DNA of 64,000 bases from Candidatus Berkelbacteria bacterium. GTDB lineage: Bacteria; Patescibacteriota; UBA1384; CAILIB01. The notes under the pieces were generated by a model, which did no database searches, was not told where the DNA came from, and saw only the letters and a list, made by a program, of their open reading frames with translations. Both the position numbers and the translations under genes were made by a program. Below, one piece after another: positions 1-64,000 of this stretch. Numbering within the stretch: position 1 is the stretch's first letter; every line of letters begins with the position of its first letter. The DNA is taken from NCBI GenBank assembly GCA_043751595.1, contig JAYUZR010000035.1, positions 2,534 through 66,533 of the forward strand. Reading direction: 5' to 3'.

Positions 1-8
1 AAAATGGG

Positions 9-662
9 GTGCGGGTGGTAAGTACCGATAGATCTCGTGCCCTCTTCACCCAGACCATCGATAGCCCAACAGGCACTCGCCTGCGCCCTGGCCAAAAAGC
101 ACTCGAGTTCTACACTTCCTTCTCCAATCCAAAAAGCCCTATGTATTCCTGGAATACCAGTATGCCAAGTACCCTGGATGCCTTTGGGCAAGGTAGGGTA
201 GCCATGGTGATTGCCTTCACTGATTTTGGCAAACAACTAAAAGCTAAGTACCCCAAGTTCCAGTACGAGGTAACCAGCGTTCCCCAAATCTCTACCACCC
301 AAGACCAGGTTAACCTTATTAGATTCAACCTAGAGTCGGTTACTCAAGTTGCCGAAAGCAGCAATGCTGCCTTTGCCTTCCTTGGCACCTACGCCAGCGA
401 AAAAAACAGCAAAACTCTTTCTAAAGAAGCTAAGCTTACCAGTCCGTATCTTAAGTCGCTCCAGGCAACTTCCAGTAGTAGCGACTACCTTACTAAACAG
501 GTACTAAGCGGCAAGGCGGTCTTCAAAAAGAGTCATGCCGATTTTGATAAAGCCTTCGAAGAAATGATTTCTGACGTTGTTCAGAACGGACTACCTACCG
601 ATATTACCCTTGATACTGGAGCCGAGAAGGTCAATCAACTTCTTGCCCCGCAAGATGAATAA
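9..662 (+). CDS. C-terminal fragment of an extracellular solute-binding protein (ABC-transporter SBP family 1-like); 5' end outside the window
   Basis: The ORF is open to the window start. The C-terminal stretch FEEMISDVVQNG...VNQLLAP resembles the end of sugar-type SBPs. No ATPase or permease partner is visible. Confidence 0.3.
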   Translation: MRVVSTDRSRALFTQTIDSPTGTRLRPGQKALEFYTSFSNPKSPMYSWNTSMPSTLDAFGQGRVAMVIAFTDFGKQLKAKYPKFQYEVTSVPQISTTQDQVNLIRFNLESVTQVAESSNAAFAFLGTYASEKNSKTLSKEAKLTSPYLKSLQATSSSSDYLTKQVLSGKAVFKKSHADFDKAFEEMISDVVQNGLPTDITLDTGAEKVNQLLAPQDE

Positions 663-1020
663 AGTATTCTGGATTAGTATTGGATGGCTTCTCAGTTTTG
701 CTCCTATTCAGCGGGCCCTTGCCACTAGTTACACCATCCCGGGCAATGTACCCTCTGGTGCAATCGATACCAGGACAGCAGCAGCCGGTGCGCAGACGCT
801 AGTCCAGAGAATCATCGATACGATGACATTCTTTGTCTTCCCCATCGCTTTTATCGGCATTGTGTATATTGGCTACAATCTTATTATGGGGCCAAATAAC
901 CCCGATACTTGGGCAAAATCGAAGAAGCAAATCGGGTACATGGTAATTGGTATCACCCTCATCACCCTTGCCTCAACACTCGTGTATGCCTTCCGTAGTG
1001 TAATTTTTGGAGCTCTTTAA
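655..1020 (+). CDS. T4SS pilin-like small membrane protein (VirB2/TrbC-like), paralog 1
   Basis: Signal or TM segment, then a second TM after a motif (GPNNPDTWAKSKKQIGYMVIGITLI) related to the SGGxPxKxKxARQGIINxVIG core of paralogs 3-8. It is first of four tandem genes. The internal ATG at 655 was chosen over the 577 ORF start, which overlaps the upstream gene. Confidence 0.45.
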   Translation: MNKVFWISIGWLLSFAPIQRALATSYTIPGNVPSGAIDTRTAAAGAQTLVQRIIDTMTFFVFPIAFIGIVYIGYNLIMGPNNPDTWAKSKKQIGYMVIGITLITLASTLVYAFRSVIFGAL

Positions 1021-1581
1021 ATGAACCAGACATTCTCTCGTCTCCTAGTACTAAGTATCGCCCTGGGTGGCTTACTTATGAGTAGCCCAGCATTAGCTGC
1101 ATCAATTCCCAATCCTTGCGCAGCAGTTATTGCTAAGCCAGGCTCCACGCTAAAAACAAGCGCCCTCCCCCTGCTGCCTAAGGAATTATTTACTCCTAAT
1201 ATCATTCCTTCGCCCGCGCCAACACCTGCCCCAGGCGCACCTCCCGCCGCAGTAACGCCAGCCCCCAAGGTTACGCCCCAGTGCAACCCAACCTACTGGA
1301 CTCGCCAGGTCTACAACGTAATTGCCCTTCGTATCCTCAACCTCCTCAACTGGACCGCTGGCAGCCTAGCCGTGGTCATTACGGTATACGCTGGAACCCT
1401 CTACGTAATGGGATTCATGAACGAAGCTAACGTAAAGAAGGCAAAAAGCCTCCTTATTACCGCCTATACCGGCCTTGCCATCGTCTTTCTCTCCCGCGCT
1501 ATCCTGTATGGTACCGTTGCCGTTATTACCGGCGACGATGTTAACCCGACAAGTCCATACAACGTGGATCTAACCCTATGA
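1021..1581 (+). CDS. T4SS pilin-like protein, paralog 2 (signal peptide, Pro/Ala-rich linker, two C-terminal TM helices)
   Basis: Signal peptide LLMSSPALAAS, PAPTPAPGAPP linker, then two hydrophobic helices flanking NEANVKKAKSLLITAYTGL. It sits in tandem with the clearer paralogs and its TGA stop overlaps the next ATG (ATGA). Confidence 0.4.
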   Translation: MNQTFSRLLVLSIALGGLLMSSPALAASIPNPCAAVIAKPGSTLKTSALPLLPKELFTPNIIPSPAPTPAPGAPPAAVTPAPKVTPQCNPTYWTRQVYNVIALRILNLLNWTAGSLAVVITVYAGTLYVMGFMNEANVKKAKSLLITAYTGLAIVFLSRAILYGTVAVITGDDVNPTSPYNVDLTL

Positions 1582-1964
1582 TCGCTTCAATCGTCCTACA
1601 TCTCTTAGGGGTATCCCCCGCTTATGCGGCAGGCGTTATTACTAGTCCGAACGATCCCAACCGAGTAGTTGGCCAGTATAAATACTTTACCGATAAAACT
1701 ACCCCACAGGGGATCGATACCGTTATTGATGGTATCTACGGCAACGCCCTCACTATCGTTTTCCTATTTCTAGGAGTCGCCGCCATCGCCTATCTTATTT
1801 GGGCCGGTATCCGTTACGCCTCTAGCGGAGGCAACCCTGAAGCCGCTAAGCAAGCCCGCCAAAAGATTATCAATGTATTCCTCGGGCTCGTAGTTCTCTT
1901 TGGTGTATATACGATCCTTGCGGCAATTATCTCCCTTGGTGGATGGGTAGGAAGGTTCGTCTAG
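1578..1964 (+). CDS. T4SS pilin-like protein (VirB2/TrbC-type), paralog 3
   Basis: Signal peptide ending AYAAG. Core motif IAYLIWAGIRYASSGGNPEAAKQARQKIINVFLGLVVLF with two TM helices, the family hallmark shared by six paralogs in this window. Confidence 0.55.
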   Translation: MIASIVLHLLGVSPAYAAGVITSPNDPNRVVGQYKYFTDKTTPQGIDTVIDGIYGNALTIVFLFLGVAAIAYLIWAGIRYASSGGNPEAAKQARQKIINVFLGLVVLFGVYTILAAIISLGGWVGRFV

Positions 1965-2034
1965 CTCAACAATAGTTTGACAACACCACCGTCCCTTCTT
2001 TAGAATTAATATAACCTTATTTCTAAAGGAGGAT

Positions 2035-2430
2035 ATGTCAATTAACTTCCGTTCTGCTTACGCACGTCTTGGCGCTGTCGCCGTTGGTGCTAGCCTAGCT
2101 ACTCTTCCAATGGCTGCTCACGCTGCTGTTGGTGCGCTCACCCCTGCTGGTGGCGATATCAATACATCAAGCACCCTAGATGAGCAGATCAGCTCCATCT
2201 CTGGTAGCGTTATTGATACCGTTCTTCTTATCGCTGGCGTCCTAGCTGTTATCTACCTGCTTTACTCTGGTATTCAGTACATCACTTCAGCTGGTAACCC
2301 AGAAAAAGCTAAGGGCGCTCGTCAGGGTATCATCAACGCCGTTATCGGTATCGTTGTTATCATTGCTGCGTTCTTCATCGTTCGTCTTGCAGTTGGTAGC
2401 GGTAACCAAATCAACAGCCTTAACAACTAG
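2035..2430 (+). CDS. T4SS pilin-like protein (VirB2/TrbC-type), paralog 4
   Basis: RBS AAAGGAGG 6 nt upstream of the ATG. Signal peptide ...AAHAAVG. Core YLLYSGIQYITSAGNPEKAKGARQGIINAVIGIVVII. Followed by a terminator. Confidence 0.55.
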   Translation: MSINFRSAYARLGAVAVGASLATLPMAAHAAVGALTPAGGDINTSSTLDEQISSISGSVIDTVLLIAGVLAVIYLLYSGIQYITSAGNPEKAKGARQGIINAVIGIVVIIAAFFIVRLAVGSGNQINSLNN

Positions 2431-2452
2431 TCCCCTAGTTCTAAGCCTGCAA

Positions 2453-2480
2453 AGACCCGGCCTTGGCCGGGTCTTTTTTA
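2453..2480. terminator. Rho-independent terminator, usable in both directions
   Basis: GACCCGGCC-ttgg-CCGGGTC hairpin followed by TTTTTT on the plus strand. It ends the pilin cluster and, on the minus strand, the FtsB-like gene. Confidence 0.6.
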
Positions 2481-2504
2481 ATTAGCGATCTTTCTTTAAT
2501 TTTT

Positions 2505-2568
2505 AGTGATTATTTCTTCCGCGTATCCGAGGCGTACGCCGAGGGCTTAGCGGGAGAAATAAATCACT
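2505..2568. repeat. 64-nt structured element R1 (conserved loop, covarying stems); paired with the copy at 3839..3902
   Basis: Sequence: GTGATTA-tttcttccgc-GTATCCGaGGCGTacGCcGAGGgCTTAG-cgggagaaa-TAaATCAC. The outer stem and 27-nt loop match R2, while the 11-12 bp middle stem has a completely different but still complementary sequence. It lies between the stop of the minus-strand gene 2564..2989 and its terminator. Confidence 0.5.
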
Positions 2569-2989
2569 TACCTTGGATATATCTCCACCACTGCTCCCAG
2601 TTAGGCAGGTTGCGCCTTGGATCGCGGGCAGCCTGAGCGGCAGCTAGCGCCTGGTGGGCCGCCTGCTGCTTGCCTACGCTTGATTCTGGCAGTGCATAGA
2701 CCTTCTCTTCTGGCCGATGTAGTAACGCCACCCTCCGTAACTCCTTTTCTTTAAAGGAGTCGCTTTGGTAATACACCAGCAATGCCTTTAGGCGGTCGCG
2801 CTCACTCTCTAGGTTGGTGAGCTTAGTTTCCAAATCAGTAATCTGCTGCCTGCTGGCTACCGCCGATTTAAGTGAATTCGTGGTAACCACACCTAAATAG
2901 CACACGGCAGCAATCAGCCAGAGGGCCGTGGTTGAACGCTGTGTCCAGCGAAGAATACGTTGCAGAAGAATACGCAAGAGATGCACCAA
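2564..2989 (-). CDS. FtsB/DivIC-like septum formation initiator (single TM plus coiled coil)
   Basis: N-terminal TM (ALWLIAAVCYLGVVTT), then a heptad coiled coil QITDLETKLTNLESERDRLKALL. Size and layout are typical of FtsB/DivIC. Confidence 0.4.
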   Translation of the reverse strand: MVHLLRILLQRILRWTQRSTTALWLIAAVCYLGVVTTNSLKSAVASRQQITDLETKLTNLESERDRLKALLVYYQSDSFKEKELRRVALLHRPEEKVYALPESSVGKQQAAHQALAAAQAARDPRRNLPNWEQWWRYIQGK

Positions 2990-3004
2990 CCAAGTATAGC
3001 AAAC

Positions 3005-3532
3005 TTACTTACTACCAAATAATTGAACAGTAATAAGAGTACGCTCCCCCGATGCATCTACAGACCACACACAAGCGTATCCGACTTCTTTATATTTAGG
3101 AGAAAGAATATTGGCACGGTGACCAGGACTCTTCATCCAACCAGTGGTGATGCCTTCAGGAGTTTTGAATCCCTTAGCCAGGTTCTCCCCTGCGCTACGG
3201 TATGAATACCCTGCCTCCTCAATAAATGACCAAGGAGTCTTACCATCTAGAGGACGAAAGTGCGCCCAATAACCACGAGTAATCATATCGTGCGCCTTAG
3301 CCTGAGCGGCCTGATTTAGTTGCTCATTAATAACAAGCTCAGGAAGGCCGGTCGCTACGCGCTGTGCGTTGGTAAGGATGAGAAGCTCGGCTGGAGAATA
3401 CGCAATTTGCTCAGCAGAAAGCTCGGTTGCTGAAACGCCATTTGCAGCCAAAGCAGTATCGGCCCCAAGCGGAAGAATGGCGCGAATTACTACTACGAGG
3501 ATAAAAAGGCTTTTTGCCCAAAAAGTATTCAT
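3005..3532 (-). CDS. Secreted CAP/SCP/PR-1 domain protein (YkwD-like)
   Basis: Signal peptide, then the CAP motifs GENLA, GWMKSPGHRANIL and YKEVGYAC. Confidence 0.7.
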   Translation of the reverse strand: MNTFWAKSLFILVVVIRAILPLGADTALAANGVSATELSAEQIAYSPAELLILTNAQRVATGLPELVINEQLNQAAQAKAHDMITRGYWAHFRPLDGKTPWSFIEEAGYSYRSAGENLAKGFKTPEGITTGWMKSPGHRANILSPKYKEVGYACVWSVDASGERTLITVQLFGSK

Positions 3533-3798
3533 TTGTGTTGTTTTTGTTTCTCTTTTTGAGATGCACTAAGTATACGACAGAACAGCAGTAATTTCAATCA
3601 GTATTGAAGTCTTTAAGATTACGGACACGTCAGTTTTACGCTCCAGCGATTACTATACGATAGTGTATTACCTTTCCCGTATCAGCTGTTCGGTTTGTTT
3701 TACCACTACTTTTCCACAGGTGGATAACCTCTCAATAAGTGGGCGGTCAGCCCCGGTGGGGCCAGTGACCACATAGCCCTCTCGTAACTTGAGACACT

Positions 3799-3830
3799 AA
3801 AAAAAGCCCCTCCTTTCGGAAGGGCTTTTG
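3799..3830 (-). terminator. Rho-independent terminator of pyk
   Basis: On the minus strand the hairpin AGCCCTTCC-gaaa-GGAGGGGCT is followed by TTTTTTT. Confidence 0.6.
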
Positions 3831-3838
3831 CCTCTGTC

Positions 3839-3902
3839 GGTGATTATTGTACTGGCGTATCCGGAGCGTCAGCGACGGTCTTAGCCAGTACAATAGATCA
3901 CC
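3839..3902. repeat. 64-nt structured element R2 (second copy of the R1 family)
   Basis: Sequence: GTGATTA-ttgtactggc-GTATCCGgaGCGTcaGCgacGGtCTTAG-ccagtacaa-TAgATCAC. A perfect 11-bp middle stem (ATTGTACTGGC/GCCAGTACAAT). Same placement as R1: 4 nt after the pyk stop and before the pyk terminator. Confidence 0.5.
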
Positions 3903-3905
3903 CTC

Positions 3906-4955
3906 TTAGAAGTAGTTCGGGCGGTGATACATAGCTTCTTCAGCGCGCTTAACAATCTTTACCATGGTGGCCAGAGAGTTAATTGGGTCAATACCAGCAG
4001 CTGTTTCTTCGGAAAGCATCACTGCATCGCTACCAGCAAATACTGCGTTCGCCACATCTGAAACTTCAGCGCGGGTTGGGCGAGTATTTTTGGTGATAGA
4101 AAGCATCATCTGAGTAGCGGTGATGACTGCCTTCTTAGACCAGCGGCATCGCTCGGTAATCTCGCGCTGCAGTACTGGAATATCTTCCATAGGCATCTCG
4201 ATACCAAGATCGCCACGGGCAATCATCACGATATCGGAACCATCGATAATCTCCTGAAGGTTAGCAATCGCGCGGCGACGCTCTACCTTAGAAATAAGCT
4301 TAATATCGCGACTGCCGATCATGGCACGTACTTCATCAAGCTCTTTTCGACTATCAACAAAGGAAAGTGCAATCGCATCTACTCCTGGGGCCGTATTAAG
4401 CAAGAAATCAAGATCACGATAATCTTTTTCGGTTAGCGCAGGAGAGCTCAGGTTGGTATCGGGAACATTAATACTCTTGCGTGACATCAAGATACCACCA
4501 GAGGTGATTCGAACAGCGATACGGTGACCCTTCACCCAACTAACAATGCCCTCAATGGCACCATCCATGAAGGTAATATATTCCCCTGCTTTTACATCAT
4601 TATGCAACGTGGAGTCGTTGATCAAAATCTCATCGGAAGATTCTGGCTCACCAACGTTCATGTAGAACGTATATTCCTTATCGGTATCAAGAGGAATGCC
4701 GGCATCTGGCAAAATACCAACGCGGATATTTGGACCCTGAAGATCGGCCTGCATCTTGGTTTCAGCACCATGCTTAGTCTTAATCTCTTGCAGCATGTTG
4801 TAACGAGCGGTGTACTCATCGTACTGGCAGTGCGCAAAGTTATTGCGCAGCATATCGGAGCCGTTGAGAATCAGTCCTTCGATAATTTCGGGACTAGCAC
4901 TAGCAGGACCCACCGTAGTAACAAACTTAGTCCAGGTGCCTGAAAATTGGTTCAT
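3906..4955 (-). CDS. pyk: Pyruvate kinase (short form without the C-terminal regulatory domain)
   Basis: Motifs MIARGDLGIE, TATQMMLS, TRAEVSDVANAV and GSDAVMLSEETA. The start was taken at MNQFSGTWTKF rather than the longer ORF. About 350 aa, so it lacks the allosteric C-terminal domain. Confidence 0.85.
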   Translation of the reverse strand: MNQFSGTWTKFVTTVGPASASPEIIEGLILNGSDMLRNNFAHCQYDEYTARYNMLQEIKTKHGAETKMQADLQGPNIRVGILPDAGIPLDTDKEYTFYMNVGEPESSDEILINDSTLHNDVKAGEYITFMDGAIEGIVSWVKGHRIAVRITSGGILMSRKSINVPDTNLSSPALTEKDYRDLDFLLNTAPGVDAIALSFVDSRKELDEVRAMIGSRDIKLISKVERRRAIANLQEIIDGSDIVMIARGDLGIEMPMEDIPVLQREITERCRWSKKAVITATQMMLSITKNTRPTRAEVSDVANAVFAGSDAVMLSEETAAGIDPINSLATMVKIVKRAEEAMYHRPNYF

Positions 4956-5066
4956 GAATTGTTCTTTTCTTAAGAAATAAAGTCGACTGAACAAGCAGGT
5001 GCTAGTCAGCCGAGAACGGGTCGTACTATACTCTATTTACAGACCTTACGTAAACCTATCATTTTA

Positions 5067-5444
5067 ATGGTCCAACTCTTACTCGCCAAGCTGATTGGCC
5101 TACAAACTGCGTACGCCATCGTATCAGACCAAGCGATCAAACCAGCATCTTCCAGTGTCGGAACTGGGGGCCTTTTTGATCTAGGTAGCGATGCTACTGC
5201 CACGGTAAACAGTCTTACCTCCAGCGCCGTGGATACTATCGGCCTAGTGGCAGGTGCTTTAGCTATTATCTACATCCTTTGGTACGGCATTCAGTATATC
5301 CTCTCTGGCGGTGTACCCGATAAAACTAAGGTTGCACGGCAAGGAATCATCAACGGCGTTATCGGTATTGTTATCATTACAGCAGCCTATGCCGTAATCC
5401 GTTTCGCTGTTGCCATCGGAAATAAGGCTGCATCCGTTATCTAA
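5067..5444 (+). CDS. T4SS pilin-like protein (VirB2/TrbC-type), paralog 5
   Basis: Signal peptide ...LQTAYAIVS. Core IIYILWYGIQYILSGGVPDKTKVARQGIINGVIGIVIITAAYAVIRFAV. Confidence 0.55.
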   Translation: MVQLLLAKLIGLQTAYAIVSDQAIKPASSSVGTGGLFDLGSDATATVNSLTSSAVDTIGLVAGALAIIYILWYGIQYILSGGVPDKTKVARQGIINGVIGIVIITAAYAVIRFAVAIGNKAASVI

Positions 5445-5449
5445 CCATC

Positions 5450-5884
5450 ATGCTCGCTGCACTCCTTCCCCTTTACGCAACACTCCAGACGGCCATTATC
5501 GAGCATGCCTACGCTACTGACGGCATCATTCCCACTCCGGCTAATCAGAAGCTTAACACTTCAACTGTTGTAACCAGTAGTGGAAGTGCTTCCGACCAGG
5601 TAAACCAACTACTCTTTACCGGAAATGGCGGTACTCCCGGTATCGTTGGACAGGCCCTCACTATCGGCACCGCTGTCGCCGGCGGCATTGCTGTACTCTA
5701 CGTAATCTGGGCCGGTGTCCAGTACATTATGGCCGGTGGAAGCCCCGATAAAACCAAGGCAGCCCGAGCAAGAATCGTTGGTGCCGTTGTTGGTATTGTG
5801 CTCATTATGGCCACCTATGCCATTATCCGCTTCGCCATTGCTGCTGGTCGCCTAGTAGATACCGCCAGTACAAAGGCAAACTAA
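5450..5884 (+). CDS. T4SS pilin-like protein (VirB2/TrbC-type), paralog 6
   Basis: Signal peptide ...AYATDG. Core VLYVIWAGVQYIMAGGSPDKTKAARARIVGAVVGIVLIMATYAIIRFAI. Tandem with paralogs 5 and 7. Confidence 0.55.
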   Translation: MLAALLPLYATLQTAIIEHAYATDGIIPTPANQKLNTSTVVTSSGSASDQVNQLLFTGNGGTPGIVGQALTIGTAVAGGIAVLYVIWAGVQYIMAGGSPDKTKAARARIVGAVVGIVLIMATYAIIRFAIAAGRLVDTASTKAN

Positions 5885-5899
5885 TAACCCAGGACCGCC

Positions 5900-6646
5900 G
5901 TGATCACGGTTAATCAAGTACCAGCGGGCACCTTTAACCTGGTAGACAGACTCAATGCCGCTGGGTCAAATATTGATATCATTCTGTACGCTGTCTTAGG
6001 TGGCGTAGCAGTTATCTTTGTTACCCTCGCAGGAGTTCGCTACATTACCTCAGGTGGAAGTGCCGATAAAGCAAAAGTTGCCCGGCAAGGAATTATTAAT
6101 GCCGTGATCGGTGTCGTGATTGGCATGTCTGCCTTTGCCATTATTCGACTTGCTCGCCTCTCCACCACTGTTGGAGCAGACGTTGCCACTGGTAAGTTTG
6201 TGGTTACCACCCCTGCCCCCAAGCCCACTAAAGCGCCAAGCGGATCGAACCCCCGTTCAGACGCTACGCCAAGTTATTCTGGTGTTGGAACCTACTACCA
6301 AGAGGCTCAACGAGTACTCGCGCTATACTCCCTAGTACCTGCCTATACCGACAGCGCCGGCAAGCATCCGGCTAAGATGTGCTACCTAGGAGACCCAACC
6401 CGCTGCTTAGCAGCAAACGCAGATGATGCCGGAGTAACCAATGGCGCAGCCTTTAACGACCTTGACGAGTGTATCCACTTTGCGGAAACAAGGAATGATA
6501 TCTACTCCTGCGTTGATACCGCCGCTAACGGAGGAAATACTAACCACGAAGAATGGATCTGCCGAGCATGGGAAGTCGACGCCTTTAATCATTTTCTCGC
6601 GACTAACGGTGACATGGATTACCCCGCCTGCCCCTTCAAGGATTAA
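5900..6646 (+). CDS. T4SS pilin-like protein, paralog 7, with a 120-aa cysteine-rich C-terminal extension
   Basis: Pilin core VRYITSGGSADKAKVARQGIINAVIGVVIGMSAFAIIRLAR, then a Pro/Thr linker and a domain with six Cys (CYLGDPTRC...ECIHF...SCVDT...ICRAW...ACPF). Confidence 0.5.
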   Translation: MITVNQVPAGTFNLVDRLNAAGSNIDIILYAVLGGVAVIFVTLAGVRYITSGGSADKAKVARQGIINAVIGVVIGMSAFAIIRLARLSTTVGADVATGKFVVTTPAPKPTKAPSGSNPRSDATPSYSGVGTYYQEAQRVLALYSLVPAYTDSAGKHPAKMCYLGDPTRCLAANADDAGVTNGAAFNDLDECIHFAETRNDIYSCVDTAANGGNTNHEEWICRAWEVDAFNHFLATNGDMDYPACPFKD

Positions 6647-6685
6647 TACCTGTCCGTTTCGTTGGTTTCAGGCTACGATCTTGCT

Positions 6686-8029
6686 ATGACGATTCGATCA
6701 TACATCGCGATTGCGGTTGCAAATGTAAGCCGAGCAGGTCTATTACTACTAGGTAGAAATGCCACTACTCTCCCCGGCCTACTAGCAGAGAAAATAGCGC
6801 CCAATTTGTATCCATACCTTTTAGAACAAATACCTAAGGGAGTGGTATTTATTACCGGAACAAATGGAAAAACCACCACCACAGCCATGGCTCGGCATCT
6901 CCTTGCTGAGCAATTTACCATTATTAGCAATGTAGGTGGATCTAATCTTATCCGGGGGCACTTAACCGCCCTAGTAGCTAATTATTCGATTATACAGGGG
7001 TTCAAGGATAACACTCTCGCCCTACTAGAAACCGACGAGCTATTTGTGGCCGAGGCTATTAATTTAGGGGCACGCCCTACCGCCATTGCAGTACTTAATC
7101 TTTTTAGAGACCAGCTGGATAGATTTGGGGAGATCGATAGTATTACCCGCAAATGGGAAAAGGCCCTAGCCAAATCTCCAGGTACTCGCCTATTGATAAA
7201 TAGTAACGACCCTAGGCTAGCCGCCCTTGGTAAGAAGTATTCGGAAAGAACAGAATACTTTGGACTCGATGCTCCTGCCCTACTTTTACCCAAGCCATCT
7301 TCCATGGCAGATACTGGAGACTTGTCCGTAGAGTATTCAGGATACTATGTATCGCACATGGGCAATTACAAAGGTGAGCCAGAAAAAACTACCGCCTTAA
7401 CGTCTGCCAATTGGGGAGAGGAGCACTGGAAGATAACTTTGCAGGTGGATACTGAAACCATTCAGGCTAGTCTTCAGACACCCGGCCGGTATAATCTCTT
7501 TAATGCAGTTGCAGCCTTAGCTATCGCTAAAGAGTTGATGGTCGATACCTATAGCGTAGCCAACAGATTAGAATCATTCACTCCAGCCTTTTCACGTTTC
7601 GAAAAGGTATACATCGATGGTAAACCTATATGGTTAGTACTTGTTAAAAACCCTGTCGCCCTTAGTGAGACCTTGGCCACTATCCAGGAAATGGTGGGTG
7701 GCTCTACCTACAACATTATTCTCGGCAGCAACGATAATATTGCCGACGGCAAGGATGTATCGTGGTATTTTGACGCTGATATTTCTAGCCTTTCTGGCAA
7801 CCCGCCGGCTAATTGCATGTGCTTTGGCACACGAGCACGGGATATGCGCCTCAGACTAAGCTACGGACTAGAGCAAGAAGTATCCCTGATCAACCTGGAC
7901 GAAGTAGCAAAAGCTATTGGCGGCTTGAGTGGCGAGACTTTTATTCTTACCACCTATACTGCCACACTAGAACTAAGAGAAACGCTTACCTCTCAAGGGC
8001 ATATAAAGAAGTGGAGTACCCATGCATAA
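6686..8029 (+). CDS. murT: Lipid II isoglutamine synthase subunit MurT (Mur-ligase-like)
   Basis: Mur ligase P-loop ITGTNGKTTTTAM. Motifs NLFRDQLDRFGEIDSI and SNDNIADGKDVSWYFDAD match the MurT and DUF1727 region recalled from S. aureus MurT. Translationally coupled to gatD with an 8-nt overlap. Confidence 0.75.
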   Translation: MTIRSYIAIAVANVSRAGLLLLGRNATTLPGLLAEKIAPNLYPYLLEQIPKGVVFITGTNGKTTTTAMARHLLAEQFTIISNVGGSNLIRGHLTALVANYSIIQGFKDNTLALLETDELFVAEAINLGARPTAIAVLNLFRDQLDRFGEIDSITRKWEKALAKSPGTRLLINSNDPRLAALGKKYSERTEYFGLDAPALLLPKPSSMADTGDLSVEYSGYYVSHMGNYKGEPEKTTALTSANWGEEHWKITLQVDTETIQASLQTPGRYNLFNAVAALAIAKELMVDTYSVANRLESFTPAFSRFEKVYIDGKPIWLVLVKNPVALSETLATIQEMVGGSTYNIILGSNDNIADGKDVSWYFDADISSLSGNPPANCMCFGTRARDMRLRLSYGLEQEVSLINLDEVAKAIGGLSGETFILTTYTATLELRETLTSQGHIKKWSTHA

Positions 8030-8786
8030 GCTACCCCCCCTTACTATTGTCCACCTCTACCCGGAGCTTATGAACACCTATGGGGACACTGGGAATATTG
8101 CCGCGCTCGAACGGTACGCCAAGCTAGCAGGTAGCGACGTAACGGTTATCGGGTATGCACCTGGTGATGCTGTCCCGAGCTCTGGGGATATCTACTTCTT
8201 TGGTGGTGGGCAAGATGCTGCACAGGGCGTGGTAGGCTCAGACCTTGAGCGCTTACAACCGGTAGTTGATCGCATTCGAGAGAAGCAAATCCCCCTACTA
8301 GCCATCTGCGGAGGCTACCAGCTGCTTGGATCTGCCTACCTCCCATTTGATGCCGATCCGATTAAAGGCCTTTCCCTGTTCCCGGTAACTACTCGTGCGT
8401 CAAACGATAGGATGATCGGAAACTGCATTCTTACCGCTAATCCGGCCCTAGCATTAGAAGATCCATCGACCATCGTTGGCTTCGAGAACCACAGCGGAAA
8501 GACCGAGTACATCGACCATCGTATAAATCCATTAGGCACCGTGGTGGTGGGTAGCGGCAATAACGGTGCGGACAAGACCGAGGGGTGTGTAGTAGACAAC
8601 GCCATTGGCTGCTACTTACATGGGCCCCTCCTCCCTAAAAACCCCCATATTACAAAATGGCTCCTTGGGCACTGGCTTAGGCAGGCAGGAGAAGATGCTA
8701 CATTGTTAAATACCGTAAACAATAGTATTGCCCTAGAGGCCCACCGCTACATTGTAGAGCGGTATGCTCCAACGCTTGCGGCTTGA
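8022..8786 (+). CDS. gatD: Lipid II isoglutamine synthase glutaminase subunit GatD (CobB/CobQ-like GATase)
   Basis: LYPELMNTYGDTGN, ICGGYQLLG, TIVGFENHSGKT, GNNGADKTEG and YLHGPLLPKN align with S. aureus GatD as recalled. Confidence 0.8.
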   Translation: MHKLPPLTIVHLYPELMNTYGDTGNIAALERYAKLAGSDVTVIGYAPGDAVPSSGDIYFFGGGQDAAQGVVGSDLERLQPVVDRIREKQIPLLAICGGYQLLGSAYLPFDADPIKGLSLFPVTTRASNDRMIGNCILTANPALALEDPSTIVGFENHSGKTEYIDHRINPLGTVVVGSGNNGADKTEGCVVDNAIGCYLHGPLLPKNPHITKWLLGHWLRQAGEDATLLNTVNNSIALEAHRYIVERYAPTLAA

Positions 8787-9262
8787 TCGGCAAGCATATA
8801 ACCTCCCCTAGGCTGTTCACTAAGAAGCATTACCGCCTCGTCGATAAATTGGCCGAGGCCCTGACCTTGCTCTCTAACCATTACCGCCGGCGATAGGACG
8901 TTACTTTCGTGTAGTGCCTCCACTGCCGCGCCCGAAGCAAAGAGAGCAATCCCCGCCTGATGAAAGGACCAGATTAGACTACGTGCTCTTGCGCTTTGTT
9001 TAATAGCATCAACTCCCATTTTCCCATCTGGGACAACGAGTGCATCGAAATCGGTAACGGTGATGGAATCGATCGGTAGATCGATAAGGACATCTCTCCC
9101 CCTGGCTGCGCCATCGGTAGTTTCAACCGTTAAGTACTGATGAGGACTGGTTGTATATGTCATGGCGCCTTCGCATTCAAATTGAGTACTAAGTGACTCA
9201 AGCTCAGGCTGGTTAGTGCCATCAGCCACTAAAATGAGCAGTTTCTTTCCGAGTAGTTTCAT
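8747..9262 (-). CDS. DJ-1/PfpI family protein (class I GATase-like fold, Cys-to-Ser at the nucleophile elbow)
   Basis: LLILVADGTNQPE...DFDALVVPDG...IALFASGAAVEAL fits the DJ-1/PfpI pattern but has Ser where the catalytic Cys normally sits. Start taken at MKLLGKK. Confidence 0.45.
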   Translation of the reverse strand: MKLLGKKLLILVADGTNQPELESLSTQFECEGAMTYTTSPHQYLTVETTDGAARGRDVLIDLPIDSITVTDFDALVVPDGKMGVDAIKQSARARSLIWSFHQAGIALFASGAAVEALHESNVLSPAVMVREQGQGLGQFIDEAVMLLSEQPRGGYMLADQAASVGAYRSTM

Positions 9263-9740
9263 TGGGTTCTTTCTTAGTGAGATGATAAACGAATAGCCCG
9301 AGAGTAAGGGTTGAGGTGGTTGCAAAAACAAGGAAGCCAATCCGTGATTGTTGGATATACGCCCCCGCCCCTACCCCCGGGATACAAACCACAACTTTTC
9401 CTAGTACCGCGCCGGGTGTAAGAATCCAGGGATCGCCATTGGGATTGTGATCGCCTTTACTTACGATGGCCTGCGCTGGAAATACTCCGGAGATTGCCGA
9501 TATACGGTGAGTTACTATCTGGCGCTGAGGAGTAGGTGCAATAAAGGTGATAACATCACCCACCTTAAGCTGGCTCTGAATTACTGCTTGCCTTGCTAAA
9601 ACCAGTGAAGTAACGGGACACCTTGGTGCCATACTATTACTAACGAGAGCATACGTTCTGAAGCCAGCCACCCTTAATAAGGTGCCGAGAAAAAGAAACA
9701 CCATAAAGACAGCCCCGACGAAAAGATTGCGGCGAAACAT
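9222..9740 (-). CDS. sipW: SipW-type (S26B, ER/archaeal-type) signal peptidase I
   Basis: N-terminal TM, then the catalytic box LVSNSMAP (compare SGSMEP). Lies directly downstream of a TasA-like gene. Confidence 0.55.
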   Translation of the reverse strand: MFRRNLFVGAVFMVFLFLGTLLRVAGFRTYALVSNSMAPRCPVTSLVLARQAVIQSQLKVGDVITFIAPTPQRQIVTHRISAISGVFPAQAIVSKGDHNPNGDPWILTPGAVLGKVVVCIPGVGAGAYIQQSRIGFLVFATTSTLTLGLFVYHLTKKEPNETTRKETAHFSG

Positions 9741-9745
9741 AGTAG

Positions 9746-10321
9746 CTACGAAGTACTTTGAACTCCGGTAAACAGCAGGCTGTACTGAGCACTCGCCGAT
9801 TGCTGACTATACTGCGGAACGAGACGGGTGCGCATCTTGAAGCGCTGCGCCTTATTAGCTAGTACAACTGGACCCATACTTAGGGGCTGAGTAATAAGAT
9901 CGCTCAGCGTAGAGCGTACCGAGGGGCCCTGTGTTACGCCATCGGAATCGACAGGGATAAACTCTACTTCTACATCGTCCATCAACTCTTGAGAGCTAGC
10001 CCCTGGCGGCGTAACAACCTGGGCCACAAGAGAAAGAGGAACACCATCTGCTCCTACGTTTTTAAGTAGGAAAAAGTGCTCGTCTGTGGCGCCAGGATTA
10101 AGCTGCATAGCAAAACCAGCCCGAGCATCGGCATAGACCGTTGAGCTTCCGTTTTGAGAATTGCTAATCTGGAGATCTGCCGTACCGGTAAGAATGGCGT
10201 TATCGGTGAGGGTGGCAGTATCACTAAAAAGTGCAAAGCTACGATCGCTAAGAATACCAACCCAAATAAGTAGAACGATAGCCACAGCAAGTGGCCGCTG
10301 TATTTTTGACCAAGTGACCAT
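9746..10321 (-). CDS. TasA/camelysin-like (peptidase M73 family) secreted protein with a SipW-cognate signal peptide
   Basis: N-terminus AVAIVLLIWVGILSDRSFALFSDTATLTDNAILTGTADLQIS matches the TasA-family signal region (AAFNDIKSKDATFASGTLDL). Confidence 0.5.
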   Translation of the reverse strand: MVTWSKIQRPLAVAIVLLIWVGILSDRSFALFSDTATLTDNAILTGTADLQISNSQNGSSTVYADARAGFAMQLNPGATDEHFFLLKNVGADGVPLSLVAQVVTPPGASSQELMDDVEVEFIPVDSDGVTQGPSVRSTLSDLITQPLSMGPVVLANKAQRFKMRTRLVPQYSQQSASAQYSLLFTGVQSTS

Positions 10322-10427
10322 AGGTGGGCGTTAGGAATAAATACCGCAGCCCCAATGCCGGCTATTGGCGCTGCAGAGAAACCTTAGCTACCAATCCTGA
10401 CAAACCTATGACAACTTTATGACAGAA

Positions 10428-11396
10428 TCATGTACGGAGAATAAATCCAGTCTGTAAGCCTACTTTTCGAGACTCTTCTTCAAGTTCAACGCTGAGTAAT
10501 GAAATAGGAGTCCCCTCTGGAAGCTGGTCTTGAAGTACTCTTTTCACGCTCCCCGGATATAGTTGAGTAGCATAAAAGTTTAGAAGGATCTTTGGCACCT
10601 TACCCTTAGCGCTGACAGCAACTACTGCACGCAATAATTCACTTAAACCTTGTTCCAGACGCCAGATCTCACCCTTAGTGCCTCGTCCAAATACTGGAGG
10701 ATCGAGCAAAATAATATCGTAGGTAGAGCCGCGACGCTCTTCACGAGCCAAAAACTTCATTGCATCTTCTACAATCCAGCGAACAGGTAGGTCTTTACCG
10801 GATAACTCACTATTGCGACGAGCTGCAGCAATGGCAGGCTTAGAAGCATCCACATGAACAACTTCAGCACCAGCCTGTGCAGCTACAATACTTGCCGCTC
10901 CGGTATACCCAAATAAATTAAGTACACGAGGCTTCTTTACCCCCTGACTAATCAGCGTAGTCAACTCATCACGAAGCCAGCACCAGTTTTCGTATTGCTC
11001 AGGGAAGTAGCCGAGATGCCGAAAAGGAGTAGGGCGTGCATGCACCACCAGCTTTACCTCTGGGTACGAAACATTCCAGCCTTCAAGAAGCGCTTGGTCT
11101 TCTAAGATCCAGGGCTGTTCTTTATCGCCAAGATACCTGGCTTGTGCACCCTGCCACTGCGCCTTGTAAGAATCGGTAATTGGCCAAAGTACGTTAGGAT
11201 CGGGTCTTCGTACTGTTATAGTGCCGACACGCTCAAGACGCTCTCCGTTTCCGGTATCGAGTAATGTATATGAAGGAGAGCCGTGAATAAGTTGTACGTC
11301 GCAGGCGCCTGACATAAGAGGAGTATAATCTAAAAAGAACTGGTGTACCCAAGGTGGATCCCAGAATACGGGCGGACTATACCATCTTCGGGCCAA
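10428..11396 (-). CDS. Class I SAM-dependent methyltransferase (RlmI/YccW-like rRNA m5C MTase family)
   Basis: Motif I LNLFGYTGAASIVAA, then VHVDAS and DPPVFGRG. Confidence 0.55.
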   Translation of the reverse strand: MARRWYSPPVFWDPPWVHQFFLDYTPLMSGACDVQLIHGSPSYTLLDTGNGERLERVGTITVRRPDPNVLWPITDSYKAQWQGAQARYLGDKEQPWILEDQALLEGWNVSYPEVKLVVHARPTPFRHLGYFPEQYENWCWLRDELTTLISQGVKKPRVLNLFGYTGAASIVAAQAGAEVVHVDASKPAIAAARRNSELSGKDLPVRWIVEDAMKFLAREERRGSTYDIILLDPPVFGRGTKGEIWRLEQGLSELLRAVVAVSAKGKVPKILLNFYATQLYPGSVKRVLQDQLPEGTPISLLSVELEEESRKVGLQTGFILRT

Positions 11397-11488
11397 ACAG
11401 GCTATGCAACTAATTAACAGCTTTGAATAGTGCGCTATCTGAGATTTCCGCTAAACTAAGCGAACCTACCAAGTAAATAACTCTGAGT

Positions 11489-12568
11489 ATGCGTACGATT
11501 GGCGTTCTCAATAGTGGTGGCGATGCCGCCGGACTCAATACGGTAATTGCTGCTCTCGTAACCACTGGTGCGCCACTTGGGTATCGCTTCCTCGGATTCG
11601 AAAAGGGCTGGGAGGGCATTCTTGATCCCGTCATGTATCAAGAACTCACTCCTCAAAGCGTAAAAAGAATTGCTCACCTAGGTGGCACCATCCTTCGTAC
11701 TGCTAATAAGGGTCGTTTTGCTGGTAAATCTGGTGGACCAAACCAGGTTAACAGCATCCCTGAAGAAATCCTCGATATGGCCGTCCGCAATCTTAAGGCA
11801 CTCGATGTCGAAGGCCTCATTGTTATCGGTGGCGATGGCACCTTAAGTGCTGCTATGCAGCTTTCAGAGCATGGCGTTCGTATTATCGGTGTTCCAAAAA
11901 CTATCGATAACGATCTCCCTTCCACCGATCAAACCTTTGGCTTTAGCACTGCTGTACAGGTTGCTGTAGATGCCATCGATCGCCTACACACCACAGCCGA
12001 AAGCCACGAGCGTGTCATTTTTGTAGAATGCATGGGTCGCTTTGCTGGCTGGATTGCACTCTACGCAGCCCTGGCTGGTGGGGCTGATTGCGTCATTGTT
12101 CCGGAAGTCTCTTGTAGTAGCGAAGAAATCCTAACGTTCCTGCGTAAGCGCCGAAATGAAGGATACCATCATAGTATCGTAGTCGTTGCCGAAGGCGTTG
12201 CCCTAGAAGACGGCGAACACGTTGGCCGCGATACAGGCACTCCAGAACTTACCCTCGGTGGTATTTCTGAGCAAATAATGCAAACCATAAATAAAATGGC
12301 TCCTGGAGAGTTTGAGATGCGCAATACCGTGCTTGGCCACACCCAGCGCGGAGGCACCCCCAACGCAGAAGACCGTATTCTTGCCAAAAAGTATGCCGTT
12401 GCCGCTATGCATGCGTATCACAACGGAGAAAGCGGCCAGATGGTTGCGCTTCGCGGAAAAGATATTATTCTGCAGCCCATTTCCGATGCTGGCGGGCCTC
12501 TCCGCGGGGTTACCCCAGATTGCATCGAATACCAAACTGCACGGGCACTCGGCATTGTTATTAGGTAG
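11489..12568 (+). CDS. pfkA: 6-phosphofructokinase
   Basis: Motifs GVLNSGGDAAGLN, GGDGTLSAA, PKTIDNDL, MGRFAGW and GHTQRGGTPN. Confidence 0.85.
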   Translation: MRTIGVLNSGGDAAGLNTVIAALVTTGAPLGYRFLGFEKGWEGILDPVMYQELTPQSVKRIAHLGGTILRTANKGRFAGKSGGPNQVNSIPEEILDMAVRNLKALDVEGLIVIGGDGTLSAAMQLSEHGVRIIGVPKTIDNDLPSTDQTFGFSTAVQVAVDAIDRLHTTAESHERVIFVECMGRFAGWIALYAALAGGADCVIVPEVSCSSEEILTFLRKRRNEGYHHSIVVVAEGVALEDGEHVGRDTGTPELTLGGISEQIMQTINKMAPGEFEMRNTVLGHTQRGGTPNAEDRILAKKYAVAAMHAYHNGESGQMVALRGKDIILQPISDAGGPLRGVTPDCIEYQTARALGIVIR

Positions 12569-12575
12569 TAGTCAC

Positions 12576-12607
12576 CAAAAAAAAGACCACCCGAGGGTGG
12601 TCCTTTT
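12576..12607. terminator. Rho-independent terminator between convergent pfkA and the SPFH gene
   Basis: An A-run, the hairpin GACCACCC-gag-GGGTGGTC, then a T-run. Confidence 0.6.
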
Positions 12608-12619
12608 CGTTTACCAAGC

Positions 12620-13411
12620 TTAGTTTGAAGTAGGAATACCAAATACTGTCTGAGCTCCCATATACTGAGGAAGCTTACCATCCCATTTCTCAATTGCCTT
12701 TAGCTGTGCCTCCACCTTACGAAGCTCAATTAGCTCTGGGGAAACATTTTCACGTTGAATCCTTAGACCTTCGGCTTCTGCACGAGCCTTGGTAAGCGCC
12801 TGCTCGGACTCAATCTTTACCTTAGTTAATTCTTGCTCTGCACGAAGTGCTTCTTGCTGAACCACCTGCTTGGACTCAATTGCCTTGTTAAACTCGGCTG
12901 AAAAGCGGAAATCGACCAATGATAGATCATCCACCTCGATACCGAATGTCTTTAATCGATCCTGTAAGCGGCCCTGGGCCAACTGCTTAACTTCGGCCCG
13001 CTTAGTGATTAAATCTTGCGCATTAAACTGAGCGGTAGTTGATTTAAAAGATTCTTGAATCGCTTGATCAATTACTCGATCTTTATAGTCTCGGCCAACG
13101 GTCTGATAAATCTCGGAGATTCTTCCCCGTTCCAGACGATAATTTACTGCAAGGGTAGCGTTCACCTCTTGTAAATCGCTACTAGCAGCACCAGCAACAA
13201 CCTGATCCTTTTGAATCCGTGTATCAAAAATAACTACCGACTGAAAAGGCTTAGGGAAAATAATCGCCAACCCGGGCTGCAGCTCCCTGCCAGTTACGCG
13301 GCCAAACTGAGTAACTACTCCAATTTTTCCAGCGTCGATACTAACAAAGCCGGTTAAGAGCCAAAGAATAGCAGCTACCGGAAGGCCTATGGCGAGAATA
13401 CGTTTATCCAT
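12620..13411 (-). CDS. SPFH/band-7 (prohibitin/HflC-like) membrane protein
   Basis: N-terminal TM, then the SPFH core (GKIGVVTQFGRV...DTRIQ...) and a C-terminal coiled coil. Confidence 0.65.
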   Translation of the reverse strand: MDKRILAIGLPVAAILWLLTGFVSIDAGKIGVVTQFGRVTGRELQPGLAIIFPKPFQSVVIFDTRIQKDQVVAGAASSDLQEVNATLAVNYRLERGRISEIYQTVGRDYKDRVIDQAIQESFKSTTAQFNAQDLITKRAEVKQLAQGRLQDRLKTFGIEVDDLSLVDFRFSAEFNKAIESKQVVQQEALRAEQELTKVKIESEQALTKARAEAEGLRIQRENVSPELIELRKVEAQLKAIEKWDGKLPQYMGAQTVFGIPTSN

Positions 13412-13479
13412 AACCAAGTATTACGAATGAAAGCATGAAGATAGTACCAGATTTTCCATGATGTATAAGGTCGATGTTG

Positions 13480-14097
13480 CTAGAACGAAAGCCGAGCAAC
13501 TTCTTTAGAACTACTCAGATCCTTACTTTTCGACTTATACAAAACCAATTCATCTACAACAATCTCTCCAAAAACCTTTTTGCCATAGGAATTAAGATAG
13601 GTCAGCACCTCGGGCTTTGGCATCTCAGAATATCGCCCCAGAGTTGCCCAGGCCATATGACCACGGTATCCGTTCGGCGGACTACCGAGGTTTGTTGCCC
13701 CAAAAAGTGCCTGACGTAGGGTAAAAAGTGAATCGTTATCTGGAAAGGCACATACGGCAAAAGCAGTATTCATCGCCGTTAACCCGTGCAAAGTAAATGA
13801 AAGCTCTTTACCCGCCATCACTTCCTTGACGGTTTGCATGATCAGCTCCGGTTTATAGGTTACTGAGCAGTGAAAAACTGTAAGGTGCAAAAGATCGACA
13901 GGATTTAAGAGGAGGCTAGGGTCTATTTTCCTTAAGTCATCAAGAATAGGTTGCAGCTGCGCAACGATCTCGGCCGGGAGAAGTGCAACCAAGGTAAGAT
14001 GGGCCGGAGCCTCTACAGAGCTCAGTAGTTCACAGCTTGTGGGCGTCACCGCAGCAGAAAGCCTTGCAATTTCTTCAGTTAGTTCAGTGGTAGTCAT
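13480..14097 (-). CDS. 2H phosphoesterase superfamily protein (LigT-like)
   Basis: Two H-x-T-x motifs (PAHLTLVAL and LLHLTVFH) with the spacing expected for the 2H fold. Confidence 0.4.
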   Translation of the reverse strand: MTTTELTEEIARLSAAVTPTSCELLSSVEAPAHLTLVALLPAEIVAQLQPILDDLRKIDPSLLLNPVDLLHLTVFHCSVTYKPELIMQTVKEVMAGKELSFTLHGLTAMNTAFAVCAFPDNDSLFTLRQALFGATNLGSPPNGYRGHMAWATLGRYSEMPKPEVLTYLNSYGKKVFGEIVVDELVLYKSKSKDLSSSKEVARLSF

Positions 14098-14164
14098 AGC
14101 CGCAGCATATCAGATACTTTCATGTTGCTCGATTCCATCTACCAAGAAATGCTGCAGACATTCC

Positions 14165-14824
14165 TTACCGCCAAATAGGTGTCATGCAAGAGCCGATAGT
14201 ATTTGTTGCTGATCCAGCAGCTGGAAGTGTAACCGATGAATCCACCGAACCCCCAACTTTGGGTCCAGAAGCTGAGGTGCCATTTACCACCCAAGTAAAA
14301 GCATCACTATTTCCAGCCTCAGGAATAAGTGTTGCCGCAAAAGTATACAAACCTGAACCAGAAAGTCCGTAATATGAGTTACCGCCAGCATCAACAAGTG
14401 AGCTAGTCGTACAATCCACTGCATAATAGTAGACCGTGGAACCTAAGGCAGTACCTGCATACTTGGAAGCAGGACGATCTATGCCATAGTTTGCTAGAAA
14501 AAACTTAGTGAGGGGATCGCCAGGACCACCATAAGGTGGTTGGGAAGTTATTCTGAAAGCGTACGTACCCGTTATTCCAATCAAGACGGCGGTTGCGTCA
14601 GCAAAGTCAGGCGAGGGCACAAATCCATCGTGGTCAATTTTAAACTGCTCAATATTCTTCCCCGATTGGGAGACTAGTAATCGTATTTGGGCATTTTTTG
14701 CTCGATTCTTTAACCCCCACAGTTGAGCAGTAACCAATGTTGCAAGCAAACCAACAATAGCAATCACTACAAGTAGCTCGATAAGGGTAAAAGCTCTTCG
14801 GCGAAGGAGTGTACGAAAAATCAT
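14165..14824 (-). CDS. Type IV pilin or pseudopilin (prepilin-type N-terminal methylation domain)
   Basis: Leader MIFRTLLRRRA, then FTLIELLVVIAIVGLLATLV with Glu at +5. Ala rather than Gly at -1. Confidence 0.6.
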   Translation of the reverse strand: MIFRTLLRRRAFTLIELLVVIAIVGLLATLVTAQLWGLKNRAKNAQIRLLVSQSGKNIEQFKIDHDGFVPSPDFADATAVLIGITGTYAFRITSQPPYGGPGDPLTKFFLANYGIDRPASKYAGTALGSTVYYYAVDCTTSSLVDAGGNSYYGLSGSGLYTFAATLIPEAGNSDAFTWVVNGTSASGPKVGGSVDSSVTLPAAGSATNTIGSCMTPIWR

Positions 14825-14902
14825 TTTCTGTGTTCCAAGTATAGCTTAGCATGAGGCTACTAAGTAGTTCTTTCCTCAAAGCAGCGCTATACTTGTTTAC
14901 AC

Positions 14903-15539
14903 ATGTCATCAAGCGTTCATCATCCCCTGCAATATAAGAAACCCTGGCGAGAGTCCTCAGTCTATCTCTCTTTTGTCTCTGTACTACTAGCCGCTGCAGC
15001 CAACGGTGCAGGGAGCGTATTTATTGGGAAAGTCTTCCCAGATAGGCCGCACCTTCCCGATCTTGCCTTCAAGTATCTCCCTTATATTCCACAGGTCCAA
15101 AACCTCACTGACTACGCCAATTTTGGTAGTGGGCTCGTAGTTTTTATCTATCTCTTTTTTTCAACAAGATGCTGCCTGCCGCATGACGCGAGGGTTCTAC
15201 ATCCTCGCCTACGCTTATGCACTTCGGGCAATCCTCATTATCTTAACCCCCTTCGGCAGTTCACTCGACGACCCTACAAAGCAGTACGGCGCCACCAATA
15301 TCCAGCAAAATGGCTCCTTCCCTTCTGGCCATACCATCATGGTAGTAGTTGCTTTTATCTTGCTCGATAAGCGCGATAACCTTTGGGTCCGAGCGCTACT
15401 TGGATTATCAGTAATCGTAGAAGTAGTTTGCCTCCTTATTTCACACGGGCACTATTCTCTCGATATCGCGGGTTCGTTTATGGCCGCCTATATTGCGTGC
15501 TATGAGGTTGATCGGTTGATGAAGAAAAGGGCTCGGTAG
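14903..15539 (+). pseudogene. PAP2-family phosphatase interrupted by a 1-nt frameshift in a T7 homopolymer (15155..15161)
   Basis: Motif 1 KVFPDRP lies in frame A (14903..). Motifs PSGHT and SHGHYSLDIAG lie in frame B (15183..15539). Removing one T from the T7 run gives a continuous ...VVFIYLFFQQDAACRMTRGFYIL... reading frame. Confidence 0.55.
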
Positions 15540-15550
15540 GGCTTTTTGAC

Positions 15551-16348
15551 ATGTCCAATTGCGCGTACGCTGAGGATGTGCGCACCTCACTTAGTCCGAA
15601 AACCATGATCATTCCCCTACTCAGCCTCATTATTCTTTTTCTGATTGGCTACGGGATTCGAGTAGGCATTCTTTACCGAAATACCGGCACACTTACTACT
15701 ACCAGTGAGACTTTTCCACGGGATTACTATGTTGGGGATAAAACCAAACCACCCCTCACCTATCTCGCCCTGGGAGATAGTACCGTACAGGGCGTAGGTG
15801 CCTCATCACCCGAAAAAACACTCGTTGGCCAGATTGCCCAACGGCTATCAGAGAAAGGGAAGTACGTACATGTTATTAATGCAGGCATTACTGGGGCCCG
15901 TATGCACGATGTAAAAATAAACCAATTACAGGCCTTAGTAGATAATAAGCCTGATGTAATCAGCTTGGTTGCCGGCGCAAACGATGCCATCCACCATACA
16001 CCAGAAGCAGATTTTTCTACCTCTCTCACCAAGGTGATGGATAGCCTAATCGCTAGTTCGGCCGCAAGAATTATCATCGCCACCTCTCCAGATGTAGGAC
16101 TGATGCCTGCCCTACCTCACTTTTACGCACAGGGCGCTAAGCGCTATGCCGAGAAGCAGAACATGGTCCTTGCCCTAAAAATTACAGATTCCAGAATAGC
16201 TATTGCCGACCTTTTTACTGAAGGTAAATTGGACCCGAAAGCTGACGCCTCGCTATACGCAAGTGATCAGTTCCATCCTTCTGATAAGGGATATGCAGTG
16301 TGGGGGAAACTTCTAGCAAAAGCTAGCGAGCAAAAGGCTCAGCACTAA
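15551..16348 (+). CDS. SGNH/GDSL hydrolase family protein
   Basis: N-terminal TM. Block I LALGDSTVQG, GANDA, and the block V motif DQFHPSDKG. Confidence 0.65.
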   Translation: MSNCAYAEDVRTSLSPKTMIIPLLSLIILFLIGYGIRVGILYRNTGTLTTTSETFPRDYYVGDKTKPPLTYLALGDSTVQGVGASSPEKTLVGQIAQRLSEKGKYVHVINAGITGARMHDVKINQLQALVDNKPDVISLVAGANDAIHHTPEADFSTSLTKVMDSLIASSAARIIIATSPDVGLMPALPHFYAQGAKRYAEKQNMVLALKITDSRIAIADLFTEGKLDPKADASLYASDQFHPSDKGYAVWGKLLAKASEQKAQH

Positions 16349-16547
16349 CCATAAATCTCAAGCCAACCTACTCCCATACCCACTCCGCACTATCCCAACT
16401 TGAAGTAGATACCTCAACACAATTGCCATCAGCCTTACTGGCCGCCCTCTTGAAAGATTCTACCCATCCCTTTCGAGCAGATGACCTTGAGATACAAGGC
16501 TCTTCCAAGTTAATACTAGTAATAATTGGGATTTTCATAAGTTGTAA

Positions 16548-16814
16548 TTACTTATACACACCCTGCCGGTGGCCAACATCGAGAACTTCTACCACAAGTT
16601 GTTTCTGCACTATCTGATAAATAATTCTATACGGCCAAACCCGCAGTGAATACTTTCCCTCAAGCTCGCCCTTAAGTGCTTTACCCGCGTAGGGGGAGTG
16701 GGCCAGCGATGCTAGTGCCTCCAAAACTCGAGCACGGTAGTTTAGTGGAATCTTGGCAAGCTCCTTGGCGGCAGTGCGGGATACTATAACTGAGAAATCA
16801 GACCCCAAAGCCAT
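16548..16814 (-). CDS. Type II toxin, RelE/ParE family
   Basis: Small basic protein ending ...YSLRVWPYRIIYQIVQKQLVVEVLDVGHRQ. Overlaps the upstream antitoxin gene by 17 nt. Confidence 0.55.
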   Translation of the reverse strand: MALGSDFSVIVSRTAAKELAKIPLNYRARVLEALASLAHSPYAGKALKGELEGKYSLRVWPYRIIYQIVQKQLVVEVLDVGHRQGVYK

Positions 16815-17076
16815 TGGAAACAAACTGATCAAGCGAGATGGTATCTCCGTTTGCAATATCCTTTTCCGCAGCCCGTATTCTTTTCATCGCGTGAGCATCA
16901 CTCAAAATCTCCATCGTCTCCTGTAGAGATTCAAGTTCTTCAGCATTAATAAGCACCGCCTTCGGCTTTCCGTTAACCGTTAAAGTGTAGCGCGCACCAG
17001 TTTTTTCGACACTTTCAATTACCTCAGCAAACTTTTGCCGAGCCTCAGTGGTAGAAATAGTAGTTCGCACATCCAT
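16798..17076 (-). CDS. Type II antitoxin, Phd/YefM family
   Basis: N-terminus MDVRTTISTTEARQKFAEVIESV..YTLTVNGKPKAVLI fits the YefM fold. Confidence 0.55.
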   Translation of the reverse strand: MDVRTTISTTEARQKFAEVIESVEKTGARYTLTVNGKPKAVLINAEELESLQETMEILSDAHAMKRIRAAEKDIANGDTISLDQFVSNGFGV

Positions 17077-17095
17077 GCCAAGAACTTACACTATG

Positions 17096-17109
17096 TACAT
17101 AATTATGTA
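17096..17109. promoter_or_regulatory. Perfect 14-bp palindrome TACATAATTATGTA between two divergent TA operons (candidate shared operator)
   Basis: Read directly from the sequence. It sits in an 86-bp AT-rich divergent intergenic region. Confidence 0.35.
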
Positions 17110-17128
17110 AATAAAAACATCCTAGTTA

Positions 17129-17156
17129 TTTACAAAAAAGGGAATATGTATATAAT
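17129..17156 (+). promoter_or_regulatory. Sigma70-like promoter (TTTACA, 16 nt, TATAAT) only 6 nt upstream of the antitoxin ATG, so the mRNA is probably leaderless
   Basis: -35 at 17129..17134 and -10 at 17151..17156. The ATG is at 17163 with no SD sequence. Confidence 0.35.
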
Positions 17157-17162
17157 GCATAC

Positions 17163-17414
17163 ATGCATTCACTCCAATACACAATACGAAATATTCCCCC
17201 TGCCGTAGATCAGGTTATTCGCAAGCGCGCCAAGCAAACAGGAGCCTCATTTAACCAAACCGTTGTCGATCTTCTTACCCTCCAAGCTTTGGGTACTACT
17301 ACACCAAAAACGGAGGAGTCTTTTGATTGGCTCTTCGATCAAGCCAAATCAGACCCTGGATTTGATCAAGCCATCTTAGAGCTATCTCAAGTAGATAAAG
17401 ACCTGTGGAACTAG
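17163..17414 (+). CDS. Type II antitoxin (VapB-like) partnered with a PIN-domain toxin
   Basis: Small acidic protein. Its stop overlaps the start of the downstream PIN gene. Confidence 0.45.
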   Translation: MHSLQYTIRNIPPAVDQVIRKRAKQTGASFNQTVVDLLTLQALGTTTPKTEESFDWLFDQAKSDPGFDQAILELSQVDKDLWN

Positions 17415-17815
17415 CTTCTAGCTACATCCTCGACACAAGCGCCTATTCTGCCTTCTTTAAGGGTGATCGACGCCTGCGTCCGTGGTTTACACACACCCAT
17501 AAGATCTTCCTACCCTTAGTGGTTATCGGAGAATTGCGTGCAGGCTTTGCAAATGGGAATAGGACTAGCGAGAATGAAACTCTTTTGGGCAGGTTTTTAG
17601 ACACCGCCAATGTAGACACCCTCCCACTTAGTCTTTCCACAACCAAGTTCTTCGCCGATACCTTTTTACAAGTAAAAAAGTCTGGGAAAGCATTAGGTAC
17701 AAATGACCTTTGGATTGCGGCTCTCGCCAAGGAACATAGCCTGCCGATTCTTACGCTTGATGCTGATTTTCAAAGAATTAAAGGGGTAGAATTACTCGCT
17801 ATCCCCCAAACGTAA
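17405..17815 (+). CDS. vapC: PIN-domain toxin VapC
   Basis: YILDTSAY near the N-terminus, an acidic TLDADF, and NDLWIAALA, the PIN catalytic residues. Confidence 0.6.
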   Translation: MELASSYILDTSAYSAFFKGDRRLRPWFTHTHKIFLPLVVIGELRAGFANGNRTSENETLLGRFLDTANVDTLPLSLSTTKFFADTFLQVKKSGKALGTNDLWIAALAKEHSLPILTLDADFQRIKGVELLAIPQT

Positions 17816-19496
17816 ACGCATTCAAGCTAACACCAGCTGACACCTCTAACGTAAGCTCATAATTCTGGGTAAACGAAGGCTGGGCCACTAATCGATAGAG
17901 GCGAGATTCGTTAAAAGTAACCATCCCATCTTTCACATCACTCCCTGCCTTATCAGCCGGAATTGGCTTTCCATCCAGCAATACCCGCACGGCAACCGGA
18001 GAAGAGGCAGCGCCAACCACATACGCCTCTTTGGAAGAAATCCTGAACCTAAGCTTACTATTGGTTACAGAGGCAATCTTCTCACTATCTACCTTCCAAG
18101 TGCCTTCAAGTGCCCACTGATCTGGGTAGAGTTTATCCGGAAAAGCAAAGGTATTTTCATCCTTAGCTCCCAGTGGTGGAGTTCCAGCAAAGTCGCTGGC
18201 GCGCTTTAAGCCCAAATACGTTTCGGGAGTCTGGTTAGCGCTAATGGGCGTGGTAGCATCTTCCTCAACCGTAGTATCAGAAAGGGTAGCACCAGCTTCC
18301 ACCAACAATCCGCGAATGGCCTGCTCACTTTCCTTGTATTCACCCTCTCCATAGTGCACACGGCGGATCATACCTTTAGCATCAATAAGATATCCTGCTG
18401 GCCAGTACTGATTCTTAAACGCACTCCAGGTTGCAAAGTCATTATCAAGCGCAACAGGGTAGGTAATCCCCTGGTCTTTTACCCCCTTCTCTACGTTGGC
18501 CGCCACCTTCTCAAGGGCAAACTCTGGTGCGTGCACACCAATAATAACCAAGCCTTTATCTGAGTATGCTTTATATAATCCCTCTAGATGTGGATTGTTT
18601 CGGATGCAGTTAATGCAGGTGTAGGTCCAGAAATCGACAAGCACTACCTTACCGCGTAACTCTTGTAGGGTAAGGGGCTTACTATTAATCCAGTTGGTAA
18701 GACCAATAAGCTCGGGAGCCGCCTGCGGAGTAATGTTATACACCTTTCCCTTAGCAATAGGGGGCTGAGTACTGGGAATAAGCTTGGCCGAAAGAGCATC
18801 AAAATTGAAAGGGGTATGGACCGAAACCCAGGTCTGCACCTTTTTATCGTAGCCAGTCACAATAAGAAGTCCGACAATAATAAAGATAACGGCCAAGGTG
18901 CGCTGGAACCAACCACCTGGGTTAGCCGCAAACTTTAACCTGGAAATTAAGGCCCGACCATAGTGACTAATGAGCAGCAAGATGCTGCTCAAGCCAATAA
19001 TATAGGCCGCCATATAGGCCAGCGCCTCGCCAAAACTTACCGGAAGTACGGTTGCCAGGATATAGACATAGAGCGGGCTGCAGCTAGAAAAAACTGGACC
19101 CAGTGCCGCACCCATAATAATGGGACCAAGAAGCGATTGCTTACTATCAGCTCCCTTGTTAAGCGCCTCCTGAGCCTTAGTTTCAATCCCTAATCGGTAC
19201 ATTAAGGTGCTGTAAGCAAGGGGGAAGAAGGTAACAATACCCAGGGCGATGATCAGACCACCAGAAATACTAGTTAACACAACCGGTGGAACCGCAATAA
19301 ATAAGGTAGTTGCCTTAAGTAAAAGGGTGAATAAAGCGAGAGAAACAGCCAGCGAAGCAATGATCACCAACGGTCGTCGCTTATCACTGGCAGAACCCGT
19401 CACCGATCCCCCAATAATTACCGGGAGTAGGGGAAGGACACAGGGAGCAAGTACGGTGAGGATACCGGCCAAGAATGAACCTAAAAGAAGTAGCAT
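17799..19496 (-). CDS. DipZ-like thiol:disulfide interchange protein (CcdA/DsbD membrane domain, TlpA-like thioredoxin, C-terminal beta domain)
   Basis: N-terminal CcdA motif LAPCVLPLLP with multiple TM helices. Redoxin domain VLVDFWTYTCINCIRNNPHL (CxxC). A 150-aa C-terminal domain. The architecture resembles mycobacterial DipZ. Confidence 0.65.
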   Translation of the reverse strand: MLLLLGSFLAGILTVLAPCVLPLLPVIIGGSVTGSASDKRRPLVIIASLAVSLALFTLLLKATTLFIAVPPVVLTSISGGLIIALGIVTFFPLAYSTLMYRLGIETKAQEALNKGADSKQSLLGPIIMGAALGPVFSSCSPLYVYILATVLPVSFGEALAYMAAYIIGLSSILLLISHYGRALISRLKFAANPGGWFQRTLAVIFIIVGLLIVTGYDKKVQTWVSVHTPFNFDALSAKLIPSTQPPIAKGKVYNITPQAAPELIGLTNWINSKPLTLQELRGKVVLVDFWTYTCINCIRNNPHLEGLYKAYSDKGLVIIGVHAPEFALEKVAANVEKGVKDQGITYPVALDNDFATWSAFKNQYWPAGYLIDAKGMIRRVHYGEGEYKESEQAIRGLLVEAGATLSDTTVEEDATTPISANQTPETYLGLKRASDFAGTPPLGAKDENTFAFPDKLYPDQWALEGTWKVDSEKIASVTNSKLRFRISSKEAYVVGAASSPVAVRVLLDGKPIPADKAGSDVKDGMVTFNESRLYRLVAQPSFTQNYELTLEVSAGVSLNAFTFGG

Positions 19497-19588
19497 AATG
19501 ATTTCCTAATCTAGTGAATCCTATTTCTCTGCCACCGGGGAGGGAGTAGAGAAATAGGCTGGAACCGAAGCTCCAGCCCAGTATATGC

Positions 19589-20233
19589 CTACTGAGGCAT
19601 AAGTACGCTCTCGATAACGTGAGTTACTCCGTTGCTGGAGATAACATCAGATGTCTCGATCGCTGCAGTCTGACCAGTAACATCCTTGATCATCAGCATG
19701 CCGTTTTCCATAACAGGCATCAGCTTAGCACCTTGAACAGTGGTAAGAGATTCACCCTTGGTAGCCATCACGCGAAGTGCTGCCGTGGTGTAGGTACCAG
19801 GAACTACGTGGTAGGTAAGAATGCCGGTAAGAGTAGCCTTGTTTTCTGGCTTCTGAACCGCCTCTACGGTTGCGGTAGGAAGCTTAGCAAACGCTGCGTT
19901 GTTAGGAGCAAAGACAGTAAAAGGACCAGCGCTCTTGAGCGTATCAACAAGGCCAGCAAGCTTAACAAGACTTACTACGGTAGTAACGTTGCTCGCGTTT
20001 ACTGCGTTATCAACGATATCCTTGGTCATTACCATCTTAGCACCACCAACGGTTACGCCGTCGGTATCAGACATCATTTTAGAAGAATCTTCCATCATAG
20101 CTGTTTCGTTAGTAGGTGAGTTAGTTTGAGCGCGACTTACGCCGTACCCTACCGCCAAACCGATGATCAGACTGATCACCACTCCTACAATTGTCATAGT
20201 CATGGCGCTGTTTGAGCGTTCGTATTCCTGCAT
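19589..20233 (-). CDS. Fasciclin (FAS1) domain protein, membrane-anchored or secreted
   Basis: FTVFAPNNAAFAKLP, LTYHVVPG and VTHVIESVLMP. Start taken at MQEYERSNS because the longer ORF begins at a TTG. Confidence 0.65.
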   Translation of the reverse strand: MQEYERSNSAMTMTIVGVVISLIIGLAVGYGVSRAQTNSPTNETAMMEDSSKMMSDTDGVTVGGAKMVMTKDIVDNAVNASNVTTVVSLVKLAGLVDTLKSAGPFTVFAPNNAAFAKLPTATVEAVQKPENKATLTGILTYHVVPGTYTTAALRVMATKGESLTTVQGAKLMPVMENGMLMIKDVTGQTAAIETSDVISSNGVTHVIESVLMPQ

Positions 20234-20318
20234 AGAATGTCTTTCGTTATTAGTTGGTAAGGTAATTAGTTTACTATGCAAAGTAAACGTAAAATGATAG
20301 TAATGATACTATTACAGC

Positions 20319-20780
20319 ATGTCAACAACTGAGCCATCGTCGTTTTCGCTTTCCGAAATAACCACCTACCAAGCCGGGGTGGCTCAATCTGCGGTGCACC
20401 GCCTCCTACAGAAGGTATGTGACGATTACCTACAGCGCTATGGGATTAGCAAAATGCACTGGCTGATTATCGGCACCGTGCTCGATGCTGGCGAAGAAGG
20501 AATGCGCCTCACCGAGCTTGCTGAGAAGATGCAGACGGGTATGCCCTACCTCACCACAACCATTAATTTGCTGGAATCTAAAGGAATGCTTAATCGGGTA
20601 GTCAGTGAGCACGATGCCCGCGCCAAGGCAGTTACCGTAAGCAAGAGCTTTGCTAAAAAATGCCCCGAGATTGAACTGGAGCTGAGAAAGCGCCTACGCG
20701 AAACGGTATACGCCAAGGTATCTACCCAAGATTTTACTACCTACATGCGCGTACTCTACTCGCTGCGCGAGGTAGATTAA
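20319..20780 (+). CDS. MarR family transcriptional regulator
   Basis: Winged-HTH pattern (MRLTELAEKMQTGMPYLTTTINLLESKGMLNRVVSEHDARAKAV). Confidence 0.65.
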   Translation: MSTTEPSSFSLSEITTYQAGVAQSAVHRLLQKVCDDYLQRYGISKMHWLIIGTVLDAGEEGMRLTELAEKMQTGMPYLTTTINLLESKGMLNRVVSEHDARAKAVTVSKSFAKKCPEIELELRKRLRETVYAKVSTQDFTTYMRVLYSLREVD

Positions 20781-21865
20781 TCGCTTAGTTTTTGGGTAAT
20801 GAGTAGGCCGTTATCCAGCGGCAGTAGTTTTGAGCGGACTCGCTTATCCAACAGAGAACCTGGAGGGTTATCGCCTAGTACTTTATCTAGGTAGGGCTGC
20901 ATCAGGTGGCCGTAATCAAGTACATTATCGGCGATAATAAAGCCCCCTACTTTAAGGCGCGGCAGGATTAGATCAAAGTAGTGCGTATAATTTTCTTTAT
21001 CGGCGTCCATAAATACAAGGTCGTAGGTGCCTGAATCTTGCTGAAGAATATCAAGGGCATTCCCCTCTCTCTGAGTAATCGAGGTAATTTCCGCTTCAGC
21101 GAATACCTTCTGTGAAATGGAAATCTTTTTGGCCAAGCGCTCGATTGTCATAATCTGACCACCCGTATACGCAGCACCCATGGCAAGATGAAGACCCGAG
21201 TATCCAGCCGAGGTACCAATCTCGAGAATTGAGGTACTGCCAGTTGCCATCACAAAATACCGTAAAAACTCAGCCGTCGTTTTAGGTACCGACCATAACT
21301 TTGCCTGGTCCATTCTTCCCGCCTTACTGCCTGGTGTGTACGCCCAGCCATCTTCGGAAAAGGCTAGCGATTCGGCTACTTTTTGGATTTGAGAGATATC
21401 CACTTCTTCACCAGAGGACTGAATAGGTACTTGGCCAAAACCCTTAAGCACTTCGCCTACCAAATTTTCAGCATCATTTAGATTCCACTGAGTAAGAAAA
21501 AATTGCTGATACAAGGCAACCAGTCCAGCATCTTTTTCTTCTACCAAAAATGGCTCTGGAGTCATCCCGATCTGGACAATTCGGTCATTTAAGATAATGA
21601 GGCCGACTGGCATCGTAAGCTCGCGGTACTTTAGCTTGGTATTAGTAATCTGTGCAAAGGTGCGGCTAGCCATACTCTGTACACCCGCAGAAAAGATGAG
21701 GCGATCGTCCACCCCTTGCTGAACGAAGCTAGCATGAAAGTCTTGAAAAGCCTTCTTTAGCCAACCAAGCTGATACTCGGTGAAGTAGGAAATGGTGTAA
21801 CAAAAATCGGTAGGCGCCAAGGTGCCCAAGTACGCTACAATTTCTTCCTGACCCGTAACCTTCAT
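20777..21865 (-). CDS. Two-domain protein: N-terminal TrmB-C-like domain and C-terminal class I SAM-dependent O-methyltransferase (family 3)
   Basis: C-terminal motifs ILEIGTSAGYSGLHLA, LVFMDADKENY and VGGFIIADNVL. The N-terminal 180 aa resemble the C-terminal domain of the TrmB-like regulator at 23930. Confidence 0.5.
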   Translation of the reverse strand: MKVTGQEEIVAYLGTLAPTDFCYTISYFTEYQLGWLKKAFQDFHASFVQQGVDDRLIFSAGVQSMASRTFAQITNTKLKYRELTMPVGLIILNDRIVQIGMTPEPFLVEEKDAGLVALYQQFFLTQWNLNDAENLVGEVLKGFGQVPIQSSGEEVDISQIQKVAESLAFSEDGWAYTPGSKAGRMDQAKLWSVPKTTAEFLRYFVMATGSTSILEIGTSAGYSGLHLAMGAAYTGGQIMTIERLAKKISISQKVFAEAEITSITQREGNALDILQQDSGTYDLVFMDADKENYTHYFDLILPRLKVGGFIIADNVLDYGHLMQPYLDKVLGDNPPGSLLDKRVRSKLLPLDNGLLITQKLSD

Positions 21866-21874
21866 GCTAACTAA

Positions 21875-22441
21875 TTATTCCTGATACTGGCTCTGCACCT
21901 GTTTTAAGATCTCGCTTGGATCTTCTGTGCCGAAGGTGCTGGTAAAAGTGGTGTACACGTATTGTGAGACAAAATAAAGGAGCGTAAGCGAAAAGGCGCC
22001 GGCAATAATTCCTGTTTTATCCCACTGTTTCTGGGTTTTCATAAAAGCCTCCTCACTTTCCCAAGTCTTTTTATGCCATGCGCGGCGGCGGGCAAAGAAG
22101 GCGAGTGGAATAAGCAGGGGAATAGTGTACACAAACACGCTGGCCAGAGCGCTAAAAATCATGAAGGGCCAGTCTTTCATGGCCGCGTAATACACTGGAC
22201 CATATACCAGGGCTGCCCAAGAAAACCCGCCGGGTTCAGCACCAGAAGTTTGTGCACCAGCTACCGCCCTAATTTGTGCCAAGACTTCTGGTGGGAGCTC
22301 GGAAGCTATCGGCCCTGCCTGGGTTGGGACTGCTTCTGGGACAAGATGAAGTTTTGCCCGAAGCTCTGGAGGAATGGTAGCGAGCTCTTCTGGAGAAAGA
22401 GTTACGGGTTGCGGATTGGGAGAAAGCGGTTCAGGTTGCAC
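21875..22441 (-). CDS. Hypothetical membrane protein with a Pro-rich N-terminus and 2-3 TM helices
   Basis: ORF with hydrophobic helices. No recognisable domain. Confidence 0.3.
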   Translation of the reverse strand: MQPEPLSPNPQPVTLSPEELATIPPELRAKLHLVPEAVPTQAGPIASELPPEVLAQIRAVAGAQTSGAEPGGFSWAALVYGPVYYAAMKDWPFMIFSALASVFVYTIPLLIPLAFFARRRAWHKKTWESEEAFMKTQKQWDKTGIIAGAFSLTLLYFVSQYVYTTFTSTFGTEDPSEILKQVQSQYQE

Positions 22442-22464
22442 GGGATAAGTGTAGCAGAGAAAGT

Positions 22465-22806
22465 CTACACCTCTTCAATAAGGACTCTTACAAAGCTTGC
22501 CGCTTTAGCCACAAGTTTGCTCGGGGCTTTTTCAATAAACACCATTTTGCGAGCTCCGCTATCAACACTACGTACGTGAATAGGAAGTAACACTCCCTGC
22601 GTCTGACAGCCTTCTAGAGTAATTTCGTAGGGAAGGTTTTTTACCTTAGAAGTAATCGGACAAATAACCGCAAGCCCGGTATGGCGAGTAAAGACCTTGG
22701 GTGATAGCACCAGCGCCGGCCTTCTTCCGGATTGCTCATGCCCCACGCGAGGGTCGAGCAGTAGCCAGACAATATCTCCCCTCTCAGGAATGTAGAGCTC
22801 ATTCAT
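22465..22806 (-). CDS. mazF: MazF/PemK family endoribonuclease toxin
   Basis: ERGDIVWLLLDPRVGHEQSGRRPALVLSP matches the MazF signature (GDLIWVDFDPTKGSEQAGHRPAVVLSP). Confidence 0.7.
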   Translation of the reverse strand: MNELYIPERGDIVWLLLDPRVGHEQSGRRPALVLSPKVFTRHTGLAVICPITSKVKNLPYEITLEGCQTQGVLLPIHVRSVDSGARKMVFIEKAPSKLVAKAASFVRVLIEEV

Positions 22807-23050
22807 AGTTTTCGGCGCCAAGATCGAGCCCCCAATCCAGTTCGCCGGCAACAAGTTCAGGCGTAACGCCCGCTAACATATCGCCAAGAGAAGGCACATC
22901 CTCCTTGAGTGGACTAAGGATAACCGAGCCCCCCTTTACCGTAATCTCGAGGCGCTGATTAAGCTGCAGGTGAGCCGCAAGGAGCACTTGCTTGGGTAGG
23001 CGAATACCGGCGCTATTACCCCAAGATTGTAGGGTTTGGATGATGGTCAT
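22799..23050 (-). CDS. mazE: MazE-like antitoxin (SpoVT/AbrB swapped-hairpin domain)
   Basis: SWGNSAGIRLPKQVL motif. 8-nt overlap with mazF. Confidence 0.55.
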   Translation of the reverse strand: MTIIQTLQSWGNSAGIRLPKQVLLAAHLQLNQRLEITVKGGSVILSPLKEDVPSLGDMLAGVTPELVAGELDWGLDLGAENYE

Positions 23051-23062
23051 ATGTATACATAT
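23049..23062. promoter_or_regulatory. Perfect 14-bp palindrome ATATGTATACATAT spanning the mazE start codon (candidate autoregulatory operator)
   Basis: Read directly from the sequence. AbrB-fold antitoxins usually bind palindromes overlapping their own promoter or start. Confidence 0.3.
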
Positions 23063-23126
23063 ATATACTTTTAATTGAGTGTCAAGTATGAAGAAGGCGC
23101 CCACCCTCGCAAGCACTATGGATTAG

Positions 23127-23168
23127 CTAGGAATACAAAAAGTCACCTCCGCCGAAATTCGGCAGAGG
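23127..23168 (-). terminator. Rho-independent terminator of gene 23195..23815
   Basis: On the minus strand the hairpin TCACCTCTGCCGAA-t-TTCGGCGGAGGTGA is followed by CTTTTT. Confidence 0.5.
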
Positions 23169-23194
23169 TGATGATATGAGTAGCGTAGGCACAC

Positions 23195-23815
23195 TTACCT
23201 TGAGTACCTTACAACTTTTAGAAAAAGGGGCTCTCCGGTGATTGCCGACGTACCAACCTGACCACTGAAAAGGTCTTCCGCCTGCCAGCTTGCCATACTA
23301 GCCTTAACCAAGGGAGTATGATCAAACAATTCAATCCCTTTCAGCGAAACCTGCTCGATGTAGTCCGTATCGAACAGGTCAAGGCTAATGACAGCTTCAT
23401 TCGCCCCTGAAGACTGAACAATAGCCAACACTTCCGCTACGCTCTCTGGTTGCATTTGGGCAAAAACACTTGAGAAGATAATCATGCAGGGTCCCGGACC
23501 GATAATCTTCAGCGCCTCAGCAAGTCCTTCGGGACCAGGTGTTGCCACAACCTGTTCATAAAGAGGTAATGTGATTTCGCGCGCTAGCGACAAGGGCTCG
23601 ACACCGATTCCTCGCGGAATACGCAAGGAGTGTTGAGATAGCCTACGGGGCAGACTACCGATGAGACACCCGTAATCGATGAAGGGTAGCTGCAGCTCTC
23701 CTACTAAGCCGCAAACAGCATCCAGGTCTCTCCTCGGCATACGAAGGTAGCGCCGTAGCGCCTCCTCCGAATAGAAGTCGTTCAGACTTCCTAGTTGTTT
23801 TGTACTTTCCGACAT
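23195..23815 (-). CDS. Hypothetical protein
   Basis: A 206-aa ORF with its own terminator. No domain recognised. Confidence 0.3.
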   Translation of the reverse strand: MSESTKQLGSLNDFYSEEALRRYLRMPRRDLDAVCGLVGELQLPFIDYGCLIGSLPRRLSQHSLRIPRGIGVEPLSLAREITLPLYEQVVATPGPEGLAEALKIIGPGPCMIIFSSVFAQMQPESVAEVLAIVQSSGANEAVISLDLFDTDYIEQVSLKGIELFDHTPLVKASMASWQAEDLFSGQVGTSAITGEPLFLKVVRYSR

Positions 23816-23929
23816 ACTACCTCCCTTTTCTTTTTCTTAGATCAGGGCGCCCAAGAAGTATCAACTACCTAGTAAGATGCTTGTTATTTACTTTTTGATT
23901 AACTGATTAAGTTATGGTATTTACATCTT

Positions 23930-24703
23930 ATGACGACAAACCTCGACAAATCTTCTTTAGCTGCCTTATCGCTATTTGAACTCCGCCCAACGGAAGAAAA
24001 GGTTTACCTAACGTGCCTTATACATGGCTCACTTAGTGCGCAAGCTATCGCTAAAATAAGCGGACTCAAGCGAACAACTGTTTATGGCTTGTGTGACTAC
24101 TTGCAACAAAAAGGGCTCCTTAAATTCTACCAACAGCGCAGTCACCGACTATTCTACGCAGAGCATCCTTCTGTTCTTGTTAAGAAAGCCCAAGAAAATG
24201 CAAGGGAAGCAGCTACCAAGGCTGCGGACTTGGAGCGCAACTTACCTGTTCTTAGTATGCTGTATCAGCGGGGAGATCATCAGCCATATGTCCAAGTCTT
24301 CACAGGACAAGAGCAGATTCGCCAAGCTGTTGAAGGAGTACTAGAGCAAAGCCCCGACGAGGTACTTTTTGTTGCAACACCCTCTATACTTGAAGATGTT
24401 TTGGGGAAAAGCCATCTCGAACGGTATTTAGACAGAAGGGTAAAGCTGAAGATTGCAACACGCGGCATTTATACAAGGGATCAATTACCAAATGAGACCT
24501 ATCTAGGAACAACTCAAAACCTTAGGGAAGTTAGAATTGCGCTGCCTGACTTTACAGCACCGACCTATACGGGAATTTATAATAATACGGTATTGCTTAT
24601 ATCTAATCAGGTAGAGGCTACCGCTGTGCGCATTACCTCTAAAGCCTATGCCGACACAGTGAGGAGTTGGTTTGAAGTCTTATGGAAGAGTCTTGAGCAA
24701 TAG
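23930..24703 (+). CDS. TrmB-like HTH transcriptional regulator
   Basis: N-terminal winged HTH (EEKVYLTCLIHGSLSAQAIAKISGLKRTTVYGLCDYLQQKGLL) plus a C-terminal TrmB-type domain. Confidence 0.5.
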   Translation: MTTNLDKSSLAALSLFELRPTEEKVYLTCLIHGSLSAQAIAKISGLKRTTVYGLCDYLQQKGLLKFYQQRSHRLFYAEHPSVLVKKAQENAREAATKAADLERNLPVLSMLYQRGDHQPYVQVFTGQEQIRQAVEGVLEQSPDEVLFVATPSILEDVLGKSHLERYLDRRVKLKIATRGIYTRDQLPNETYLGTTQNLREVRIALPDFTAPTYTGIYNNTVLLISNQVEATAVRITSKAYADTVRSWFEVLWKSLEQ

Positions 24704-24781
24704 AACAACTTCGCACTGCGGCGCGCTCAACTTATATTGAGCAGAACGAACCAATGGTTTCGAGCTCAGGCGGGCATAAAC

Positions 24782-24820
24782 AAAAAAGAAGAGAAGAGCA
24801 GCAGCTCTTCTCTTCTTTTT
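24782..24820. terminator. Rho-independent terminator, usable in both directions (12-bp perfect stem)
   Basis: AAAAAA-GAAGAGAAGAGC-agca-GCTCTTCTCTTC-TTTTT. It ends the TrmB-like gene on the plus strand and tRNA-Asn on the minus strand. Confidence 0.65.
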
Positions 24821-24894
24821 GGCTCCCCCGGCTGGGCTCGAACCAGCGACATCCTCGTTAACAGCGAGGCGCTCTACCACTGAGCTACAGGGGA
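24820..24894 (-). tRNA. tRNA-Asn (GTT), CCA encoded
   Basis: Cloverleaf read by eye: acceptor UCCCCUG/CGGGGGA with U1-A72 as in E. coli tRNA-Asn, anticodon loop CUGUUAA, T-loop TTCGAGC. Confidence 0.85.
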
Positions 24895-24930
24895 CTAAAC
24901 GAGTGGAAAGCGAGAGCTTGCTCTCAGCTT

Positions 24931-25091
24931 TATCGCGAGCGACGTCCCCTGTATTGCGAAGCAATACACCAGGAGCCTCTACGCGTACTCTAGTTTCTCC
25001 GAACGGAGTGAACCCTGTATCGCGAAGCGATACAGGAGACACAAGACTATCGCGAGTGACGTCCCCTGTCTTGCGAAGCAAGACTAGGAGT
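24931..25091. repeat. Array of three covarying stem-loops, each built around the GCGAAGC mini-hairpin heptamer
   Basis: Units: CCTGTATTGC-GAA-GCAATACA, CCTGTATCGC-GAA-GCGATACAGG (10-bp perfect stem), CCTGTCTTGC-GAA-GCAAGAC. Units 1 and 3 are preceded by TATCGCGAG(C/T)GACGTCC. Located between the PEP-utilizing gene stop and the tRNA-Asn 5' end. Confidence 0.5.
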
Positions 25092-25154
25092 CACAACACC
25101 TCCTAACAAACACCCTCGAACCTTAGCAAAGCTTCGCCAACAGATCAAGACCTA

Positions 25155-27293
25155 CTAATTCTGAAGGAAATGCTCCAGAACCACTCTTCGCTCAATTGAA
25201 GCTAGAAGCTCAGCTGTTTGCACCTGATTACTCTGGGAGCAAACCACACCCATCGCGCCAGCAGAAATTGCAGCCTGTACCAAGGCAGGATCAGGGTCAA
25301 CTCCTTCAAATAAAATATAGGCCGGGACACCATATGCATCCGCCAAACTAATGGCCTCAGAAACTTGTCCAGCCAAAAGTACCGGATAATGGACATACTT
25401 AGTCATCCCTCCGTGCTCTCTATCTATACCAAGCATCAGCTCTGCCAAGGCAGGAAGATCCAGGTACACGCCATCAATCCCGTGCTCAAGCATTGTCTCC
25501 AGCTCATGCAGGGCCGCTGGCGTTTCAATCCGTACCCAAATCGGAAGTTCCGCGTAGGCGCGTAGTCGTGTATGCAAAGCAATCGCTTCTTTAGCATGGC
25601 GGATCATTGGCAGAACGGCTGCCACCCGGCCATCTCCCAACTGTTTTACCATCTCCTTTAGGATAGCAACCTCGGCCTCAAGCAACTCCGGTTCATGTAA
25701 TAACCGATGCGCTCCCCTATTACCCATCGTCGGATTAATCTCGTGGCGCATCGCGCCGCGGGTGTGCAACAGCTTGTGACTATGCAAATCGTGCAACTGA
25801 TACTGCACCTGAGGCACCCCAGCCGCTAGCTCTACCATTTGATTAGCAACTAGCTGCTGATATTCCTCGGCCCGCTTTCCGGCCAATAACCGCTCAGGGT
25901 GATCACGCAAAACAGCCGCAACAGATTCTGGGCGAAGCAAGATTTGAGAAGGTGCTACAGCAGCAGGCGCATACAACAGTGCATCATCAACCAAGACCGC
26001 CACATTGGAGATGGGATGAGAGGCTGCCGTACCCGTTGAGCCGGTTTGCAAAAGCTGAGGATGCACTCCGTGAAGCACCTGTCCTTGCAGAGCATCCAAG
26101 GTAACCATCTCAGACTGCTTAAAATCAGCTAGACCGGTCACACCACCTAAAAGTGGTATATGATGGCGCTTTGCGCTTACACGCACCTGCTGCGAAGCGT
26201 GAGCAGAAACAATGCCGGCACACATCGGTAGCTTACCCATGCGAGTAGATAGGTGCTGAACAAAGACAATATGCTCGGGACGAACCTTGCGCCAATCATG
26301 CGGACGATGCACATGAAAGACTGGGCCTATTGCAAATCCCATGTGCAGTACCTCGCCTGGAGTACCCTGAAGCATGGCCGGCACCAAAGCATGCTCATAA
26401 GCATCTACACCAACCAGCTGCATGCCGGTATCAGTCCAGATCCATCTTGCAACTACCTCATCACTAAATTGCTGCTGAATTGCACGGCCGGCGCGCGCAA
26501 GCATTACTGCTTGCTCATCGGTGATAGTAGAGAAGCTACTGGTGAGTTTTTTAGGAGAATGATGTACACCCGATTGATCAGCTGCCACCCAATGACGCTC
26601 AAGTTTACGATCTAGCAAAATCAGGCGCTTAGCGTCGAACCGATAGGTATCATCTTGGGCAAACCCCTGCATACCAGGGCGGGCGGTAACCGTAAGTACG
26701 GTGGCATCATGAGTACGGGTATCCATCTGGATAACCTCGCCACTCATGGCAGCCTTGGGGTAGTACTGCACCAAGATTGGGGCAGGGTGCGGTGCAATCT
26801 GATTATCTTTAACTAGTCTTGCGTATACCCGAGTATCTGTAAGCTGCAGACTAAGTAAATCGAGGATAAAGGGGAGAAGCGGCTGATCTTTTCCTAGCAC
26901 AATACTAAGCTCATCCCCTGCACAGGAAAGCTTAAGTGGAAGATCGGTAACCAACATTTGCTCTCGCAGATCGGTGACCATGGCCTCTAGCGCAGTAATG
27001 GTCCTATTAGCAGGTTTAGCCTCGCGCAAGCGCATCCGCAGCTCAGCCGCAAGCAATGGAATCTGCTCAGGTGAGCGGTGATGCAGGTGTGTGCCTACAT
27101 CCTTAAGCGCACGCTTAACGCCAGCATCTTCCCAGATACTAGCCGCAACCAGAGTGGATAAAGCAAAACCAGGCAAAAGCGGAACACCACTACGATGCGC
27201 CCTCGCCAAGCGTGCTACCGCGGCGCCAAAAAGTGGGGCATCAGTTTCTTCATCAATCAGAGAGACCCACTTGGCGGTACGGCTGAAATCCAT
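25155..27293 (-). CDS. PEP-utilizing enzyme family protein (pyruvate,water dikinase/PPDK-like) with degenerate catalytic motifs
   Basis: C-terminal PEP-utilizers motif INPTMGNRGAHR. Central mobile-domain-like SAHAS...GGVTG. N-terminal LFGAAVARLA in place of the GGK ATP-grasp motif. Start placed at MDFSRTAKW because the longer ORF overlaps recX. Confidence 0.45.
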   Translation of the reverse strand: MDFSRTAKWVSLIDEETDAPLFGAAVARLARAHRSGVPLLPGFALSTLVAASIWEDAGVKRALKDVGTHLHHRSPEQIPLLAAELRMRLREAKPANRTITALEAMVTDLREQMLVTDLPLKLSCAGDELSIVLGKDQPLLPFILDLLSLQLTDTRVYARLVKDNQIAPHPAPILVQYYPKAAMSGEVIQMDTRTHDATVLTVTARPGMQGFAQDDTYRFDAKRLILLDRKLERHWVAADQSGVHHSPKKLTSSFSTITDEQAVMLARAGRAIQQQFSDEVVARWIWTDTGMQLVGVDAYEHALVPAMLQGTPGEVLHMGFAIGPVFHVHRPHDWRKVRPEHIVFVQHLSTRMGKLPMCAGIVSAHASQQVRVSAKRHHIPLLGGVTGLADFKQSEMVTLDALQGQVLHGVHPQLLQTGSTGTAASHPISNVAVLVDDALLYAPAAVAPSQILLRPESVAAVLRDHPERLLAGKRAEEYQQLVANQMVELAAGVPQVQYQLHDLHSHKLLHTRGAMRHEINPTMGNRGAHRLLHEPELLEAEVAILKEMVKQLGDGRVAAVLPMIRHAKEAIALHTRLRAYAELPIWVRIETPAALHELETMLEHGIDGVYLDLPALAELMLGIDREHGGMTKYVHYPVLLAGQVSEAISLADAYGVPAYILFEGVDPDPALVQAAISAGAMGVVCSQSNQVQTAELLASIERRVVLEHFLQN

Positions 27294-27753
27294 ATGTACG
27301 CAGTATACGGCCGATTGCTCCGGGAGAGAAACCCCTCCGAAGCAAGGCGCCTTCTGCCCGCCTCCAGGCAACTTCGTGCGGGAGTGAGCTATAGCGAGCA
27401 GTAATCTGCTCAGCCGCAAGAATAAGCCGCTGCTCATCGCTTTCGGATTCTCCTAGGGCTTCACTTGCAACCGGTGCAGCAATCCCCTTTTTACGAAGCT
27501 CCAAGGTAACCACTCGGCGGGATTTTGCCTTATTACGCAAGCCGCTCGCTACCACCGTAGCCACTTGTTTGTCGTCCAAAAGTTTTACCTGCTGCAACTT
27601 TTCCATAGTCTGGTTAATAAGATCACTGGAAGCACCCCTTCTGGCTAGGCGACTACGCATCTCGTATTCGCTAAACTGCCGCATAGCAAGCAGCCGCACA
27701 CAGTAGGTGTATGCGGCTGCGAGTTCTGCAATGGGCTTACTTGGTTGCCTCAT
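27253..27753 (-). CDS. recX: Regulatory protein RecX
   Basis: RecX-like three-helix repeats ([32 protein letters not shown]...). Immediately downstream of recA with a 17-nt overlap. Confidence 0.7.
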
Positions 27754-28825
27754 CTACTACTGGAACTGGGAGGGGCTCTTCTTCGGTTTCTTCTACCTCG
27801 GCCTTGGCTGAACCAGGCTTAATACCCACTTTGGCCCGAATAGCTTTTTCGATGGTATCGGAAAGGGCAGGATGCGCCTTAAGGTATTCTCGAGCACCCT
27901 CTTTACCTTGACCAAGTTTTTCTTCGCCGAGGTAATACCAGGCACCAGACTTGCGGACGATATCCATAGAGACACCGGTCTCGATAAGATCGCCTTCGCG
28001 CGAGATACCTTCTCCGTAAATAAGATCGAAAAGAGCAGTACGGAAAGGTGGAGCAATCTTGTTCTTTACCACCTTTACGCCGGTAACTACGCCAACCACG
28101 GTATCCCCTTCTTTAATTTGCTCTTTGCGGCGGATTTCGAGGCGAAGCGATGCGTAGAACTTGAGAGCGTTTCCACCGCTGGTAGTCTCTGGGTTACCAA
28201 ACATAACACCGATCTTCATACGGATTTGGTTGATGAAGATGACGGTAGTTTTGGATTTAGAGATGGCACCAGTAAGCTTGCGCAAAGCTTGTGACATAAG
28301 GCGAGCCTGTACACCAACCATAGCGTCTCCCATTTCTCCTTCGATTTCTGCACGGGGAACCAAGGCGGCGACGGAATCGATTACGATAATATCGACAGCA
28401 TTAGAGCGCACCAAGGTTTCGCAGATTTCCAGTGCTTGCTCTCCGGTATCTGGCTGAGAAACAAGAAGATCTTGCAGCTGAACACCGAGGGTTTTAGCGT
28501 ACTCGGGATCGAACGCGTGCTCAGCATCAATGAATGCGGCGAGACCACCGGTGCGCTGAACGGCGCCAAGGATGTAACTGGAGAGACTGGTCTTACCAGA
28601 TGACTCTGGCCCGTAGATTTCGATGATGCGACCGCGAGGAATACCGCCACCAAGAGCGACATCGAGTGAGGCGATACCAGTGGGGATGATTTCTACATTG
28701 GCGATGGCGTTGCCGGCGCCCATTGTCATGATGGCGCCCTTGCCAAATTGTTTCTCGATAGAAGCAATAGCGATATCGAGGGCTTGTTTTTTACCGGCTG
28801 CGGGATCTGTGTGTGCTGCTGCCAT
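27737..28825 (-). CDS. recA: Recombinase RecA
   Basis: [11 protein letters not shown], Walker [12 protein letters not shown], and [37 protein letters not shown]. Start taken at MAAAHTD. Confidence 0.9.
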
Positions 28826-28967
28826 AAGAGTAATTAAGGAGTGACGGACTGGCTTCCACAAGTAGTGTAGCCTAGCCCAAGAAACCGAACAACCCCCGCA
28901 CATCGATCTTGCCAATCTATTCAAGAATCACTAGTATTTGCATAGATTTGCTGGTAGACCATCGGTC

Positions 28968-30116
28968 ATGCATCCTTCTTCAAAAAAACTCGCCCTCTCC
29001 CTGGTCTCTCTTGTGGGTACCCTAGCTATTACGGTGCCTCATCCTGCTTTTGCCGTTTCACTCCTCGATCAAGATTTTTTGCCCTTTAGTTCTCGCTGGC
29101 AGGCTCCCCTTATTACTACCCGAACAAAAACAAGTGCATCCGCTGGAATTACCAGAGAAGAAAGCTTCAGCGATAAGCTGCGCGCCGATGCCGCTAATGC
29201 CGCTGCTAATCGAGAATCTGAAACTAGCTTTGCCGCCCGCTTGCGCGAACAAGCCTCCCAAATGGCAACCGCCCGTGCCACTCCAACCCCTGCGGCTACG
29301 GTAAAGCCAACGAGCACCCCAAGACCTACCAGCACACCAGTTGCCACCGCCACTCCACGTCCAAGCGCCACTCCAACCCCGGGTGGAACTACACAGTGTG
29401 TCACCGATTTCGTCGCTCAAGCCGAAGGTAATCAGTTTGTAACCACAAGTGATCGTCTTTTTAGGCAGCAGGCTCCCTGGAATACGCCAAAAGACGCTGG
29501 ATCCCGCCTTCGCACTGCGCTTGATGCACAGCGATTTGGTACTGGTGGTAAAATTCGCGATATCTACACTAGTGGAGGTGATCAGCGCACAATGCAAGCC
29601 GATCTTGAAGAATACTTTGCCAATCTCATTCCAGGCCTCGAACAGCAGCTAGCTGGCCAGGCTAATGATCAGGCGACTAGGCTAGCTGGTCAGATTGACC
29701 AAACACTTGCCTTTTACCCCACCGAGCAAGCCAACTCAGTTGGTAGCGTAAACGCAACTCGCACCTCCTACAGTTGGAGTGATTCTGGAACCTATGCCCG
29801 CTCGTTTAATCTGCAAAAAAGAGGTTCACTCGGGCTTAATTTTGTCACTATCGCTCGAGCTGATATCAGAATTACCGCCAAGAGCACGGTGTCCCATAAC
29901 GGCATCTCGTACCAGGCCAATTACAACAATTGCAACGGCAAGAATACCGCCTCGTTCAATTACAATTCTTCAGTGGTAGTGCGCCCAGAGATTATCGTTG
30001 AATACTCGATTGAGCCACGCGGCGACAGTACACGGTACCTTTCCGGAAGCTTTACCGTGGTAGATCCTCAGATTGCCAGCGCAAACGAGCAGGTTACCGG
30101 CGGAGCACAGCGCTAA
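28968..30116 (+). CDS. Secreted hypothetical protein with a Pro/Thr-rich linker
   Basis: Signal peptide (LALSLVSLVGTLAITVPHPAFA), a PT-rich segment (ATPTPAATVKPTSTPRPTSTPVATATPRP), then a 260-aa domain of unknown function. Confidence 0.4.
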   Translation: MHPSSKKLALSLVSLVGTLAITVPHPAFAVSLLDQDFLPFSSRWQAPLITTRTKTSASAGITREESFSDKLRADAANAAANRESETSFAARLREQASQMATARATPTPAATVKPTSTPRPTSTPVATATPRPSATPTPGGTTQCVTDFVAQAEGNQFVTTSDRLFRQQAPWNTPKDAGSRLRTALDAQRFGTGGKIRDIYTSGGDQRTMQADLEEYFANLIPGLEQQLAGQANDQATRLAGQIDQTLAFYPTEQANSVGSVNATRTSYSWSDSGTYARSFNLQKRGSLGLNFVTIARADIRITAKSTVSHNGISYQANYNNCNGKNTASFNYNSSVVVRPEIIVEYSIEPRGDSTRYLSGSFTVVDPQIASANEQVTGGAQR

Positions 30117-30134
30117 GCCTGATTAGAAGGCAAC

Positions 30135-30162
30135 AAAAGACCGCCTCGTTGGGCGGTTTTTT
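30135..30162. terminator. Rho-independent terminator
   Basis: GACCGCC-tcgttg-GGCGGTT followed by TTTTT. Lies between convergent genes. Confidence 0.55.
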
Positions 30163-30181
30163 AGTAGCTTACTTCTAGTGA

Positions 30182-30847
30182 TTAAGGAACTCGTACGGCA
30201 AATGTTTCGTTATTCTTGCGGCCATTGGGTGCAGTAACCGATACCACCACAGCATTAATTCCGGGGTATAAGGAAGGGGAAGCCTCAAAGGCACCGTCTT
30301 CTTTAACCTGAACCGCTGCTCCATTTACTACTACATGTGAACCTGGAACAGTTGAACCTTTAAAGGCAAAAGATTCCCCTGCGGCCACCGCAAGCAACTC
30401 TCCTTGCTCTCCGCGCTGTTGATTGGCAAACTCTAAATTGAGAGCAGGGACGGAAGAAAAGGCTGATACCTGGGAAGCCACCGTAAAGGCAGCGCCCACC
30501 AAGGTGCAGCACACTAAAATAGCGGCTGCCATACTCGGGGTAACTAGCAATCGCTGAATCCTAATCGAGTTTTTCGGTGAAAAAGAAACCTGAGAGCCCT
30601 TACTTGAGAAATCGTAGGTGGAGCGGGCTTTATCGTACTGACACATAAGCTCGTCCACCGGCAACTCCAAAAAGAGGGCGTATTGCTCAAGGTAGCCGCG
30701 GCCGTACACCGCCGAAGGCAATTCAGACCAAGCATCGGCCTCTAGTGCGGTAAGAAAACGGCCACGAATATGGGTAGATTCTTCTACTTCGGCAATCGTA
30801 AGTTTCTTGCGGATGCGAGCACGCTTAAGCTTGTCCCCTATAGACAT
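30182..30847 (-). CDS. RodZ-like cytoskeleton protein (HTH-XRE N-terminus, TM, C-terminal domain)
   Basis: LKRARIRKKLTIAEVEESTHIRGRFLTALEADAWSELPSAVYGRGYLEQYALFLEL matches the RodZ N-terminal HTH. A central TM helix. Confidence 0.5.
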   Translation of the reverse strand: MSIGDKLKRARIRKKLTIAEVEESTHIRGRFLTALEADAWSELPSAVYGRGYLEQYALFLELPVDELMCQYDKARSTYDFSSKGSQVSFSPKNSIRIQRLLVTPSMAAAILVCCTLVGAAFTVASQVSAFSSVPALNLEFANQQRGEQGELLAVAAGESFAFKGSTVPGSHVVVNGAAVQVKEDGAFEASPSLYPGINAVVVSVTAPNGRKNNETFAVRVP

Positions 30848-30899
30848 ATCAGCTGAACGCACTTTACGTACTCTAAATCCTGCTGCCACGCTCTATATA

Positions 30900-33053
30900 T
30901 TACTCATCTTCACCATAGTCGACAACGTCATCTCCATGCGCTGAGCCGCCATACACCTCACGAGGCTTAGAACCCTTTGCAGGACCCACTAATCCCCTGT
31001 CTTCCATAATTTGAATCAAGCGAGCGGCGCGGGCATACCCTACACTTAGGCGAGTCTGCAGCATGGTGGTAGAAGCCTTCCCAGCCTGACGAACCACTTC
31101 GTAGGCCTCACCAAAGAGCTCATCATCAATCTCTCCCCCATCACGGCTACTACCTAGGCGAGATTCAACTCGCGTCTCTAATACTGAGGAATCGTAGCGA
31201 TCACCTGCCTCTTGCTGCTTAATATGAGCAACCACCGCGGTAATTTCTTTCTCTGAACACCAGACACCCTGCACGCGCTTAGGCTTGCCCGTATCGGTGC
31301 CGATATACAGCATATCTCCTTGCCCAAGTAACTTCTCTGCGCCGGCCATATCCAGAATAGTACGTGAATCAATCTGACTCGCTACCGCAAAGGCAATACG
31401 AGTTGGGATATTTGCCTTAATAAGGCCGGTGATTACATCAACCGAAGGACGCTGAGTAGCAAGAATAAGGTGAATACCGGTAGCACGGGCTTTTTGTGCA
31501 ATGCGGACAATCAAGTTTTCCACTTCTTTTCCAGCCACCATCATCATGTCTGCCAACTCGTCGATTACCACTACGATAAACGGTAACTTTCCTTCACCAA
31601 GATCTGGCTCTTGATTGTATTGTTCAATATTACGCTTGCCGAGTGAGCCAAAGAGCTTGTAGCGGCGCTCCATCTCTTTTACACACCAACTAAGGGCAGC
31701 AACCGTTTCTTTAGGATCAGTAATAACCGGCGTAAGGAGGTGAGGAAGGCCATTATAGCCGACCAATTCTACATGCTTAGGATCCACCAAAATTAGGCGG
31801 CACTCGTCTGGCGAGTTGTTCATCAACAGGGCCAGAATAATCGAGTTAATCGCCACCGATTTACCAGAACCGGTCGCACCGGCGATAAGCGCATGCGGCA
31901 TGCGAGCAATATCAATAATTGATGGCTCACCATCTGCCCCACGACCAAGTACGATACCTAGTTGCGTACGCGTCTGACGGAAGGTTTTAGATTCTAAGAT
32001 ATCGCGCAGGCCAACCACCGCCTTTTTCTCGTTTGGAATCTCTACCCCAACCAAGCCCTTACCAGGGATAGGCGCCTCTACACGAAGCGATTGTGCGGCT
32101 AAGGCCAAGGCAAGATCATCCTGGCGAGCGGTAATTTGATTAAGCTTGACTCCTTCGGCGGGCTTTAGGGTGTACTGAGTAACGGTTGGACCCACATTTA
32201 CCTCCGCCATACTTACCTCAATACTGAAATCTCGAAGTGTTTTCTGGATAGTCTCCATCTTTTTCTGGATATTGCCCGCCTGTGGCTTCATATCAACTTT
32301 TTCAAGCAAGGCTGTAGAAGGATAATTCCAGTTTGAATTACGCAGTGGAACCCGAACCGCATCTACCTGAGGCTTCTGACGAGCAGCTTCTGTCGGTTCA
32401 GGTTGATTACTCATCTTACCCCTTAGCTTAGCCAGCGGACTTACCTTAATTTCTCCAAGTACGCGTACGCGACTACTCAACTGTTCATCCTCCTCATCGT
32501 CCTCCCTATCTTCTTTACCTTCAGAAACTTCACCACCGTTTAAGAATGGGATAAGGGCACGATTAGCAACCAGAAGCAGTGAACAAAGGAAGAGTACTAC
32601 CAAGAGCATCTTACCTGGAACCTCTCCAATTGCCTGAGTAATAGTAGAGGCCAGAGTAAAGCCAAGGTATCCGCCGCCATTACCTGCCACAGCTGCAGCC
32701 TCGGCTTGATCACCCAAAAATGAATGCACTACCGCCGCTAACGTAACCAGTGCAAGTACTAATCCAAGCAGACTTGTACTACCAATAGAGAGCCTTTCGG
32801 GTAGGCGCTTGCGCAACACCATCCAAATAAGCACAACAGCAACCACTGGTGTAAAAATACCGATGGACTGCCTGAAGAAGATAAAGAGCCCGTGACCAAG
32901 ACTACCAGCTGCGTCAAAAACAGCAGCCAGCAAAAAGAAGATGACTAGATACCCAAGGAGCCTAGTAATTTGAGATAAAGCACCGCGATTTACACCCTGC
33001 TTACGTACGCGGGCACCGCTAGAGGCCCCTCCGGAGCGTTTTTTCTTAGCCAT
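30900..33053 (-). CDS. ftsK: DNA translocase FtsK/SpoIIIE
   Basis: N-terminal TM helices. Walker A GATGSGKSVAINS, Walker B VVVIDELADMMM, and a C-terminal gamma winged helix. The longer ORF begins at a TTG, so the start was set at MAKKKR. Confidence 0.85.
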   Translation of the reverse strand: MAKKKRSGGASSGARVRKQGVNRGALSQITRLLGYLVIFFLLAAVFDAAGSLGHGLFIFFRQSIGIFTPVVAVVLIWMVLRKRLPERLSIGSTSLLGLVLALVTLAAVVHSFLGDQAEAAAVAGNGGGYLGFTLASTITQAIGEVPGKMLLVVLFLCSLLLVANRALIPFLNGGEVSEGKEDREDDEEDEQLSSRVRVLGEIKVSPLAKLRGKMSNQPEPTEAARQKPQVDAVRVPLRNSNWNYPSTALLEKVDMKPQAGNIQKKMETIQKTLRDFSIEVSMAEVNVGPTVTQYTLKPAEGVKLNQITARQDDLALALAAQSLRVEAPIPGKGLVGVEIPNEKKAVVGLRDILESKTFRQTRTQLGIVLGRGADGEPSIIDIARMPHALIAGATGSGKSVAINSIILALLMNNSPDECRLILVDPKHVELVGYNGLPHLLTPVITDPKETVAALSWCVKEMERRYKLFGSLGKRNIEQYNQEPDLGEGKLPFIVVVIDELADMMMVAGKEVENLIVRIAQKARATGIHLILATQRPSVDVITGLIKANIPTRIAFAVASQIDSRTILDMAGAEKLLGQGDMLYIGTDTGKPKRVQGVWCSEKEITAVVAHIKQQEAGDRYDSSVLETRVESRLGSSRDGGEIDDELFGEAYEVVRQAGKASTTMLQTRLSVGYARAARLIQIMEDRGLVGPAKGSKPREVYGGSAHGDDVVDYGEDE

Positions 33054-33136
33054 AGAAAAGGAAAACAATTGATACTAATATACGATATCACAGGCACTAC
33101 CCTGGCTGATAGCAATCTTTCTGCTACCATGCGGCA

Positions 33137-34240
33137 ATGTCACTCTCTATTGGAATCGTCGGCCTACCCAACGTCGGCAAATCAACCCTATTTAATGCAC
33201 TGGTAAAAAATGCTCAGGCTGCGGCCAGCAATTACCCGTTCTGCACCATCGAACCTAATGTAGGTATTGTTCCCGTACCCGATCCTCGCCTCGAGAAGCT
33301 AGCGAGTATTGTTACAACCGAGCAAATTATCCCTGCCACGGTCGAGTTTGTGGATATTGCCGGCATTATCCGTGGCGCGTCCAAGGGAGAGGGTTTAGGA
33401 AATCAGTTCCTGGCCACTATTCGGGAGTGCAGTGCTCTGATTATGCTGAGTCGCTTTTTTGAAGGTGATGTTATTCATGTTTCTGGCAAAGTTGATCCGG
33501 TTGATGATTTAGAAACCGTACAACTTGAGCTCGCCCTGGCCGATCTTCAAACCGTAGAAAAAGCCCTTGATCGGTATCGTCGTGCAGCGCGTGGAGCAGG
33601 AGTCGAGGCCGCCGAGCTAGTTACCGTTACTGAAACACTCTACGCCACACTAGAGAAGGGAATCCCAGTTCGCACCCTCAACCTTACTTCCGATGCAGCC
33701 AAGATTGTTCTTCGAGAACTTCAACTCCTTACTGCAAAGCCGATTATTATCGTGGCTAACGTAGCCGAAGACTCAATTACCACCTCTGCCGAAAGCCTCT
33801 TTGTTGAATATAGGCTCGATCGCTTTGTTTCCAGTAGCGATTTTGTTCTGCCCTTATGTGCACAGGTAGAAGCTGAACTCGCCCAGGTGGAGGGTGCCGA
33901 CCAGCTAGACCTTCTTGGCGCCTACGGCATGCAAGAACCTGGCCTGAACCGTCTTATTCGTGGCGCCTACGCACTCTTAGGGCTCCAGACATACTTTACC
34001 TGTGGACCAAAAGAAATCCGCGCTTGGACGATCCAGCGTGGTTTAAACGCACAACTTGCAGCAGGGGTGATTCATACCGATTTTATCAAGCACTTTATTC
34101 GGGCTGAAACGATTGCCTACAACGATTATGTCAGCCTTGGTGGGGAGCAGGGAGCAAAAGAGGGCGGTAAGCTTCGTCTAGAAGGAAAAGAATACATCGT
34201 CCAGGATGGGGATGTACTCCATTTTAGAGTTTCGGTTTAA
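33137..34240 (+). CDS. ychF: Ribosome-binding ATPase YchF
   Basis: GIVGLPNVGKSTLFNALV, NYPFCTIEPNVG, and a C-terminal TGS domain. Confidence 0.9.
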   Translation: MSLSIGIVGLPNVGKSTLFNALVKNAQAAASNYPFCTIEPNVGIVPVPDPRLEKLASIVTTEQIIPATVEFVDIAGIIRGASKGEGLGNQFLATIRECSALIMLSRFFEGDVIHVSGKVDPVDDLETVQLELALADLQTVEKALDRYRRAARGAGVEAAELVTVTETLYATLEKGIPVRTLNLTSDAAKIVLRELQLLTAKPIIIVANVAEDSITTSAESLFVEYRLDRFVSSSDFVLPLCAQVEAELAQVEGADQLDLLGAYGMQEPGLNRLIRGAYALLGLQTYFTCGPKEIRAWTIQRGLNAQLAAGVIHTDFIKHFIRAETIAYNDYVSLGGEQGAKEGGKLRLEGKEYIVQDGDVLHFRVSV

Positions 34241-34260
34241 GGGCGTCACGCCTGGAGATT

Positions 34261-34292
34261 AAAAAAAGAAGCCCTAACCGGGCTTCTTTTTA
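34261..34292. terminator. Rho-independent terminator, usable in both directions
   Basis: An A7 run, GAAGCCC-taacc-GGGCTTC, then T5. Confidence 0.6.
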
Positions 34293-34314
34293 TAAAAGAT
34301 CTAATCAGACCTCA

Positions 34315-34512
34315 TTAGGCCATGATACCAGCTACACCAAGGGTAGAAAGGTGACCAGCAGTTACCGCAAGCATTAGCGCAAGACTCAAGGTTACAGACT
34401 CGAAAGCGGTAAGGTTTTCGAAATCGATATGCTTGGTACTAATGAGCGTAATAGGACGCTTCATTACGTGTACTTGTGCAGCAGCCTCGGTAGTTGAAGA
34501 AGTATTCTTCAT
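34315..34512 (-). CDS. Small hypothetical protein (65 aa) with a hydrophobic C-terminal half
   Basis: AAAGGGA RBS 7 nt upstream of the ATG. Confidence 0.35.
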   Translation of the reverse strand: MKNTSSTTEAAAQVHVMKRPITLISTKHIDFENLTAFESVTLSLALMLAVTAGHLSTLGVAGIMA

Positions 34513-34597
34513 ATAAATCCCTTTCAGTTCTAAGCGATATTATTTTTATATTTGTTTTGCTTGAACGAGACAATTATACGTGCCCGCTCTATTTATT

Positions 34598-34834
34598 TCA
34601 AGTACCAAGAAGCTTATCGGCCAGCTTAAGATTCATGAGGAAGCTAGTTTGTGCCTCTAGGAAGTAGATTCCTACGAGAATTATCCCAAGAATAGCTAAG
34701 ATGAGAAGAACCCCTGCCACTTCTTTTGAGACCGAGGTAGGGTGGAGAACGATCTCTACCTTCTTAGCACTGCGTACAGTGGAAGGGATGTGAGAACCAG
34801 AAAGTGCAGAAAGTTTTCGGGAGGGCGCTTGCAT
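34598..34834 (-). CDS. Small hypothetical membrane protein (78 aa, single TM)
   Basis: ORF with the TM helix GVLLILAILGIILVGIYFL. Tandem with the 65-aa ORF. Confidence 0.3.
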   Translation of the reverse strand: MQAPSRKLSALSGSHIPSTVRSAKKVEIVLHPTSVSKEVAGVLLILAILGIILVGIYFLEAQTSFLMNLKLADKLLGT

Positions 34835-34945
34835 GCTGTTACACTAGCCAAAGCCCCTTCTTAGCACAAGTGAGGCAAATGCCCATTTACAGATTCACTA
34901 AACTTCGCTACTTTACGAATCGCAGCTGTACCACAGTTTGCATGT

Positions 34946-35020
34946 GCGGGTATCGTATAATGGTCATTATGCCACCTTGCCAAGGTGGAGAAACGGGTTC
35001 GATTCCCGTTACCCGCTCCA
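34946..35020 (+). tRNA. tRNA-Gly (GCC), CCA encoded
   Basis: GCGGGTA...anticodon loop TTGCCAA...TTCGATT...TACCCGC-T-CCA. Confidence 0.85.
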
Positions 35021-35042
35021 TTTGTTTTTAAGCCGGCTACCC

Positions 35043-35117
<75 letters not shown>

Positions 35118-35131
35118 CCTAGTACACTTTT

Positions 35132-35353
35132 ATGCTTCCACTCCAAATCGTACACGCCATTATTGCCCTTCTCCTTGCTGGTAGTATTTTGCTGCAGCAG
35201 CGCTCAAGTGGTCTTGGTGATGCCTTCGGAGGAGACACATCTGTGTATACCAGCCGCCGCGGAGCAGAGCGCATTCTGTTCTATCTTACCATTGTGTTTG
35301 GGGTTTCATTCGTTCTCCTTTCACTTCTCCAATTGTTCCTTGCCAAGCGCTAG
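35132..35353 (+). CDS. secG: Preprotein translocase subunit SecG
   Basis: Two TM helices with LLQQRSSGLGDAFGG in between. Embedded in the tRNA cluster and followed by tRNA-Leu, like E. coli secG-leuU. Confidence 0.8.
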   Translation: MLPLQIVHAIIALLLAGSILLQQRSSGLGDAFGGDTSVYTSRRGAERILFYLTIVFGVSFVLLSLLQLFLAKR

Positions 35354-35359
35354 ATTCAC

Positions 35360-35445
35360 GCCGGGATGGTGAAATGGTAGACACGCTAGATTCAGGTTCT
35401 AGTGATCGCAAGATCGTGGAGGTTCGAGTCCTCTTCCCGGCACCA
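35360..35445 (+). tRNA. tRNA-Leu (CAG), class II, CCA encoded
   Basis: GCCGGGA...anticodon loop TTCAGGT, long variable arm GATCGcaaGATCG, TCCCGGC-A-CCA. Confidence 0.85.
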
Positions 35446-35446
35446 T

Positions 35447-35524
35447 TTTCTTTGCGGAGAAAGCAGTCGAAAAGGAAACAACATTCCTTAAGCAACTTTG
35501 TTGCTGCTCCAATGCTTTCTCCGC
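35447..35524 (+). repeat. Long imperfect inverted repeat in the tRNA-Leu/tRNA-Phe spacer (TTCTTTGCGGAGAAAGCA ... TGCTTTCTCCGCAAAGAA) with an internal GCAAC-tttg-TTGC hairpin
   Basis: About 18-bp arms separated by 41 nt, read directly from the sequence. A candidate processing structure or small RNA. Confidence 0.3.
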
Positions 35525-35556
35525 AAAGAAAATAGGCTAAATGCAAGGAAAACAAG

Positions 35557-35630
35557 CCGGGGTAGCTCAGTGGTAGAGCAGGGGCCTGAAGAGCCTCGTG
35601 TCGACAGTTCGATTCTGTCCCTCGGCACCA
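35557..35630 (+). tRNA. tRNA-Phe (GAA), CCA encoded
   Basis: GCCGGGGTAGCTCAGTGGTAGAGC...anticodon loop CTGAAGA...CCTCGGC-A-CCA. Confidence 0.85.
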
Positions 35631-35686
35631 TTTTCTTCTGGGAAAAGTTTTGGTATAGTCCGAGCCAGATTCGTTAAGAATCGTTC

Positions 35687-35762
35687 GGGCTCTTAGCTCA
35701 GTTGGTAGAGCGCTTCGTTTACACCGAAGATGTCAGAGGTTCGAGTCCTCTAGGGCCCACCA
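35687..35762 (+). tRNA. tRNA-Val (TAC), CCA encoded
   Basis: GGGCTCTTAGCTCAGTTGGTAGAGC...anticodon loop TTTACAC...AGGGCCC-A-CCA. Confidence 0.85.
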
Positions 35763-35765
35763 TTA

Positions 35766-35793
35766 TAAAAAGCTTCCGCAAGGAGGCTTTTTA
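35766..35793 (+). terminator. Rho-independent terminator of the tRNA-secG operon
   Basis: AAGCTTCC-gcaa-GGAGGCTT followed by TTTTAT. Confidence 0.5.
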
Positions 35794-36018
35794 TAATGGT
35801 CTGCTTTTAGCTGGATGAGAACCGTAGGTTCGCTCTGCTCAATTCCACTTGAGCGCTTTGGCGCGAAGAGCAGCTAAGGCAACAACGATATTGTTGCCGC
35901 CGTCCTCTAGGACAACTGATCGGAGTGTTAGGCAACTACCCTGTAATCGCCTCGTCCACCCTTTACTGCACTCCTCCTTGCTATAGACTACATGTAACTC
36001 GTTGGCCGAATAATCGTC

Positions 36019-36690
36019 ATGAAATCAATTCCCAGAAAGTCATTATTTTTATACATAGCCTGTGTAGTAATTCTACTCACAGCTGGTGGGTATGCTTTTT
36101 TCAGCTCTAATAAAAAGACAAATAATCCAATAATAGAATTAGTGAAGCCTGCGGCCCAATTAACAACACAAACTACCAGCTCCGCACCCCCTACAACCAC
36201 ACCGCAACCTGTAAAGCCTGAGGTTATTTCAACCGCCGCTCCAGCGAACCACATGCTAACAATGAAGGAATATTCTAATGCTAATCTTGGATTTGCCATT
36301 TCGTATTCCGACTTCTTCCTTGCAGAGTTAAATAGGGACGCTTCATCAGTAACCACCACCCTTTCCTTGACGAATCCGGATGGTACACAGAATGGCTCAG
36401 CCCTAATTGAAGTCTCTCCCACTGAAATGAATCTTGACCAATACATTTCTGATCTTACCAGCAGTAAACTAATCAGCGATCAACATAAGACCACCATTGC
36501 CGGCATCCCAGCTTACGAGGGGGTCTCGAATGGCTTAGTCTCTCGGTACGGCCTGTTTTTTATTGCTAATGAAAAAGCTTACCGACTCACCTTTTATACG
36601 GGCAACGACTTCGATACCGTTGAAAAGATGAAATCAAACCTATCGGGAAGTCAGAAGGAAGTTATCGCCACATTCGCGCTAATAAAGTAA
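36019..36690 (+). CDS. Hypothetical secreted or membrane-anchored protein
   Basis: N-terminal TM or signal sequence (LFLYIACVVILLTAGGYAFF), a Thr/Pro linker, then a 130-aa domain of unknown function. Confidence 0.4.
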   Translation: MKSIPRKSLFLYIACVVILLTAGGYAFFSSNKKTNNPIIELVKPAAQLTTQTTSSAPPTTTPQPVKPEVISTAAPANHMLTMKEYSNANLGFAISYSDFFLAELNRDASSVTTTLSLTNPDGTQNGSALIEVSPTEMNLDQYISDLTSSKLISDQHKTTIAGIPAYEGVSNGLVSRYGLFFIANEKAYRLTFYTGNDFDTVEKMKSNLSGSQKEVIATFALIK

Positions 36691-36711
36691 CCAGCCGGAT
36701 CACCTCTAGAT

Positions 36712-37056
36712 TTGTCCCCGCCTCCCTTCTCACAGTACAATACAGGCGTGAAGACATCTCTCTATTTTTGGTTTGTCACTATGACAAGCTGGTTCTGGCA
36801 CAGAGCCGGCGATTCAATAGGTGCCTTCGATTCCACCCTTGCCCTCGGTCCTACGCTTCGAAACATCACCAAGCCGCTCTTTCAAGACTTTACCCTACAA
36901 GGAAGAATGGTTGGGTTGCTTTTACGAATCTGTCGTATTTTATTGGCCCTTCTTTTGTACAGCGTTATCAGCATCTTTTGGCTCATTCTCTACACGGCTT
37001 GGATTGGCATTCCAATTATTGCCACTTTCGCATTGGTTAGCGTCTTCCGATCATGA
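36712..37056 (+). CDS. Small hypothetical membrane protein, possibly translationally coupled to the downstream AAA+ gene (ATGA overlap)
   Basis: Two C-terminal TM helices. Alternative frames in this interval encode Cys/His/Arg-rich low-complexity peptides. Confidence 0.3.
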   Translation: MSPPPFSQYNTGVKTSLYFWFVTMTSWFWHRAGDSIGAFDSTLALGPTLRNITKPLFQDFTLQGRMVGLLLRICRILLALLLYSVISIFWLILYTAWIGIPIIATFALVSVFRS

Positions 37057-39668
37057 GCGCAACATTACAATGGTGCGCCACTTGCAACGGCACGGGAGTA
37101 GAGGCAAAAACCGGTATGGTTCATTCCTGCCCTGTTTGCAACGGAACAGGAGGGACCGTCTTTATTTTGAACAAGCGCTTTGTCATCGATCCTCCGCTTT
37201 TGCATACCCGACACAGTGCGAGCAACGAGAGCTTTAAGCGAACACTCACTACGGGCCTAGCTGCATTCTTCTTTGTACTCATGGTAGCCGGACTGGTTGC
37301 CTGGGTAATCACTCAAGAAAAGTACGCAGCTGTCATCTTTAGCCTAGGCAGCTATGCATCACTCTTTTGGGCAGGTGGCCACTTGGCAAATATCCGTCCG
37401 CCCCACCTTAGCTTGCAGGCATTAGGTTCCACCGATAAGCCGGCTAGTTTTATTCGGTACTGCGATGACAGAGTAATTACCATTCTTGAGGGTGCAGCAC
37501 AGCAAGCACTCTCAGAAAACTCTGCCGAGATTACCCCGTTCCACATGCTGGAAGCACTTCTAGAAGATAGTAGAATCCAGAACGTACTCCTTCGTGGAGA
37601 GTGCGATCTTAACGCCTTTACTCAATATATTGCCAGCCTCAAAACTAAAGCAGAGGCGCCTGTGCAGGTTACTCATTTTTCTTCTGCATCCAAAGAGGTA
37701 CTAGCCAACTCTCTGGCCATCGCCCTAGAAAACGAGCTTCCTCATGTAGATGGCGAAGATATATTGCTAGCAATTGTTAATTACTATCCCGAACTTGCAC
37801 AGCTTGTTAAACAGTTCTCAATTACACCAGAGCAACTCTACGATTTAGCCCGCTGGATGGGGTGGGAAGATGCCCAGCGCGATTGGTGGGTACAATGGGG
37901 CAAGGGAGGACGCGGAAAGCCTAAGGGTAAGATGAATAAGGCCTGGAGTGCGCTTCCCACACCGACTCTTGATCACTTCGGGAACGATCTAACCAGCCAT
38001 ATCCCAAGAGAAAACCTTGCCCTCTTAAAGGCGCGCGATAAAGAACTCCTAGAAACCCTTGGTATTTTGGGGCGAAGTGGCCGCAATAGCATGCTAATTA
38101 GAAGTGAAGATGCTTTGGGTTCTCGCGCTATCATTTCTGCCATCGCTCTCAGAATGCTCGAAGAAAATGTTCCGGAGCCCCTTTTGGATAAGCGACTAGT
38201 CGAGGTGGATATCGCCGCCCTTCTAACTAGTAGCGCACACCCAGAACAACTACTTCAATCTCTATTAGTTGAGATTTCTAATGCCGGCAATGTTGTCTTG
38301 GTACTTCCGAGTATTCAGCTACTAGCGCCAAGTAGTAAGCAAAGCCTAGATGCCTCTGCCGTCCTTGTTTCAGCCATTACTCAAGGAAATATTCAGGTAC
38401 TGAGTACCTGCAATCATGGTGACTACCGCCGCTACATTGAAGGAAATCCCAACCTTAAAGATGCGCTCTCAGTTGTTACCCTAGCCGAACTTACCCCAGC
38501 CGAAGCCCTTCCAGTGCTAGAGCTTGAGGTTCCTCGCCTTGAAAGCAAGTACAACGTTGGCATAACCTATCCAGCCCTTATGCGTGCCGTCACGCTGGCT
38601 AGTCGCCTTATCAGCGATCCACCCCTTCCGCGCAGTGCCCTAGACCTATTAGAGGAGCTTGCTAGTGCACAGTCTCAGAAGGGCGGCGGGGTTATCGACC
38701 AATCTTCTATCGATGCCCTGGTTCAGCAAAAAACTGGAGTGCCCGTTGGTATGGTTGATGGCCAGGAAAAAGACCGTCTCCTGCATATTGAAGAGGAGTT
38801 GAGTAATCGAGTAATCGGCCAGAGCCTGGCTACCCACCTTGTTGCTCAAGCCATTCAACGTTCGCGAGCTGGTCTCCACCAGAGCAACCGTCCGGTGAGT
38901 AGCTTCTTATTTGTTGGACCTACTGGTGTAGGCAAAACCGAAACCGCTAAAGCCCTAGCTGCCATCTATTTTGGGTCGGAAGAACGAATGGTGCGCATAG
39001 ATATGAGTGAGTACCAGGAGCCGCAATCGGTGTATCGCCTAATTGGAGCACCCGCCCAGAGCAGCGATGCCCTTACCGAGGGTGGCATGCTTACCACCCC
39101 TATTCGAGAACACCCCTTTAGTCTCATTCTGCTCGATGAGTTTGAAAAGGCCCACCCCGATGTTCTTAACCTGTTCCTACAACTCTTAGATGATGGCCGC
39201 CTAACCGATAACGCCGGAAGGACCGTTAAGTACAGTAATACGATTGTGATCGCCACCTCCAATGCTGGAGTAAAAGAAATGGTAGAACTTAGCCTACGCG
39301 GGTTATCACCCGAAGAGTTTGAAAAGGAAAGTATGGCCGTGCTTAAGAACTATTATAAGCCCGAGCTTATCAACCGTTTTGATGCCGTAATTCCGTTCTC
39401 AGCACTACGAAGGGAGGAGGTACTCACCATCACCCAGAATCAGCTTAAGCACCTTATCAATTCTACTCGCGATCAAGGGTATGAAATTAGCTTTAGCGAG
39501 GATGCTGTCCAGTATATTGCTGATCGCGGATATAACCCTGAGTTTGGTGCGCGCCCGATTCGCCGGGCGGTTCAAGATATTGCCGAGAGCCGCGTAGCCT
39601 CACTCCTCCTTAGTGACCAACTTCCCAAGGATCGACCGCTGGAAATTACAGCAGACATGTTACGATAA
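37053..39668 (+). CDS. Membrane-anchored ClpB/ClpC-like AAA+ protein: DnaJ-type CxxCxGxG zinc finger, two TM helices, Clp_N repeats, degenerate D1, intact D2
   Basis: CATCNGTG and CPVCNGTG zinc-finger repeats. TM helix LAAFFFVLMVAGLVAWVI. Clp N-domain. A D1 region without a Walker A. D2 with FVGPTGVGKTE, LILLDEFEKAH, sensor and ClpB_D2-small motifs. No IGF or VGF ClpP-docking loop. Confidence 0.65.
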   Translation: MSATLQWCATCNGTGVEAKTGMVHSCPVCNGTGGTVFILNKRFVIDPPLLHTRHSASNESFKRTLTTGLAAFFFVLMVAGLVAWVITQEKYAAVIFSLGSYASLFWAGGHLANIRPPHLSLQALGSTDKPASFIRYCDDRVITILEGAAQQALSENSAEITPFHMLEALLEDSRIQNVLLRGECDLNAFTQYIASLKTKAEAPVQVTHFSSASKEVLANSLAIALENELPHVDGEDILLAIVNYYPELAQLVKQFSITPEQLYDLARWMGWEDAQRDWWVQWGKGGRGKPKGKMNKAWSALPTPTLDHFGNDLTSHIPRENLALLKARDKELLETLGILGRSGRNSMLIRSEDALGSRAIISAIALRMLEENVPEPLLDKRLVEVDIAALLTSSAHPEQLLQSLLVEISNAGNVVLVLPSIQLLAPSSKQSLDASAVLVSAITQGNIQVLSTCNHGDYRRYIEGNPNLKDALSVVTLAELTPAEALPVLELEVPRLESKYNVGITYPALMRAVTLASRLISDPPLPRSALDLLEELASAQSQKGGGVIDQSSIDALVQQKTGVPVGMVDGQEKDRLLHIEEELSNRVIGQSLATHLVAQAIQRSRAGLHQSNRPVSSFLFVGPTGVGKTETAKALAAIYFGSEERMVRIDMSEYQEPQSVYRLIGAPAQSSDALTEGGMLTTPIREHPFSLILLDEFEKAHPDVLNLFLQLLDDGRLTDNAGRTVKYSNTIVIATSNAGVKEMVELSLRGLSPEEFEKESMAVLKNYYKPELINRFDAVIPFSALRREEVLTITQNQLKHLINSTRDQGYEISFSEDAVQYIADRGYNPEFGARPIRRAVQDIAESRVASLLLSDQLPKDRPLEITADMLR

Positions 39669-39672
39669 CACT

Positions 39673-40461
39673 ATGAGAATTACTCACACGATAGCAACGA
39701 GAAAAAGGGCGTTCACCCTCATCGAGCTCATGGTAGCCGTGCTTATCATTGCCTTAATTAGTGCGTTCGCCACCACCAACTTCTTGGCCGCACAGCGCAA
39801 CGCTCGTGATAACGCTCGTAAAGCAACAGTAAATGCTATAGCAACAGCTGTAGAAAGCTACTATGCCGCCAAGCGCACCTTCCCAGGGCGGACCGATGCA
39901 GCTGCTGATGTAGGTGGAGCGCCAACCAATATTACTCAATACAACGACGCCGCCCGCGGATGCCAGTTTATTCTTGATTACGGCGTCACTGGCGAATATC
40001 CTTACCTTTACAGCTACGTACCTTACACTCAAGGACAGGATTGTGATAACCCGCCTACGCCAGTACCACCTCTGGCTGGGCCAAGTGGCAGCCTTACCGT
40101 ATATGGTAATAGCTTATACCTGCCTACCAGAAGCTGGATTCCAGGCCTAGGTGATTACCTAAGCCCTACTCCGATTGAGCGTCGCTTTTCAGATGTTACC
40201 GGTAGTGGAATCGAACCCTACGCCAATCCTCCGGCAGCAGATCTTCTTGGCACCACCTACCTGCGCACCCTCCAGTATCGCCGCCTTGATGGGGGCTATA
40301 TGGTGTCTGCCAAGCTTGAAAATAGTGCCATCGACCAAGATGCAATTCCTACTGGAACCAACGATGCACAGCCTTATTTACCAAAGCGGTTCAGAAGCGC
40401 TGCTACAGGTGGAACCGGCACCGGAATTACCAACACCAATGTCTATATCATTCGTAAATAA
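39673..40461 (+). CDS. Type IV pilin-like protein (prepilin N-terminal domain)
   Basis: Leader MRITHTIATRKRA, then FTLIELMVAVLIIALISAF. Start taken at the internal ATG because the longer ORF overlaps the AAA+ gene. Confidence 0.55.
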   Translation: MRITHTIATRKRAFTLIELMVAVLIIALISAFATTNFLAAQRNARDNARKATVNAIATAVESYYAAKRTFPGRTDAAADVGGAPTNITQYNDAARGCQFILDYGVTGEYPYLYSYVPYTQGQDCDNPPTPVPPLAGPSGSLTVYGNSLYLPTRSWIPGLGDYLSPTPIERRFSDVTGSGIEPYANPPAADLLGTTYLRTLQYRRLDGGYMVSAKLENSAIDQDAIPTGTNDAQPYLPKRFRSAATGGTGTGITNTNVYIIRK

Positions 40462-41035
40462 GTATAGGCGCCTAAGCGCCTTTACTATTATCGAGCTGTT
40501 AGTGGTACTGATTATTATCGGCATCATTCTTTCGCTCAGTGGAATCCAATATAGCGTTAGCCGAAAGCATGCTCGCGACGCTCTTCGCGTTTCTCATCTT
40601 CAACAGTACGCTGCAGTACTTGAACAATCCGCCCTCCTAAGCCAGGGGCGCTATCCCAAGTCTGGTGGGGCGGGAGATATTTCCTGCGCCGATCAAATTG
40701 TCTTTCCTTCTGGAATCACGCTTTCTCAGTTTACAAACGGCATCGCCCCAAAAGACCCGTTCCCGTTTTCTACCACCATCTCTTGCAATGCAGATGCACA
40801 GGGTGGCTACAGGTACCACACCCAGTACCAACTTTCTGCCGCCAGCCAGGCCGTAGTAACTAAGCATACTTATATTCTTGAGACTCTTCTCGAGCTTGAG
40901 CGTGATACTGACACCAACATCCTACAAACCCCTGCCGAGCTAGGTGGCAACCTACCTGCCGTAGACGCTACAAGTGGCCGCTCACGCTACTTTTTGGCTG
41001 GAATCTACTGCAGCACCATGCCCTGCTACAAGTAG
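40439..41035 (+). CDS. Type IV pilin-like protein (prepilin N-terminal domain), possibly a minor pilin
   Basis: Leader MSISFVNKYRRLSA, then FTIIELLVVLIIIGIIL. 23-nt overlap with the upstream pilin gene. Confidence 0.5.
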   Translation: MSISFVNKYRRLSAFTIIELLVVLIIIGIILSLSGIQYSVSRKHARDALRVSHLQQYAAVLEQSALLSQGRYPKSGGAGDISCADQIVFPSGITLSQFTNGIAPKDPFPFSTTISCNADAQGGYRYHTQYQLSAASQAVVTKHTYILETLLELERDTDTNILQTPAELGGNLPAVDATSGRSRYFLAGIYCSTMPCYK

Positions 41036-41083
41036 CCAGATCAAGCCTTGCTTAGGCCTAACAAATTGGGTATAGCAGAGTGT

Positions 41084-42250
41084 ATGACTACTACCGAGCT
41101 CACCCCCAAGCAGCAGCTCTCAGAGCTAATCCGTACAAGTAAGAGTATTCTCTTAATCACCCACGAACACCCCGATGGTGACGCACTCGGATCGCTCCTT
41201 GCCTTGCATCATGCGCTCACTAAAATGGGCAAGAAGGTTACTTCTGCAGTAGACGGCGACATTGCCGATTACTATCAGTTCCTTCCTGGAATCAATCAAA
41301 TCGAGCGCGAGTTTAGTAGCAACAAAGACCTTCTCATCATGGTTGATGAGTCACAGGCCAAGGTTGGCAATGTTTCGCTTAAGCGCCTAGGCGAGAATAA
41401 GCTAATGATCGTCGTCACGCCAAAGGATGGCATTCTTGTTCCAGAGAACTTCTTAATAGAGGACGGCTCCTTCGATTTTGATGCCATTATTGCCGTAGAT
41501 TGCTCCAGCAAAGAGCGACTAGGCGCCTTAGCAGACCGCTGCGCCGATCTCTTCTACGAGGTTCCCTTAGTTAATATCGATCACCACCCCGGTAATACCA
41601 ACTTCGGCAAGATCAATCTGGTAGATATTGCTGCTTCATCAACTGCCGAGTTACTCGTGGCCATTCTCGAGATGGTCGGGCGCGATCAAGGCCTTATCAC
41701 CGAACAAGTTGCTACCTGCCTTCTAGCTGGAATTATCTCCGATACCAGCAGCTTCCAAAACTCCAACACCACACCGAAGTCTCTTACTGTTGCTGCACAA
41801 CTAGTAGCTGCTGGCGGAAAGCAGCAAGAAATTGTCCGAGAGCTCTTTAAGAACCGCTCTCTTGCCATGCTTCGTCTTTGGGGCCGCGCCCTTTCGTACA
41901 TCAAAGAAGATGCCCCCCACCGCTTTGCCTGGTCCACCCTTAGTAAGGCAGATTTTGTCGCTTCTCAGGCCACGCCAGATATGGCTCGCAGCCTGATTGA
42001 TGAACTCCTCAAAACCGCTCAGGGTGTAGATTTTGTCCTACTTCTCACCGAAGAAGATGGTTCAGTAGTAGGAAATCTCCGCAGTGTTAAACCCACCGCC
42101 GATGTTCGCCAACTAGCCGTTAGCTTTGGTGGCGCAGGCCATGCTCAAGCAGCCGGATTTACCCTTGAAGATGCAAAGATTCAAGAGAAAGAACAAGAAA
42201 TCATTTCTCAGATTCGCCAACTTCTTACCGACGGCCTTTCGGCAGTCTAG
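41084..42250 (+). CDS. nrnA: DHH/DHHA1 phosphoesterase, NrnA-like (oligoribonuclease / pAp phosphatase)
   Basis: HEHPDGDALGS, NIDHHPGN and the DHHA1 motif GGAGHAQAAGF. Confidence 0.6.
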   Translation: MTTTELTPKQQLSELIRTSKSILLITHEHPDGDALGSLLALHHALTKMGKKVTSAVDGDIADYYQFLPGINQIEREFSSNKDLLIMVDESQAKVGNVSLKRLGENKLMIVVTPKDGILVPENFLIEDGSFDFDAIIAVDCSSKERLGALADRCADLFYEVPLVNIDHHPGNTNFGKINLVDIAASSTAELLVAILEMVGRDQGLITEQVATCLLAGIISDTSSFQNSNTTPKSLTVAAQLVAAGGKQQEIVRELFKNRSLAMLRLWGRALSYIKEDAPHRFAWSTLSKADFVASQATPDMARSLIDELLKTAQGVDFVLLLTEEDGSVVGNLRSVKPTADVRQLAVSFGGAGHAQAAGFTLEDAKIQEKEQEIISQIRQLLTDGLSAV

Positions 42251-42328
42251 CAATTGGTTGAATCTCGGCGGAAATTAAGATATAGTCACCACGTTTTACA
42301 GCGCCCTAGCGCATTTCATCTACCTCGT

Positions 42329-42580
42329 ATGTCAACAGTCCAGGTTACCCAATTCCAAACCCACCCTAACGACACCGGTTCTGTACAGGTACAGATCGCG
42401 CGTCTTAGCCAAACTATCACCGAGCTCACCGAGCACCTTAAGCTTCACCGCAAAGATCACAGCTCACGCGCTGGTCTTCTTAAAATGGTTGGCCGCCGCC
42501 GCCGTCTACTTAATTACCTATCGAACAACAGCCAGAGTTCCTACGCGGATCTCATCAAAGAGCTAGGGCTTCGTAAGTAA
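42329..42580 (+). CDS. rpsO: 30S ribosomal protein S15
   Basis: [48 protein letters not shown]. Sits immediately upstream of pnp, the classic rpsO-pnp arrangement. Confidence 0.85.
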
Positions 42581-44685
42581 TGGCGCTTCAGCGCTATACC
42601 AGTCTACTAGGAGAGACCAAGCTCACATTCGAGTTTGGTCGCTTTGCTGAACAGGCCCACGCAGCTGTCACCGTACAGGCTGGTGAGACCGTAGTACTGG
42701 CCACCGTTGTGGTTGCTAAACAAGAGCGCGAAGGTATCGATTACTTCCCTCTTATGGTTGATTACGAGGAGCGTCTCTACGCTGCTGGTAAGATTTCTGG
42801 CTCTCGCTTTATTAAGCGCGAAGGCCGTCCATCTGAAGAAGCCATTCTTACCGCCCGCCTCGTCGATCGTCCGCTCCGTCCCCTCTTCGATAAAAAGTTT
42901 CGCCGCGATGTTCAGGTAATTATTACCGTTCTTTCGGTAGATACCGAGTACGACCCAGATGTTTTGGCGATTATCGCCGCTTCTGCCGCTCTAAGCAAAG
43001 CTGGCAAGGCTCCTTTTGCCGGACCAGTTGCCGCTTGCCGCATTGGTATGATCGACGGAAAACTCGTGGTACACCCTACCCGCCTTCAGATGGAAGCATC
43101 CGATCTCGATTTGGTTGTAGCTGGTACTGCTGACCGCATCATGATGGTTGAAGCTGGCGCTAACGAAGTTCCTGAAGATGTAATGCTTGAGGCACTTAAA
43201 CTCGCACAGAGCTCGATGCAAGATGTGATCAAGACTCAAAAAGAGTTCTTCGTCCCCTATTCTTCTGAAGAAGCTATCAAGGCTGGGCCAACTGCCGAAG
43301 ATACTATTATCGAGCAATACGGATCAGCCATTAAGGCCGCTTACGCTACTGGCGCAGATCGTCGCGAAAAGCTTGATGCCCTTCTGGCCACTATCTTGGT
43401 TGAGCTTGATGGCAAGTTTAAGCAAAGTGAGATTAAGACTGTTTTCGGCAAGTTGTTCGATAAAGAAGTACGCACCGCTATTCTCGATCGCAAAGAACGC
43501 CCAGATGGTCGCGCCATTACCGAGGTTCGCCCAATCACTATTGAGGTCGGCCTCCTGCCCCGCACTCACGGATCTGGTTTGTTCACTCGCGGACAGACAC
43601 AGGCTCTTACCATTGCCACCCTTGGCGCACCTGGTGATGAGCAGATGATTGACACTATGGAGACCGAAGGTACCAAGCGCTACATGCACCACTACAACTT
43701 CCCTCCGTTTTCAACCGGAGAGACCTCCCCTGTTCGTGGCGCATCCCGCCGCGAGATTGGGCACGGAGCCCTCGCTGAACGCGCCCTGGTGCCCGTTTTG
43801 CCGGATAAGGATACTTTCCCCTACACCATTCGTTTAGTGTCCGAGATTCTGTCCTCAAACGGTTCTTCGTCGATGGCTGCAACCTGCGGCTCTACCCTCG
43901 CCCTTATGGACGCTGGTGTGCCCATTAAAAAGCCAGTTGCCGGTGTTGCTATGGGATTGGTTACCAACCACGACTCTAGTGTGTTCGAGGTCTTAACCGA
44001 TCTACAGGGACAAGAAGACTTCTCTGGCGATATGGACTTCAAGATTGCTGGAACAAGAGATGGTATTACTGCTATCCAGATGGATACCAAGATTGCCGGT
44101 CTTAGCTGGCCCATTATTGAGCAGACGCTTACTCAGGCCTACACCGGGCGTATGCACATTATGGATAAGATGCTCGAAGCTCTTCCTGAGCCTCGTGCCG
44201 ATATCTCTGCCTATGCACCGCGCATTGTGGCGATCAAGATTGCTCCCGAGAAAATTGGTGAGCTTATCGGACCTGGTGGGAAAAACATCAATAGAATTAT
44301 TGATGCAGCTGGTGGAAAGTCTGTTACCTCAATTGATATTGAAGAGGACGGAACGGTTCTTATTTCTTCAACCGACGCTGAGTTAGCCCAACACGCTATC
44401 TCTGAGATTCAGGCCATTGGCCGCGTAATCGAGGTTGGTGAGGTGTTCGATGGCTACGTTGCCGGTATCGTGCGTGATCGTAACGATCCTACTAAGGAAA
44501 TTGGAGCAATCGTTGAGTTCTTGCCTGGCAAGGATGGTATGGTCCATATTTCTCAAGTTAGCAACGAGCGTATCGCCAATATTTCATCTTTGTTGAATGT
44601 TGGTGACACCGTACGCGTTAAGGTGATTGCCATTGATCCAGAGAAGGGACGCTTCTCCCTCTCGATCAAAGATGTGACCGACTAG
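42580..44685 (+). CDS. pnp: Polyribonucleotide nucleotidyltransferase (PNPase)
   Basis: Two RNase PH domains, a KH domain (IGELIGPGGKNINRI) and a C-terminal S1 domain. Its ATG overlaps the rpsO stop. Confidence 0.9.
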   Translation: MALQRYTSLLGETKLTFEFGRFAEQAHAAVTVQAGETVVLATVVVAKQEREGIDYFPLMVDYEERLYAAGKISGSRFIKREGRPSEEAILTARLVDRPLRPLFDKKFRRDVQVIITVLSVDTEYDPDVLAIIAASAALSKAGKAPFAGPVAACRIGMIDGKLVVHPTRLQMEASDLDLVVAGTADRIMMVEAGANEVPEDVMLEALKLAQSSMQDVIKTQKEFFVPYSSEEAIKAGPTAEDTIIEQYGSAIKAAYATGADRREKLDALLATILVELDGKFKQSEIKTVFGKLFDKEVRTAILDRKERPDGRAITEVRPITIEVGLLPRTHGSGLFTRGQTQALTIATLGAPGDEQMIDTMETEGTKRYMHHYNFPPFSTGETSPVRGASRREIGHGALAERALVPVLPDKDTFPYTIRLVSEILSSNGSSSMAATCGSTLALMDAGVPIKKPVAGVAMGLVTNHDSSVFEVLTDLQGQEDFSGDMDFKIAGTRDGITAIQMDTKIAGLSWPIIEQTLTQAYTGRMHIMDKMLEALPEPRADISAYAPRIVAIKIAPEKIGELIGPGGKNINRIIDAAGGKSVTSIDIEEDGTVLISSTDAELAQHAISEIQAIGRVIEVGEVFDGYVAGIVRDRNDPTKEIGAIVEFLPGKDGMVHISQVSNERIANISSLLNVGDTVRVKVIAIDPEKGRFSLSIKDVTD

Positions 44686-44704
44686 GCGAGTAGTCGCTTG
44701 TACT

Positions 44705-44732
44705 AAAAAAGAACGGGAAACCGTTCTTTTTT
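44705..44732. terminator. Rho-independent terminator, usable in both directions
   Basis: An A6 run, GAACGG-gaaa-CCGTTC, then T6. Confidence 0.6.
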
Positions 44733-44734
44733 AG

Positions 44735-44811
44735 TGGTCGGCTTGATGGGACTTGAACCCATGACCGGCGCCTTATAAGAGCGCTGCTCTAACCAGCTGA
44801 GCTACAAGCCG
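44735..44811 (-). tRNA. tRNA-Ile with a UAU (TAT) anticodon, CCA encoded
   Basis: Reverse complement is CGGCTTG-TA-GCTC-AGCTGGTTA-GAGC-A-GCGCT-CTTATAA-GGCGC-CGGTC-ATGGG-TTCAAGT-CCCAT-CAAGCCG-A-CCA. U33 and A37 flank the TAT anticodon. Confidence 0.75.
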
Positions 44812-44936
44812 AGAGAAGGAGGGAATAAACAAGTTTACTTGTTTATTCGTGACTGAACGAGGCGTGTATCCGGCAAGGCCGGATACCAGGAGACACAAGA
44901 CACCCAAAAACCTGTCTCACTATGCCAGAATCTCTC

Positions 44937-46094
44937 CTACTTTCCAGGCCCATCTACCCGATAGAACAATGCTTCATCCTCCTGCTGCCTCCCACACTTA
45001 ACAGCATCAATCGCTGCGATAACTTGCGCAATGGATGAATCCCCCACAAGCTCACCCTTAAGCTTCTTCATTTTTTTCTGAAGTTGATCAGTTGATACCG
45101 TCTTAGTTTGATCATCTTCATATACATACTTCAAAGCATAATGACCTTTGTAGGTATTTAGCTTTTTGCGATGCACCTGAAGCTCACCATTGGTGCATCT
45201 ACATGTATTATGCAGTCTTAAGCAGCTGCAACTAGATTCTAAGCCAATAACCCAAGGTGAATCCGTACTAAGTCTTTCGTGTAAAGCATGTTGAAAAGAT
45301 GTACCAACACTGGATAACTGGCTAAGCAGAAGAGTTTCGTGGGAACCTGCAGACCGAACACTTTTAACCAGAGTAGTAACTGCACCGAATTGGGAAAGCT
45401 CTATTGTAGGCTGATCAGCCAATGCCTGCACCAGTTGTTTAAGTACTGATCTTTGTGGGAAGGGGAGATCTATGATTAGGATAGGCTGCTTAGCCAAGTA
45501 TGCAATCTGCAGCGCGCGAAACAACCCGACTGGAACTTCAATCAACTCACCACTGGAACTTATGACTGGATCGCTAGGCTTCTCTAAATAACCTAAAGCT
45601 TCGGACAAGGCTGATACTTGCTTTCCAAGTTTTAGTGAGCCCCTAACCTTAGGTAGTACAACTTTTTTTGAGGTGGTTAGTTGACCCAGCGCTTGCTCAA
45701 AAGCCGGCTCTAGGTAGACTGAGCCGTTCAAATGCAGTGAGCCAAGCAAGGCGGGGGAACTAGATGGTAGTTTTTTATTCTGAACCAGATACCACAGGGC
45801 AACCGCAATGGGCAGCTCCAAAGAAGTAGTATGTTCAAGCGAGTACTCAGAATACACACTTACGGTAACTCGAACCAAAGGAAGGGCTAATCCTAAGGTG
45901 CGCAGCGTGGCCCGCACCTTTTCTCGTATATTCCTGCCTTGCCCGGGGCTTATCCCAATCACATTAAACACTGGCATTCCGGGATTAATAACCACCTCAA
46001 TTGATACCGGAACCAGCCCCTGAGAGGCCAGCGCATAACTACTTAGTTGAATATACTTTTGCATAGGCAGGTTATACAGTTGCTGCCTTTTCAC
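44937..46094 (-). CDS. YifB/ComM-like protein with a Lon-like N-terminal domain but no Walker A (probable pseudo-ATPase), plus a C-terminal Cys cluster
   Basis: N-terminus VSIEVVINPGMPVFNVIGISPGQGRNIREKVRATLRTLGL...LPIAVAL matches the ChlI/YifB N-domain. No GxxGxGKT motif. C-terminal CSCLRLHNTCRC. Flanked by two tRNA genes. Confidence 0.4.
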   Translation of the reverse strand: MKRQQLYNLPMQKYIQLSSYALASQGLVPVSIEVVINPGMPVFNVIGISPGQGRNIREKVRATLRTLGLALPLVRVTVSVYSEYSLEHTTSLELPIAVALWYLVQNKKLPSSSPALLGSLHLNGSVYLEPAFEQALGQLTTSKKVVLPKVRGSLKLGKQVSALSEALGYLEKPSDPVISSSGELIEVPVGLFRALQIAYLAKQPILIIDLPFPQRSVLKQLVQALADQPTIELSQFGAVTTLVKSVRSAGSHETLLLSQLSSVGTSFQHALHERLSTDSPWVIGLESSCSCLRLHNTCRCTNGELQVHRKKLNTYKGHYALKYVYEDDQTKTVSTDQLQKKMKKLKGELVGDSSIAQVIAAIDAVKCGRQQEDEALFYRVDGPGK

Positions 46095-46178
46095 TTTCCA
46101 GGCTATGCAAGGATTCTGGCCGTTTGCATAGCCCTCGACACCCTCATCCCAATCTGGTAAGGTCTCTCTCGACTGGCG

Positions 46179-46263
46179 AGCCGCGATGGCGGAATGGTAT
46201 ACGCACTAGGTTGAGGGCCTAGCCCAGCAATGGGGTGAGGGTTCGAGTCCCTCTCGCGGCACC
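46179..46263 (+). tRNA. tRNA-Leu (GAG), class II, CCA encoded
   Basis: GCCGCGA...anticodon loop TTGAGGG, long variable arm, TCGCGGC-A-CCA. Confidence 0.85.
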
Positions 46264-46280
46264 AGTATTTTAGTTACACC

Positions 46281-46679
46281 ATGACACTTAGCAATTATTG
46301 GTCGTTTCAAAATCTGTTTGCGTACCGACCACTTCTTCAGTGGCCGTTGCAGTGGTGGTATGTTGGCATGCTGGCACTTCTCCTCGTTGTGCTCGTAGTT
46401 AGCTTTATCATCCGCAAAAAGATTGGCCAAGAAGTTGCTTCGCTCCTTATCAATTTTTGTCTTACCAATCTCTTCTGGGGAGGTATTCTCTACTTCTTCA
46501 GAGTCCAGCGTATTCCACTCTTCGGAATGGATATCTGGCGCCTCTTGCAAGAACTAAGCATGGCTATCTACCTTGGTGTTGCACTTCCTGCTACCATCAG
46601 AGCAGCTCGAATTAACAAACAAGAGCAGAAGCAGGTTGCAGCTAAAGAAAAGTACCTACCCAAGCCAAAGAAAGCCTAA
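46281..46679 (+). CDS. Small hypothetical membrane protein (3 TM helices, Lys-rich tail)
   Basis: ORF with hydrophobic helices upstream of rpsA. Confidence 0.35.
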   Translation: MTLSNYWSFQNLFAYRPLLQWPLQWWYVGMLALLLVVLVVSFIIRKKIGQEVASLLINFCLTNLFWGGILYFFRVQRIPLFGMDIWRLLQELSMAIYLGVALPATIRAARINKQEQKQVAAKEKYLPKPKKA

Positions 46680-46773
46680 GTCGGTCTGCATACATTGATC
46701 ACTCGCCTACTCGAGTCATTGCGTATGCCGATCGCCCTCAGGGCGGCGCAGAAGAAAGGGTTATTTATAACCT

Positions 46774-48006
46774 ATGGCCCAATCAGCCAAAACAACTGAT
46801 GTCTCTATGGCATCCCTCCTCAAGGAACTAGGAGGTAAAGCAGTACCATTCGTTCCCGGTGCAGTCGTCGAAGGCACCGTTATGTCATCCTCCGCAAACC
46901 GAGTCTGGGTAGATATCGGTGGCGTTGCTGTTGGTGTTATTCCTGAGCGTGAGCTTTCGGTCCTTTCGTCCGATCTCAAGCCAGGTGATCCCATCACCGC
47001 TTCAGTCCTCGTACTAGAAGACAACCGTGGAAACATGGTTCTTTCTCTACGCCGTGCTGATCGCGAGCGCATCGTCAACGAGCTTACCTCTCGCGCTAAG
47101 GATGGTGAATCTATGCAGGTTAAGGTTTCCGATGTTAACAAGGGCGGCCTCTTGATCGAACTTGGTGACTTCACTGGATTCCTACCTGTATCTCAGCTTG
47201 CTACCGAACACTATCCACGTGTTGAAAACGGTAACACGGATGAAATCTATGCTCGCCTCAAAGAGTTGCATGGCCAAATGCTTACGGTTAAGGTTCTTAC
47301 CTTCGATCAACAGCAGGGCAAGCTTATCTTCTCCGAGAAGGCAGCTGGAGACGCTATTCAGGAAGCTAAGCTTACCAAGATCAAAGAAGGCGATATCCTT
47401 GAAGGAAACATCACTGGTATTGTCGATTTCGGTATCTTTGTTCGCCTTGGCGATCCAGAGAACTCCCTTGAGGGATTGGTTCACATCTCCGAAATTGCTT
47501 GGGGACGTGTCACCGATATCTCATCTCTCTACAATGTGGCAGACACCGTTAAGGTATTGGTAGTTTCTACCGCCGATAACCGCGTATCGCTCTCCATCAA
47601 GCGTTTGCAGCCAGATCCTTGGCAGCAAGCCGCTCAGAAGTACTCAGTAGACGATACTGTTTCTGGTCAGGTAACTCGCATCACTCCATTCGGAGTATTC
47701 GTTCGCCTCGACGCTGAGATCGATGGATTGGTTCACATTTCCGAGATCTCAAGTGAGCGCATTACCGATCCAGGTAGCGTACTGCACATCGGCGAAACCT
47801 TTGAGTTCAAGATCATCTCGATCGATCCTCAACAGCACCGCCTTGGTCTTTCTTACAAGCGCCTACACGAACCAGAAGCACCTAAGGGTGAAGATGGCGA
47901 AGCTAAGCCAAAGAAGAAAGCTAAGCGCAAGCTAGCCGAGACGGCAGAAGTTACTGAAGTGGCAGAACCTGCCGCTGAAACTCCTGAAGAAGTTGTAGCT
48001 GCCTAG
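46774..48006 (+). CDS. rpsA: 30S ribosomal protein S1 (four S1 domains, Lys/Glu-rich tail)
   Basis: Repeated S1 OB folds (GAVVEGTV..VWVDIGG, GDILEGNITGIVDFGIFVRL, DTVSGQVTRITPFGVFVRL). Confidence 0.85.
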   Translation: MAQSAKTTDVSMASLLKELGGKAVPFVPGAVVEGTVMSSSANRVWVDIGGVAVGVIPERELSVLSSDLKPGDPITASVLVLEDNRGNMVLSLRRADRERIVNELTSRAKDGESMQVKVSDVNKGGLLIELGDFTGFLPVSQLATEHYPRVENGNTDEIYARLKELHGQMLTVKVLTFDQQQGKLIFSEKAAGDAIQEAKLTKIKEGDILEGNITGIVDFGIFVRLGDPENSLEGLVHISEIAWGRVTDISSLYNVADTVKVLVVSTADNRVSLSIKRLQPDPWQQAAQKYSVDDTVSGQVTRITPFGVFVRLDAEIDGLVHISEISSERITDPGSVLHIGETFEFKIISIDPQQHRLGLSYKRLHEPEAPKGEDGEAKPKKKAKRKLAETAEVTEVAEPAAETPEEVVAA

Positions 48007-48007
48007 T

Positions 48008-48475
48008 ATGCAGATTACACGCACCCCTGATGGGTCCGTACGCCTTGAGAGTAAGCCAACTTGGCTTACTCTCGGCGTTTCTGTCACCCTTCACGACCAA
48101 GATCTTCATGGGCCTGGTGAATACGATATCACCGGCATTCAGTGCCAGCAGTTGTACCTTGGCAAAGGAAAGATCAGCATCATTCGTCTCGAAGATCTGA
48201 TTATTTCTTACGTTGAAGGTTACGACACCGCTATCGCTAAGGCCGAGGGAGTATCCAACACCCATCTCCTCGTTGTTCGTACCGATGCTCTTACCAGTAT
48301 CGATCAGCTACGTGCCCTTATTAAGGAGCTCGACCCTGGATACGTACTCTTAACTGGTAGTAACCACAAAGAGTTTGAAGAGGCGGCTGGTCTTTCTCTT
48401 CAGACTGGTTCTACCCTTAAGGTAACCAATGCTAGCCTTCCTCAAGAAGGCTGCCTTCTGGCTACTCTCGCGTAG
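48008..48475 (+). CDS. Hypothetical protein
   Basis: A 155-aa ORF tightly packed between rpsA and the DHH gene. Confidence 0.35.
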   Translation: MQITRTPDGSVRLESKPTWLTLGVSVTLHDQDLHGPGEYDITGIQCQQLYLGKGKISIIRLEDLIISYVEGYDTAIAKAEGVSNTHLLVVRTDALTSIDQLRALIKELDPGYVLLTGSNHKEFEEAAGLSLQTGSTLKVTNASLPQEGCLLATLA

Positions 48476-48481
48476 GCGATT

Positions 48482-49435
48482 ATGCAGCTTCCATTACGCC
48501 TGCTCACCCCTGGTGAGCAGGTTGTGTTAATTTCCCACATCAACCCCGATGGCGACGCAGTAGGTTCTTTGCTCGCCCTTGCTTTGGTCCTTAAAAACCT
48601 AGGGTGGAAGGAAGTTATCCCGGTACTGAGTGATGGCGTGCCAAGTAGCTTTAACTACCTCCCGCTTAGTAAGGCGGTTATCCGAGAAGTCCCGCTCCAC
48701 GCTGATTACTGCATACTTCTTGATGCCAACGAAACAAGTCGATCTGGCCAGCATGATGCTCTGCAGCAGTACCTGGCTACCGACCGTCTTATCGTGATTG
48801 ATCATCACCCGCCTACGCAGCTTATCAATCGAGCAGTTGATCACCTTCACCAGGTAGATATTTCCTCAACCTGCGAAATACTGTACACCGCCTTTCGCGC
48901 ATCTAAGATTAAGATTACTGCAGAGATTGCCACCTGCCTCCTCACTGGCATCTTTACTGATACTGGTGGATACCATCACAGCAACACTCGCAATGAGACC
49001 CTTGAAGCCTGTGGCTTTTTGATGCGCTGTGGGGGGCGACTTGATCAAGTAGTAAGTAACTTAGTACAAGGTAAAACCTTAAGTAGTTTACGCCTCCTCG
49101 GGATTGCCCTTGAGCGAGTCACTATTACCTCCAAGGGGCGCTGTGCAGTAACCGCGCTTACTCAAGCAGACATCGAGGGTACCCAGGCTACAGCTGCTGA
49201 TATTAGCGGTATCGTGGGCCATCTCGCCATGCTGCCAGGGGTTAAGTGCGCACTCCTCATTAGTGAGTTTACACCGGGGATTGTACGCGGCTCCCTACGT
49301 ACCACAGAAGGCTCTACAGCCGACGTTGAGCGTCTAGCTAAGTTACTAGGAGGTGGAGGCCATAAGAAGGCGGCTGGATTCTCTGTGTATGGCCATATTG
49401 AAGTAAGGGGGCAAACCTGGAAGGTGGTTGCCTAA
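48482..49435 (+). CDS. DHH/DHHA1 phosphoesterase (second NrnA-like paralog)
   Basis: ISHINPDGDAVGS, VIDHHPPTQ and GGGGHKKAAGF. Confidence 0.6.
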   Translation: MQLPLRLLTPGEQVVLISHINPDGDAVGSLLALALVLKNLGWKEVIPVLSDGVPSSFNYLPLSKAVIREVPLHADYCILLDANETSRSGQHDALQQYLATDRLIVIDHHPPTQLINRAVDHLHQVDISSTCEILYTAFRASKIKITAEIATCLLTGIFTDTGGYHHSNTRNETLEACGFLMRCGGRLDQVVSNLVQGKTLSSLRLLGIALERVTITSKGRCAVTALTQADIEGTQATAADISGIVGHLAMLPGVKCALLISEFTPGIVRGSLRTTEGSTADVERLAKLLGGGGHKKAAGFSVYGHIEVRGQTWKVVA

Positions 49436-49478
49436 CCTAAGGCAAATCGCTAGTATTCCAGTCGGTATCGGTTTATGT

Positions 49479-49564
49479 GCCACGGTGGTGGAACGGTTAT
49501 ACACGGCGGACTTAAAATCCGCTGAGCCTAGCTCTTGCGGGTTCGAATCCCGCCCGTGGTACCA
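49479..49564 (+). tRNA. tRNA-Leu (TAA), class II, CCA encoded
   Basis: GCCACGG...anticodon loop CTTAAAA, variable arm GAGCctaGCTC, T-loop TTCGAAT, CCGTGGT-A-CCA with a G1-U72 wobble. Confidence 0.8.
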
Positions 49565-49592
49565 GCCAAGTCCTTTGGGACTTGGCTTTTTT
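49565..49592 (+). terminator. Rho-independent terminator after tRNA-Leu
   Basis: GCCAAGTCC-tttg-GGACTTGGC followed by TTTTTT. Confidence 0.65.
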
Positions 49593-49605
49593 AGTATCAA
49601 CGTAT

Positions 49606-49634
49606 TTGTTGGAAGACTTCACCCGCGGTATACT
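49606..49634 (+). promoter_or_regulatory. Candidate sigma70-like promoter of the T4SS-like operon (TTGTTG, 17 nt, TATACT)
   Basis: Read from the sequence between the terminator and the first operon gene. No SD sequence ahead of the first ATG. Confidence 0.3.
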
Positions 49635-49670
49635 ATTCGTGTGCAATTCCAGGTCCCCCAGAACATCACG

Positions 49671-50102
49671 ATGGAAGATAAAATCATCGGGCCACTCAGC
49701 CCGATCCAGTTTGGTATCGTCACCATTGGGGGCTTAGCCGCTTTTGTTATCTTTAGTTCAGATGGCCTGCCCAGTCCCATTAACAAAATAATCGGATTTT
49801 TTCTGGCCATGATCACCCTAGCCCTAGCAATGGGTAAGTTTAACGATCAACCACTCTACTCGTTCACTAAGTACATTATCCTTTTTGTTACCTCACCCAA
49901 GACCAGGGTTTGGAAAAAGAATGGGGGAATGGAGCCCGTTCTTGTTAAGCCTACACAGCGCTCTGGAGCAGCTGATCAAGCCAAGGTGATCAAGCACGTA
50001 CGCAAAAACGATATTGCCCAACTTGCCACTATTCTTGATAGCCGCGGTACGGTAGGGAAGAGCCCCACCATCGCAACCAGTAGAGGGACGACAAAATCAT
50101 GA
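49671..50102 (+). CDS. VirB3-like small membrane protein (PrgI/ConD-like) of a Gram-positive-type T4SS
   Basis: Two TM helices (PIQFGIVTIGGLAAFVIF; IIGFFLAMITLALAM). Lies immediately upstream of, and overlaps (ATGA), the VirB4 N-domain gene. The longer ORF start overlaps tRNA-Leu and was rejected. Confidence 0.4.
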   Translation: MEDKIIGPLSPIQFGIVTIGGLAAFVIFSSDGLPSPINKIIGFFLAMITLALAMGKFNDQPLYSFTKYIILFVTSPKTRVWKKNGGMEPVLVKPTQRSGAADQAKVIKHVRKNDIAQLATILDSRGTVGKSPTIATSRGTTKS

Positions 50103-50887
50103 GCGCAGCTGGAGCCTCCACCCAAGACCACCTACCTGTCGCAGGTATCCAGGATGGGGTAGTAATCATGAACGACACTTCAGTACGCGCCATCTTACGG
50201 GTGCAACCGATTAACTTTGAACTAAAGTCAGAGGCCGAGCAAAACGCCATCATCTACAGCTACCAATCCTTCCTCAACTCACTCGATTTCCCGGTTGAGA
50301 TTGTTATTAATTCTAAGAAGCTCGATCTTGAGCGCTACCTACGCAAACTGGAAGAGCAAAAGAAAAATCTTTCAAGCGATCTTCTTAGAATCCAGATCGA
50401 AGATTACGTAAACTTTGTCAGGCGCCTTATCACGATTGCCAACATTATGGCTAAGCGCTTCTACGTAGTAGTAAGTTACGCTGCAGTTACAGGCGCCAAG
50501 GCATCGAGTGGATTCTCTCTTAGTACGGTACTAGGTATTGGTGGCGGAAATACTCAGGCAACTCTCTATCAAGACCAGTTTGATCGCTACAAGGCAGAGC
50601 TAGGCAATAGGGCTAACATTGTTTCTGCCGGGCTTACTCGCGTAGGTTTAAGGGTTGAACCCCTTACCACTCAAGAGATTATCGAGCTCCTCTATGGTGC
50701 TTATAACCCCGACATTGCCCAAGAAGAGCGGCTTACTGATGTGTCTGCCCTTAGTGCTGGTATCGTATCATCCGAGAACGTTGCACCACCCTTGGAACAA
50801 GCTGCAGAAGTTCCTCCAGTAGCCGTGCCAGAGGCTGCCCCTGCTCAACCAACCGCCAATCCACCACAACAGCCACCAGCTGTATAG
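50099..50887 (+). CDS. VirB4/TraC-like N-terminal domain, ending at an in-frame TAG 6 nt before the ATPase ORF
   Basis: VAGIQDGVVIMNDTSVRAILRVQPINFELKSEAEQNAIIYSYQSFLNSL matches the CagE/TrbE/VirB4 N-domain. It ends in a Pro-rich linker, and the next ORF is in the same frame. Confidence 0.55.
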   Translation: MSAAGASTQDHLPVAGIQDGVVIMNDTSVRAILRVQPINFELKSEAEQNAIIYSYQSFLNSLDFPVEIVINSKKLDLERYLRKLEEQKKNLSSDLLRIQIEDYVNFVRRLITIANIMAKRFYVVVSYAAVTGAKASSGFSLSTVLGIGGGNTQATLYQDQFDRYKAELGNRANIVSAGLTRVGLRVEPLTTQEIIELLYGAYNPDIAQEERLTDVSALSAGIVSSENVAPPLEQAAEVPPVAVPEAAPAQPTANPPQQPPAV

Positions 50888-50893
50888 CCGACT

Positions 50894-52693
50894 ATGCGCC
50901 TACTCTCCTTTCTTCACCCCGATTCCAGCGATTCTAACGCGCAGGCTGCCGAGCAGGCGGCTATGGCTACGTATCAGCAGGGACTCACTACCACGCGTGA
51001 TATTATTGCCCCCTCTGATTTCATTGTAACTTCCAACTATCTTCAGCTTGGAAGCTACTATGTGCGCACCCTGTTTGTGTACACCTACCCAAGGTTCTTA
51101 AACACCAACTGGCTCTCCCCAATCATCAACTACGATCTTACGATGGATATTGGGATGTATATTCATCCTCAGAATGTCCAGGAGGTAATGGGATCACTAC
51201 GCCGTAAGCTTTCTCAGCTAGAATCTACCCGCCAGATCAACGAAGAAAAGGGACAAGTTCGTGATCCAGAAATTGATCTCGCCATCAGCAACATTGATCA
51301 ACTCCGCGATAGCCTGGCCCAGGGGACTAATCGCCTATTCCAATACGGCCTCTACTTCACTATTTACGCAAAAAGCGTAGACGAGTTATCAACCTTATCA
51401 AAGCAGATCTCATCTACCCTTGGTGGAATGCTTATCTATACCAAAGAGGCACTTGTACAGATGGAACAGGGTTTTACCGCCACTCTCCCACTGGCTAAAG
51501 ACGAGCTTAACATTCAGAGAAACCTGGACACTGGCTCACTCTCTACCACCTTCCCATTCACAACAGCCGAGCTGACCTCCGACGAAGGAATCTTGTACGG
51601 CATTAACCGCCACAACGACTCATTAATTCTGTTCGATCGGTTCAATCTTAATAACGCAAACTCGGTAGTATTCGCTACGTCTGGTGCAGGAAAATCCTAC
51701 TTTATTAAGCTAGAGATTCTGCGTTACATGATGCTTGGCACCGATGTAATCGTTATCGACCCAGAGAACGAATACAAAGCCTTAGTAGACGCAGTAGGTG
51801 GAAGCTACCTAGAAATTAGCCTTAATGCACCCAAGCGCATTAATCCTTTCGATCTTCCGACCACGGTGCATCCAGAAGATGCAAACGAAGATGTCCTTAG
51901 AAGCAATATCACCAGCCTCCACGGCCTGATCAGACTAATGGCTGGGGGATTAACCCCGGAAGAAGATTCAGTCCTGGATAAAGCCCTGTACGAGGTATAC
52001 GCCCTTAAAGATATTACCTCCGATCCTTCTACCTATAAGAATCCACCGCCACTTCTTACTGATCTTATTTCCGTACTGGGTAATCTGCGTGGTGCCGATG
52101 GCCTTGTTCTTCGCCTAGGTAAGTTTGTCGATGGAAGTTATGCCGGTCTCTTTAACCAACCGACCAACTTTAGCCTGAGCGGCGGACTTGTTGTATTCTC
52201 GGTTCGTGATCTAGAAGAAGCACTTCGCCCTATCGCCATCTTCACCATTCTTAACTACATCTGGAATGTAGTGCGCTCCGATCTTAAGCGACGCATCATG
52301 GTAGTAGATGAGGCCTGGTGGATGATGCAATACGAAGACTCTGCCCGCTTCTTGTACGGACTAGCTAAGCGCGCCCGTAAGTACTTCTTGGGTCTTACTA
52401 TTATTTCTCAGGACGTTGAAGACTTCCTCTCAAATAAATACGGAAAGGCGGTAGTGTCTAACTCGGCCATGCAGATCCTCCTAAAGCAATCTACTTCTTC
52501 GATTGAATCAATTGCGGCGGTGTTTAATCTGACCGAGCAAGAAAAGTATTTGCTGATTAACGCTGGAGTGGGCGAAGGCCTTTTCTTTGCCGGGCTGAAC
52601 CATGTAGCCATTAAGGTTACCGCCTCGTATACCGAAGATCAGATTATGACTACTGATCCGAAGCAATTACTCGCAATGCGTGGCTCGCTTTAG
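50894..52693 (+). CDS. VirB4/TrbE/CagE-like T4SS ATPase domain
   Basis: Walker A ATSGAGKSYF, Walker B IMVVDEAWWMM, and the conserved ISQDVEDFL and NSAMQILLKQ blocks. Confidence 0.75.
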   Translation: MRLLSFLHPDSSDSNAQAAEQAAMATYQQGLTTTRDIIAPSDFIVTSNYLQLGSYYVRTLFVYTYPRFLNTNWLSPIINYDLTMDIGMYIHPQNVQEVMGSLRRKLSQLESTRQINEEKGQVRDPEIDLAISNIDQLRDSLAQGTNRLFQYGLYFTIYAKSVDELSTLSKQISSTLGGMLIYTKEALVQMEQGFTATLPLAKDELNIQRNLDTGSLSTTFPFTTAELTSDEGILYGINRHNDSLILFDRFNLNNANSVVFATSGAGKSYFIKLEILRYMMLGTDVIVIDPENEYKALVDAVGGSYLEISLNAPKRINPFDLPTTVHPEDANEDVLRSNITSLHGLIRLMAGGLTPEEDSVLDKALYEVYALKDITSDPSTYKNPPPLLTDLISVLGNLRGADGLVLRLGKFVDGSYAGLFNQPTNFSLSGGLVVFSVRDLEEALRPIAIFTILNYIWNVVRSDLKRRIMVVDEAWWMMQYEDSARFLYGLAKRARKYFLGLTIISQDVEDFLSNKYGKAVVSNSAMQILLKQSTSSIESIAAVFNLTEQEKYLLINAGVGEGLFFAGLNHVAIKVTASYTEDQIMTTDPKQLLAMRGSL

Positions 52694-52712
52694 CGTAGTC
52701 GCCTAGTCAACT

Positions 52713-54662
52713 ATGCAAGAAAACGATCCGCTCAACTTGCAAGAGCCGATCAACCCTGATCAGCAGGGTTTTGATACTGAAGATTATCTCTCTCAACAAA
52801 ACCAAACCGTCTCAGACGGTGAGTTAAATGAGGGACTCGGCCAAGAATATATTCAACCGGCCTCTGGTATAGGTACGCAGCCCCATAAGCCTGGTAATGT
52901 GAGTGTAAATCCAGCTAATCAACCCAGGCGCTTTGGCTTATTTGGGGCACGCAAGACAAGTGATAAGGCGGATGCTCAAAAGCCGGATTCCAAGAGTAAA
53001 GATGAAAAAGTAGAGGGTCCCAAGACCGATCTTCCGGGAGCTAAGTCTGCAACGCAAGATAAAAAGAAAGAAGAAAAAGAAGGTGGGAGCGCAGTAGGAG
53101 CAGCCGGGCGTACTGCCGCAGAGATGAAAAAGATTGCTGCAACCTCCGGTGGTAACGGATGGGTGGCTGCAGGGCAATACCTAAATAAGCTTCGCACCAG
53201 CTCCCAGTTTAGAAAGGATCAGCTTAAGACAATGGGTACGGTGCGCAAAGTGCAGCTTGTGCTCCTTTGCCTTGCCTTAGTTATTCCACTTTTTGTTGGG
53301 ATGCTCTTCTTTGGTCTAGGCGGTGTAAGCGGGGACAATGTAGGGAGATTGGCGGATACCACTGGAACGGTTGGAACTGCTTCTGGGGATGGGACTTTTA
53401 ATGCAGGTGGAATATTTACTTGTGAACTACGAAGCTTCCTGGATACTATCGCCTCTCACGAAACAGGTGAGACAATGACACGCGAGCATTATGGCTGGTC
53501 TCAAAATGGCCACAAACAATTTGATGCCCTGGATCCCAAATGGGATACCGCGTTTCCACCAGGAGAATCTAGTGGAAGAAACATCGGCAGATATCAGATT
53601 GATCCTGATCCAGGAAAAGATGGAGATATCCAAGATGCCCAAGCGGGCCTAGATAAAGCCAAGATCCCCTTTAAAATCACTGGGTACAGTGCTAAGCAAC
53701 AGGATTATGTAGCATTGGGTAGGTGGTACTTTGGTACGTACAGAAAAACAAGAGGAGGAGTCAATATGCGCACTAATTATGGCCAATATGCGTCGCCTGA
53801 GTATCCTCAAAAACTACTTGAAAATGGCGAGGAGGGATTCAAAACTGCGGTCGTTATCGCATCTACAGACTTCGCTAGCACACCTGTAGTTATTCCCGCT
53901 ATCCATGCCGATCCGGGGCAGTCCCATGTAACATTTGAGGCATACTTTGCCTTCTATCAAAAGCGCCTTCAGTACTGCGGAACCCAGTCGCAAGGGGGAG
54001 CCGTCTCCAAGCCAGGTACCACCATACTTGCAGATGTTGCCGGAGCACACAGAATCCCGAATGTCCCGGGCGTTCAGCAGGCAGACAAGAGTAAGAGTAC
54101 CCGCCCAGATAAAACCGCAGGTGGTGGCCAGTGCGGAACAGCATCAACCCTAATGGTAACGCTATTCTATAAGCCAAGCTTCACCGATGGAGCCAAATTA
54201 GATACTGGCAATACAGCAGGCAGCAGCAGACTGAGCGTTAAGCCATATCAGTTTATCCCTAACCTTATTAACTATTTAAATGAAAAGTCAGGGGTTACCT
54301 GGACAATGATTGAGCAAAAACAAAAAACCAAAGCAGAGCTTCTCTCGATTATGACAAAGTCGATCGATGGCGGTGATCCCATGATCGTATACACCGGAGC
54401 GATTATTTACCCTATGGCACACATCTATGTTGTAATGGGCTATGACGCAACAAGTTTTTATGTAAATAATCCGCACCCTGGTGGGGTAGATATGGCCACA
54501 AATAAAGCTCACAATGGTGCTGCGCCAACTATCGATACCGTACTGAGTGCAGGTGCCAAAGACGCAAACCCCGTAGAATACGCAAAGTACAACTACCGTA
54601 ATGCAGAGCATGGTAGCCATAATAATAATTTCCTTATTGTCCGCTCTAAGTACGTAAAGTAA
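52713..54662 (+). CDS. T4SS-associated cell-wall hydrolase (CwlT/VirB1-like): cytoplasmic K/E-rich N-terminus, TM, lysozyme-like domain, C-terminal CHAP-like Cys/His peptidase
   Basis: TM helix VQLVLLCLALVIPLFVGMLFFGL. Muramidase-like region IASHETGETMTREHYGW...GRYQIDP. CHAP-like region GGGQCGTASTLMV and MAHIYVVMGYD. Confidence 0.45.
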   Translation: MQENDPLNLQEPINPDQQGFDTEDYLSQQNQTVSDGELNEGLGQEYIQPASGIGTQPHKPGNVSVNPANQPRRFGLFGARKTSDKADAQKPDSKSKDEKVEGPKTDLPGAKSATQDKKKEEKEGGSAVGAAGRTAAEMKKIAATSGGNGWVAAGQYLNKLRTSSQFRKDQLKTMGTVRKVQLVLLCLALVIPLFVGMLFFGLGGVSGDNVGRLADTTGTVGTASGDGTFNAGGIFTCELRSFLDTIASHETGETMTREHYGWSQNGHKQFDALDPKWDTAFPPGESSGRNIGRYQIDPDPGKDGDIQDAQAGLDKAKIPFKITGYSAKQQDYVALGRWYFGTYRKTRGGVNMRTNYGQYASPEYPQKLLENGEEGFKTAVVIASTDFASTPVVIPAIHADPGQSHVTFEAYFAFYQKRLQYCGTQSQGGAVSKPGTTILADVAGAHRIPNVPGVQQADKSKSTRPDKTAGGGQCGTASTLMVTLFYKPSFTDGAKLDTGNTAGSSRLSVKPYQFIPNLINYLNEKSGVTWTMIEQKQKTKAELLSIMTKSIDGGDPMIVYTGAIIYPMAHIYVVMGYDATSFYVNNPHPGGVDMATNKAHNGAAPTIDTVLSAGAKDANPVEYAKYNYRNAEHGSHNNNFLIVRSKYVK

Positions 54663-54964
54663 TGCCCTCTCCAACCCCTTGTCCTAACCCAGGAGTCCTT
54701 ACCAACTGCTCTCAGAGCACGCTACAGGGGTATGCTCAGGCTATTATCAACGATAATATCGGATACATTTTTACGATTGCTTTAATCATGATCATCTACT
54801 CAGGGGTTGAGTATATGTACTCCGGTTTCTCTCCTGATAAACAAAAATCTGCCAAGCAGCGCATCATTGGTATTATTACCGGACTTGTATTCTTCCTCTT
54901 GCTTCAGGTAATCCTCAATCAGATTACCGATATTAAGGGCCTTCCCACCGTTAGAAGTCATTAA
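54662..54964 (+). CDS. T4SS pilin-like protein (VirB2/TrbC-type), paralog 8, inside the T4SS-like operon
   Basis: Core IIYSGVEYMYSGFSPDKQKSAKQRIIGIITGLVFFLLL. Its ATG overlaps the upstream stop. Confidence 0.5.
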   Translation: MPSPTPCPNPGVLTNCSQSTLQGYAQAIINDNIGYIFTIALIMIIYSGVEYMYSGFSPDKQKSAKQRIIGIITGLVFFLLLQVILNQITDIKGLPTVRSH

Positions 54965-54966
54965 TT

Positions 54967-56304
54967 ATGGCCGAATTACCTGAGCAGGCACCAGTTCCGG
55001 CTATCCCACCTCCCCATCCTTTTAGCACACCACCATCGTTTGCTCAGGCGCCTAGGCAGGGTATCCGAGGAAGGCTTGATTCTATTCTCGAGCGTGTCCC
55101 GCGCCAGACCTGGCTTGGCCTTGGGGTACTAGCCGGGGTTCTCATTATTGGGGCCATTATCCTTCTCGCTTATGCAGCAAACAGGGGAGGAATCTTAGTA
55201 AAATCAGCCGCAGATCAGCCGCTTACTATCCAACTAAACGGCGCCACTACCAAACCTACCAAGCAAGGTACTGATTACTTCTTGCGCACGTATACCGGCC
55301 GATACAATGTAGTAGTTAAGCGAGATGGCTACGAGCCATATTCCCAAGATATTACCGTGGGTAGCAAACAGACAGTAGTTATTCGCCCCATCTTTAGCCT
55401 TTTGCCACCCGAAGGAAGTGCCGACCCAATAGTTTCGGTAGACCACGTACGGGCAGATCCCGCCAACAATAAGCTCTTCTTTGTGGGAGATAGGAAAAGT
55501 GGTCTCTACGAACTACCTCTGGCAACCCGCATTCCTCGCAAAATTAGTACCAAGGCAATGCCTGGTATCTATGATATTGAGTGGTCTAAAGATCCTAATG
55601 TAGCCATTATTCTTGCTAACCAGGGGACATTCCTGCAAGAGATTCCAACCTTCGATTTTCAGAATCAGCTTACCGCCCAGATCTCTGGACCAGAGGTAGA
55701 AAGCGCTGCTTGGGATCCTAATGACCAGAGTAGATTAGCGGTAAGTATTACTCGCACCAATGGCGAACACTCACTTATTTTTACCGATAAAAAGCTAGTA
55801 AAGCTGGACCGCAAGGCCGATCTTACCGGCATCGAGAATCCGCACCTTACCTGGAGCGCCGATTCGCGGGTAATCCTTTTGGTTAGTCGCAGCAAGGACC
55901 CTAACCAGAACAATATCTGGAAGTACACCACAGCAGATGGAACCCTGAGCCAAGTAACCACCGATGGTGCGTGGGGTGGGGTAGAGATTTCTCCCAATGG
56001 CGATAAAGTGATCGCCGAACAGGATGGCAAACTTTACGCGCTTTCACTTAGTGACGGTAGTAAAACCGATATAAAGATTGTTGGTAACACCCGCCTTATT
56101 GCTTGGCGCGATAACGATAGTTTCTTTGTGCCAGACGTGGGCCGCAACAGGTTACTTTTAGCAAATCTTGATGGCACCAGAATCGAACTTTCCTTCAGCT
56201 TTACCAACCCGCACGAGATTCAAGGTCTATTGTACTTCCCAGAGCAGAAAATGATTGTTTTCTATACTTCCAGGGCCTTATACACCCTGTCGGTGGGTGT
56301 ATAA
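54967..56304 (+). CDS. Membrane-anchored TolB-like beta-propeller (PD40/WD40-like repeat) protein
   Basis: Pro-rich cytoplasmic N-terminus, a TM (LGLGVLAGVLIIGAIILLAY), then repeats with SPNGDKV, SADSRVI and DGT motifs. Confidence 0.45.
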   Translation: MAELPEQAPVPAIPPPHPFSTPPSFAQAPRQGIRGRLDSILERVPRQTWLGLGVLAGVLIIGAIILLAYAANRGGILVKSAADQPLTIQLNGATTKPTKQGTDYFLRTYTGRYNVVVKRDGYEPYSQDITVGSKQTVVIRPIFSLLPPEGSADPIVSVDHVRADPANNKLFFVGDRKSGLYELPLATRIPRKISTKAMPGIYDIEWSKDPNVAIILANQGTFLQEIPTFDFQNQLTAQISGPEVESAAWDPNDQSRLAVSITRTNGEHSLIFTDKKLVKLDRKADLTGIENPHLTWSADSRVILLVSRSKDPNQNNIWKYTTADGTLSQVTTDGAWGGVEISPNGDKVIAEQDGKLYALSLSDGSKTDIKIVGNTRLIAWRDNDSFFVPDVGRNRLLLANLDGTRIELSFSFTNPHEIQGLLYFPEQKMIVFYTSRALYTLSVGV

Positions 56305-56311
56305 TAAATCC

Positions 56312-57355
56312 ATGGCTGACTCCAGAAATACCACCATCCTCCTGACTGGAGCCATTGCTACCGTTTTTTTGATGAGCTTCCTGGCATCAGCAAGTATTGC
56401 TGGCACCAGAATCGGCTCCAGTAGCTCGCAGAGTGACGGCCCCAACCAGTTGGGTGCCACCAACACCAGCGCAGCTGTCCCTACCGATCCCCGCATCGCC
56501 AGCCTTACTCAGGCAATCACTCGCTTGGCAGACCCTAAAGCAACAGCTGCCGATAAAGCCTCTTCACTTACCTCAACCTCCAATAGCCTACTCGAGTTAA
56601 AAAAAGGTCTTGCTACTAATACAAAACTGACTCAAGAAAAAAAGACTGAGTACGGCACTAAAATTGATGAAGCCCTCACCCTGGTAAACCAGGCAAGTGC
56701 AGCTGCCAAGGCTGGTAATGGGGGAGCACAGTCTGCTGAGATCATGAAAAAGCTTCTCGCCAAGCTTGATGAACTCCCCGATAAAGACCGCAAGGCAATT
56801 TATGGAATTGAAACTGGTGGTGCCGCTGCGGCAGTAGCCTTTGCTATTGCGGCCGTAAATGCCAACGGCAATGGAGCCGCTGGTGGTATTTACCCTTACT
56901 CACACACTCGCCCTATCAACCCAACAGCATCCAACCCAGCCCAACGCGGCTTCGATTGCTCTGGCTTTGTGGGTTGGGTATTAAGCTCAGTCGGAGTTAT
57001 CACCCTCACCAATGGCCAGGTAGATACTCAGTTACTCTACGATAAAGCGGAGGCTGGCAAAGAGATAACTTCAGTACGTAAGGGCAAGCTCAGCTATTCT
57101 GATGCTCAGAATATGTACAAGTCTGGAGAGCTTAAACCTGGTGATATTCTCTTGAGTGGAATGTATAAGGGGCAGCGGGTTGAAGGAGTTTCTCACGTTG
57201 TACTCTTTTTGGGTGAAGTTGATGGAAAATTAATGGTGGCTGAATCTCAAGACCGAGACGGCAAACACGGCGTTCACTTTACTACCCTAGAAACACGCCT
57301 AAGTGGCGGAAGAGCTGGTGTAAGCCTACTAGCTAGACCCAACTATGCTGGATAA
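56312..57355 (+). CDS. NlpC/P60 family cell-wall peptidase, membrane-anchored
   Basis: TM near the N-terminus. Catalytic GFDCSGFVGWV (Cys) and VSHVVLFLG (His). Confidence 0.65.
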   Translation: MADSRNTTILLTGAIATVFLMSFLASASIAGTRIGSSSSQSDGPNQLGATNTSAAVPTDPRIASLTQAITRLADPKATAADKASSLTSTSNSLLELKKGLATNTKLTQEKKTEYGTKIDEALTLVNQASAAAKAGNGGAQSAEIMKKLLAKLDELPDKDRKAIYGIETGGAAAAVAFAIAAVNANGNGAAGGIYPYSHTRPINPTASNPAQRGFDCSGFVGWVLSSVGVITLTNGQVDTQLLYDKAEAGKEITSVRKGKLSYSDAQNMYKSGELKPGDILLSGMYKGQRVEGVSHVVLFLGEVDGKLMVAESQDRDGKHGVHFTTLETRLSGGRAGVSLLARPNYAG

Positions 57356-60300
57356 CCTGCGTAGTCGCCTAGTCGGGTTATCGTTAGCTGCACTTCTTAT
57401 TCAGCCAATTTTCCCATTGGTGGCGCAGGCAGCAGATGAGCAGACCGCAGCACAAACCATTCGTACCTGTTCAGAGCAAGTTGCAGACTACTACGAACGT
57501 GGCATTGATCCCGAGGGACTAGGGGAAGCTGTAGATACTGTGGCCTTTGAAGCTAATGATCCAGATAATCCACCAACCCCCGAGGAGTTGGCCGAGTACG
57601 AAGACTTCCAGAACATTACCGAGTTTGATAACGGTGAGGGAGTTAACGTCTTCAACCAAATTATCGACCTAAACGTTGTAAAAAATACCCCTGGTGCCCT
57701 CCCTGAAACCATCTCCCTCATCACCAGCGACGAATACGTAGCCAGCGTCATTGCCCTCTATGGTGACAATATTACTCACTACAAAACCAGTTTCTACGAT
57801 CTTATTGTGGTCTGTAAGGCATCGAGCGCGGTAATTGATGAAAGAATCTTCGACCCTTACGTTCCGATCACTCCAGACTTCTTAAGCCTGAGCGAGGCCA
57901 TCCAGCTTTCTTCTGCCAAGATTGCCTTTGCCCGAGCAGAGGATAAATACTACCTCCTAGGAGAACACTGCGAAGGTGGCCTTATTAGTACGCCAGCTAG
58001 CCAGTGGACCGCCGACACCAACCCCTGCCCAGGTTTTAAGCCAGAGGACGATATTATCCGAACCGGAAAATCACTAGGTAGATGGGATGCGCCCAAGGTC
58101 GATCCGCGTGTTCTCTATACCCTTCTCTACTTAGTTACTCCAACCGAAGAAGGTGGCGCTGGTCGTGAGTACATTAAAGTAGCTCGCTTAGTAGACCCCA
58201 TTTCAAGCAATATTCTTACCAACGCCGTTGCCAGCCCTTCGCCAGAAGCTAGTCCTTCTCCATCTCCTTCCGCCAGCCCTTCGCCATCCGCCTCGCCCAG
58301 CGACGAGCTAAAGTTTTCTAAAAGTAGTCAAGATGATACCGCCAAACAACCCGATCTTACTGGGTATCAAATTAATCCGGACGATGAACCTCACTTACCT
58401 ACCAAGGTAGCCAGCGCGGTTTCTATTAGTGAGATTGATAAAATCCGCTCGACTATTAAGATCACCAAGTATATTGGTATTTTTAGAAAGAAGTCGCGCG
58501 AGTATAACTACTACGCCCCATACCCAGTAAAGGTAGCCTGGCAAACTGAGGCTGGCTCGGCTGCTCAATCTATCCCAACCTTTGCCCAACCCCAGCTCAA
58601 CCTTTTGGCTAATGGCCGCTTCTTGGCGAACCAAGGCATCGTTGAGATGCTCAACCAGAACGGACTTGGCGATCTTAAGCTTGATGCCAATAGTGTAGAA
58701 ATTAATTCCTTTGAGGACGTTGGTCGCTTGGTGGGAACGTCGCTAATCGAGCAATTACTAGGCACCCCTAATAACTCACTCAAGGGCTGGGATCTTACCT
58801 CTACCCTCGAGCAAATTGGTCGTGCTTACGCTGAGCAGCAAATCGGCCTTACCGCCGGGTCATTAGCAGAGGGTGACGATTTCCAGTCACTGGTTCGAAA
58901 TATTGGCCGTAGAACGATCGAGAAAAACTTAAACCTACCAGAACGCTCCTTGGCCGATGCCGGTGGGGATTCTTCGGTGTTACTTGAGAACCTTGGTAAG
59001 CGCTGGCTAGAGACCGAAGTACTTAAAATTAGCCCCGGATCCCTCGACGGTACTTCCGAGTTTCCAACCACCAAGGTCTCAGACCTCTTAGCCAGGGTGG
59101 GCGAGGGAAGAATAGAGGCGGTTATGAAGCTCCCGCGCCAGAGTATGCGCAAGAAGATCTACAGCGATAGTGATCCACAAAAAAGCTTACGCGATAGCAG
59201 TGTTAAGGCTCGCCTTACCTTCCCAGATGTTAAAGGGAGTCCTAAAGACGAAGATTATCTAACCGCCGATTATCTTAACTCGCTCCTAAGCCTTTCCTAC
59301 GTTGAATACAACGGTAGCGGGGCAAATATGTACGGCTTCACCAAAAATGACCTGCGTGACGCGGTTATTAACTTCTTTAAGGCTGGCAGCAACCAGAATG
59401 CCGTTGATACTTTTAAGCAGATTGTAGGAAGTAGAGTACTCGAGACATCGCTTGGAAGCTTCCAGTTGGGTGGAACGAGCACTCCAGTAACGAAGGAAAA
59501 GAAGCGTACGGTTGATATTACCAATTTAGGGCTTTTCACTTATGCAAAGGAGAAGGATGATAAGGGTAATCCTATCGCTTACGATTCCAACACCAAGTTC
59601 TATCCGTATTCTTGGTATCAAAAAATCCCATTTGGCGATCACGATACATTGGGCCAAGGAACACTTTGCGGCGCACTAGGGGAAGAGCCTTCAAACGATA
59701 GACTTCAGTTTGAAACCCCTGGAGGTGACAAATATACCGTGAAGTGTAATGAGCGAGATGAAGTAGCAAGTGATACCGCAGATACCAGCTTCTTTAAAGA
59801 TTTGCAGGAGTATCTTCTTTCGCCAGATCTTGTTACTCAAACCGAGTTTAGACCAGATGAAAGCATTCATAAGGCACCAGTATATGCCGACTACCTTAAG
59901 GCAACTCCCGATAACGAATCCTTCGCCAAGCGCAGGTACAACCACGACTACGTTGCCTACATTAATGACCCAAGGCTCAATGTTGCCGTACCTCGCAACG
60001 GAGTAACTGGCGCAGATAGAGCAAGTCTTAGCGCCAAGCCAGTTGCCAGCGCAAGCGATCTCAAGCCAGACGATGCCGCTGGCCTCGCGGCACTTTCTGC
60101 TATCGCACCAATTTCTAGTGCACGAGCCTTTATTAATCAGACTCCTGAGTTAGCTAATAGCGCGCCACTCCAGGCAACGCTTAATATGATTAGCGCACTC
60201 TATAGTACGCAGCAGTCGGTTGTGGTTAATGGGAAAACCGTTCCTCTCTTTGATCTCACCCCCGTAATGAATCAAGCAGGGGAAGAGCTACAGTATTCGC

Positions 60301-63300
60301 TTGCACTTCGCCTTAACGCCCTTCGTGCCCACCCAAGCTATAACGGAAACAAAGAGCAGTACCTTAGGGAGTATAATGATATTTCTATACCTACCGCCAC
60401 TTCCAGCAACCCGTATAAGGGCTGGGATTTCCTATTAAGCGATCTTAAGGGCCAAGTAGCCTGCTTCCAGCGAAGTGGAGTTTGGCAGTATTCAGATGCC
60501 GCCCAAGGATTTGGCTGCGTTGCTGGTACAACTAAAAAGGTTATTAGCGCCGATGCCTCAACCGCATCCAACCAGGTAATCACCTACATCGATCGCCTTC
60601 GCGAGCAGGTTACCAGTCTTTCCGATGCCCTAAGTTTTATGCTGGGAACTGGCGGCAACTGCCAGGGTGATGATGCCTCGAGTGAAGAGCTTTGTGGTCA
60701 GAGTGGAGCCAGTCAGGCAGTGGAGATTTACGGCTCCCTATACGAAACCGATGATAATGGAAGGATCGATACCGCTAAAATTGCTTACTCCAAAGACCCA
60801 CTGCGTGATTTGTTTATGCCTGTCATCAAAAAGCAGAATGGCAAAGCTAAAGGAGTAGACCGTGGAGCTGTAGTACAAATTAACGGGGCTGTTACCAACG
60901 GAAGTATCAACACTGCACTCGTGGCGAGCACCCAAAAATCGTACTGGAAACAAATTGGCCTCCAGGTAGCGAGTAAGCAATTTACCAATGGTAATAGCCA
61001 GCGCCAGACCATGGCCACCACCCTACAAACAGGGTTTGGCGACTTTACCGCTGCCCTCAAGAACCTCGGTGCCTTCTCGATGGATGATAGCAAGTTGAAG
61101 GCAGCCGGCATGACTATTGAAGACTTTGCTCGTATCTTCCAGCTTGGATTAGAGGACGATGTCTTTGAGCGATACGGCCGAGAAGAATTGCTGCGGGCCT
61201 TATGGACCAAGACCGGCGCCACGGCAAGTATTAAAAAATCGACTGAGTATCAGAGCTTCATGAAAGAGCTGAACGACGTTGCGCAAGATGTCGGCTTCTA
61301 TCGAACCCGAATTGTCCGACTGACTGCGAATGATGGCGTCGTGGCGCAACTATCAGATACCCTCAACACCTTAAGCACCAAACTTAAGGCCGATGGCAAA
61401 ATGACTGATGCCGAGTTTGATGCAATGAAGGCCGAGTACAACCAATCTCAGGCTGTTGCCGCTATTCAGCGAAGTGTCGATCCATCCCAGCGAGGTGCCC
61501 TCTCGCAACTAGAAGCAACTGCTAAGGGTTTGCAAACCGCTGGTCGCGATCACGAGCGTCCACTTCGTCGCATCTATCAACAGCTCCTCACTATTAAGAC
61601 TCGCTTCCCAACTGTGGGCACCGAGCCAAGCTATGGTGGATTGATGACAAAAGCAGAAGATCTTGCCGAAGAGGGGGTCCAGCTTGTTCAGGAAATTGCC
61701 GCCGGCAAGCAACTACCTCGTCCGGTATACGACGGAACCCTAAGTGGTGGAATTGATAAAAAAGCTGGTGGCCTAGCCGAGAAGAGTTATTCCAATAACC
61801 AGTGCTTCCCTCAGGGCAACCTGATTCAAGTATTAATGCGGGATAAGAAGCTTCTTGATACCACCAGCATTGATCAAACCGGATCTTTCAAGGCGCAACT
61901 TGCCAGCTTTGCCATCTACACCGGAGCCTGCCGGCTCGATACCGCCCTTGGCATGCCAAAGGGGAGTGTCTTTGGTTGGTATAGTCTGGGCAAAAAAGCC
62001 TTCCCACCCAAGAAAGATCTTGCCGCCAAGCCACCAATTGATCCAAACCCAACGCTCACCAACCCAGATGGAAGCCCAGCTCCTGGTGTACCTAGTTGGA
62101 AGGCTGGTGAAATGGGAACAGAAAATCTTGCCCTTGCAGCTGGTATTGGTGATGCCATCGCCAACAACGACACCACGGTTAGCTACACCAATATTCACAC
62201 CCAAAGCGCGACCAAGATTAAGGCACTAATGGACCGTGGGAAAAATGTCTTAATTGCTTCAGTAACCCTGCAACTCGCCAAGCAGTTCCCAGGAATTGAA
62301 GCTGCTCTGCGCAAAGCCAACCTTAGCCTGGACGATGTATCTCACATATTGCAGGGAGACCTGCGGCCACTGGCTCTTAAGTTGGGTGGGCCTGTTCTTG
62401 ATAAAGCGCTCGATCTCCCCAAGGGCACTGGATATGCCTTAATGTTCCCAACCTGCCGATCCGAAACCGGGGCCACAACTGCCTGTATCAACGACCCTAA
62501 CCACCCTGGAACTGACCCTGATAATATCCGCCTCCAGACCATGGCTCGGGTTGGCTTTAAAAAGATTGGGGCCCAGATTCCCGATTTCCCGGCAGACTTC
62601 GATCTACTTAGCGGAGGTAACCTAGCCGCTTCGTGGGGTACTTCTCGCATTAGTAGTGTCCTCGGCCTTGAGAGTAATAGCTTTGGCGGAGTACTTGCCA
62701 GCAAGACCAGCCTTACCACCTCACAGCTCAATACTATTTCTAGCGTCGTATCAGGCAACTGTCCAAAATCACTCGACGCAACCAGCCAGCCAAACCAATG
62801 TTCGGCCGAGGCTACTGCCAGAATTGCACAGGCGTTTAGGGTAGAAAATCCTAAAAAGTCGAATTACATCGAGTTAAGTAAGAAGCTTACAGCAAGCCTC
62901 AAGAACACCACTCCTCTAGCAAAGGGAGCGTTAGCGACTATTACTGATAGTGACCCCGTAAACCAAGCACTCGACTGGTACCTCTACCATACCAGCCTTG
63001 GTATGTTCCAAACCCAACTTGCCCCTGATCTTATTACCAAAGAAGATACCATTGCCGCAGGTAAAAATATCGCCAGCGCAGCCTACTATTATTACCTATA
63101 CGAACCCTACGTAGCACCTGCTCAAAAAGGTCTTATTTCCAGGCTCTGGGATGCCGTGGCCGATCCAAGCCTGCATGTAGGAATTGCCGATCCTAAAGAG
63201 AGAATCCGAGCTGCCCGCCGTATTATTGTTCAAAGCTTTTACTCATCCGATACCTTTAGAGACATCACCCCCGATCAACTAGATCAGGCAACACCACCAG

Positions 63301-64000
63301 GTGGAGGTAAGCCAACCCTGACGGCCTTTGTAAATGAGAATACCGCATCCGCAACGGGTGTAGTACTTGCTTTGCGCAACCAAGTAAAGCAGACCACTAC
63401 CGCCCTTCGCTTAAGTGATAGCGACAAAGAACTAAAAGACGGCTCTGCTGTATTCTACAAGTTCCTTCGCTCTGAAATTGACGGAGAGAAAATTTCCACC
63501 AACATTGGTCAGATTGACGCCGTTGGTGGAATTATCACCAATCTTTTCGATAAATACATTGGTGGAAACGATGCACCCACTTGGCTTAAAGAGGGGAATG
63601 ATATCTTTAAAACATTCTCTAAGGGGGTTTGTGGAAAAGATATTAATATTGGCCAGTTTATCTCAAGCTCCATGGTAAATGGCGGCGATGGCTCCTGCTT
63701 CAGTAATAATATTGGCACCGCCAATATGAGCAATGTGCTCTATGGATCTGGATTTACCCAGTTTAGAGACGTTCTCTTTGATAAGTTTCTTGCCCGCACC
63801 TTTAGCGCACAGCTAGAGCAGGAGATAGGACTTGATAAAGGAACCTTCCGCAGTATTGTCACCACTCCTTCTAATGGGCGACAGATCTTACTTAGTCAGG
63901 GTGTACGCCACTTTGCCGACCAGCTCTTCGGCAGAAACACTAGTAGCACCTGCTACATCACCGAGGGAGATAGTACTTCTTGTGCAGAATCAAAGTTACG
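57345..64000 (+). CDS. Giant secreted or surface protein (more than 2218 aa inside the window, 3' end beyond it); last gene seen in the T4SS-like operon
   Basis: ATG at 57345 overlaps the NlpC/P60 stop (ATGCTGGATAA). Signal peptide MLDNLRSRLVGLSLAALLIQPIFPLVAQA. An SPSPEASPSPSPSASPSPSASPS linker around aa 290. The frame was checked codon by codon at 57345-57760, 58200, 60000, 62001 and 63900 with no stop. No competing ORF of 60 aa or more appears on the plus strand in the 6.6 kb. Confidence 0.65.
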   Translation, partial: MLDNLRSRLVGLSLAALLIQPIFPLVAQAADEQTAAQTIRTCSEQVADYYERGIDPEGLGEAVDTVAFEANDPDNPPTPEELAEYEDFQNITEFDNGEGVNVFNQIIDLNVVKNTPGALPETISLITSDEYVASVIALYGDNITHYKTSFYDLIVVCKASSAVIDERIFDPYVPITPDFLSLSEAIQLSSAKIAFARAEDKYYLLGEHCEGGLISTPASQWTADTNPCPGFKPEDDIIRTGKSLGRWDAPKVDPRVLYTLLYLVTPTEEGGAGREYIKVARLVDPISSNILTNAVASPSPEASPSPSPSASPSPSASPSDELKFSKSSQDDTAKQPDLTGYQINPDDEPHLPTKVASAVSISEIDKIRSTIKITKYIGIFRKKSREYNYYAPYPVKVAWQTEAGSAAQSIPTFAQPQLNLLANGRFLANQGIVEMLNQNGLGDLKLDANSVEINSFEDVGRLVGTSLIEQLLGTPNNSLKGWDLTSTLEQIGRAYAEQQIGLTAGSLAEGDDFQSLVRNIGRRTIEKNLNLPERSLADAGGDSSVLLENLGKRWLETEVLKISPGSLDGTSEFPTTKVSDLLARVGEGRIEAVMKLPRQSMRKKIYSDSDPQKSLRDSSVKARLTFPDVKGSPKDEDYLTADYLNSLLSLSYVEYNGSGANMYGFTKNDLRDAVINFFKAGSNQNAVDTFKQIVGSRVLETSLGSFQLGGTSTPVTKEKKRTVDITNLGLFTYAKEKDDKGNPIAYDSNTKFYPYSWYQKIPFGDHDTLGQGTLCGALGEEPSNDRLQFETPGGDKYTVKCNERDEVASDTADTSFFKDLQEYLLSPDLVTQTEFRPDESIHKAPVYADYLKATPDNESFAKRRYNHDYVAYINDPRLNVAVPRNGVTGADRASLSAKPVASASDLKPDDAAGLAALSAIAPISSARAFINQTPELANSAPLQATLNMISALYSTQQSVVVNGKTVPLFDLTPVMNQAGEELQYSLALRLNALRAHPSYNGNKEQYLREYNDISIPTATSSNPYKGWDFLLSDLKGQVACFQRSGVWQYSDAAQGFGCVAGTTKKVISADASTASNQVITYIDRLREQVTSLSDALSFMLGTGGNCQGDDASSEELCGQSGASQAVEIYGSLYETDDNGRIDTAKIAYSKDPLRDLFMPVIKKQNGKAKGVDRGAVVQINGAVTNGSINTALVASTQKSYWKQIGLQVASKQFTNGNSQRQTMATTLQTGFGDFTAALKNLGAFSMDDSKLKAAGMTIEDFARIFQLGLEDDVFERYGREELLRALWTKTGATASIKKSTEYQSFMKELNDVAQDVGFYRTRIVRLTANDGVVAQLSDTLNTLSTKLKADGKMTDAEFDAMKAEYNQSQAVAAIQRSVDPSQRGALSQLEATAKGLQTAGRDHERPLRRIYQQLLTIKTRFPTVGTEPSYGGLMTKAEDLAEEGVQLVQEIAAGKQLPRPVYDGTLSGGIDKKAGGLAEKSYSNNQCFPQGNLIQVLMRDKKLLDTTSIDQTGSFKAQLASFAIYTGACRLDTALGMPKGSVFGWYSLGKKAFPPKKDLAAKPPIDPNPTLTNPDGSPAPGVPSWKAGEMGTENLALAAGIGDAIANNDTTVSYTNIHTQSATKIKALMDRGKNVLIASVTLQLAKQFPGIEAALRKANLSLDDVSHILQGDLRPLALKLGGPVLDKALDLPKGTGYALMFPTCRSETGATTACINDPNHPGTDPDNIRLQTMARVGFKKIGAQIPDFPADFDLLSGGNLAASWGTSRISSVLGLESNSFGGVLASKTSLTTSQLNTISSVVSGNCPKSLDATSQPNQCSAEATARIAQAFRVENPKKSNYIELSKKLTASLKNTTPLAKGALATITDSDPVNQALDWYLYHTSLGMFQTQLAPDLITKEDTIAAGKNIASAAYYYYLYEPYVAPAQKGLISRLWDAVADPSLHVGIADPKERIRAARRIIVQSFYSSDTFRDITPDQLDQATPPGGGKPTLTAFVNENTASATGVVLALRNQVKQTTTALRLSDSDKELKDGSAVFYKFLRSEIDGEKISTNIGQIDAVGGIITNLFDKYIGGNDAPTWLKEGNDIFKTFSKGVCGKDINIGQFISSSMVNGGDGSCFSNNIGTANMSNVLYGSGFTQFRDVLFDKFLARTFSAQLEQEIGLDKGTFRSIVTTPSNGRQILLSQGVRHFADQLFGRNTSSTCYITEGDSTSCAESKL

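What the first reader, a model, noticed from the sequence alone, without database searches (positions are those of the whole stretch)
655..6646. Eight paralogous VirB2/TrbC-like pilin genes in three loci, seven of them away from the T4SS operon
Four tandem genes (655..2430), three tandem genes (5067..6646) and one inside the T4SS operon (54662..54964) encode proteins of 100-250 aa. All have a signal peptide and two TM helices around a conserved Y(I/L)xSGGxP(D/E)KxKxARQGIINxVIGIVxI core. Flanking segments are divergent (N-terminal variable regions, a Pro-rich linker in paralog 2). This many pilin paralogs, mostly unlinked from the secretion ATPase and sitting among housekeeping genes (pyk, murT-gatD), is unusual. 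It may reflect a repertoire of major and minor pilins, or antigenic or host-range variation, for a surface filament.
Basis: partly seen in the sequence, partly recalled or inferred. Interest (0 to 1): 0.6.

Follow-up and report, generated by a model that had tools for sequence, protein, structure and literature searches.

The report
Patescibacterial VirB2-type pilin gene arrays
The eight small membrane-protein genes are real type IV secretion (VirB2-like) pilin genes, but such pilin arrays are already a published hallmark of the ultrasmall Patescibacteria; what this analysis adds is that the four-gene array is an ancient, fixed operon led by a sugar-binding-protein-like lipoprotein gene.

Summary
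All eight genes exist at the stated coordinates. Seven pass Pfam's curated cut-off for PF18895 (T4SS_pilin). The eighth (1021..1581) falls below it but is a positional orthologue of PF18895 proteins in other genomes. A VirB3/TrsD/VirB4 operon lies in the same window. The VirB2-like reading is therefore supported.

The claim of unusualness is not supported. Arrays of 2-11 divergent VirB2-like genes in Patescibacteria are published (McLean 2020; Wang 2023, where they are essential; Quinonero-Coronel 2025, 441 arrays).

Corrections: genes 7 and 8 lack a signal-like leader. The quoted core motif holds only for genes 3-7.

What the analysis adds:
- The four genes at 655..2430 are four old, positionally orthologous types. 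In 33 of 36 cases the best cross-genome match sits at the same array position.
- Position 4 is the most conserved. It has its own promoter-like site, an AGGAGG ribosome-binding site and a terminator, so it is the likely major subunit.
- Genes 5-7 are extra copies of the position-4 type.
- A MalE-family lipoprotein gene directly precedes the array. Searching from that gene, 40 of 41 metagenome loci showed pilin ORFs immediately downstream. I found no report of this.

Verdict: a new member of a known kind, of moderate interest.

The parts
9..662 (+). 3' part of a MalE-family SBP_bac_1-like lipoprotein gene (470 aa in full; it starts upstream of the window). It is the first gene of the pilin operon, and its stop overlaps the start of pilin P1 by 8 nt.
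   Evidence: Pfam SBP_bac_1. Lipobox LLATGC in the full protein. The profile matches solved sugar-binding SBPs at E 3e-20. The gene lies upstream of pilin arrays in 12 other genomes and in 40 of 41 metagenome loci.
655..1020 (+). Pilin P1 (121 aa): signal-like leader plus a two-helix hairpin. Divergent 'position-1' type.
   Evidence: PF04956 at 33.6 bits and PF18895 at 27.1 bits, both above cut-off. The best cross-genome matches are all P1 genes.
1021..1581 (+). Pilin P2 (186 aa): signal peptide, Pro-rich ectodomain and a C-terminal pilin hairpin. 'Position-2, long' type.
   Evidence: PF18895 reaches only 19.1 bits, below the 26.6 cut-off. Core identity to P2 orthologues is 56-59%. Of the six orthologues, 3 pass PF18895. 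The second ORF is the long one in 26 of 31 arrays.
1578..1964 (+). Pilin P3 (128 aa); its start overlaps the P2 stop by 4 nt.
   Evidence: PF18895 at 35.7 bits. The best cross-genome hit is L004_P3.
1977..2006 (+). Promoter-like site TTGACA-18-TAGAAT (11 of 12 matches) in the 70-nt gap before P4.
   Evidence: A TTGACA-like box and an AGGAGG occupy the equivalent P3-P4 gap in 7 of 10 genomes. The total count of promoter-like sites in the region is not above shuffles.
2035..2430 (+). Pilin P4 (131 aa): the candidate major subunit. It has the only AGGAGG ribosome-binding site among the eight genes.
   Evidence: PF18895 at 47.1 bits. NF045849 at 40.8 bits against a cut-off of 40. It is the most conserved type, with core identity 0.54 overall and 0.65 among close genomes. 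AF2 model: helix 48-84, loop, helix 89-130, with pLDDT above 90 in the hairpin. SD site.
2451..2476 (+). Terminator-like hairpin (11 pairs followed by a T-run) directly after P4.
   Evidence: Similar hairpins follow P4 orthologues.
5067..5444 (+). Pilin 5 (125 aa), a P4-type extra copy.
   Evidence: PF18895 at 36.2 bits. Core identity to P4 is 59%.
5450..5884 (+). Pilin 6 (144 aa), P4-type.
   Evidence: PF18895 at 31.2 bits. Core identity to genes 4, 5 and 7 is 42-50%.
5900..6646 (+). Pilin 7 (248 aa): no leader, a P4-type hairpin, a Pro-rich linker and a Cys-rich C-terminal domain predicted to face outward.
   Evidence: PF18895 at 33.5 bits. No N-terminal hydrophobic segment. The C-terminal domain has one relative among 1.84 billion representative proteins, and that relative has the same architecture.
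49665..50102 (+). PrgI/VirB3-like protein, the first gene of the T4SS operon. It lies just after tRNA-Leu at 49479..49564.
   Evidence: PF12666 E 3.4e-5, 24.7 bits against a cut-off of 27. tRNA.
50099..50887 (+). TrsD-like protein, resembling the VirB4 N-terminal domain.
   Evidence: Weak TraC_F_IV hit. Homologues sit next to VirB4 in L012, L014, L015 and L017. TrsD is described in PMC12102498.
50894..52693 (+). VirB4-type ATPase (599 aa).
   Evidence: P-loop_TraG 2.2e-28, AAA_10 and CagE_TrbE_VirB hits. Identity to VirB4 in related loci is 50-54%.
52713..54662 (+). 649-aa protein with a C39-like peptidase domain, a candidate cell-wall hydrolase (VirB1 role).
   Evidence: Peptidase_C39_2 at 29.3 bits. 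By analogy with the essential peptidase and lysozyme genes downstream of virB4 in Southlakia.
54662..54964 (+). Pilin 8 (100 aa): leaderless, divergent, and inside the T4SS operon.
   Evidence: PF18895 at 31.2 bits. NF045849 at 29.2 bits and a weak pLS20_p028 hit.
54967..56304 (+). 445-aa protein with weak PEGA/beta-propeller-like hits; role unknown.
56255..57355 (+). NlpC/P60 cell-wall peptidase.
   Evidence: PF00877 at 28.1 bits.
57333..64000 (+). Open frame of more than 2,200 codons that runs off the window end. It has a signal-like N-terminus and no Pfam match. It is the last visible gene of the T4SS operon.

Best explanation
The eight genes encode VirB2/TrbC-superfamily pilins (Pfam PF18895) of the monoderm-type type IV secretion system that Patescibacteria carry. 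They fall into three functional groups.

(a) A conserved operon at 9..2430: a MalE-family lipoprotein gene followed by P1, P2, P3 and P4. The four pilin genes are anciently diverged, positionally orthologous types. P1-P3 are translationally coupled, apparently low-expression minor subunits. P2 carries a variable ectodomain ahead of the hairpin. P4 is the conserved major subunit and has its own promoter-like site, a strong ribosome-binding site and a terminator.

(b) Three extra P4-type copies at 5067..6646. The last one displays an orphan Cys-rich C-terminal domain.

(c) A divergent, leaderless copy inside the VirB3-TrsD-VirB4 operon.

Inferred mechanism:
- Each protein inserts into the membrane as a hairpin, with the K/R-rich loop in the cytoplasm and both ends outside.
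- The leader is cleaved from six of the eight.
- The VirB4 machine extracts the hairpins from the membrane and polymerises them into a wall-crossing tube or pilus that contacts the host bacterium.
- Minor subunits and fused domains provide initiation, tip or adhesion functions.

Shown here: family membership, architecture, positional orthology, operon structure, SBP linkage and co-occurrence with VirB4. Inferred: polymerisation, dependence on VirB4, and the major/minor roles.
For: Family: PF18895 passes the curated cut-off for 7 of 8 genes. PF04956 TrbC passes for P1. NF045849 'pilin-like conjugal transfer protein' passes for P4. All 58 database homologues of P4 carry PF18895, and several are named pilin or VirB2.

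Architecture: every gene has two hydrophobic helices around a short K/R-rich loop. The AF2 hairpin model has pLDDT 92-96.

Machine: PrgI/VirB3, TrsD, VirB4 and two wall hydrolases are in the window. In L012, L014, L015 and L017 pilin arrays lie 5-7 kb from VirB4.

Orthology: the best cross-genome match is at the same array position in 33 of 36 cases. Permutation of position labels gives a mean of 8.9 and a maximum of 22 in 2000 trials. P4 core identity is 0.54, against 0.28 between positions within a genome.

Expression signals: P1-P3 abut or overlap and mostly lack a ribosome-binding site. P4 follows a 70-131 nt gap with a TTGACA-like box and AGGAGG in 7 of 10 genomes, and a hairpin terminator comes after it.

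Literature: the pilin array is essential for epibiotic growth of Southlakia epibionticum (PMC10633639). 441 arrays of 2-11 genes are reported (PMC12102498). VirB2-like PrgF is essential in a Gram-positive T4SS (bioRxiv 10.64898/2025.12.18.695078).
Against: - No filament has been seen for this organism, and no experiment ties these genes to VirB4.
- Seven of the eight genes lie about 48 kb from the ATPase.
- No VirB6-like platform protein was recognised in the window.
- A sequence profile found no solved pilin.
- The overall number of promoter-like sites in the region is no higher than in shuffles, so the P4 promoter rests on its quality and its conservation across genomes.
- The positional analysis uses a 66-column core and loci that were themselves found with a P4-type pattern.
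Confidence: 0.6

Rival explanations
1. The paralogs are an interchangeable repertoire for antigenic or host-range variation. Different copies would be swapped or expressed alternately to change the filament surface, as proposed for the VirB2 paralogs of Bartonella and Anaplasma and suggested for Patescibacteria in PMC12102498.
For: The N-terminal regions, predicted to be exposed, are highly variable, and within-array identity is about 25%. The P4 type is amplified to four copies here and to as many as five or six terminal copies in other arrays. Gene 7 and its counterpart in MAG ELA587 carry unrelated C-terminal display domains.
Against: P1, P2 and P3 are conserved as distinct types across distant genomes: 33 of 36 best cross-genome matches are at the same position. 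Variation by recent duplication would not give that pattern. The paralogs share no DNA repeat longer than 28 nt that could support cassette recombination. P1-P3 are translationally coupled, so they are co-expressed rather than alternatives.
Confidence: 0.15
2. They are VirB2 homologues that never form a long pilus. Instead they build only a short membrane- and wall-embedded channel or stalk within the T4SS, as long assumed for monoderm systems.
For: The closest curated models outside Pfam come from monoderm conjugation systems: a Mycoplasma ICE pilin-like protein and pLS20 p028. The T4SS here is of the monoderm type, with PrgI, TrsD and wall hydrolases.
Against: Nothing in the sequence separates a short conduit from a long pilus. 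Variable N-terminal ectodomains of up to about 800 aa on P2 orthologues, and C-terminal display domains, suit an exposed structure better. Recent work argues that Gram-positive VirB2-like proteins also form pili.
Confidence: 0.2
3. The SBP-led operon works independently of the T4SS. The sugar-binding lipoprotein and the small two-helix proteins would form a membrane complex for carbohydrate capture, uptake or adhesion.
For: Linkage to the SBP-like gene is near-obligate, at 40 of 41 loci, while linkage to VirB4 is not. The SBP profile matches sugar-binding proteins.
Against: No ABC permease or ATPase gene is adjacent in any locus inspected. The small proteins match pilin models, not transporter families. 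A paralog sits inside the VirB4 operon. In Saccharibacteria the arrays sit beside VirB4 without the SBP.
Confidence: 0.08
4. They are Sec-exported effector or toxin subunits released through the T4SS, like the pertussis toxin subunits.
For: Signal-like leaders on six of the eight genes. The array is in a genome with a T4SS that lacks an obvious relaxase or coupling protein in the window.
Against: Each protein is dominated by two transmembrane helices and matches pilin HMMs. No toxin or enzyme domain was found.
Confidence: 0.02

Closest known systems
VirB2-like pilin arrays of Patescibacteria (Pfam PF18895): SEML1_0014-0019 of Southlakia epibionticum ML1, the 'secreted protein array' of Nanosynbacter lyticus TM7x, and the 441 arrays catalogued by Quinonero-Coronel et al. 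2025
   Same: Same Pfam family. Tandem arrays of divergent copies at about 25% identity. Patescibacterial genome with a monoderm-type VirB4/PrgI/TrsD system. No relaxase or coupling protein seen nearby.
   Different: Here the arrays lie about 48 kb from virB4, and the main array is led by an SBP-like lipoprotein gene. In Southlakia and TM7x the arrays sit beside the T4SS genes with no such gene. Positional orthology, the long second gene and the separate expression signals of P4 are not described in the papers read.
Conjugative pilins of diderm T4SSs: VirB2 (Ti plasmid), TrbC (RP4), TraA (F)
   Same: A leader followed by two hydrophobic helices joined by a short basic loop. P1 passes the PF04956 TrbC/VirB2 cut-off. 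VirB4 co-occurs.
   Different: Eight copies instead of one. There is no outer membrane, and no VirB5, VirB7, VirB9 or VirB10. Some copies carry large N- or C-terminal extra domains. Similarity to solved pilins could not be shown by fold or profile search.
VirB2-like proteins of monoderm conjugation systems: PrgF of pCF10, the Mbov_0395/MMCAP2_0565 family of Mycoplasma ICEs, and pLS20 p028
   Same: P4 reaches the curated cut-off of NF045849 (40.8 against 40), and gene 8 scores 29.2. Same monoderm T4SS class. Small two-helix proteins with a charged loop.
   Different: Those systems are conjugative, with a relaxase and coupling protein, and usually have one functional copy near virB6. Here there are many copies in a chromosomal, apparently non-conjugative system.
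VirB2 paralog families of Bartonella and Anaplasma
   Same: Multiple divergent VirB2 genes in a host-dependent bacterium (cited in PMC12102498).
   Different: Those are read as variation repertoires. Here three of the four array positions are stable orthologous types across genomes.
Major/minor pilin operons of type IV pili and type II secretion pseudopili
   Same: The logic is similar: one abundant, conserved subunit with its own expression signals, plus a co-transcribed set of divergent low-abundance subunits, one of which carries a large extra domain.
   Different: The protein fold and machinery are unrelated. The resemblance is functional analogy only and was not tested here.

Membership tests
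PF18895 T4SS_pilin (VirB2/TrbC superfamily) | Match to the family HMM at or above the curated score | tested here: met
   Seven of eight genes score 27.1-47.1 bits against a cut-off of 26.6. Gene 2 scores 19.1. P1 also passes PF04956 at 33.6 against 27.9. P2 orthologues: 3 of 6 pass.
PF18895 T4SS_pilin (VirB2/TrbC superfamily) | Two hydrophobic helices joined by a short charged loop | tested here: met
   Hydropathy scan of all eight genes. Loop consensus GGxPDKxKxARQ. AF2 hairpin for P4 with pLDDT 92-96.
PF18895 T4SS_pilin (VirB2/TrbC superfamily) | N-terminal leader removed by signal peptidase | tested here: inconclusive
   Six genes have a signal-like hydrophobic N-terminus ending in AxA-type motifs. 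Genes 7 and 8 have none. Cleavage itself cannot be tested here. An S26 peptidase gene lies at 9222..9740.
PF18895 T4SS_pilin (VirB2/TrbC superfamily) | Co-occurrence with a VirB4 ATPase and other T4SS parts | tested here: met
   VirB4, a TrsD-like protein, two wall hydrolases and a PrgI/VirB3-like protein (24.7 bits, below the cut-off of 27) are in the window. Arrays lie near VirB4 in four related loci. VirB6 was not identified.
PF18895 T4SS_pilin (VirB2/TrbC superfamily) | Fold resembles solved conjugative pilins | tested here: inconclusive
PF18895 T4SS_pilin (VirB2/TrbC superfamily) | Polymerises into an extracellular filament in a VirB4-dependent way | not testable with these tools
   Needs imaging, biochemistry or genetics.
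Patescibacterial VirB2 arrays (Quinonero-Coronel et al. 2025) | Two to eleven pilin genes in tandem or separated by one gene, about 25% mutual identity, in a genome with a Patescibacteria-type VirB4 | tested here: met
   Arrays of 4 and 3 genes plus a single gene. Mean column identity is 25%. VirB4 with TrsD and PrgI. Definition.
Variation repertoire (Bartonella/Anaplasma VirB2 paralogs; pilE/pilS-type cassettes) | Copies more alike within a genome than between genomes, or sharing recombination-competent DNA repeats | tested here: not met
   Same-position cross-genome matches in 33 of 36 cases. The longest shared DNA repeat is 28 nt at 68-79% identity. The P4-type copies (genes 4-7) are the only partial exception.
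ABC importer substrate-binding protein (for the upstream gene 9..662) | SBP fold or sequence family | tested here: met
   SBP_bac_1. The profile hits sugar-binding SBPs at E 3e-20, some of them over the full length.
ABC importer substrate-binding protein (for the upstream gene 9..662) | Encoded with cognate permease and ATPase genes | tested here: not met
   The neighbours are an NTP-transferase gene upstream and pilins downstream in L018-L021. No permease or ATPase gene is present.
Holins / bacteriocin immunity proteins | Match to such families, or a phage or bacteriocin context | tested here: not met
   No such Pfam, NCBIfam or PHROG hit. The context is chromosomal housekeeping genes.

The most novel reading that the evidence does not exclude
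The MalE-family lipoprotein and the four positionally fixed pilins form one machine: a VirB2-type filament with dedicated minor subunits and a carbohydrate-binding partner. That partner would either recognise host cell-wall glycans (acting as adhesin or tip) or receive host-derived sugars. This would be a pilus organisation, and a use of a solute-binding protein, not described for any type IV secretion system.
Probability: 0.2. Interest if true: 0.7.

Novelty: new member of a known kind. Interest (0 to 1): 0.4.

Why it matters
Patescibacteria make up a large share of bacterial diversity and live attached to other bacteria. In the one genetically tractable species, their T4SS and its pilin array are essential, yet what the system builds and moves is unknown. 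This window adds no new kind of element.

The comparative results do sharpen the open question. The array is a fixed set of four different subunit types rather than a pool of variants. One type looks like the major subunit. A sugar-binding-protein-like lipoprotein is almost always encoded first in the operon. Together these give concrete, testable candidates for the filament subunit, the accessory subunits and a possible host-recognition component.

Tried and rejected
- A genome-collection scan with the eight-sequence alignment failed because no stretch was conserved enough. A three-sequence P4-type alignment worked, but it biases the loci towards P4-type genes.
- No locus in the species-representative genome set is the window's own organism; the best match is 50% identical. 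The exact proteins occur only in unnamed NCBI/ENA/Logan metagenome contigs, so the class within Patescibacteria was not determined.
- The C-terminal domain of gene 7 has no Pfam family. Apart from the window's own protein, it has one true relative among 1.84 billion representative proteins.
A homologue search with its C-terminal fragment returned only four fragments.
- I checked whether the T2SSE/PilB-type ATPase gene next to the array in L019-L021 pointed to a type IV pilus link. It does not hold here, because no such gene lies in the window.
- Holin, immunity-protein and toxin-subunit readings were rejected for lack of any supporting family hit.

Full report
OBSERVATION

The window (64 kb, 49% G+C) carries eight + strand ORFs at the stated coordinates:

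| Gene | Coordinates | Length |
|---|---|---|
| P1 | 655..1020 | 121 aa |
| P2 | 1021..1581 | 186 aa |
| P3 | 1578..1964 | 128 aa |
| P4 | 2035..2430 | 131 aa |
| gene 5 | 5067..5444 | 125 aa |
| gene 6 | 5450..5884 | 144 aa |
| gene 7 | 5900..6646 | 248 aa |
| gene 8 | 54662..54964 | 100 aa |

Gene calls on the public metagenome contig that holds the same DNA agree for the first four. An HMM built from the eight finds no ninth copy in a six-frame scan; the next hit has E=0.59.

Pfam places PF18895 (T4SS_pilin) at or near the top for all eight. Seven are above the curated cut-off. P2 scores 19.1 bits against 26.6. P1 also passes PF04956 TrbC/VirB2.

Each protein has two hydrophobic helices around a short basic loop. 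Six have a signal-like leader. Genes 7 and 8 do not, and their reading frames leave no room for one.

P1, P2 and gene 8 share only 14-30% core identity with the rest.

A DivIC-like gene, a CAP-domain secreted-protein gene and a DJ-1/S26 pair are also nearby.

THE SECRETION SYSTEM

A T4SS operon starts just after tRNA-Leu (49479..49564) and runs as follows:
- a PrgI/VirB3-like gene
- a TrsD-like gene
- VirB4
- a 649-aa gene with a C39-like peptidase domain
- gene 8
- a gene with weak PEGA/propeller-like hits
- an NlpC/P60 peptidase gene
- an open frame of more than 2,200 codons that leaves the window and has no Pfam match

The rest of the window is housekeeping: recA, ftsK, a clpB-like gene, pnp, ychF and a DsbD-thioredoxin fusion.

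WHAT IS ALREADY KNOWN

The phenomenon is published.
- McLean et al. 2020 (PMC7427843) described arrays of 4-6 small signal-peptide proteins next to T4SS genes across Saccharibacteria and other CPR.
- Wang et al. 2023 (PMC10633639) annotated six PF18895 pilins (SEML1_0014-0019) beside the Southlakia T4SS. Transposon sequencing showed them essential, while a lone seventh pilin was dispensable.
- Quinonero-Coronel et al. 2025 (PMC12102498) found VirB2-like genes in 1,948 VirB4-containing assemblies, near virB4 in only 1,135 of them. They reported 441 arrays of 2-11 genes with about 25% mutual identity and suggested host-range versatility.
- A 2025 review calls these systems unique among monoderms for their potential to make conjugative pili.
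- A December 2025 preprint shows that VirB2-like PrgF is essential in a Gram-positive T4SS and that such proteins are widespread.

The family assignment is therefore right. 'Unusual' holds only against classical T4SSs, not against this phylum.

WHAT THE COMPARISON ADDS

1. Conserved synteny. A genome scan with a P4-type pattern gave 17 loci. Pilin-HMM scans of these showed a recurring four-gene pattern of short, long, short, short. In nine of the loci, tblastn found a homologue of window 9..662 directly upstream of the array. MAG ELA587 is syntenic with window 1..10 kb throughout.

2. Positional orthology. On a 66-column core, the best cross-genome match of a gene at array position i is another position-i gene in 33 of 36 cases. 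Shuffling the position labels gives a mean of 8.9 and a maximum of 22 in 2000 trials. Same-position identity is 0.29-0.33 for P1-P3 and 0.54 for P4, against 0.28 between positions within a genome. The four genes are old, distinct types.

3. Amplification of the P4 type. Genes 5, 6 and 7 share 42-59% core identity with P4 and each other. A P4-like gene at the equivalent second site also exists in ELA587, L004 and L005.

4. Expression signals.
   - P1-P3 abut or overlap each other and the upstream gene, and mostly lack a Shine-Dalgarno site.
   - P4 follows a 70-nt gap holding TTGACA-18-TAGAAT and AGGAGG, and a strong hairpin terminator follows it.
   - The same gap, box and AGGAGG recur in 7 of 10 genomes.
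   - This is what a major subunit next to co-transcribed minor subunits would look like.

5. Extra domains.
   - Position-2 proteins carry the hairpin at the C-terminus after an ectodomain of very variable length. The whole protein is 186 aa here and up to about 800 aa elsewhere. The second ORF is the long one in 26 of 31 arrays.
   - Gene 7 adds a Pro-rich linker and a Cys-rich C-terminal domain. That domain has one true relative among 1.84 billion representative proteins, with the same architecture.
   - The ELA587 counterpart instead carries CarboxypepD_reg-like beta-sandwich domains.

6. The upstream gene.
   - It encodes a 470-aa lipoprotein with lipobox LLATGC.
   - It belongs to the MalE/sugar-binding SBP family, with E 3e-20 to solved structures.
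   - No permease or ATPase gene is nearby.
   - I searched metagenomes from this gene alone and obtained 64 loci. Of the 41 with at least 900 nt downstream, 40 have pilin ORFs immediately downstream on the same strand, typically 3-7 of them. Only four pilin hits lie anywhere else in those loci.
   - I found no mention of this linkage in the papers read or in full-text searches.

7. No substrate for recombination. The paralogs share no DNA repeat longer than 28 nt.

MECHANISM

Best-supported reading: these are VirB2-type subunits of a T4SS-built tube or pilus. P4 is the major subunit, P1-P3 are accessory subunits, and the fused domains and the SBP-like lipoprotein are candidates for contact with the host.

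The basic loop and acidic, K/R-poor termini fit the VirB2 topology, with the loop in the cytoplasm and both ends outside. This step rests on established knowledge of VirB2/TraA, not on a test made here.

Polymerisation, dependence on VirB4 and the subunit roles are inferences. Fold and profile searches against solved structures could not add support, because a helical hairpin matches thousands of unrelated proteins.

RIVALS

- A variation repertoire is disfavoured for P1-P3 but remains possible for the P4-type copies.
- A short wall-embedded conduit rather than a long pilus cannot be excluded.
- A T4SS-independent, SBP-centred complex is unlikely, given the pilin-family matches and the paralog inside the VirB4 operon.
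- Toxin-subunit and holin readings have no support.

VERDICT

The feature is a new member of a known, published kind. The positional orthology, the major/minor signature and the near-obligate SBP-like leader gene are, as far as I could find, undescribed refinements. They raise the interest to moderate.

Noticed in passing
window 9..662 (the gene starts upstream of the window; full length in L018:216..1628): A MalE-family SBP-like lipoprotein gene is translationally coupled to the first pilin gene. Homologues of it are followed by pilin arrays in 40 of 41 metagenome loci, with no ABC permease or ATPase gene nearby.
   Followed up: yes
window 57333..64000 (+), runs off the window end: An open frame of more than 2,200 codons with a signal-like N-terminus and Ala/Ser/Pro-rich stretches closes the visible T4SS operon. 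It has no Pfam match. It could be a giant surface protein or an extended VirB6-like protein.
   Followed up: partly
window 5900..6646 (gene 7, residues about 95-248); P0062: A leaderless pilin carries a Pro-rich linker and a Cys-rich C-terminal domain that is nearly an orphan, with one relative at 40% identity. A DsbD-thioredoxin fusion gene at 17799..19496 (-) could supply extracytoplasmic disulfide chemistry.
   Followed up: partly
L002:9911..11377 (MAG ELA587, between pyk and murT): The single pilin at the site equivalent to genes 5-7 is 489 aa long. It has CarboxypepD_reg/PEGA-like beta-sandwich domains after the hairpin, so different display domains are fused to pilins at the same locus in related genomes.
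   Followed up: partly
L019, L020, L021 (about 8-10 kb around the arrays): In three other genomes the SBP-pilin operon is followed by a convergent T2SSE/MshEN (PilB-type) ATPase gene. It lies 6-8 kb from yidC, rnpA, rpmH and, in L020, dnaA, that is, near the replication origin. The window itself has no such ATPase gene.
   Followed up: partly
window 9222..9740 (-) and 8747..9340 (-): An S26 signal peptidase gene and a DJ-1/PfpI gene sit just beyond the second pilin site. The same pair lies next to the second-site pilin in L002, L004 and L005. The peptidase is a candidate leader peptidase for the pilins.
   Followed up: no
window 49428..50102 and tRNA-Leu 49479..49564: The mechanical ORF of 224 aa overlaps a tRNA-Leu gene. 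The PrgI-like gene more likely starts near 49665, so the T4SS operon begins directly after the tRNA.
   Followed up: partly
window 3906..4994 (-): The pyruvate kinase gene encodes only about 350-360 aa and matches only the barrel domain of Pfam PK. The usual C-terminal domain seems to be missing.
   Followed up: no
window 34946..35762 and 44735..44811: A cluster of five tRNA genes (Gly, Cys, Leu, Phe, Val) lies within about 800 nt. Separately, there is a tRNA predicted with anticodon TAT (Ile).
   Followed up: no
window 3005..3532 (-) and 2564..2989 (-): A secreted CAP-domain protein gene and a DivIC-like gene lie between the two pilin arrays. Both are conserved at that place in L002, L004 and L005.
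   Followed up: no

What the first reader, a model, noticed from the sequence alone, without database searches (positions are those of the whole stretch)
2505..3902. Two copies of a 64-nt element with conserved loop and outer stem but fully covarying middle stem, each between a gene stop and its terminator
R1 (2505..2568) and R2 (3839..3902) share GTGATTA ... GTATCCG(R)GCGT..GC..G.CTTAG ... TA(A/G)ATCAC. The 11-12 bp stem between these conserved blocks is completely different in sequence yet perfectly complementary in both copies: tatttcttccgc/gcgggagaaata in R1 and attgtactggc/gccagtacaat in R2. Each copy has a one-nucleotide bulge at the same position of the outer stem. Full compensatory change across a whole helix, with a conserved 27-nt apical region, is the signature of a selected structure rather than a decaying duplicate. 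Both copies lie immediately 3' of a minus-strand stop codon (FtsB-like; pyk) and 5' of that gene's intrinsic terminator, so both would sit in 3'UTRs. They could be a 3'UTR regulatory or protein-binding RNA, a small RNA source, or a miniature mobile or recombination element.
Basis: seen in the sequence. Interest (0 to 1): 0.6.

Follow-up and report, generated by a model that had tools for sequence, protein, structure and literature searches.

The report
Two-copy 61-nt hairpin insertion element
Two diverged copies of a small hairpin-forming DNA element were inserted right at the ends of two neighbouring housekeeping genes in an uncultured Patescibacteria genome; the structure is real, but it looks like a rare, lineage-specific insertion element and not a conserved regulatory RNA.

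Summary
42 of 64 positions are identical. Each has an 18-bp stem with the same bulged A. Six contiguous stem pairs differ: five by changes on both sides, one to G·U.

Corrections: only 6 of the "11-12" middle pairs vary. The wobble pairs and tandem G·A pairs work only on the + strand, which is antisense to pyk and DivIC.

New result: both copies are insertions. The nearest relative (pyk 80% aa; overlapping contigs L018 and L158) has the same gene order with both sites empty.
- R1: removing 61 nt restores AAG-TAA. R1 sits between the last sense codon and the old stop of the DivIC gene and supplies a new TGA.
- R2 lies 5 nt after the pyk TAA.
- No target-site duplication.

I found no further copy in ~75 kb of this genome or ~195 kb of relatives. 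A strict loop pattern found none in GTDB genomes or JGI metagenomes, and looser patterns none in IMG/VR. There is no Rfam match and no transposase or integrase in the window.

Best reading: a low-copy, lineage-restricted palindromic insertion element, REP/MITE-like in kind. A conserved 3'UTR regulator is disfavoured. Two relatives carry their own hairpin families with conserved loops and unrelated stems.

The parts
2505..2568 (+). It includes 1 nt on the 5' side and 2 nt on the 3' side of flanking DNA that extend the stem.
   Evidence: model score 88.8 bits.
2506..2566 (+). R1 inserted core, 61 nt (GTGATTA...AAATCA; on the minus strand TGATTT...ATCAC). Removing it restores ...GGT AAG TAA.
   Evidence: The relative L158 reads GGG AAG TAA followed directly by its terminator. 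The 3' limit on the minus strand could instead lie 21 nt further on, at 2485 (alternative alignment).
2515..2520 (+). R1 variable helix, 5' arm TCTTCC. It pairs with 2552-2557 (GGGAGA), including one T·G wobble.
2552..2557 (+). R1 variable helix, 3' arm GGGAGA.
2521..2551 (+). R1 conserved apical domain. It consists of the closing GC/GC pairs, a 4x5 internal loop (GUAU / GCUUA), and a 7-layer apical stem with tandem G·A pairs and a GUAC loop.
   Evidence: The tandem G·A pairing is read directly from the sequence.
2564..2566 (-). TGA stop codon of the DivIC/FtsB-like ORF, supplied by the element's arm.
   Evidence: The protein C-terminus ...QGK is the same as in the relative's P0122.
2503..2505 (-). 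Former TAA stop codon of the DivIC-like gene, now displaced downstream of the element.
   Evidence: inference from the empty site.
3839..3902 (+). R2, whole 64-nt hairpin.
   Evidence: model score 89.9 bits.
3840..3900 (+). R2 inserted core, about 61 nt (limits uncertain by 1-2 nt). It lies 5 nt (GAGGG) after the pyk TAA and 10 nt before the pyk terminator stem.
   Evidence: The relative L018 reads TAAGAGGG|GGAGAG...terminator with no element.
3849..3854 (+). R2 variable helix, 5' arm GTACTG. It pairs with 3886-3891 (CAGTAC).
3886..3891 (+). R2 variable helix, 3' arm CAGTAC.
3855..3885 (+). R2 conserved apical domain. It has the same architecture as in R1, with the tandem G·A pairs shifted by one layer and a GUCA loop.
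3906..3908 (-). pyk TAA stop codon.
3802..3829 (-). pyk intrinsic terminator, present with or without the element.
   Evidence: The equivalent terminator is present in L018.
2451..2476 (+). Terminator of the convergent T4SS-pilin gene. On the DivIC strand its U-tract is weak.

Best explanation
R1 and R2 are two diverged copies of a lineage-restricted palindromic insertion element of about 61 nt.

**What happened (shown).** Each copy entered as a complete hairpin unit, without target-site duplication, into the short spacer between the end of a minus-strand gene and the next terminator.
- R1 lies exactly between the last sense codon (AAG) and the old TAA of the DivIC/FtsB-like gene. Its own TGA now ends the ORF, and the protein is unchanged.
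- R2 lies 5 nt after the pyk TAA.

**How it most likely works (inferred).** The element is, or was, copied as a folded single strand that a structure-specific protein recognises. The protein would read the foot of the stem, with its bulged A, and the structured 27-nt apical domain. The 6-bp middle helix is a spacer that only has to pair. This would explain why foot and apex are conserved while the middle helix is completely substituted yet still complementary.

Once inserted, the element is carried passively in, or antisense to, the 3' ends of the pyk and DivIC transcripts. Any effect on mRNA 3' stability or termination would be secondary.

**Status of each step.**
- Shown: the hairpins, the block-wise conservation, the insertion status, the lack of duplication, and the absence elsewhere.
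- Inferred: mobility as such, the single-strand mechanism, and the protein partner.
For: **Structure and conservation.** The hairpin and block-wise conservation are real.

**Empty sites.** The nearest relative is represented by L018 and L158, two overlapping contigs from one JGI sample, with pyk 80% and DivIC 58% aa identity. It has the gene order pyk, CAP, DivIC, pilin with both sites empty. Removing 2506-2566 restores AAG TAA. Removing 3840-3900 gives flanks that are colinear with L018.

**No duplication and no altered protein.** No target-site duplication is seen at either junction. DivIC homologues end in the same ...QGK.

**Absent from more distant relatives.** Four syntenic relatives (L159, L160, L236, L237) lack the element at both gene ends.

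**Not a known RNA and not a terminator.** There is no Rfam family and no U-tract.

**Folds as DNA.** Both strands fold as DNA, z -3.2 to -7.4.

**Precedent in the clade.** Two relatives hold their own multi-copy intergenic hairpin families (L236: 4-5 copies in 12 kb; L159: 3 copies in 18 kb). Repeated hairpin elements are therefore a feature of this clade.
Against: **Very few copies.** Only two copies are seen, 1.3 kb apart. There are none in the other ~73 kb of this genome. The strict loop pattern finds none in GTDB species genomes or JGI metagenomes. Neither it nor looser patterns find any in IMG/VR.

**No partner enzyme.** No transposase, integrase or reverse transcriptase is encoded in the window.

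**No shared target.** The two insertion points share only a G at position -1 on the minus strand.

**Old copies.** The copies are 34% diverged, so transposition was not recent. Conservation of the blocks after insertion would then need selection on the inserted copies themselves, which points toward a host function.

**Direction of change.** Presence in this genome and absence in one relative could formally be two precise deletions in the relative.
Confidence: 0.5

Rival explanations
1. A cis-acting structured RNA in the 3'UTRs of the pyk and DivIC mRNAs (minus strand). It would act as a 3'-end stabiliser, an RNase III or protein-binding site, or a device that slows ribosome release, and it was acquired by insertion and then kept by selection.
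For: - Both copies lie 0-5 nt from a stop codon and upstream of a terminator hairpin.
- The helix covaries and the blocks are conserved despite 34% divergence.
- The minus strand also folds well: -25.9 and -32.5 kcal/mol, z -4.0 and -5.5.
Against: - The element is absent at both orthologous sites in the nearest relative and in four further syntenic relatives.
- All three wobble pairs become A·C mismatches on the minus strand, and the tandem G·A pairs become C·U. The minus strand is 5-7 kcal/mol weaker.
- pyk and DivIC have no functional link.
- There are only two copies.
Confidence: 0.15
2. A functional RNA read from the + strand. It would be either a small hairpin RNA or a protein-binding module antisense to the 3' ends of pyk and DivIC. 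Its loop (GCGUAUCCGA) might pair with the CAP-gene mRNA that lies between the two copies.
For: - Every non-Watson-Crick pair is G·U or G·A on the + strand, and the + strand folds best.
- The 10-mer GCGTATCCGA of the loop recurs at 3075-3084, antisense to the CAP mRNA (family D4).
Against: - The two copies share no promoter. The flanks are unrelated, and on the + strand each copy sits just downstream of a terminator hairpin.
- The strand bias rests on three wobble pairs (about 1 in 8 by chance).
- A 10-mer match is weak evidence: about 0.05 expected in the 1.3 kb between the copies and about 2 in the whole window (my estimate).
- No relatives carry the element.
Confidence: 0.13
3. A pair of directly repeated DNA recombination or hairpin sites (attC-like or dif-like) that bracket the CAP-DivIC segment as a cassette.
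For: - The copies are in direct orientation and flank a 1.27-kb two-gene unit.
- The layout of foot, 6-bp variable centre and second box, with an extrahelical base, recalls folded attC sites.
- In more distant relatives, extra genes sit at exactly these two junctions.
Against: - The nearest relative has the same pyk-CAP-DivIC-pilin order without either site. Only ~61 nt were gained at each place, not a cassette.
- CAP and DivIC are adjacent in every relative examined.
- No recombinase is encoded in the window.
- The attC R-box consensus is absent.
Confidence: 0.07
4. A functionless palindrome whose apparent covariation is mutational. Template switching within quasi-palindromes copies a change from one arm onto the other, so no selection on structure is needed. 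This mechanism is established knowledge from other bacteria and was not tested here.
For: - The stems are near-perfect.
- The clade is rich in long perfect hairpins with unrelated stems.
- Two sequences give no real statistical power for covariation (control a: 3 of 500 shuffles reach the observed values).
Against: - This does not explain why the loop, which cannot be corrected from another arm, is more conserved than the middle helix.
- It does not explain why differences cluster in blocks (p = 0.009).
- It does not explain why the apical stem keeps a tandem G·A pair while shifting its register.
Confidence: 0.1

Closest known systems
REP / BIME elements (repetitive extragenic palindromes mobilised by RAYT transposases)
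   Same: Both are short extragenic palindromes. They often lie between a stop codon and a terminator, are co-transcribed in 3'UTRs, are thought to be handled as single-strand hairpins, and leave no target-site duplication.
   Different: - REPs are 20-40 nt and usually present in tens to hundreds of copies.
- Most carry a GTAG or CGTC tag at one end (PMC3733652, abstract).
- REPs conserve the stem and not the loop.
- Here the unit is 61 nt with a structured 27-nt apex and ends in GTGAT/ATCAC. Only two copies are seen and no RAYT is in view.
Bacterial MITEs (e.g. Neisseria Correia elements, Rickettsia palindromic elements)
   Same: Both are small non-autonomous insertions that fold into long hairpins, land at gene ends or even inside ORFs, and can donate signals. 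In this case the element donates a stop codon.
   Different: MITEs have terminal inverted repeats matching a parent IS, target-site duplications and many near-identical copies. None of these is seen here.
Integron attC sites
   Same: Both are imperfect hairpins that act strand-specifically, with a conserved foot, an extrahelical base and a sequence-variable but paired interior. Both lie directly after, or overlap, the stop codon of the upstream ORF.
   Different: - There are no RYYYAAC / GTTRRRY core sites.
- The apical region is conserved, not variable.
- There is no integrase and no cassette array.
- The flanking genes are syntenic housekeeping genes, and only the hairpin itself was inserted.
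IS200/IS605-family end hairpins and their gene-less derivatives (PATEs)
   Same: Both are imperfect palindromes with a bulged base, and both insert precisely without duplication. For IS200/IS605 elements, a Y1/HUH transposase recognises the hairpin on single-stranded DNA.
   Different: Those elements have two different subterminal hairpins and insert 3' of a fixed tetra- or pentanucleotide. Here there is a single hairpin, no shared target motif, and no TnpA in the window.
Hairpin families seen here in related Patescibacteria contigs (L236 loop GACGTAATCAGGA; L159 27-28-nt loops with CCCCCGA)
   Same: These are intergenic long-stem hairpins in which the loop is conserved while the stems differ completely between copies. 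In L159 the loop is 27-28 nt with an inner mini-stem, as in R1 and R2.
   Different: - There is no significant sequence similarity to R1 and R2 (p = 0.12).
- The L236 copies are bidirectional terminators with A and T runs.
- The L159 copies sit in 5' or divergent intergenic regions.
- In R1 and R2 the outer stem is also conserved.

Membership tests
REP/BIME | Imperfect palindrome of 20-40 nt. | tested here: not met
   The unit is 61-64 nt, with an 18-bp stem and a structured 27-nt apex.
REP/BIME | GTAG or CGTC tetranucleotide tag at one end (PMC3733652, abstract). | tested here: not met
   The ends are GTGAT and ATCAC. CGTC occurs only inside the R2 loop.
REP/BIME | Many extragenic copies per genome. 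| tested here: inconclusive
   Two copies were found in ~75 kb.
REP/BIME | A RAYT (IS200-like Y1 transposase) gene in the genome. | tested here: inconclusive
   None is present among the genes of the window and its flanks. The whole genome was not seen.
MITE | Target-site duplication flanking the terminal inverted repeats. | tested here: not met
   The junctions are AAG|TGAT...ATCAC|TAA and GAGGG|TGAT...ATCAC|CGA, with no duplication.
MITE | A parent IS with matching terminal repeats, or many near-identical copies. | tested here: inconclusive
   No IS is present in the window. The two copies are only 66% identical.
Integron attC | R''/R' core sites RYYYAAC ... GTTRRRY at the foot of the hairpin. 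| tested here: not met
   The foot is GTGATTA / TAAATCAC.
Integron attC | The site follows a mobile cassette ORF in an array next to intI. | tested here: not met
   The flanking genes are syntenic in six relatives' genomes, only the hairpin was gained, and there is no integrase.
Integron attC | Conserved extrahelical bases in the folded strand. | tested here: inconclusive
   One bulged A is conserved in both copies. attC sites typically have two or three such bases (from my own knowledge).
IS200/IS605-type element (PATE) | Insertion without duplication. | tested here: met
IS200/IS605-type element (PATE) | Insertion 3' of a fixed tetra- or pentanucleotide, and distinct left-end and right-end hairpins. 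| tested here: not met
   The upstream flanks differ (GGTAAG versus AGAGGG on the minus strand; TTTTTA versus CTGTCG on the plus strand). There is a single hairpin only.
Intrinsic terminator | A G+C-rich stem followed by a U-tract. | tested here: not met
   The terminator scan does not call R1 or R2 on either strand, and no T run follows either copy.
Any Rfam RNA family | A match to a curated covariance model. | tested here: not met
   Nothing reaches the gathering score. The best permissive hits are 9-12 bits, to a viral element and a miRNA model.
Conserved cis-regulatory 3'UTR RNA | Presence at the orthologous position in related genomes. | tested here: not met
   Both sites are empty in the nearest relative and in L159, L160, L236 and L237.

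The most novel reading that the evidence does not exclude
R1 and R2, together with the conserved-loop, variable-stem hairpin families in sister genomes (L236, L159), could represent an undescribed class of structure-defined mobile or templated hairpin elements in Patescibacteria. In this class the apical loop would be the recognised or copied module and the stem would be free or programmable. The elements would insert precisely, without duplication, at gene ends. This would be the inverse of REP logic, possibly with a new enzyme or an RNA-templated mechanism behind it.
Probability: 0.12. Interest if true: 0.7.

Novelty: new member of a known kind. Interest (0 to 1): 0.33.

Why it matters
If the reading is right, this is a clean natural example of a hairpin element inserting exactly between the last sense codon and the stop codon of an essential-type gene while supplying a replacement stop. 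It also shows that even very small, streamlined Patescibacteria genomes acquire such elements.

The practical lesson concerns method. With two sequences, a covarying helix plus a conserved loop does not establish a regulatory RNA. Comparing empty and filled sites in a close relative was the decisive test.

The wider observation is that related genomes hold hairpin families with conserved loops and unrelated stems. If systematic, that could point to a new recognition or copying mechanism and deserves a proper survey. On present evidence the element itself is a low-copy curiosity of one species.

Tried and rejected
- **Known RNA family.** Rfam at gathering threshold on the window, and permissive scans on 2400-4000 and on each element alone, found nothing.
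- **More copies in the window.** A covariance model built from the two copies, run with filters off, found only R1 and R2. A regex search for GTGAT...ATCAC hairpins and a 70-nt folding survey added none.
- **More copies in this genome beyond the window, or in other assemblies of the species.** None in L001 or L152-L157.
- **Copies in relatives.** None in L002-L004, L010, L018-L021, L158-L161, L236 or L237.
- **Strict loop pattern in public collections.**
  - GTDB species genomes: 0 hits.
  - JGI metagenomes: 1 hit, a chance match inside a flagellar gene with no hairpin.
- **Four looser patterns in IMG/VR.** Only chance matches without hairpins.
- **BLAST of R2 against plasmids and phages.** Only 18-27-nt chance matches.
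- **Origin of replication between the copies.** The idea came from a DnaA-box-like palindrome at 3710-3727. GC skew is uniformly negative and DnaA boxes are not enriched in the window.
- **An "ORF-less" 57.4-64 kb region.** It is a 2975-aa ORF that runs off the end of the window.
- **Guide-target relation between the variable helix and its flanks.** There are no exact matches (inspection).
- **Homology between the R1/R2 loops and the 27-nt loops of L159.** Not significant (p = 0.12).
- **A third copy at 48198-48209.** The 12-nt match has no hairpin around it.
- **Walking along the genome through paralogous pilins.** The search returned no paralogues. Look-ups are limited to proteins encoded in the window, so the remainder of the 287-kb contig could not be read.
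Full report
**Observation.**

The two elements are real and sit at the stated coordinates. R1 (2505-2568) and R2 (3839-3902) are in direct orientation on the + strand.

- The conserved loop pattern matches only these two places in the 64-kb window, against 0.00 expected from shuffles.
- They align without gaps, with 42 of 64 identical columns.
- Each folds into an 18-bp stem with a single bulged A at the same position (index 57) and a 27-nt apical region. RNA energies are -33.3 and -37.7 kcal/mol on the + strand, z -6.0 and -7.1.
- In the common structure all 22 pairs are standard in both copies. Six pairs change on both sides and two on one side to G·U. Sliding the partner column by 1-3 positions collapses pairing to 30-48%.
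- The 22 differences are clustered into blocks (p = 0.009).

Some details need correcting:

- Only six contiguous pairs (index 11-16 with 48-53) differ, not the whole 11-12 bp.
- One of them in R1 is a T·G wobble.
- The covarying terminal pair is flanking DNA.
- R1 overlaps the DivIC stop codon; it does not follow it.
- The hairpin beside R1 (2451-2476) scores as a terminator only for the convergent pilin gene.

**Anatomy.**

The apical 27 nt are structured, not an open loop. Above the closing GC/GC pairs there is a conserved 4x5 internal loop (GUAU opposite G/U-CUUA). Above that is a seven-layer stem: CC/GG, a tandem G·A pair, GC/GC and a GUNN tetraloop. The tandem G·A pair is shifted by one layer between R1 and R2, so the total length is kept (read).

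All three wobble pairs (R1 U14·G50 and U22·G41; R2 U7·G58) and the G·A pairs exist only on the + strand. On the minus strand they become A·C and C·U, and that strand folds 5-7 kcal/mol less well. The preferred folding strand is therefore antisense to pyk and DivIC. With three wobble pairs this evidence is modest.

**Context.**

The window comes from an uncultured Patescibacteria (CPR) genome.
- It holds many T4SS-pilin genes.
- The nearest GTDB species genome has a pyk only 57% identical.
- The best database relative is 80% identical.

The local gene order on the minus strand is pyk, CAP-domain protein, DivIC/FtsB-like protein, with pilin genes on either side.

No transposase, integrase or reverse transcriptase is encoded anywhere in the window or its immediate flanks.

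**The decisive comparison.**

The 80% relative is represented by two JGI contigs from one sample, L018 and L158. They overlap by about 30 nt and together give the same order: pyk, CAP, DivIC, pilin. Both sites are empty there.

- *pyk site.* After pyk, the relative reads TAA GAGGG GGAGAG... and runs straight into the terminator. The window reads TAA GAGGG [TGATC...ATCAC] CGACAGAGG and then the terminator.
- *DivIC site.* After DivIC, the relative reads GGG AAG TAA and then its terminator. The window reads GGT AAG [TGA TTT...ATCAC] TAA AAA....

Removing 61 nt (2506-2566) restores AAG TAA. R1 therefore sits exactly between the last sense codon and the old stop codon, and its own TGA now ends the ORF. 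The protein still ends ...QGK, like its homologue.

An alternative alignment would add 21 nt of AT-rich DNA to the R1 insertion. The junction next to the coding sequence is the same under either alignment.

Neither junction shows a target-site duplication. The two targets share only a G at position -1 on the minus strand.

Four more distant relatives that share these core genes (L159, L160, L236, L237; pyk 61-64% identical) also lack the element at both gene ends.

**Distribution.**

| Where I looked | Result |
|---|---|
| This window, covariance model with filters off | Only R1 and R2 |
| ~11 kb of extra flanking sequence and other assemblies of the species | No copy |
| ~195 kb from relatives | No copy |
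| 185,579 GTDB species genomes, strict 20-base loop pattern | 0 hits |
| JGI metagenomes, same pattern | 1 chance hit inside a flagellar gene |
| IMG/VR, four looser patterns | Only non-hairpin chance hits |
| Plasmids and phages, BLAST of R2 | Only short chance matches |
| Rfam | No family |

The scans of public collections required the exact conserved loop bases, so a more diverged family is not excluded. The remainder of this genome could not be read with the tools available.

**Interpretation.**

The insertion status, the absence from every relative and the lack of any link between pyk and DivIC argue against a conserved 3'UTR regulator. I favour a low-copy, lineage-restricted palindromic insertion element (confidence about 0.5).

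Its foot, with the bulged base, and its apical domain are under constraint. The most likely reason is that a structure-specific protein recognises the folded single strand, as happens with IS200/IS605 ends, REP/RAYT and attC/IntI. The middle helix only has to pair.

This reading is weakened by four things: the tiny copy number, the absence of a partner enzyme in view, the lack of a shared target motif, and the 34% divergence between the copies. That divergence implies either old insertions that were then kept by selection, or descent from different source copies.

Rivals and my confidence in each:
- a sense-strand 3'UTR structure (0.15);
- a + strand RNA, possibly antisense to the CAP mRNA through the loop 10-mer (0.13);
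- arm-to-arm template switching that mimics covariation (0.10);
- a pair of recombination sites bracketing CAP-DivIC (0.07).

**Comparison with known kinds.**

The element works most like a REP, a MITE or an attC-type hairpin, but it fails the defining tests of each.
- REP: it lacks the GTAG/CGTC tag and the size range.
- MITE: there is no target-site duplication and no parent IS.
- attC: there are no R-box core sites, no integrase and no cassette.
- IS200/IS605: there is no fixed target and only one hairpin.

It is not an intrinsic terminator, because it has no U-tract.

I file it as a new member of the known kind "small palindromic intergenic insertion elements". Its unusual trait is that the apex and foot are conserved while the stem interior is free.

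**Clade context.**

A survey of long hairpins showed that two relatives carry their own families in which the loop is conserved and the stems are unrelated.
- *L236.* It has 4-5 bidirectional terminators in 12 kb, with stems of 15-26 bp that all differ. Three share the loop GA(C/G)GTAATCAGGA and a fourth has the variant GACGTCTAGGGA.
- *L159.* It has three hairpins with 27-28-nt loops containing CCCCCGA and an inner mini-stem that shows a compensatory change.

These families show no significant sequence similarity to R1 and R2. They do suggest that loop-conserved hairpin families recur in this clade, and this is the basis of the more novel reading (probability about 0.12).

**Verdict.**

Interest is moderate to low (0.33), pending a whole-genome and clade-wide search.

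Noticed in passing
L236 3945-4001, 7904-7963, 11173-11237, ~12040-12095 (degenerate copy near 11967-11979): A relative (pyk 64% identical) has 4-5 bidirectional terminator hairpins in 12 kb. Three have the loop GA(C/G)GTAATCAGGA and a fourth has the variant GACGTCTAGGGA. The loops all lie on one strand, and the stems (15-26 bp) are completely unrelated. The TAA stop codons of two genes lie inside the A-run of the hairpins. There is no Rfam match.
   Followed up: partly
L159 10149-10219, 10294-10346, 17598-17665: Three long-stem hairpins have homologous 27-28-nt loops (...CCCCCGA...) and unrelated 13-22-bp stems. An inner 3-bp helix shows a compensatory change (GUC/GAC to GCC/GGC). They lie in 5' or divergent intergenic regions. 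The architecture resembles R1 and R2, but the sequence similarity is not significant.
   Followed up: partly
window 3710-3727: The palindrome TTTTCCACAGGTGGATAA consists of two inverted DnaA-box-like 9-mers. It lies upstream of the CAP-gene promoter-like site (3597-3569). It is conserved in the nearest relative (L018/L158), and L159 has a similar sequence. GC skew shows no origin here, so it is probably an operator for DnaA or another regulator.
   Followed up: partly
window 3075-3084: The 10-mer GCGTATCCGA from the element's loop recurs inside the CAP gene (codons VGYA), between the two copies. A + strand transcript of the element would be antisense to the CAP mRNA there. I estimate about 0.05 such matches by chance in this 1.3-kb interval (family D4).
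   Followed up: no
window 3896-3908 (minus strand): The junction of the pyk stop and R2 reads UAAGAGGGUGAUC, matching 11 of 13 bases of an extended Shine-Dalgarno sequence (UAAGGAGGUGAUC). A UUG follows 7 nt downstream. The purine run predates the insertion, because the relative has GAGGGGGAG at the same place.
   Followed up: no
window 48041-48079: A 17-bp near-perfect hairpin (GAGAGTAAGCCAA-C-TTGGCTTACTCTC, with CGCC/GGCG below it) lies inside the 5' part of a 155-aa ORF that has no Pfam match. The RNA fold is -42.7 kcal/mol, z -6.1.
   Followed up: no
window 2430-2570 and 3530-3905, compared with L159, L160, L236, L237: The two junctions that hold R1 and R2 (DivIC|pilin and pyk|CAP) are the places where more distant relatives carry one to four extra genes, such as a Na+/H+ exchanger, a deacetylase or glycosyltransferases. 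They are therefore synteny breakpoints in this clade.
   Followed up: no
window 16548-17815 and 22465-23050: Three toxin-antitoxin pairs (ParE/Phd, PIN/FitA-like, MazE/PemK) lie within about 6.5 kb of each other in a small genome (coordinates converted from L154).
   Followed up: no
window 57345-64000 and beyond: A 2975-aa ORF with no Pfam match starts at 57345 and runs off the end of the window. It follows a T4SS-like gene cluster and an NlpC/P60 gene. This explains why the ORF list looks empty in this region.
   Followed up: yes

Follow-up and report, generated by a model that had tools for sequence, protein, structure and literature searches.

A lineage-specific, loosely REP-like stem-loop repeat upstream of a tRNA-Asn and a tRNA-Ile gene

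Introduction

In E. coli, the tyrT-distal repeats are arranged in tandem next to a tRNA gene and carry part of the tRNA. REP-type elements are said, from work of Newbury et al. in 1987, to be 3′ stabilisers of upstream mRNA. REPs are short intergenic palindromes, dispersed in many copies across a genome, with a stem of 6-13 bp and a loop of 2-5 nt, one stem end of which bears an unpaired tag, GTAG or CGTC, with the variants TGTC and CCTC allowed (PMC3733652). REP-type repeats lie mostly downstream of ORFs, often contain G-T pairs and plausibly act as RNA; their dimers are mostly inverted (head-head or tail-tail), and head-tail pairs are rare (PMC3733652). GTAG REPs are found with a RAYT (Y1) transposase, whereas CGTC REPs, whose families have been described with loops of 4-5 nt, were reported without a dedicated transposase (PMC3733652). 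On the DNA side, the d(GCGAAGC) mini-hairpin (Hirao et al.; review PMC13037366) belongs to single-stranded DNA, so that GCGNAGC or GCGAAGC has to lie on the strand that becomes single-stranded; small hairpins of this kind, with a GAA or GGA loop, are known from ssDNA origins and N4 promoters (PMC13037366). A full-text literature search returned nothing relevant on REP elements in Patescibacteria.

We analyzed a 64-kb stretch of DNA (the window) in which an array of hairpins capped by GCGAAGC precedes a tRNA-Asn gene. A preliminary description had taken this heptamer as the key feature and had listed an RNA element in the tRNA leader, a protein-binding array and a DNA-level structure-forming site as possible roles. 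Here, the repeat unit, its copies, its strand and its distribution were determined, and the possible explanations were weighed.

Results

The spacer between the PEP-like gene and tRNA-Asn

Three perfect hairpins with a GCGAAGC apex on the plus strand were located between a PEP-utilising-enzyme gene and tRNA-Asn, just as the preliminary description had reported, and all of its statements on the sequence itself hold. The features of the locus are as follows.

24783-24820, minus strand: intrinsic terminator, bidirectional and strong, 17-bp stem with A- and T-tracts (terminator scan, inverted repeat I2)
24820-24894, minus strand: tRNA-Asn (GTT) (ARAGORN; Rfam tRNA, 69.3 bits)
24907-24931, minus strand: proximal leader hairpin, AAAGC-U-GAGAG-CAAG-CUCUC-GCUUU (whole-spacer fold and sequence)
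24950-24968, hairpin 1: plus strand TGTATTGC-GAA-GCAATACA
25014-25036, hairpin 2: plus strand CCTGTATCGC-GAA-GCGATACAGG
25068-25084, hairpin 3: plus strand GTCTTGC-GAA-GCAAGAC
25120-25148, minus strand: candidate sigma-70-type promoter of tRNA-Asn, TTGATC (25148-25143), 17-nt spacer, TAAGGT (25125-25120) (pattern match)
25155-27293, minus strand: PEP-utilising-enzyme-like gene, annotated with 712 aa in public assemblies

The PEP-like gene is the last of a recA-recX-PEP block, and its longest ORF (760 codons) extends to 27437 and ends at 25155. The product carries the Pfam domain PEP-utilizers_C (E=3e-12), and P0001 is 100% identical to it. The distances given earlier were confirmed, the array lying 63 nt past the stop of this gene and 36-37 nt from the 5′ end of tRNA-Asn. 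The proximal leader hairpin overlaps the tail of the nearest repeat copy (U1, below) and leaves 12 nt before tRNA-Asn. The terminator closes the tRNA-Asn transcript and also faces a convergent TrmB-like gene. Folding of the whole 260-nt spacer gave z = -3.2. The spacer was base-for-base identical in five contigs from five samples, indicating that it is not an assembly artefact.

Because the PEP-like gene, the tRNA and the terminator are all on the minus strand, the transcript reads GCUUCGC with a UUC triloop, and the heptamer lies on the template strand. No T-tract was found after any of the three hairpins, either in the sequence or by the terminator scan. Intrinsic terminators were rejected for the units as well, which run into AGGGG... 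or ACGCC... and have no U-tract. The earlier view that these are not plain intrinsic terminators agreed with the scan, which lists only 24783-24820, past the tRNA, and 24712-24725. On the plus strand, no promoter was found inside the array (the sole plus-strand match, 24710-24738, precedes the terminator at 24783-24820), and no terminator was found by the scan after it.

The pattern CCTGTNNNGCGAAGCNNNACAGG, with up to 3 mismatches, gave 4 matches at 3 array sites (one site on both strands) versus 0.17 expected, while GCGAAGC alone was not enriched in the 64-kb window (13 versus 10.3 expected). A 17-nt direct repeat, TATCGCGAG(C/T)GACGTCC, was present at 24931-24947 and 25048-25064 as part of a 37-nt stretch with 92% identity between units 1 and 3 (direct-repeat family D1). 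Its sequence had been given correctly, but it does not precede units 1 and 3 as had been proposed; on the sense strand it is their 3′ tail.

A 53-61-nt repeat unit with a conserved 5′ motif

The three array hairpins are tandem copies of one stem-loop repeat. The family unit is 53-61 nt long, reads on the minus strand and is composed as follows: a conserved 5′ motif, GUNUUGUGNCUCCU, which precedes each hairpin; an apical hairpin of 7-10 bp closed by GC-NNN-GC, with compensatory stem changes among the copies; and a looser, semi-conserved 3′ tail, which can pair back on the 5′ motif. The hairpins seen at first were therefore real, but the true unit is larger, and its most conserved part, the 5′ motif, had gone unnoticed. 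A fourth copy was found at a second locus, upstream of tRNA-Ile. The four copies were used to build a covariance model (R1), which scored them at 52-70 bits.

25047-25099, minus strand: U3 (unit 3 of the preliminary description), GUGUUGUGACUCCU-A-GUCUUGC-UUC-GCAAGAC-AGGGGACGUCACUCGCGAUAG; apical hairpin 25068-25084; R1 58.8 bits
24993-25047, minus strand: U2, GUCUUGUGUCUCCU-GUAUCGC-UUC-GCGAUAC-AGGGUUCACUCCGUUCGGAGAAAC; apical hairpin 25014-25036; R1 64.4 bits
24928-24984, minus strand: U1 (unit 1 of the preliminary description), GCGUAGAGGCUCCU-GG-UGUAUUGC-UUC-GCAAUACA-GGGGACGUCGCUCGCGAUAAAG; apical hairpin 24950-24968; R1 69.9 bits
44841-44901, minus strand: U_Ile, the fourth unit, GUCUUGUGUCUCCU-G-GUAUCCGGC-CUU-GCCGGAUAC-ACGCCUCGUUCAGUCACGAAUAAAC; apical hairpin 44866-44886; R1 52.2 bits
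44823-44848, minus strand: proximal leader hairpin at tRNA-Ile, GAAUAAACAAG-UAAA-CUUGUUUAUUC (hairpin scan and sequence)
44735-44811, minus strand: tRNA-Ile (TAT) (ARAGORN, Rfam)
44702-44735: terminator-like intrinsic hairpin past tRNA-Ile (hairpin scan)

All four units have the same orientation, and U3, U2 and U1 abut head-to-tail. CUCCU is invariant in all four, and U2 carries a small second hairpin, CUCC-GUUC-GGAG, at 24997-25008. The exact 15-mer before the U2 hairpin, GTCTTGTGTCTCCTG, recurs once in the window, at 44887-44901, where it opens U_Ile. The apical hairpin that follows is perfect (as DNA, GTATCCGGC-CTT-GCCGGATAC, 44866-44886), and the copy lies 29 nt before tRNA-Ile(TAT). Local alignment of U2 with U_Ile over ~65 nt scored 51, compared with 24.5 +/- 4.2 for shuffles (maximum 39). 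A search for CTCCT followed within 4 nt by a perfect hairpin of at least 6 bp returned four matches in 64 kb, all on the minus strand, versus 0.52 expected. U_Ile starts 35 nt past the stop of a ChlI-domain gene (375/385 aa), upstream of tRNA-Ile(UAU), and was identical in two other assemblies; no detectable relatives were found for the protein of this upstream gene. The leader hairpin at 44823-44848 overlaps the U_Ile tail and leaves 11 nt before tRNA-Ile. In U_Ile the apex reads GC-CUU-GC, on a stem with two additional pairs, and the family is therefore not defined by GCGAAGC. The weight first placed on this heptamer proved misplaced.

Over the window, R1 found no further copies, the next-best hit (13.9 bits) being the palindromic reverse reading of U2. 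Tandem Repeats Finder returned nothing, because the copies are too diverged. In an 8.4-kb extension of the same genome (L060), a long imperfect hairpin, GUG-CUCCUGG-...-UUCCGC-GAA-GCGGAA-...-GCCAGG, lies ~60 nt downstream of tRNA-Arg, just beyond the terminator hairpin of that tRNA and on the same strand. It scored only 10 bits with R1 and may be a diverged fifth member. The window and this extension thus hold four sure copies at two loci and one doubtful copy. No strain variation or copy-number polymorphism was seen, all available contigs of the species being identical at both loci. Long hairpins were also seen in other tRNA spacers of the window and of related genomes.

Stem changes and predicted RNA folds

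In the 7-pair core common to the four copies, all pairs are Watson-Crick. One position changes from U-A to C-G (U1 and U3 versus U2 and U_Ile), another from A-U to C-G in U3, and the U_Ile stem carries an insertion of 2 bp, paired across its two arms. The earlier observation that the stems differ between copies yet stay complementary was thus borne out by compensatory changes. Formal covariation among these four related copies was not significant (113 of 500 shuffles reached the observed score), in an alignment that was fitted to the model and misplaces the longer U_Ile stem. Palindromes can also keep their complementarity through DNA-level template switching, without selection on the RNA.

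The predicted folds of U1-U3 have CUCCU paired to AGGGG in an outer helix that includes a U.G wobble, whereas the predicted fold of U_Ile leaves CUCCU unpaired. The wobble of U1-U3 exists only on the minus strand, and the plus strand would give a C.A mismatch. For this reason the minus-strand RNA of U1 and U3 is 5-8 kcal/mol stabler in prediction (U1, -25.3 versus -17.5 kcal/mol; U3, -24.9 versus -19.8 kcal/mol). U2 gave -22.6 kcal/mol (z = -4.2), and for U2 and U_Ile both strands fold equally well.

A candidate promoter upstream of the array

The candidate tRNA-Asn promoter begins 6 nt past the stop of the PEP gene. The simple promoter scan had omitted TTGATC-N17-TAAGGT because its -10 element matches only 3/6. 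With 8.65 chance matches expected per window, the probability of meeting such a pattern within 260 nt is estimated at ~0.02. TTGAAG/A-N17-TA(A/C)(T/G)(C/G)T precedes tRNA-Asn in four relatives (L033, L059, L034 and L057), and in L033 and L059 the pattern opens at the stop codon of the PEP gene. The hexamer TAAGGT recurs as the candidate -10 element of tRNA-Leu(GAG) (TCGACA-N17-TAAGGT), and TTGCCT-N17-TAGTAT lies within the 43-nt spacer of tRNA-Leu(TAA). The terminator scan gave none before tRNA-Asn and a strong one directly after it. With the candidate promoter directly past the stop, the array most likely sits in a tRNA-Asn leader of ~219 nt. Transcription would start from the proposed promoter, and the three units appear to have been inserted between it and the tRNA. 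Read-through from the PEP gene would also take in the units.

A sigma-70 promoter inside each unit was considered and rejected, since the distance from TTGTGN to a -10-like hexamer is 17-22 nt and the hexamers are not TAnnnT; the single exception, TTGTTA-N17-TAGTCT at 25109, overlaps the start of U3. At the tRNA-Ile copy no promoter candidate was found, and U_Ile may be co-transcribed with the upstream gene.

Absence of the unit from related genomes

The host is an uncultivated bacterium of Patescibacteria/CPR-like type. The best named relatives of the RecA protein are labelled Patescibacteria group bacterium, and T4SS pilin paralogues and MurT are consistent with a CPR-like genome. Six relatives, with RecA 80-83% identical and 98.6 kb in total, were compared. 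The recA-recX-PEP block was kept in all six, and at three of these loci tRNA-Asn lies within 2.5 kb downstream of the PEP gene. In two it follows the PEP gene directly, 46 nt (L033) and 53 nt (L059) from the stop, versus 260 nt here, so that the length of the present spacer is insertion-like. No unit was found at the PEP-tRNA-Asn junction of L033 or L059, nor was anything found when R1 was run with filters off over the 98.6 kb of the six relatives. These are distant relatives, the PEP-like protein having a full-length identity of only 28% to the syntenic orthologue of L033, and the absence therefore marks the units as dispensable and lineage-specific, without dating the insertion. That relatives express the same tRNA from a 46-53-nt spacer without the units likewise indicates that they are dispensable. 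The preliminary description had held that a motif unique to this spot and unconserved would count against it. The motif was indeed absent from the same junction in relatives, which disfavors an old conserved function, yet it is not unique to the spot, given the second locus at 44841-44901.

Wider searches

Rfam 15 gave only tRNAs above the gathering threshold, and matches admitted up to E = 10 included none within 24895-25154. In a collection of 185,579 species genomes that does not include the source genome, the pattern CCTGTNNNGCGAAGCNNNACN{0,3}AGGAG gave 24 single matches in unrelated phyla, where ~17 were expected by chance; the stem triplets are complementary in only one of the 24, and three copies occur in none. 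The same pattern gave two chance matches in viral contigs. The shared core GTCTTGTGTCTCCTN{0,1}GTAT gave 22 matches in JGI metagenomes, none with a family-type hairpin or a nearby tRNA. One JGI metagenome sequence (L047) resembled the family but was set aside, being AT-rich and probably coding sequence. Blastn of the spacer against phages and plasmids gave no match.

Several identities were rejected. For a repeat or pseudogene derived from a tRNA, ARAGORN and the Rfam tRNA model detected only the true tRNA, and Smith-Waterman scores against the nine tRNAs of the window were 8-17, with a null maximum of 16 +/- 2. Small peptides were rejected too: GTG- or TTG-initiated frames exist in U3 and U_Ile, but they do not stay in one frame from copy to copy, and they encode unrelated peptides. 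As the frames differ between copies, the units are not coding. For a CsrB/RsmZ-type sponge on the plus strand, which would carry several GGA motifs in its hairpin loops and a promoter and terminator of its own, AGGAG follows each hairpin and lies outside the loops, and there was no Rfam match.

Comparison with described systems

The REP/BIME elements of the CGTC super-family (Di Nocera et al. 2013, PMC3733652) resemble the units in several ways. The stems of the units are 7, 8, 9 and 10 bp and their loops all 3 nt; complementary stem changes occur among sub-families, G-T pairs are present, the units follow ORFs on the transcribed strand, and REPs are often species-specific. For the tag, the plus strand reads GA-CGTC-CC-stem in U1 and U3 and CGTG-stem in U_Ile, while U2 (GTGAAC-stem) is untagged; CGTC is thus present in 2 of 4 units, offset 2 nt from the apical stem by CC. 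A CCA tail is present on the plus strand in U1, U3 and U_Ile. In contrast to REPs, the units are longer (53-61 nt), have a conserved non-palindromic 5′ motif and are head-to-tail rather than inverted dimers, and all known copies flank tRNA genes. The ~72 kb of the genome covered here gave the four sure copies at two loci, and no RAYT transposase was seen among the 35 ORFs of the window. The units would work like a REP-type element and are filed only loosely in that broad kind.

With structured spacers and leaders of bacterial tRNA and rRNA operons and with REP 3′ stabilisers, the units share stable hairpins that lack U-tracts and would be transcribed after a coding region and ahead of an RNA gene, and a block to 3′ exonucleases would be expected after endonucleolytic processing. 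Here, however, the hairpins form a sequence family with a shared 5′ motif that appears to be a recent insertion, not a conserved processing stem.

Like the tyrT-distal repeats, the units are tandem and directly flank a tRNA gene, and 10 nt of the U1 3′ arm are perfectly complementary to positions -1 to +9 of tRNA-Asn (pair I8), a match possibly due to chance. Unlike those repeats, the units lie upstream of the tRNA, not downstream, and resemble none of the nine tRNAs of the window significantly.

As in d(GCGAAGC) mini-hairpin DNA, the exact heptamer caps three stems on the plus strand. However, the transcribed strand carries GCUUCGC, the fourth copy has no heptamer, the plus strand templates transcription and, by GC skew, the leading strand, and there is no sign of an ssDNA origin or a phage context.

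Discussion

The array is real and non-random, and evidence for a conserved function of it was not found. On balance, we think it somewhat probable that the units are a lineage-specific, REP-like stem-loop repeat family transcribed within tRNA precursors, with a putative exonuclease-barrier or processing function. The units lie on the sense strand between the putative tRNA-Asn promoter and the tRNA, and between the ChlI-domain gene and tRNA-Ile; from this position before tRNAs, they would be transcribed within a tRNA precursor or a read-through mRNA. As RNA they would form hairpins of high stability, and RNase P would cut them away together with the leader. The likeliest effect, if there is one, would be of the REP type, a block to 3′-to-5′ exonucleases that could stabilize the upstream RNA or the excised leader. 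The units may also hold the tRNA folding unit apart from the upstream RNA, as insulators of tRNA folding. Their origin could lie in insertion, local duplication and ectopic copying of dispensable units; judging from the relatives that lack them, they are not needed for tRNA expression. Among the roles listed in the preliminary description, an RNA element in the tRNA leader appears to be the best supported.

It is possible, though we hold it unlikely, that the units are selfish or neutral DNA palindromes, REP- or MITE-like mini-elements with no RNA-level role. Spread by transposase or recombination, a preference for tRNA flanks and hairpin-templated repair would then account for their distribution and for the complementarity of their stems. 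Lineage specificity and absence from the same junction in relatives fit such an origin, as do the tandem array of diverged copies, the copy at a second locus and the possible diverged copy beside tRNA-Arg in the same genome. The plus-strand order in U1 and U3 (CGTC-CC-stem-loop-stem-CCA) and in U_Ile (CGTG-stem-loop-stem-CCA) also recalls CGTC-tagged REPs with CCA tails. On the other hand, there are no terminal inverted repeats or target duplications, and no Y1_Tnp or RAYT transposase matched among the 35 ORFs of the window. All copies run head-to-tail in the sense direction, unlike the mostly inverted dimers of REPs, and the wobble pair is strand-specific. Moreover, conservation is higher in the single-stranded 5′ motif (15/15 between U2 and U_Ile) than in the stems, which suggests a sequence-specific constraint.

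The conserved CUCCU invites another explanation, in which the excised ~220-nt tRNA-Asn leader would be a stable trans-acting RNA. Its three CUCCU motifs, which are anti-Shine-Dalgarno-like, would target AGGAG-containing RNAs, or the leader would serve as a sponge; the nearest analogue is the E. coli 3′ETS-leuZ, a sponge made from a tRNA external spacer. CUCCU does not vary among the units and is unpaired in the predicted fold of U_Ile, and so strongly structured an RNA would be likely to survive processing. However, CUCCU is paired with AGGGG in the predicted folds of U1-U3, the window yielded neither a target nor a partner sequence, and R1 found the element in none of the six relatives; we consider a regulatory leader improbable. 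If it were true, reduced CPR genomes would build regulatory RNAs from tRNA precursors by means of a repeat family; in a weaker variant, a mobile hairpin element would specifically target tRNA-flanking DNA.

A protein-binding role, as in the preliminary description, would make the array a set of palindromic operators, and the candidate protein is the convergent TrmB-family regulator (23930-24703). Archaeal relatives of TrmB bind TATCAC-N5-GTGATA. The half-sites GTATCGC and GCGATAC are superficially like this motif, and a TrmB-like gene adjoins tRNA-Asn both here and in L034. But the changes between copies are symmetrical in both arms, as a hairpin predicts and independent half-sites do not, and U_Ile has two extra bp per arm, which moves the half-sites 4 bp apart; for these two reasons, an operator array is quite improbable. 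In addition, the sites lie downstream of the PEP gene and before tRNAs, not at a promoter of sugar metabolism, and the best-conserved part, the 5′ motif, is not palindromic.

A d(GCGAAGC) mini-hairpin extruded from the plus strand, acting at the DNA level as a priming signal, an N4-like promoter or a replication or recombination hotspot, is very improbable: on the strand from which the tRNA is transcribed, three exact heptamers do form the tips of stems of 7-10 bp, but U_Ile has GCAAGGC on the plus strand, without the sheared G...A pair, the wobble pairs favor the minus strand, and neither enrichment of the heptamer in the window nor similarity to phages or plasmids was found. The lagging-strand template, exposed as single-stranded DNA in replication, can be told from GC skew. 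The skew is negative along the plus strand over the whole window, so that the exposed lagging template would be the minus strand, with GCTTCGC. The DNA-level structure site of the preliminary description is therefore disfavored, since the heptamer is carried by the template strand and U_Ile lacks it.

We return to the favored reading, a REP-like repeat family within tRNA precursors. Its general importance is modest, because present evidence makes the array an insertion that is dispensable and confined to this lineage. In Patescibacteria/CPR, intergenic repeats and the processing of RNA have received almost no study. If this reading is true, the units would be an undescribed family of stem-loop repeats in a Patescibacteria/CPR-like genome, and a tRNA leader could absorb ~170 nt of structured repeats between its promoter and the tRNA. 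The array would then offer a natural test of RNase P processing and of exonuclease barriers on long structured leaders.

Genes around tRNA-Asn and elsewhere in the window

In two relatives, tRNA-Asn has a serine recombinase gene on its 3′ side, which overlaps the 3′ end of the tRNA in one (L059:9880-11520) and lies ~1.7 kb off in the other (L032:16016-17314). Therefore, in this group, tRNA-Asn appears to be a hotspot for integration. In the window, a TrmB-like regulator and a MazE/PemK pair are present on this side instead of a serine recombinase. Two gene calls border or cover the repeat array:

24680-25081, minus strand (e.g., 4301-4702 of L002, a public assembly contig with the same locus): 133-aa ORF called in some public assemblies
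25155-27293, minus strand: PEP-synthase/PPDK-like gene

The 133-aa ORF call is almost certainly spurious because it covers the whole tRNA-Asn and most of the array. The PEP-synthase/PPDK-like protein shares only 28% identity with its syntenic orthologue in L033, a locus of a relative, versus ~81% for RecA. Pfam recognized only the C-terminal domain in the window's protein, versus PPDK_N, PEP-utilizers, and PEP-utilizers_C in the relatives' orthologues, and a word-based protein search with it returned essentially no homologues. This gene is evolving fast.

Other features of the window were as follows:

1021-6646, plus strand: six or seven T4SS-pilin-like paralogues, at one window end
49428-64000, plus strand: type IV secretion cluster, at the other end
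34315-34512, minus strand, within the feature 34263-34601: 65-aa ORF, function unassigned

The secretion cluster is of the PrgI/VirB4 type (TraG P-loop), and the same window end carries a protein with a C39-like peptidase domain and an ORF of >2,200 codons that continues past the window. The 65-aa ORF has a candidate promoter near consensus (TTGAAA-N17-TATAAT, 34601-34573) and a bidirectional terminator (34263-34291).

Complementarity of the units to tRNA 5′ ends

A single repeat unit, U_Ile, lies upstream of a second tRNA, whose anticodon is unusual among bacteria and toward which the PNPase gene is convergent:

44735-44811, minus strand: tRNA-Ile, anticodon TAT

In U1, the first unit of the tRNA-Asn array, the 3′ arm with its flank (UACAGGGGAC, 24944-24953) complements tRNA-Asn positions -1 to +9 (GUCCCCUGUA, 24886-24895) without a mismatch, and U3, the third unit, does so at 9 of 10 positions. 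In U_Ile, 7 of 8 nucleotides of the counterpart segment (UACACGCC) agree with the complement of the 5′ end of tRNA-Ile. Such complementarity may be coincidental, may reflect origin, or may represent leader-acceptor pairing. Comparison of the repeat units with the nine tRNAs in the window showed no significant similarity.

Hairpins near other tRNAs

Further hairpins were found near tRNAs of the same genome and of a relative:

L060:4010-4082, minus strand: long imperfect hairpin, same genome, ~4.4 kb ahead of the window start (GCUCGCUCGUG-CUCCUGG-CGUAAGC-UUCCGC-GAA-GCGGAA-UGCAG-GCCAGG)
L033:3506-3545, minus strand: extended hairpin (GUGAGGAC...GUUC-C-GCUUCGC-A-GAAC...GUCCCCUCAC)
35446-35555; L033:3698-3858 and 4281-4417: long inverted repeats in tRNA-tRNA spacers of the Gly-Cys-secG-Leu-Phe-Val cluster

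The L060 hairpin (predicted fold -40.6 kcal/mol, z = -3.0) lies ~60 nt downstream of tRNA-Arg(GCG) on the same strand, immediately after the tRNA-Arg terminator hairpin. It has the GUG+CUCCUGG motif and GC-NNN-GC apex in common with the repeat units; unlike theirs, its minus-strand loop is GAA, and R1, the covariance model built from four units, scored it at only 10 bits. By motif and apex, it may be a diverged fifth member of the family. The L033 hairpin, which stops 3 nt upstream of tRNA-Val, has the units' apex GCUUCGC but no further likeness. The inverted repeats (arms of 16-20 bp) occupy the same cluster spacers in the window genome and L033 with different sequence, which suggests that structured processing stems are a general feature of this lineage's tRNA transcripts.
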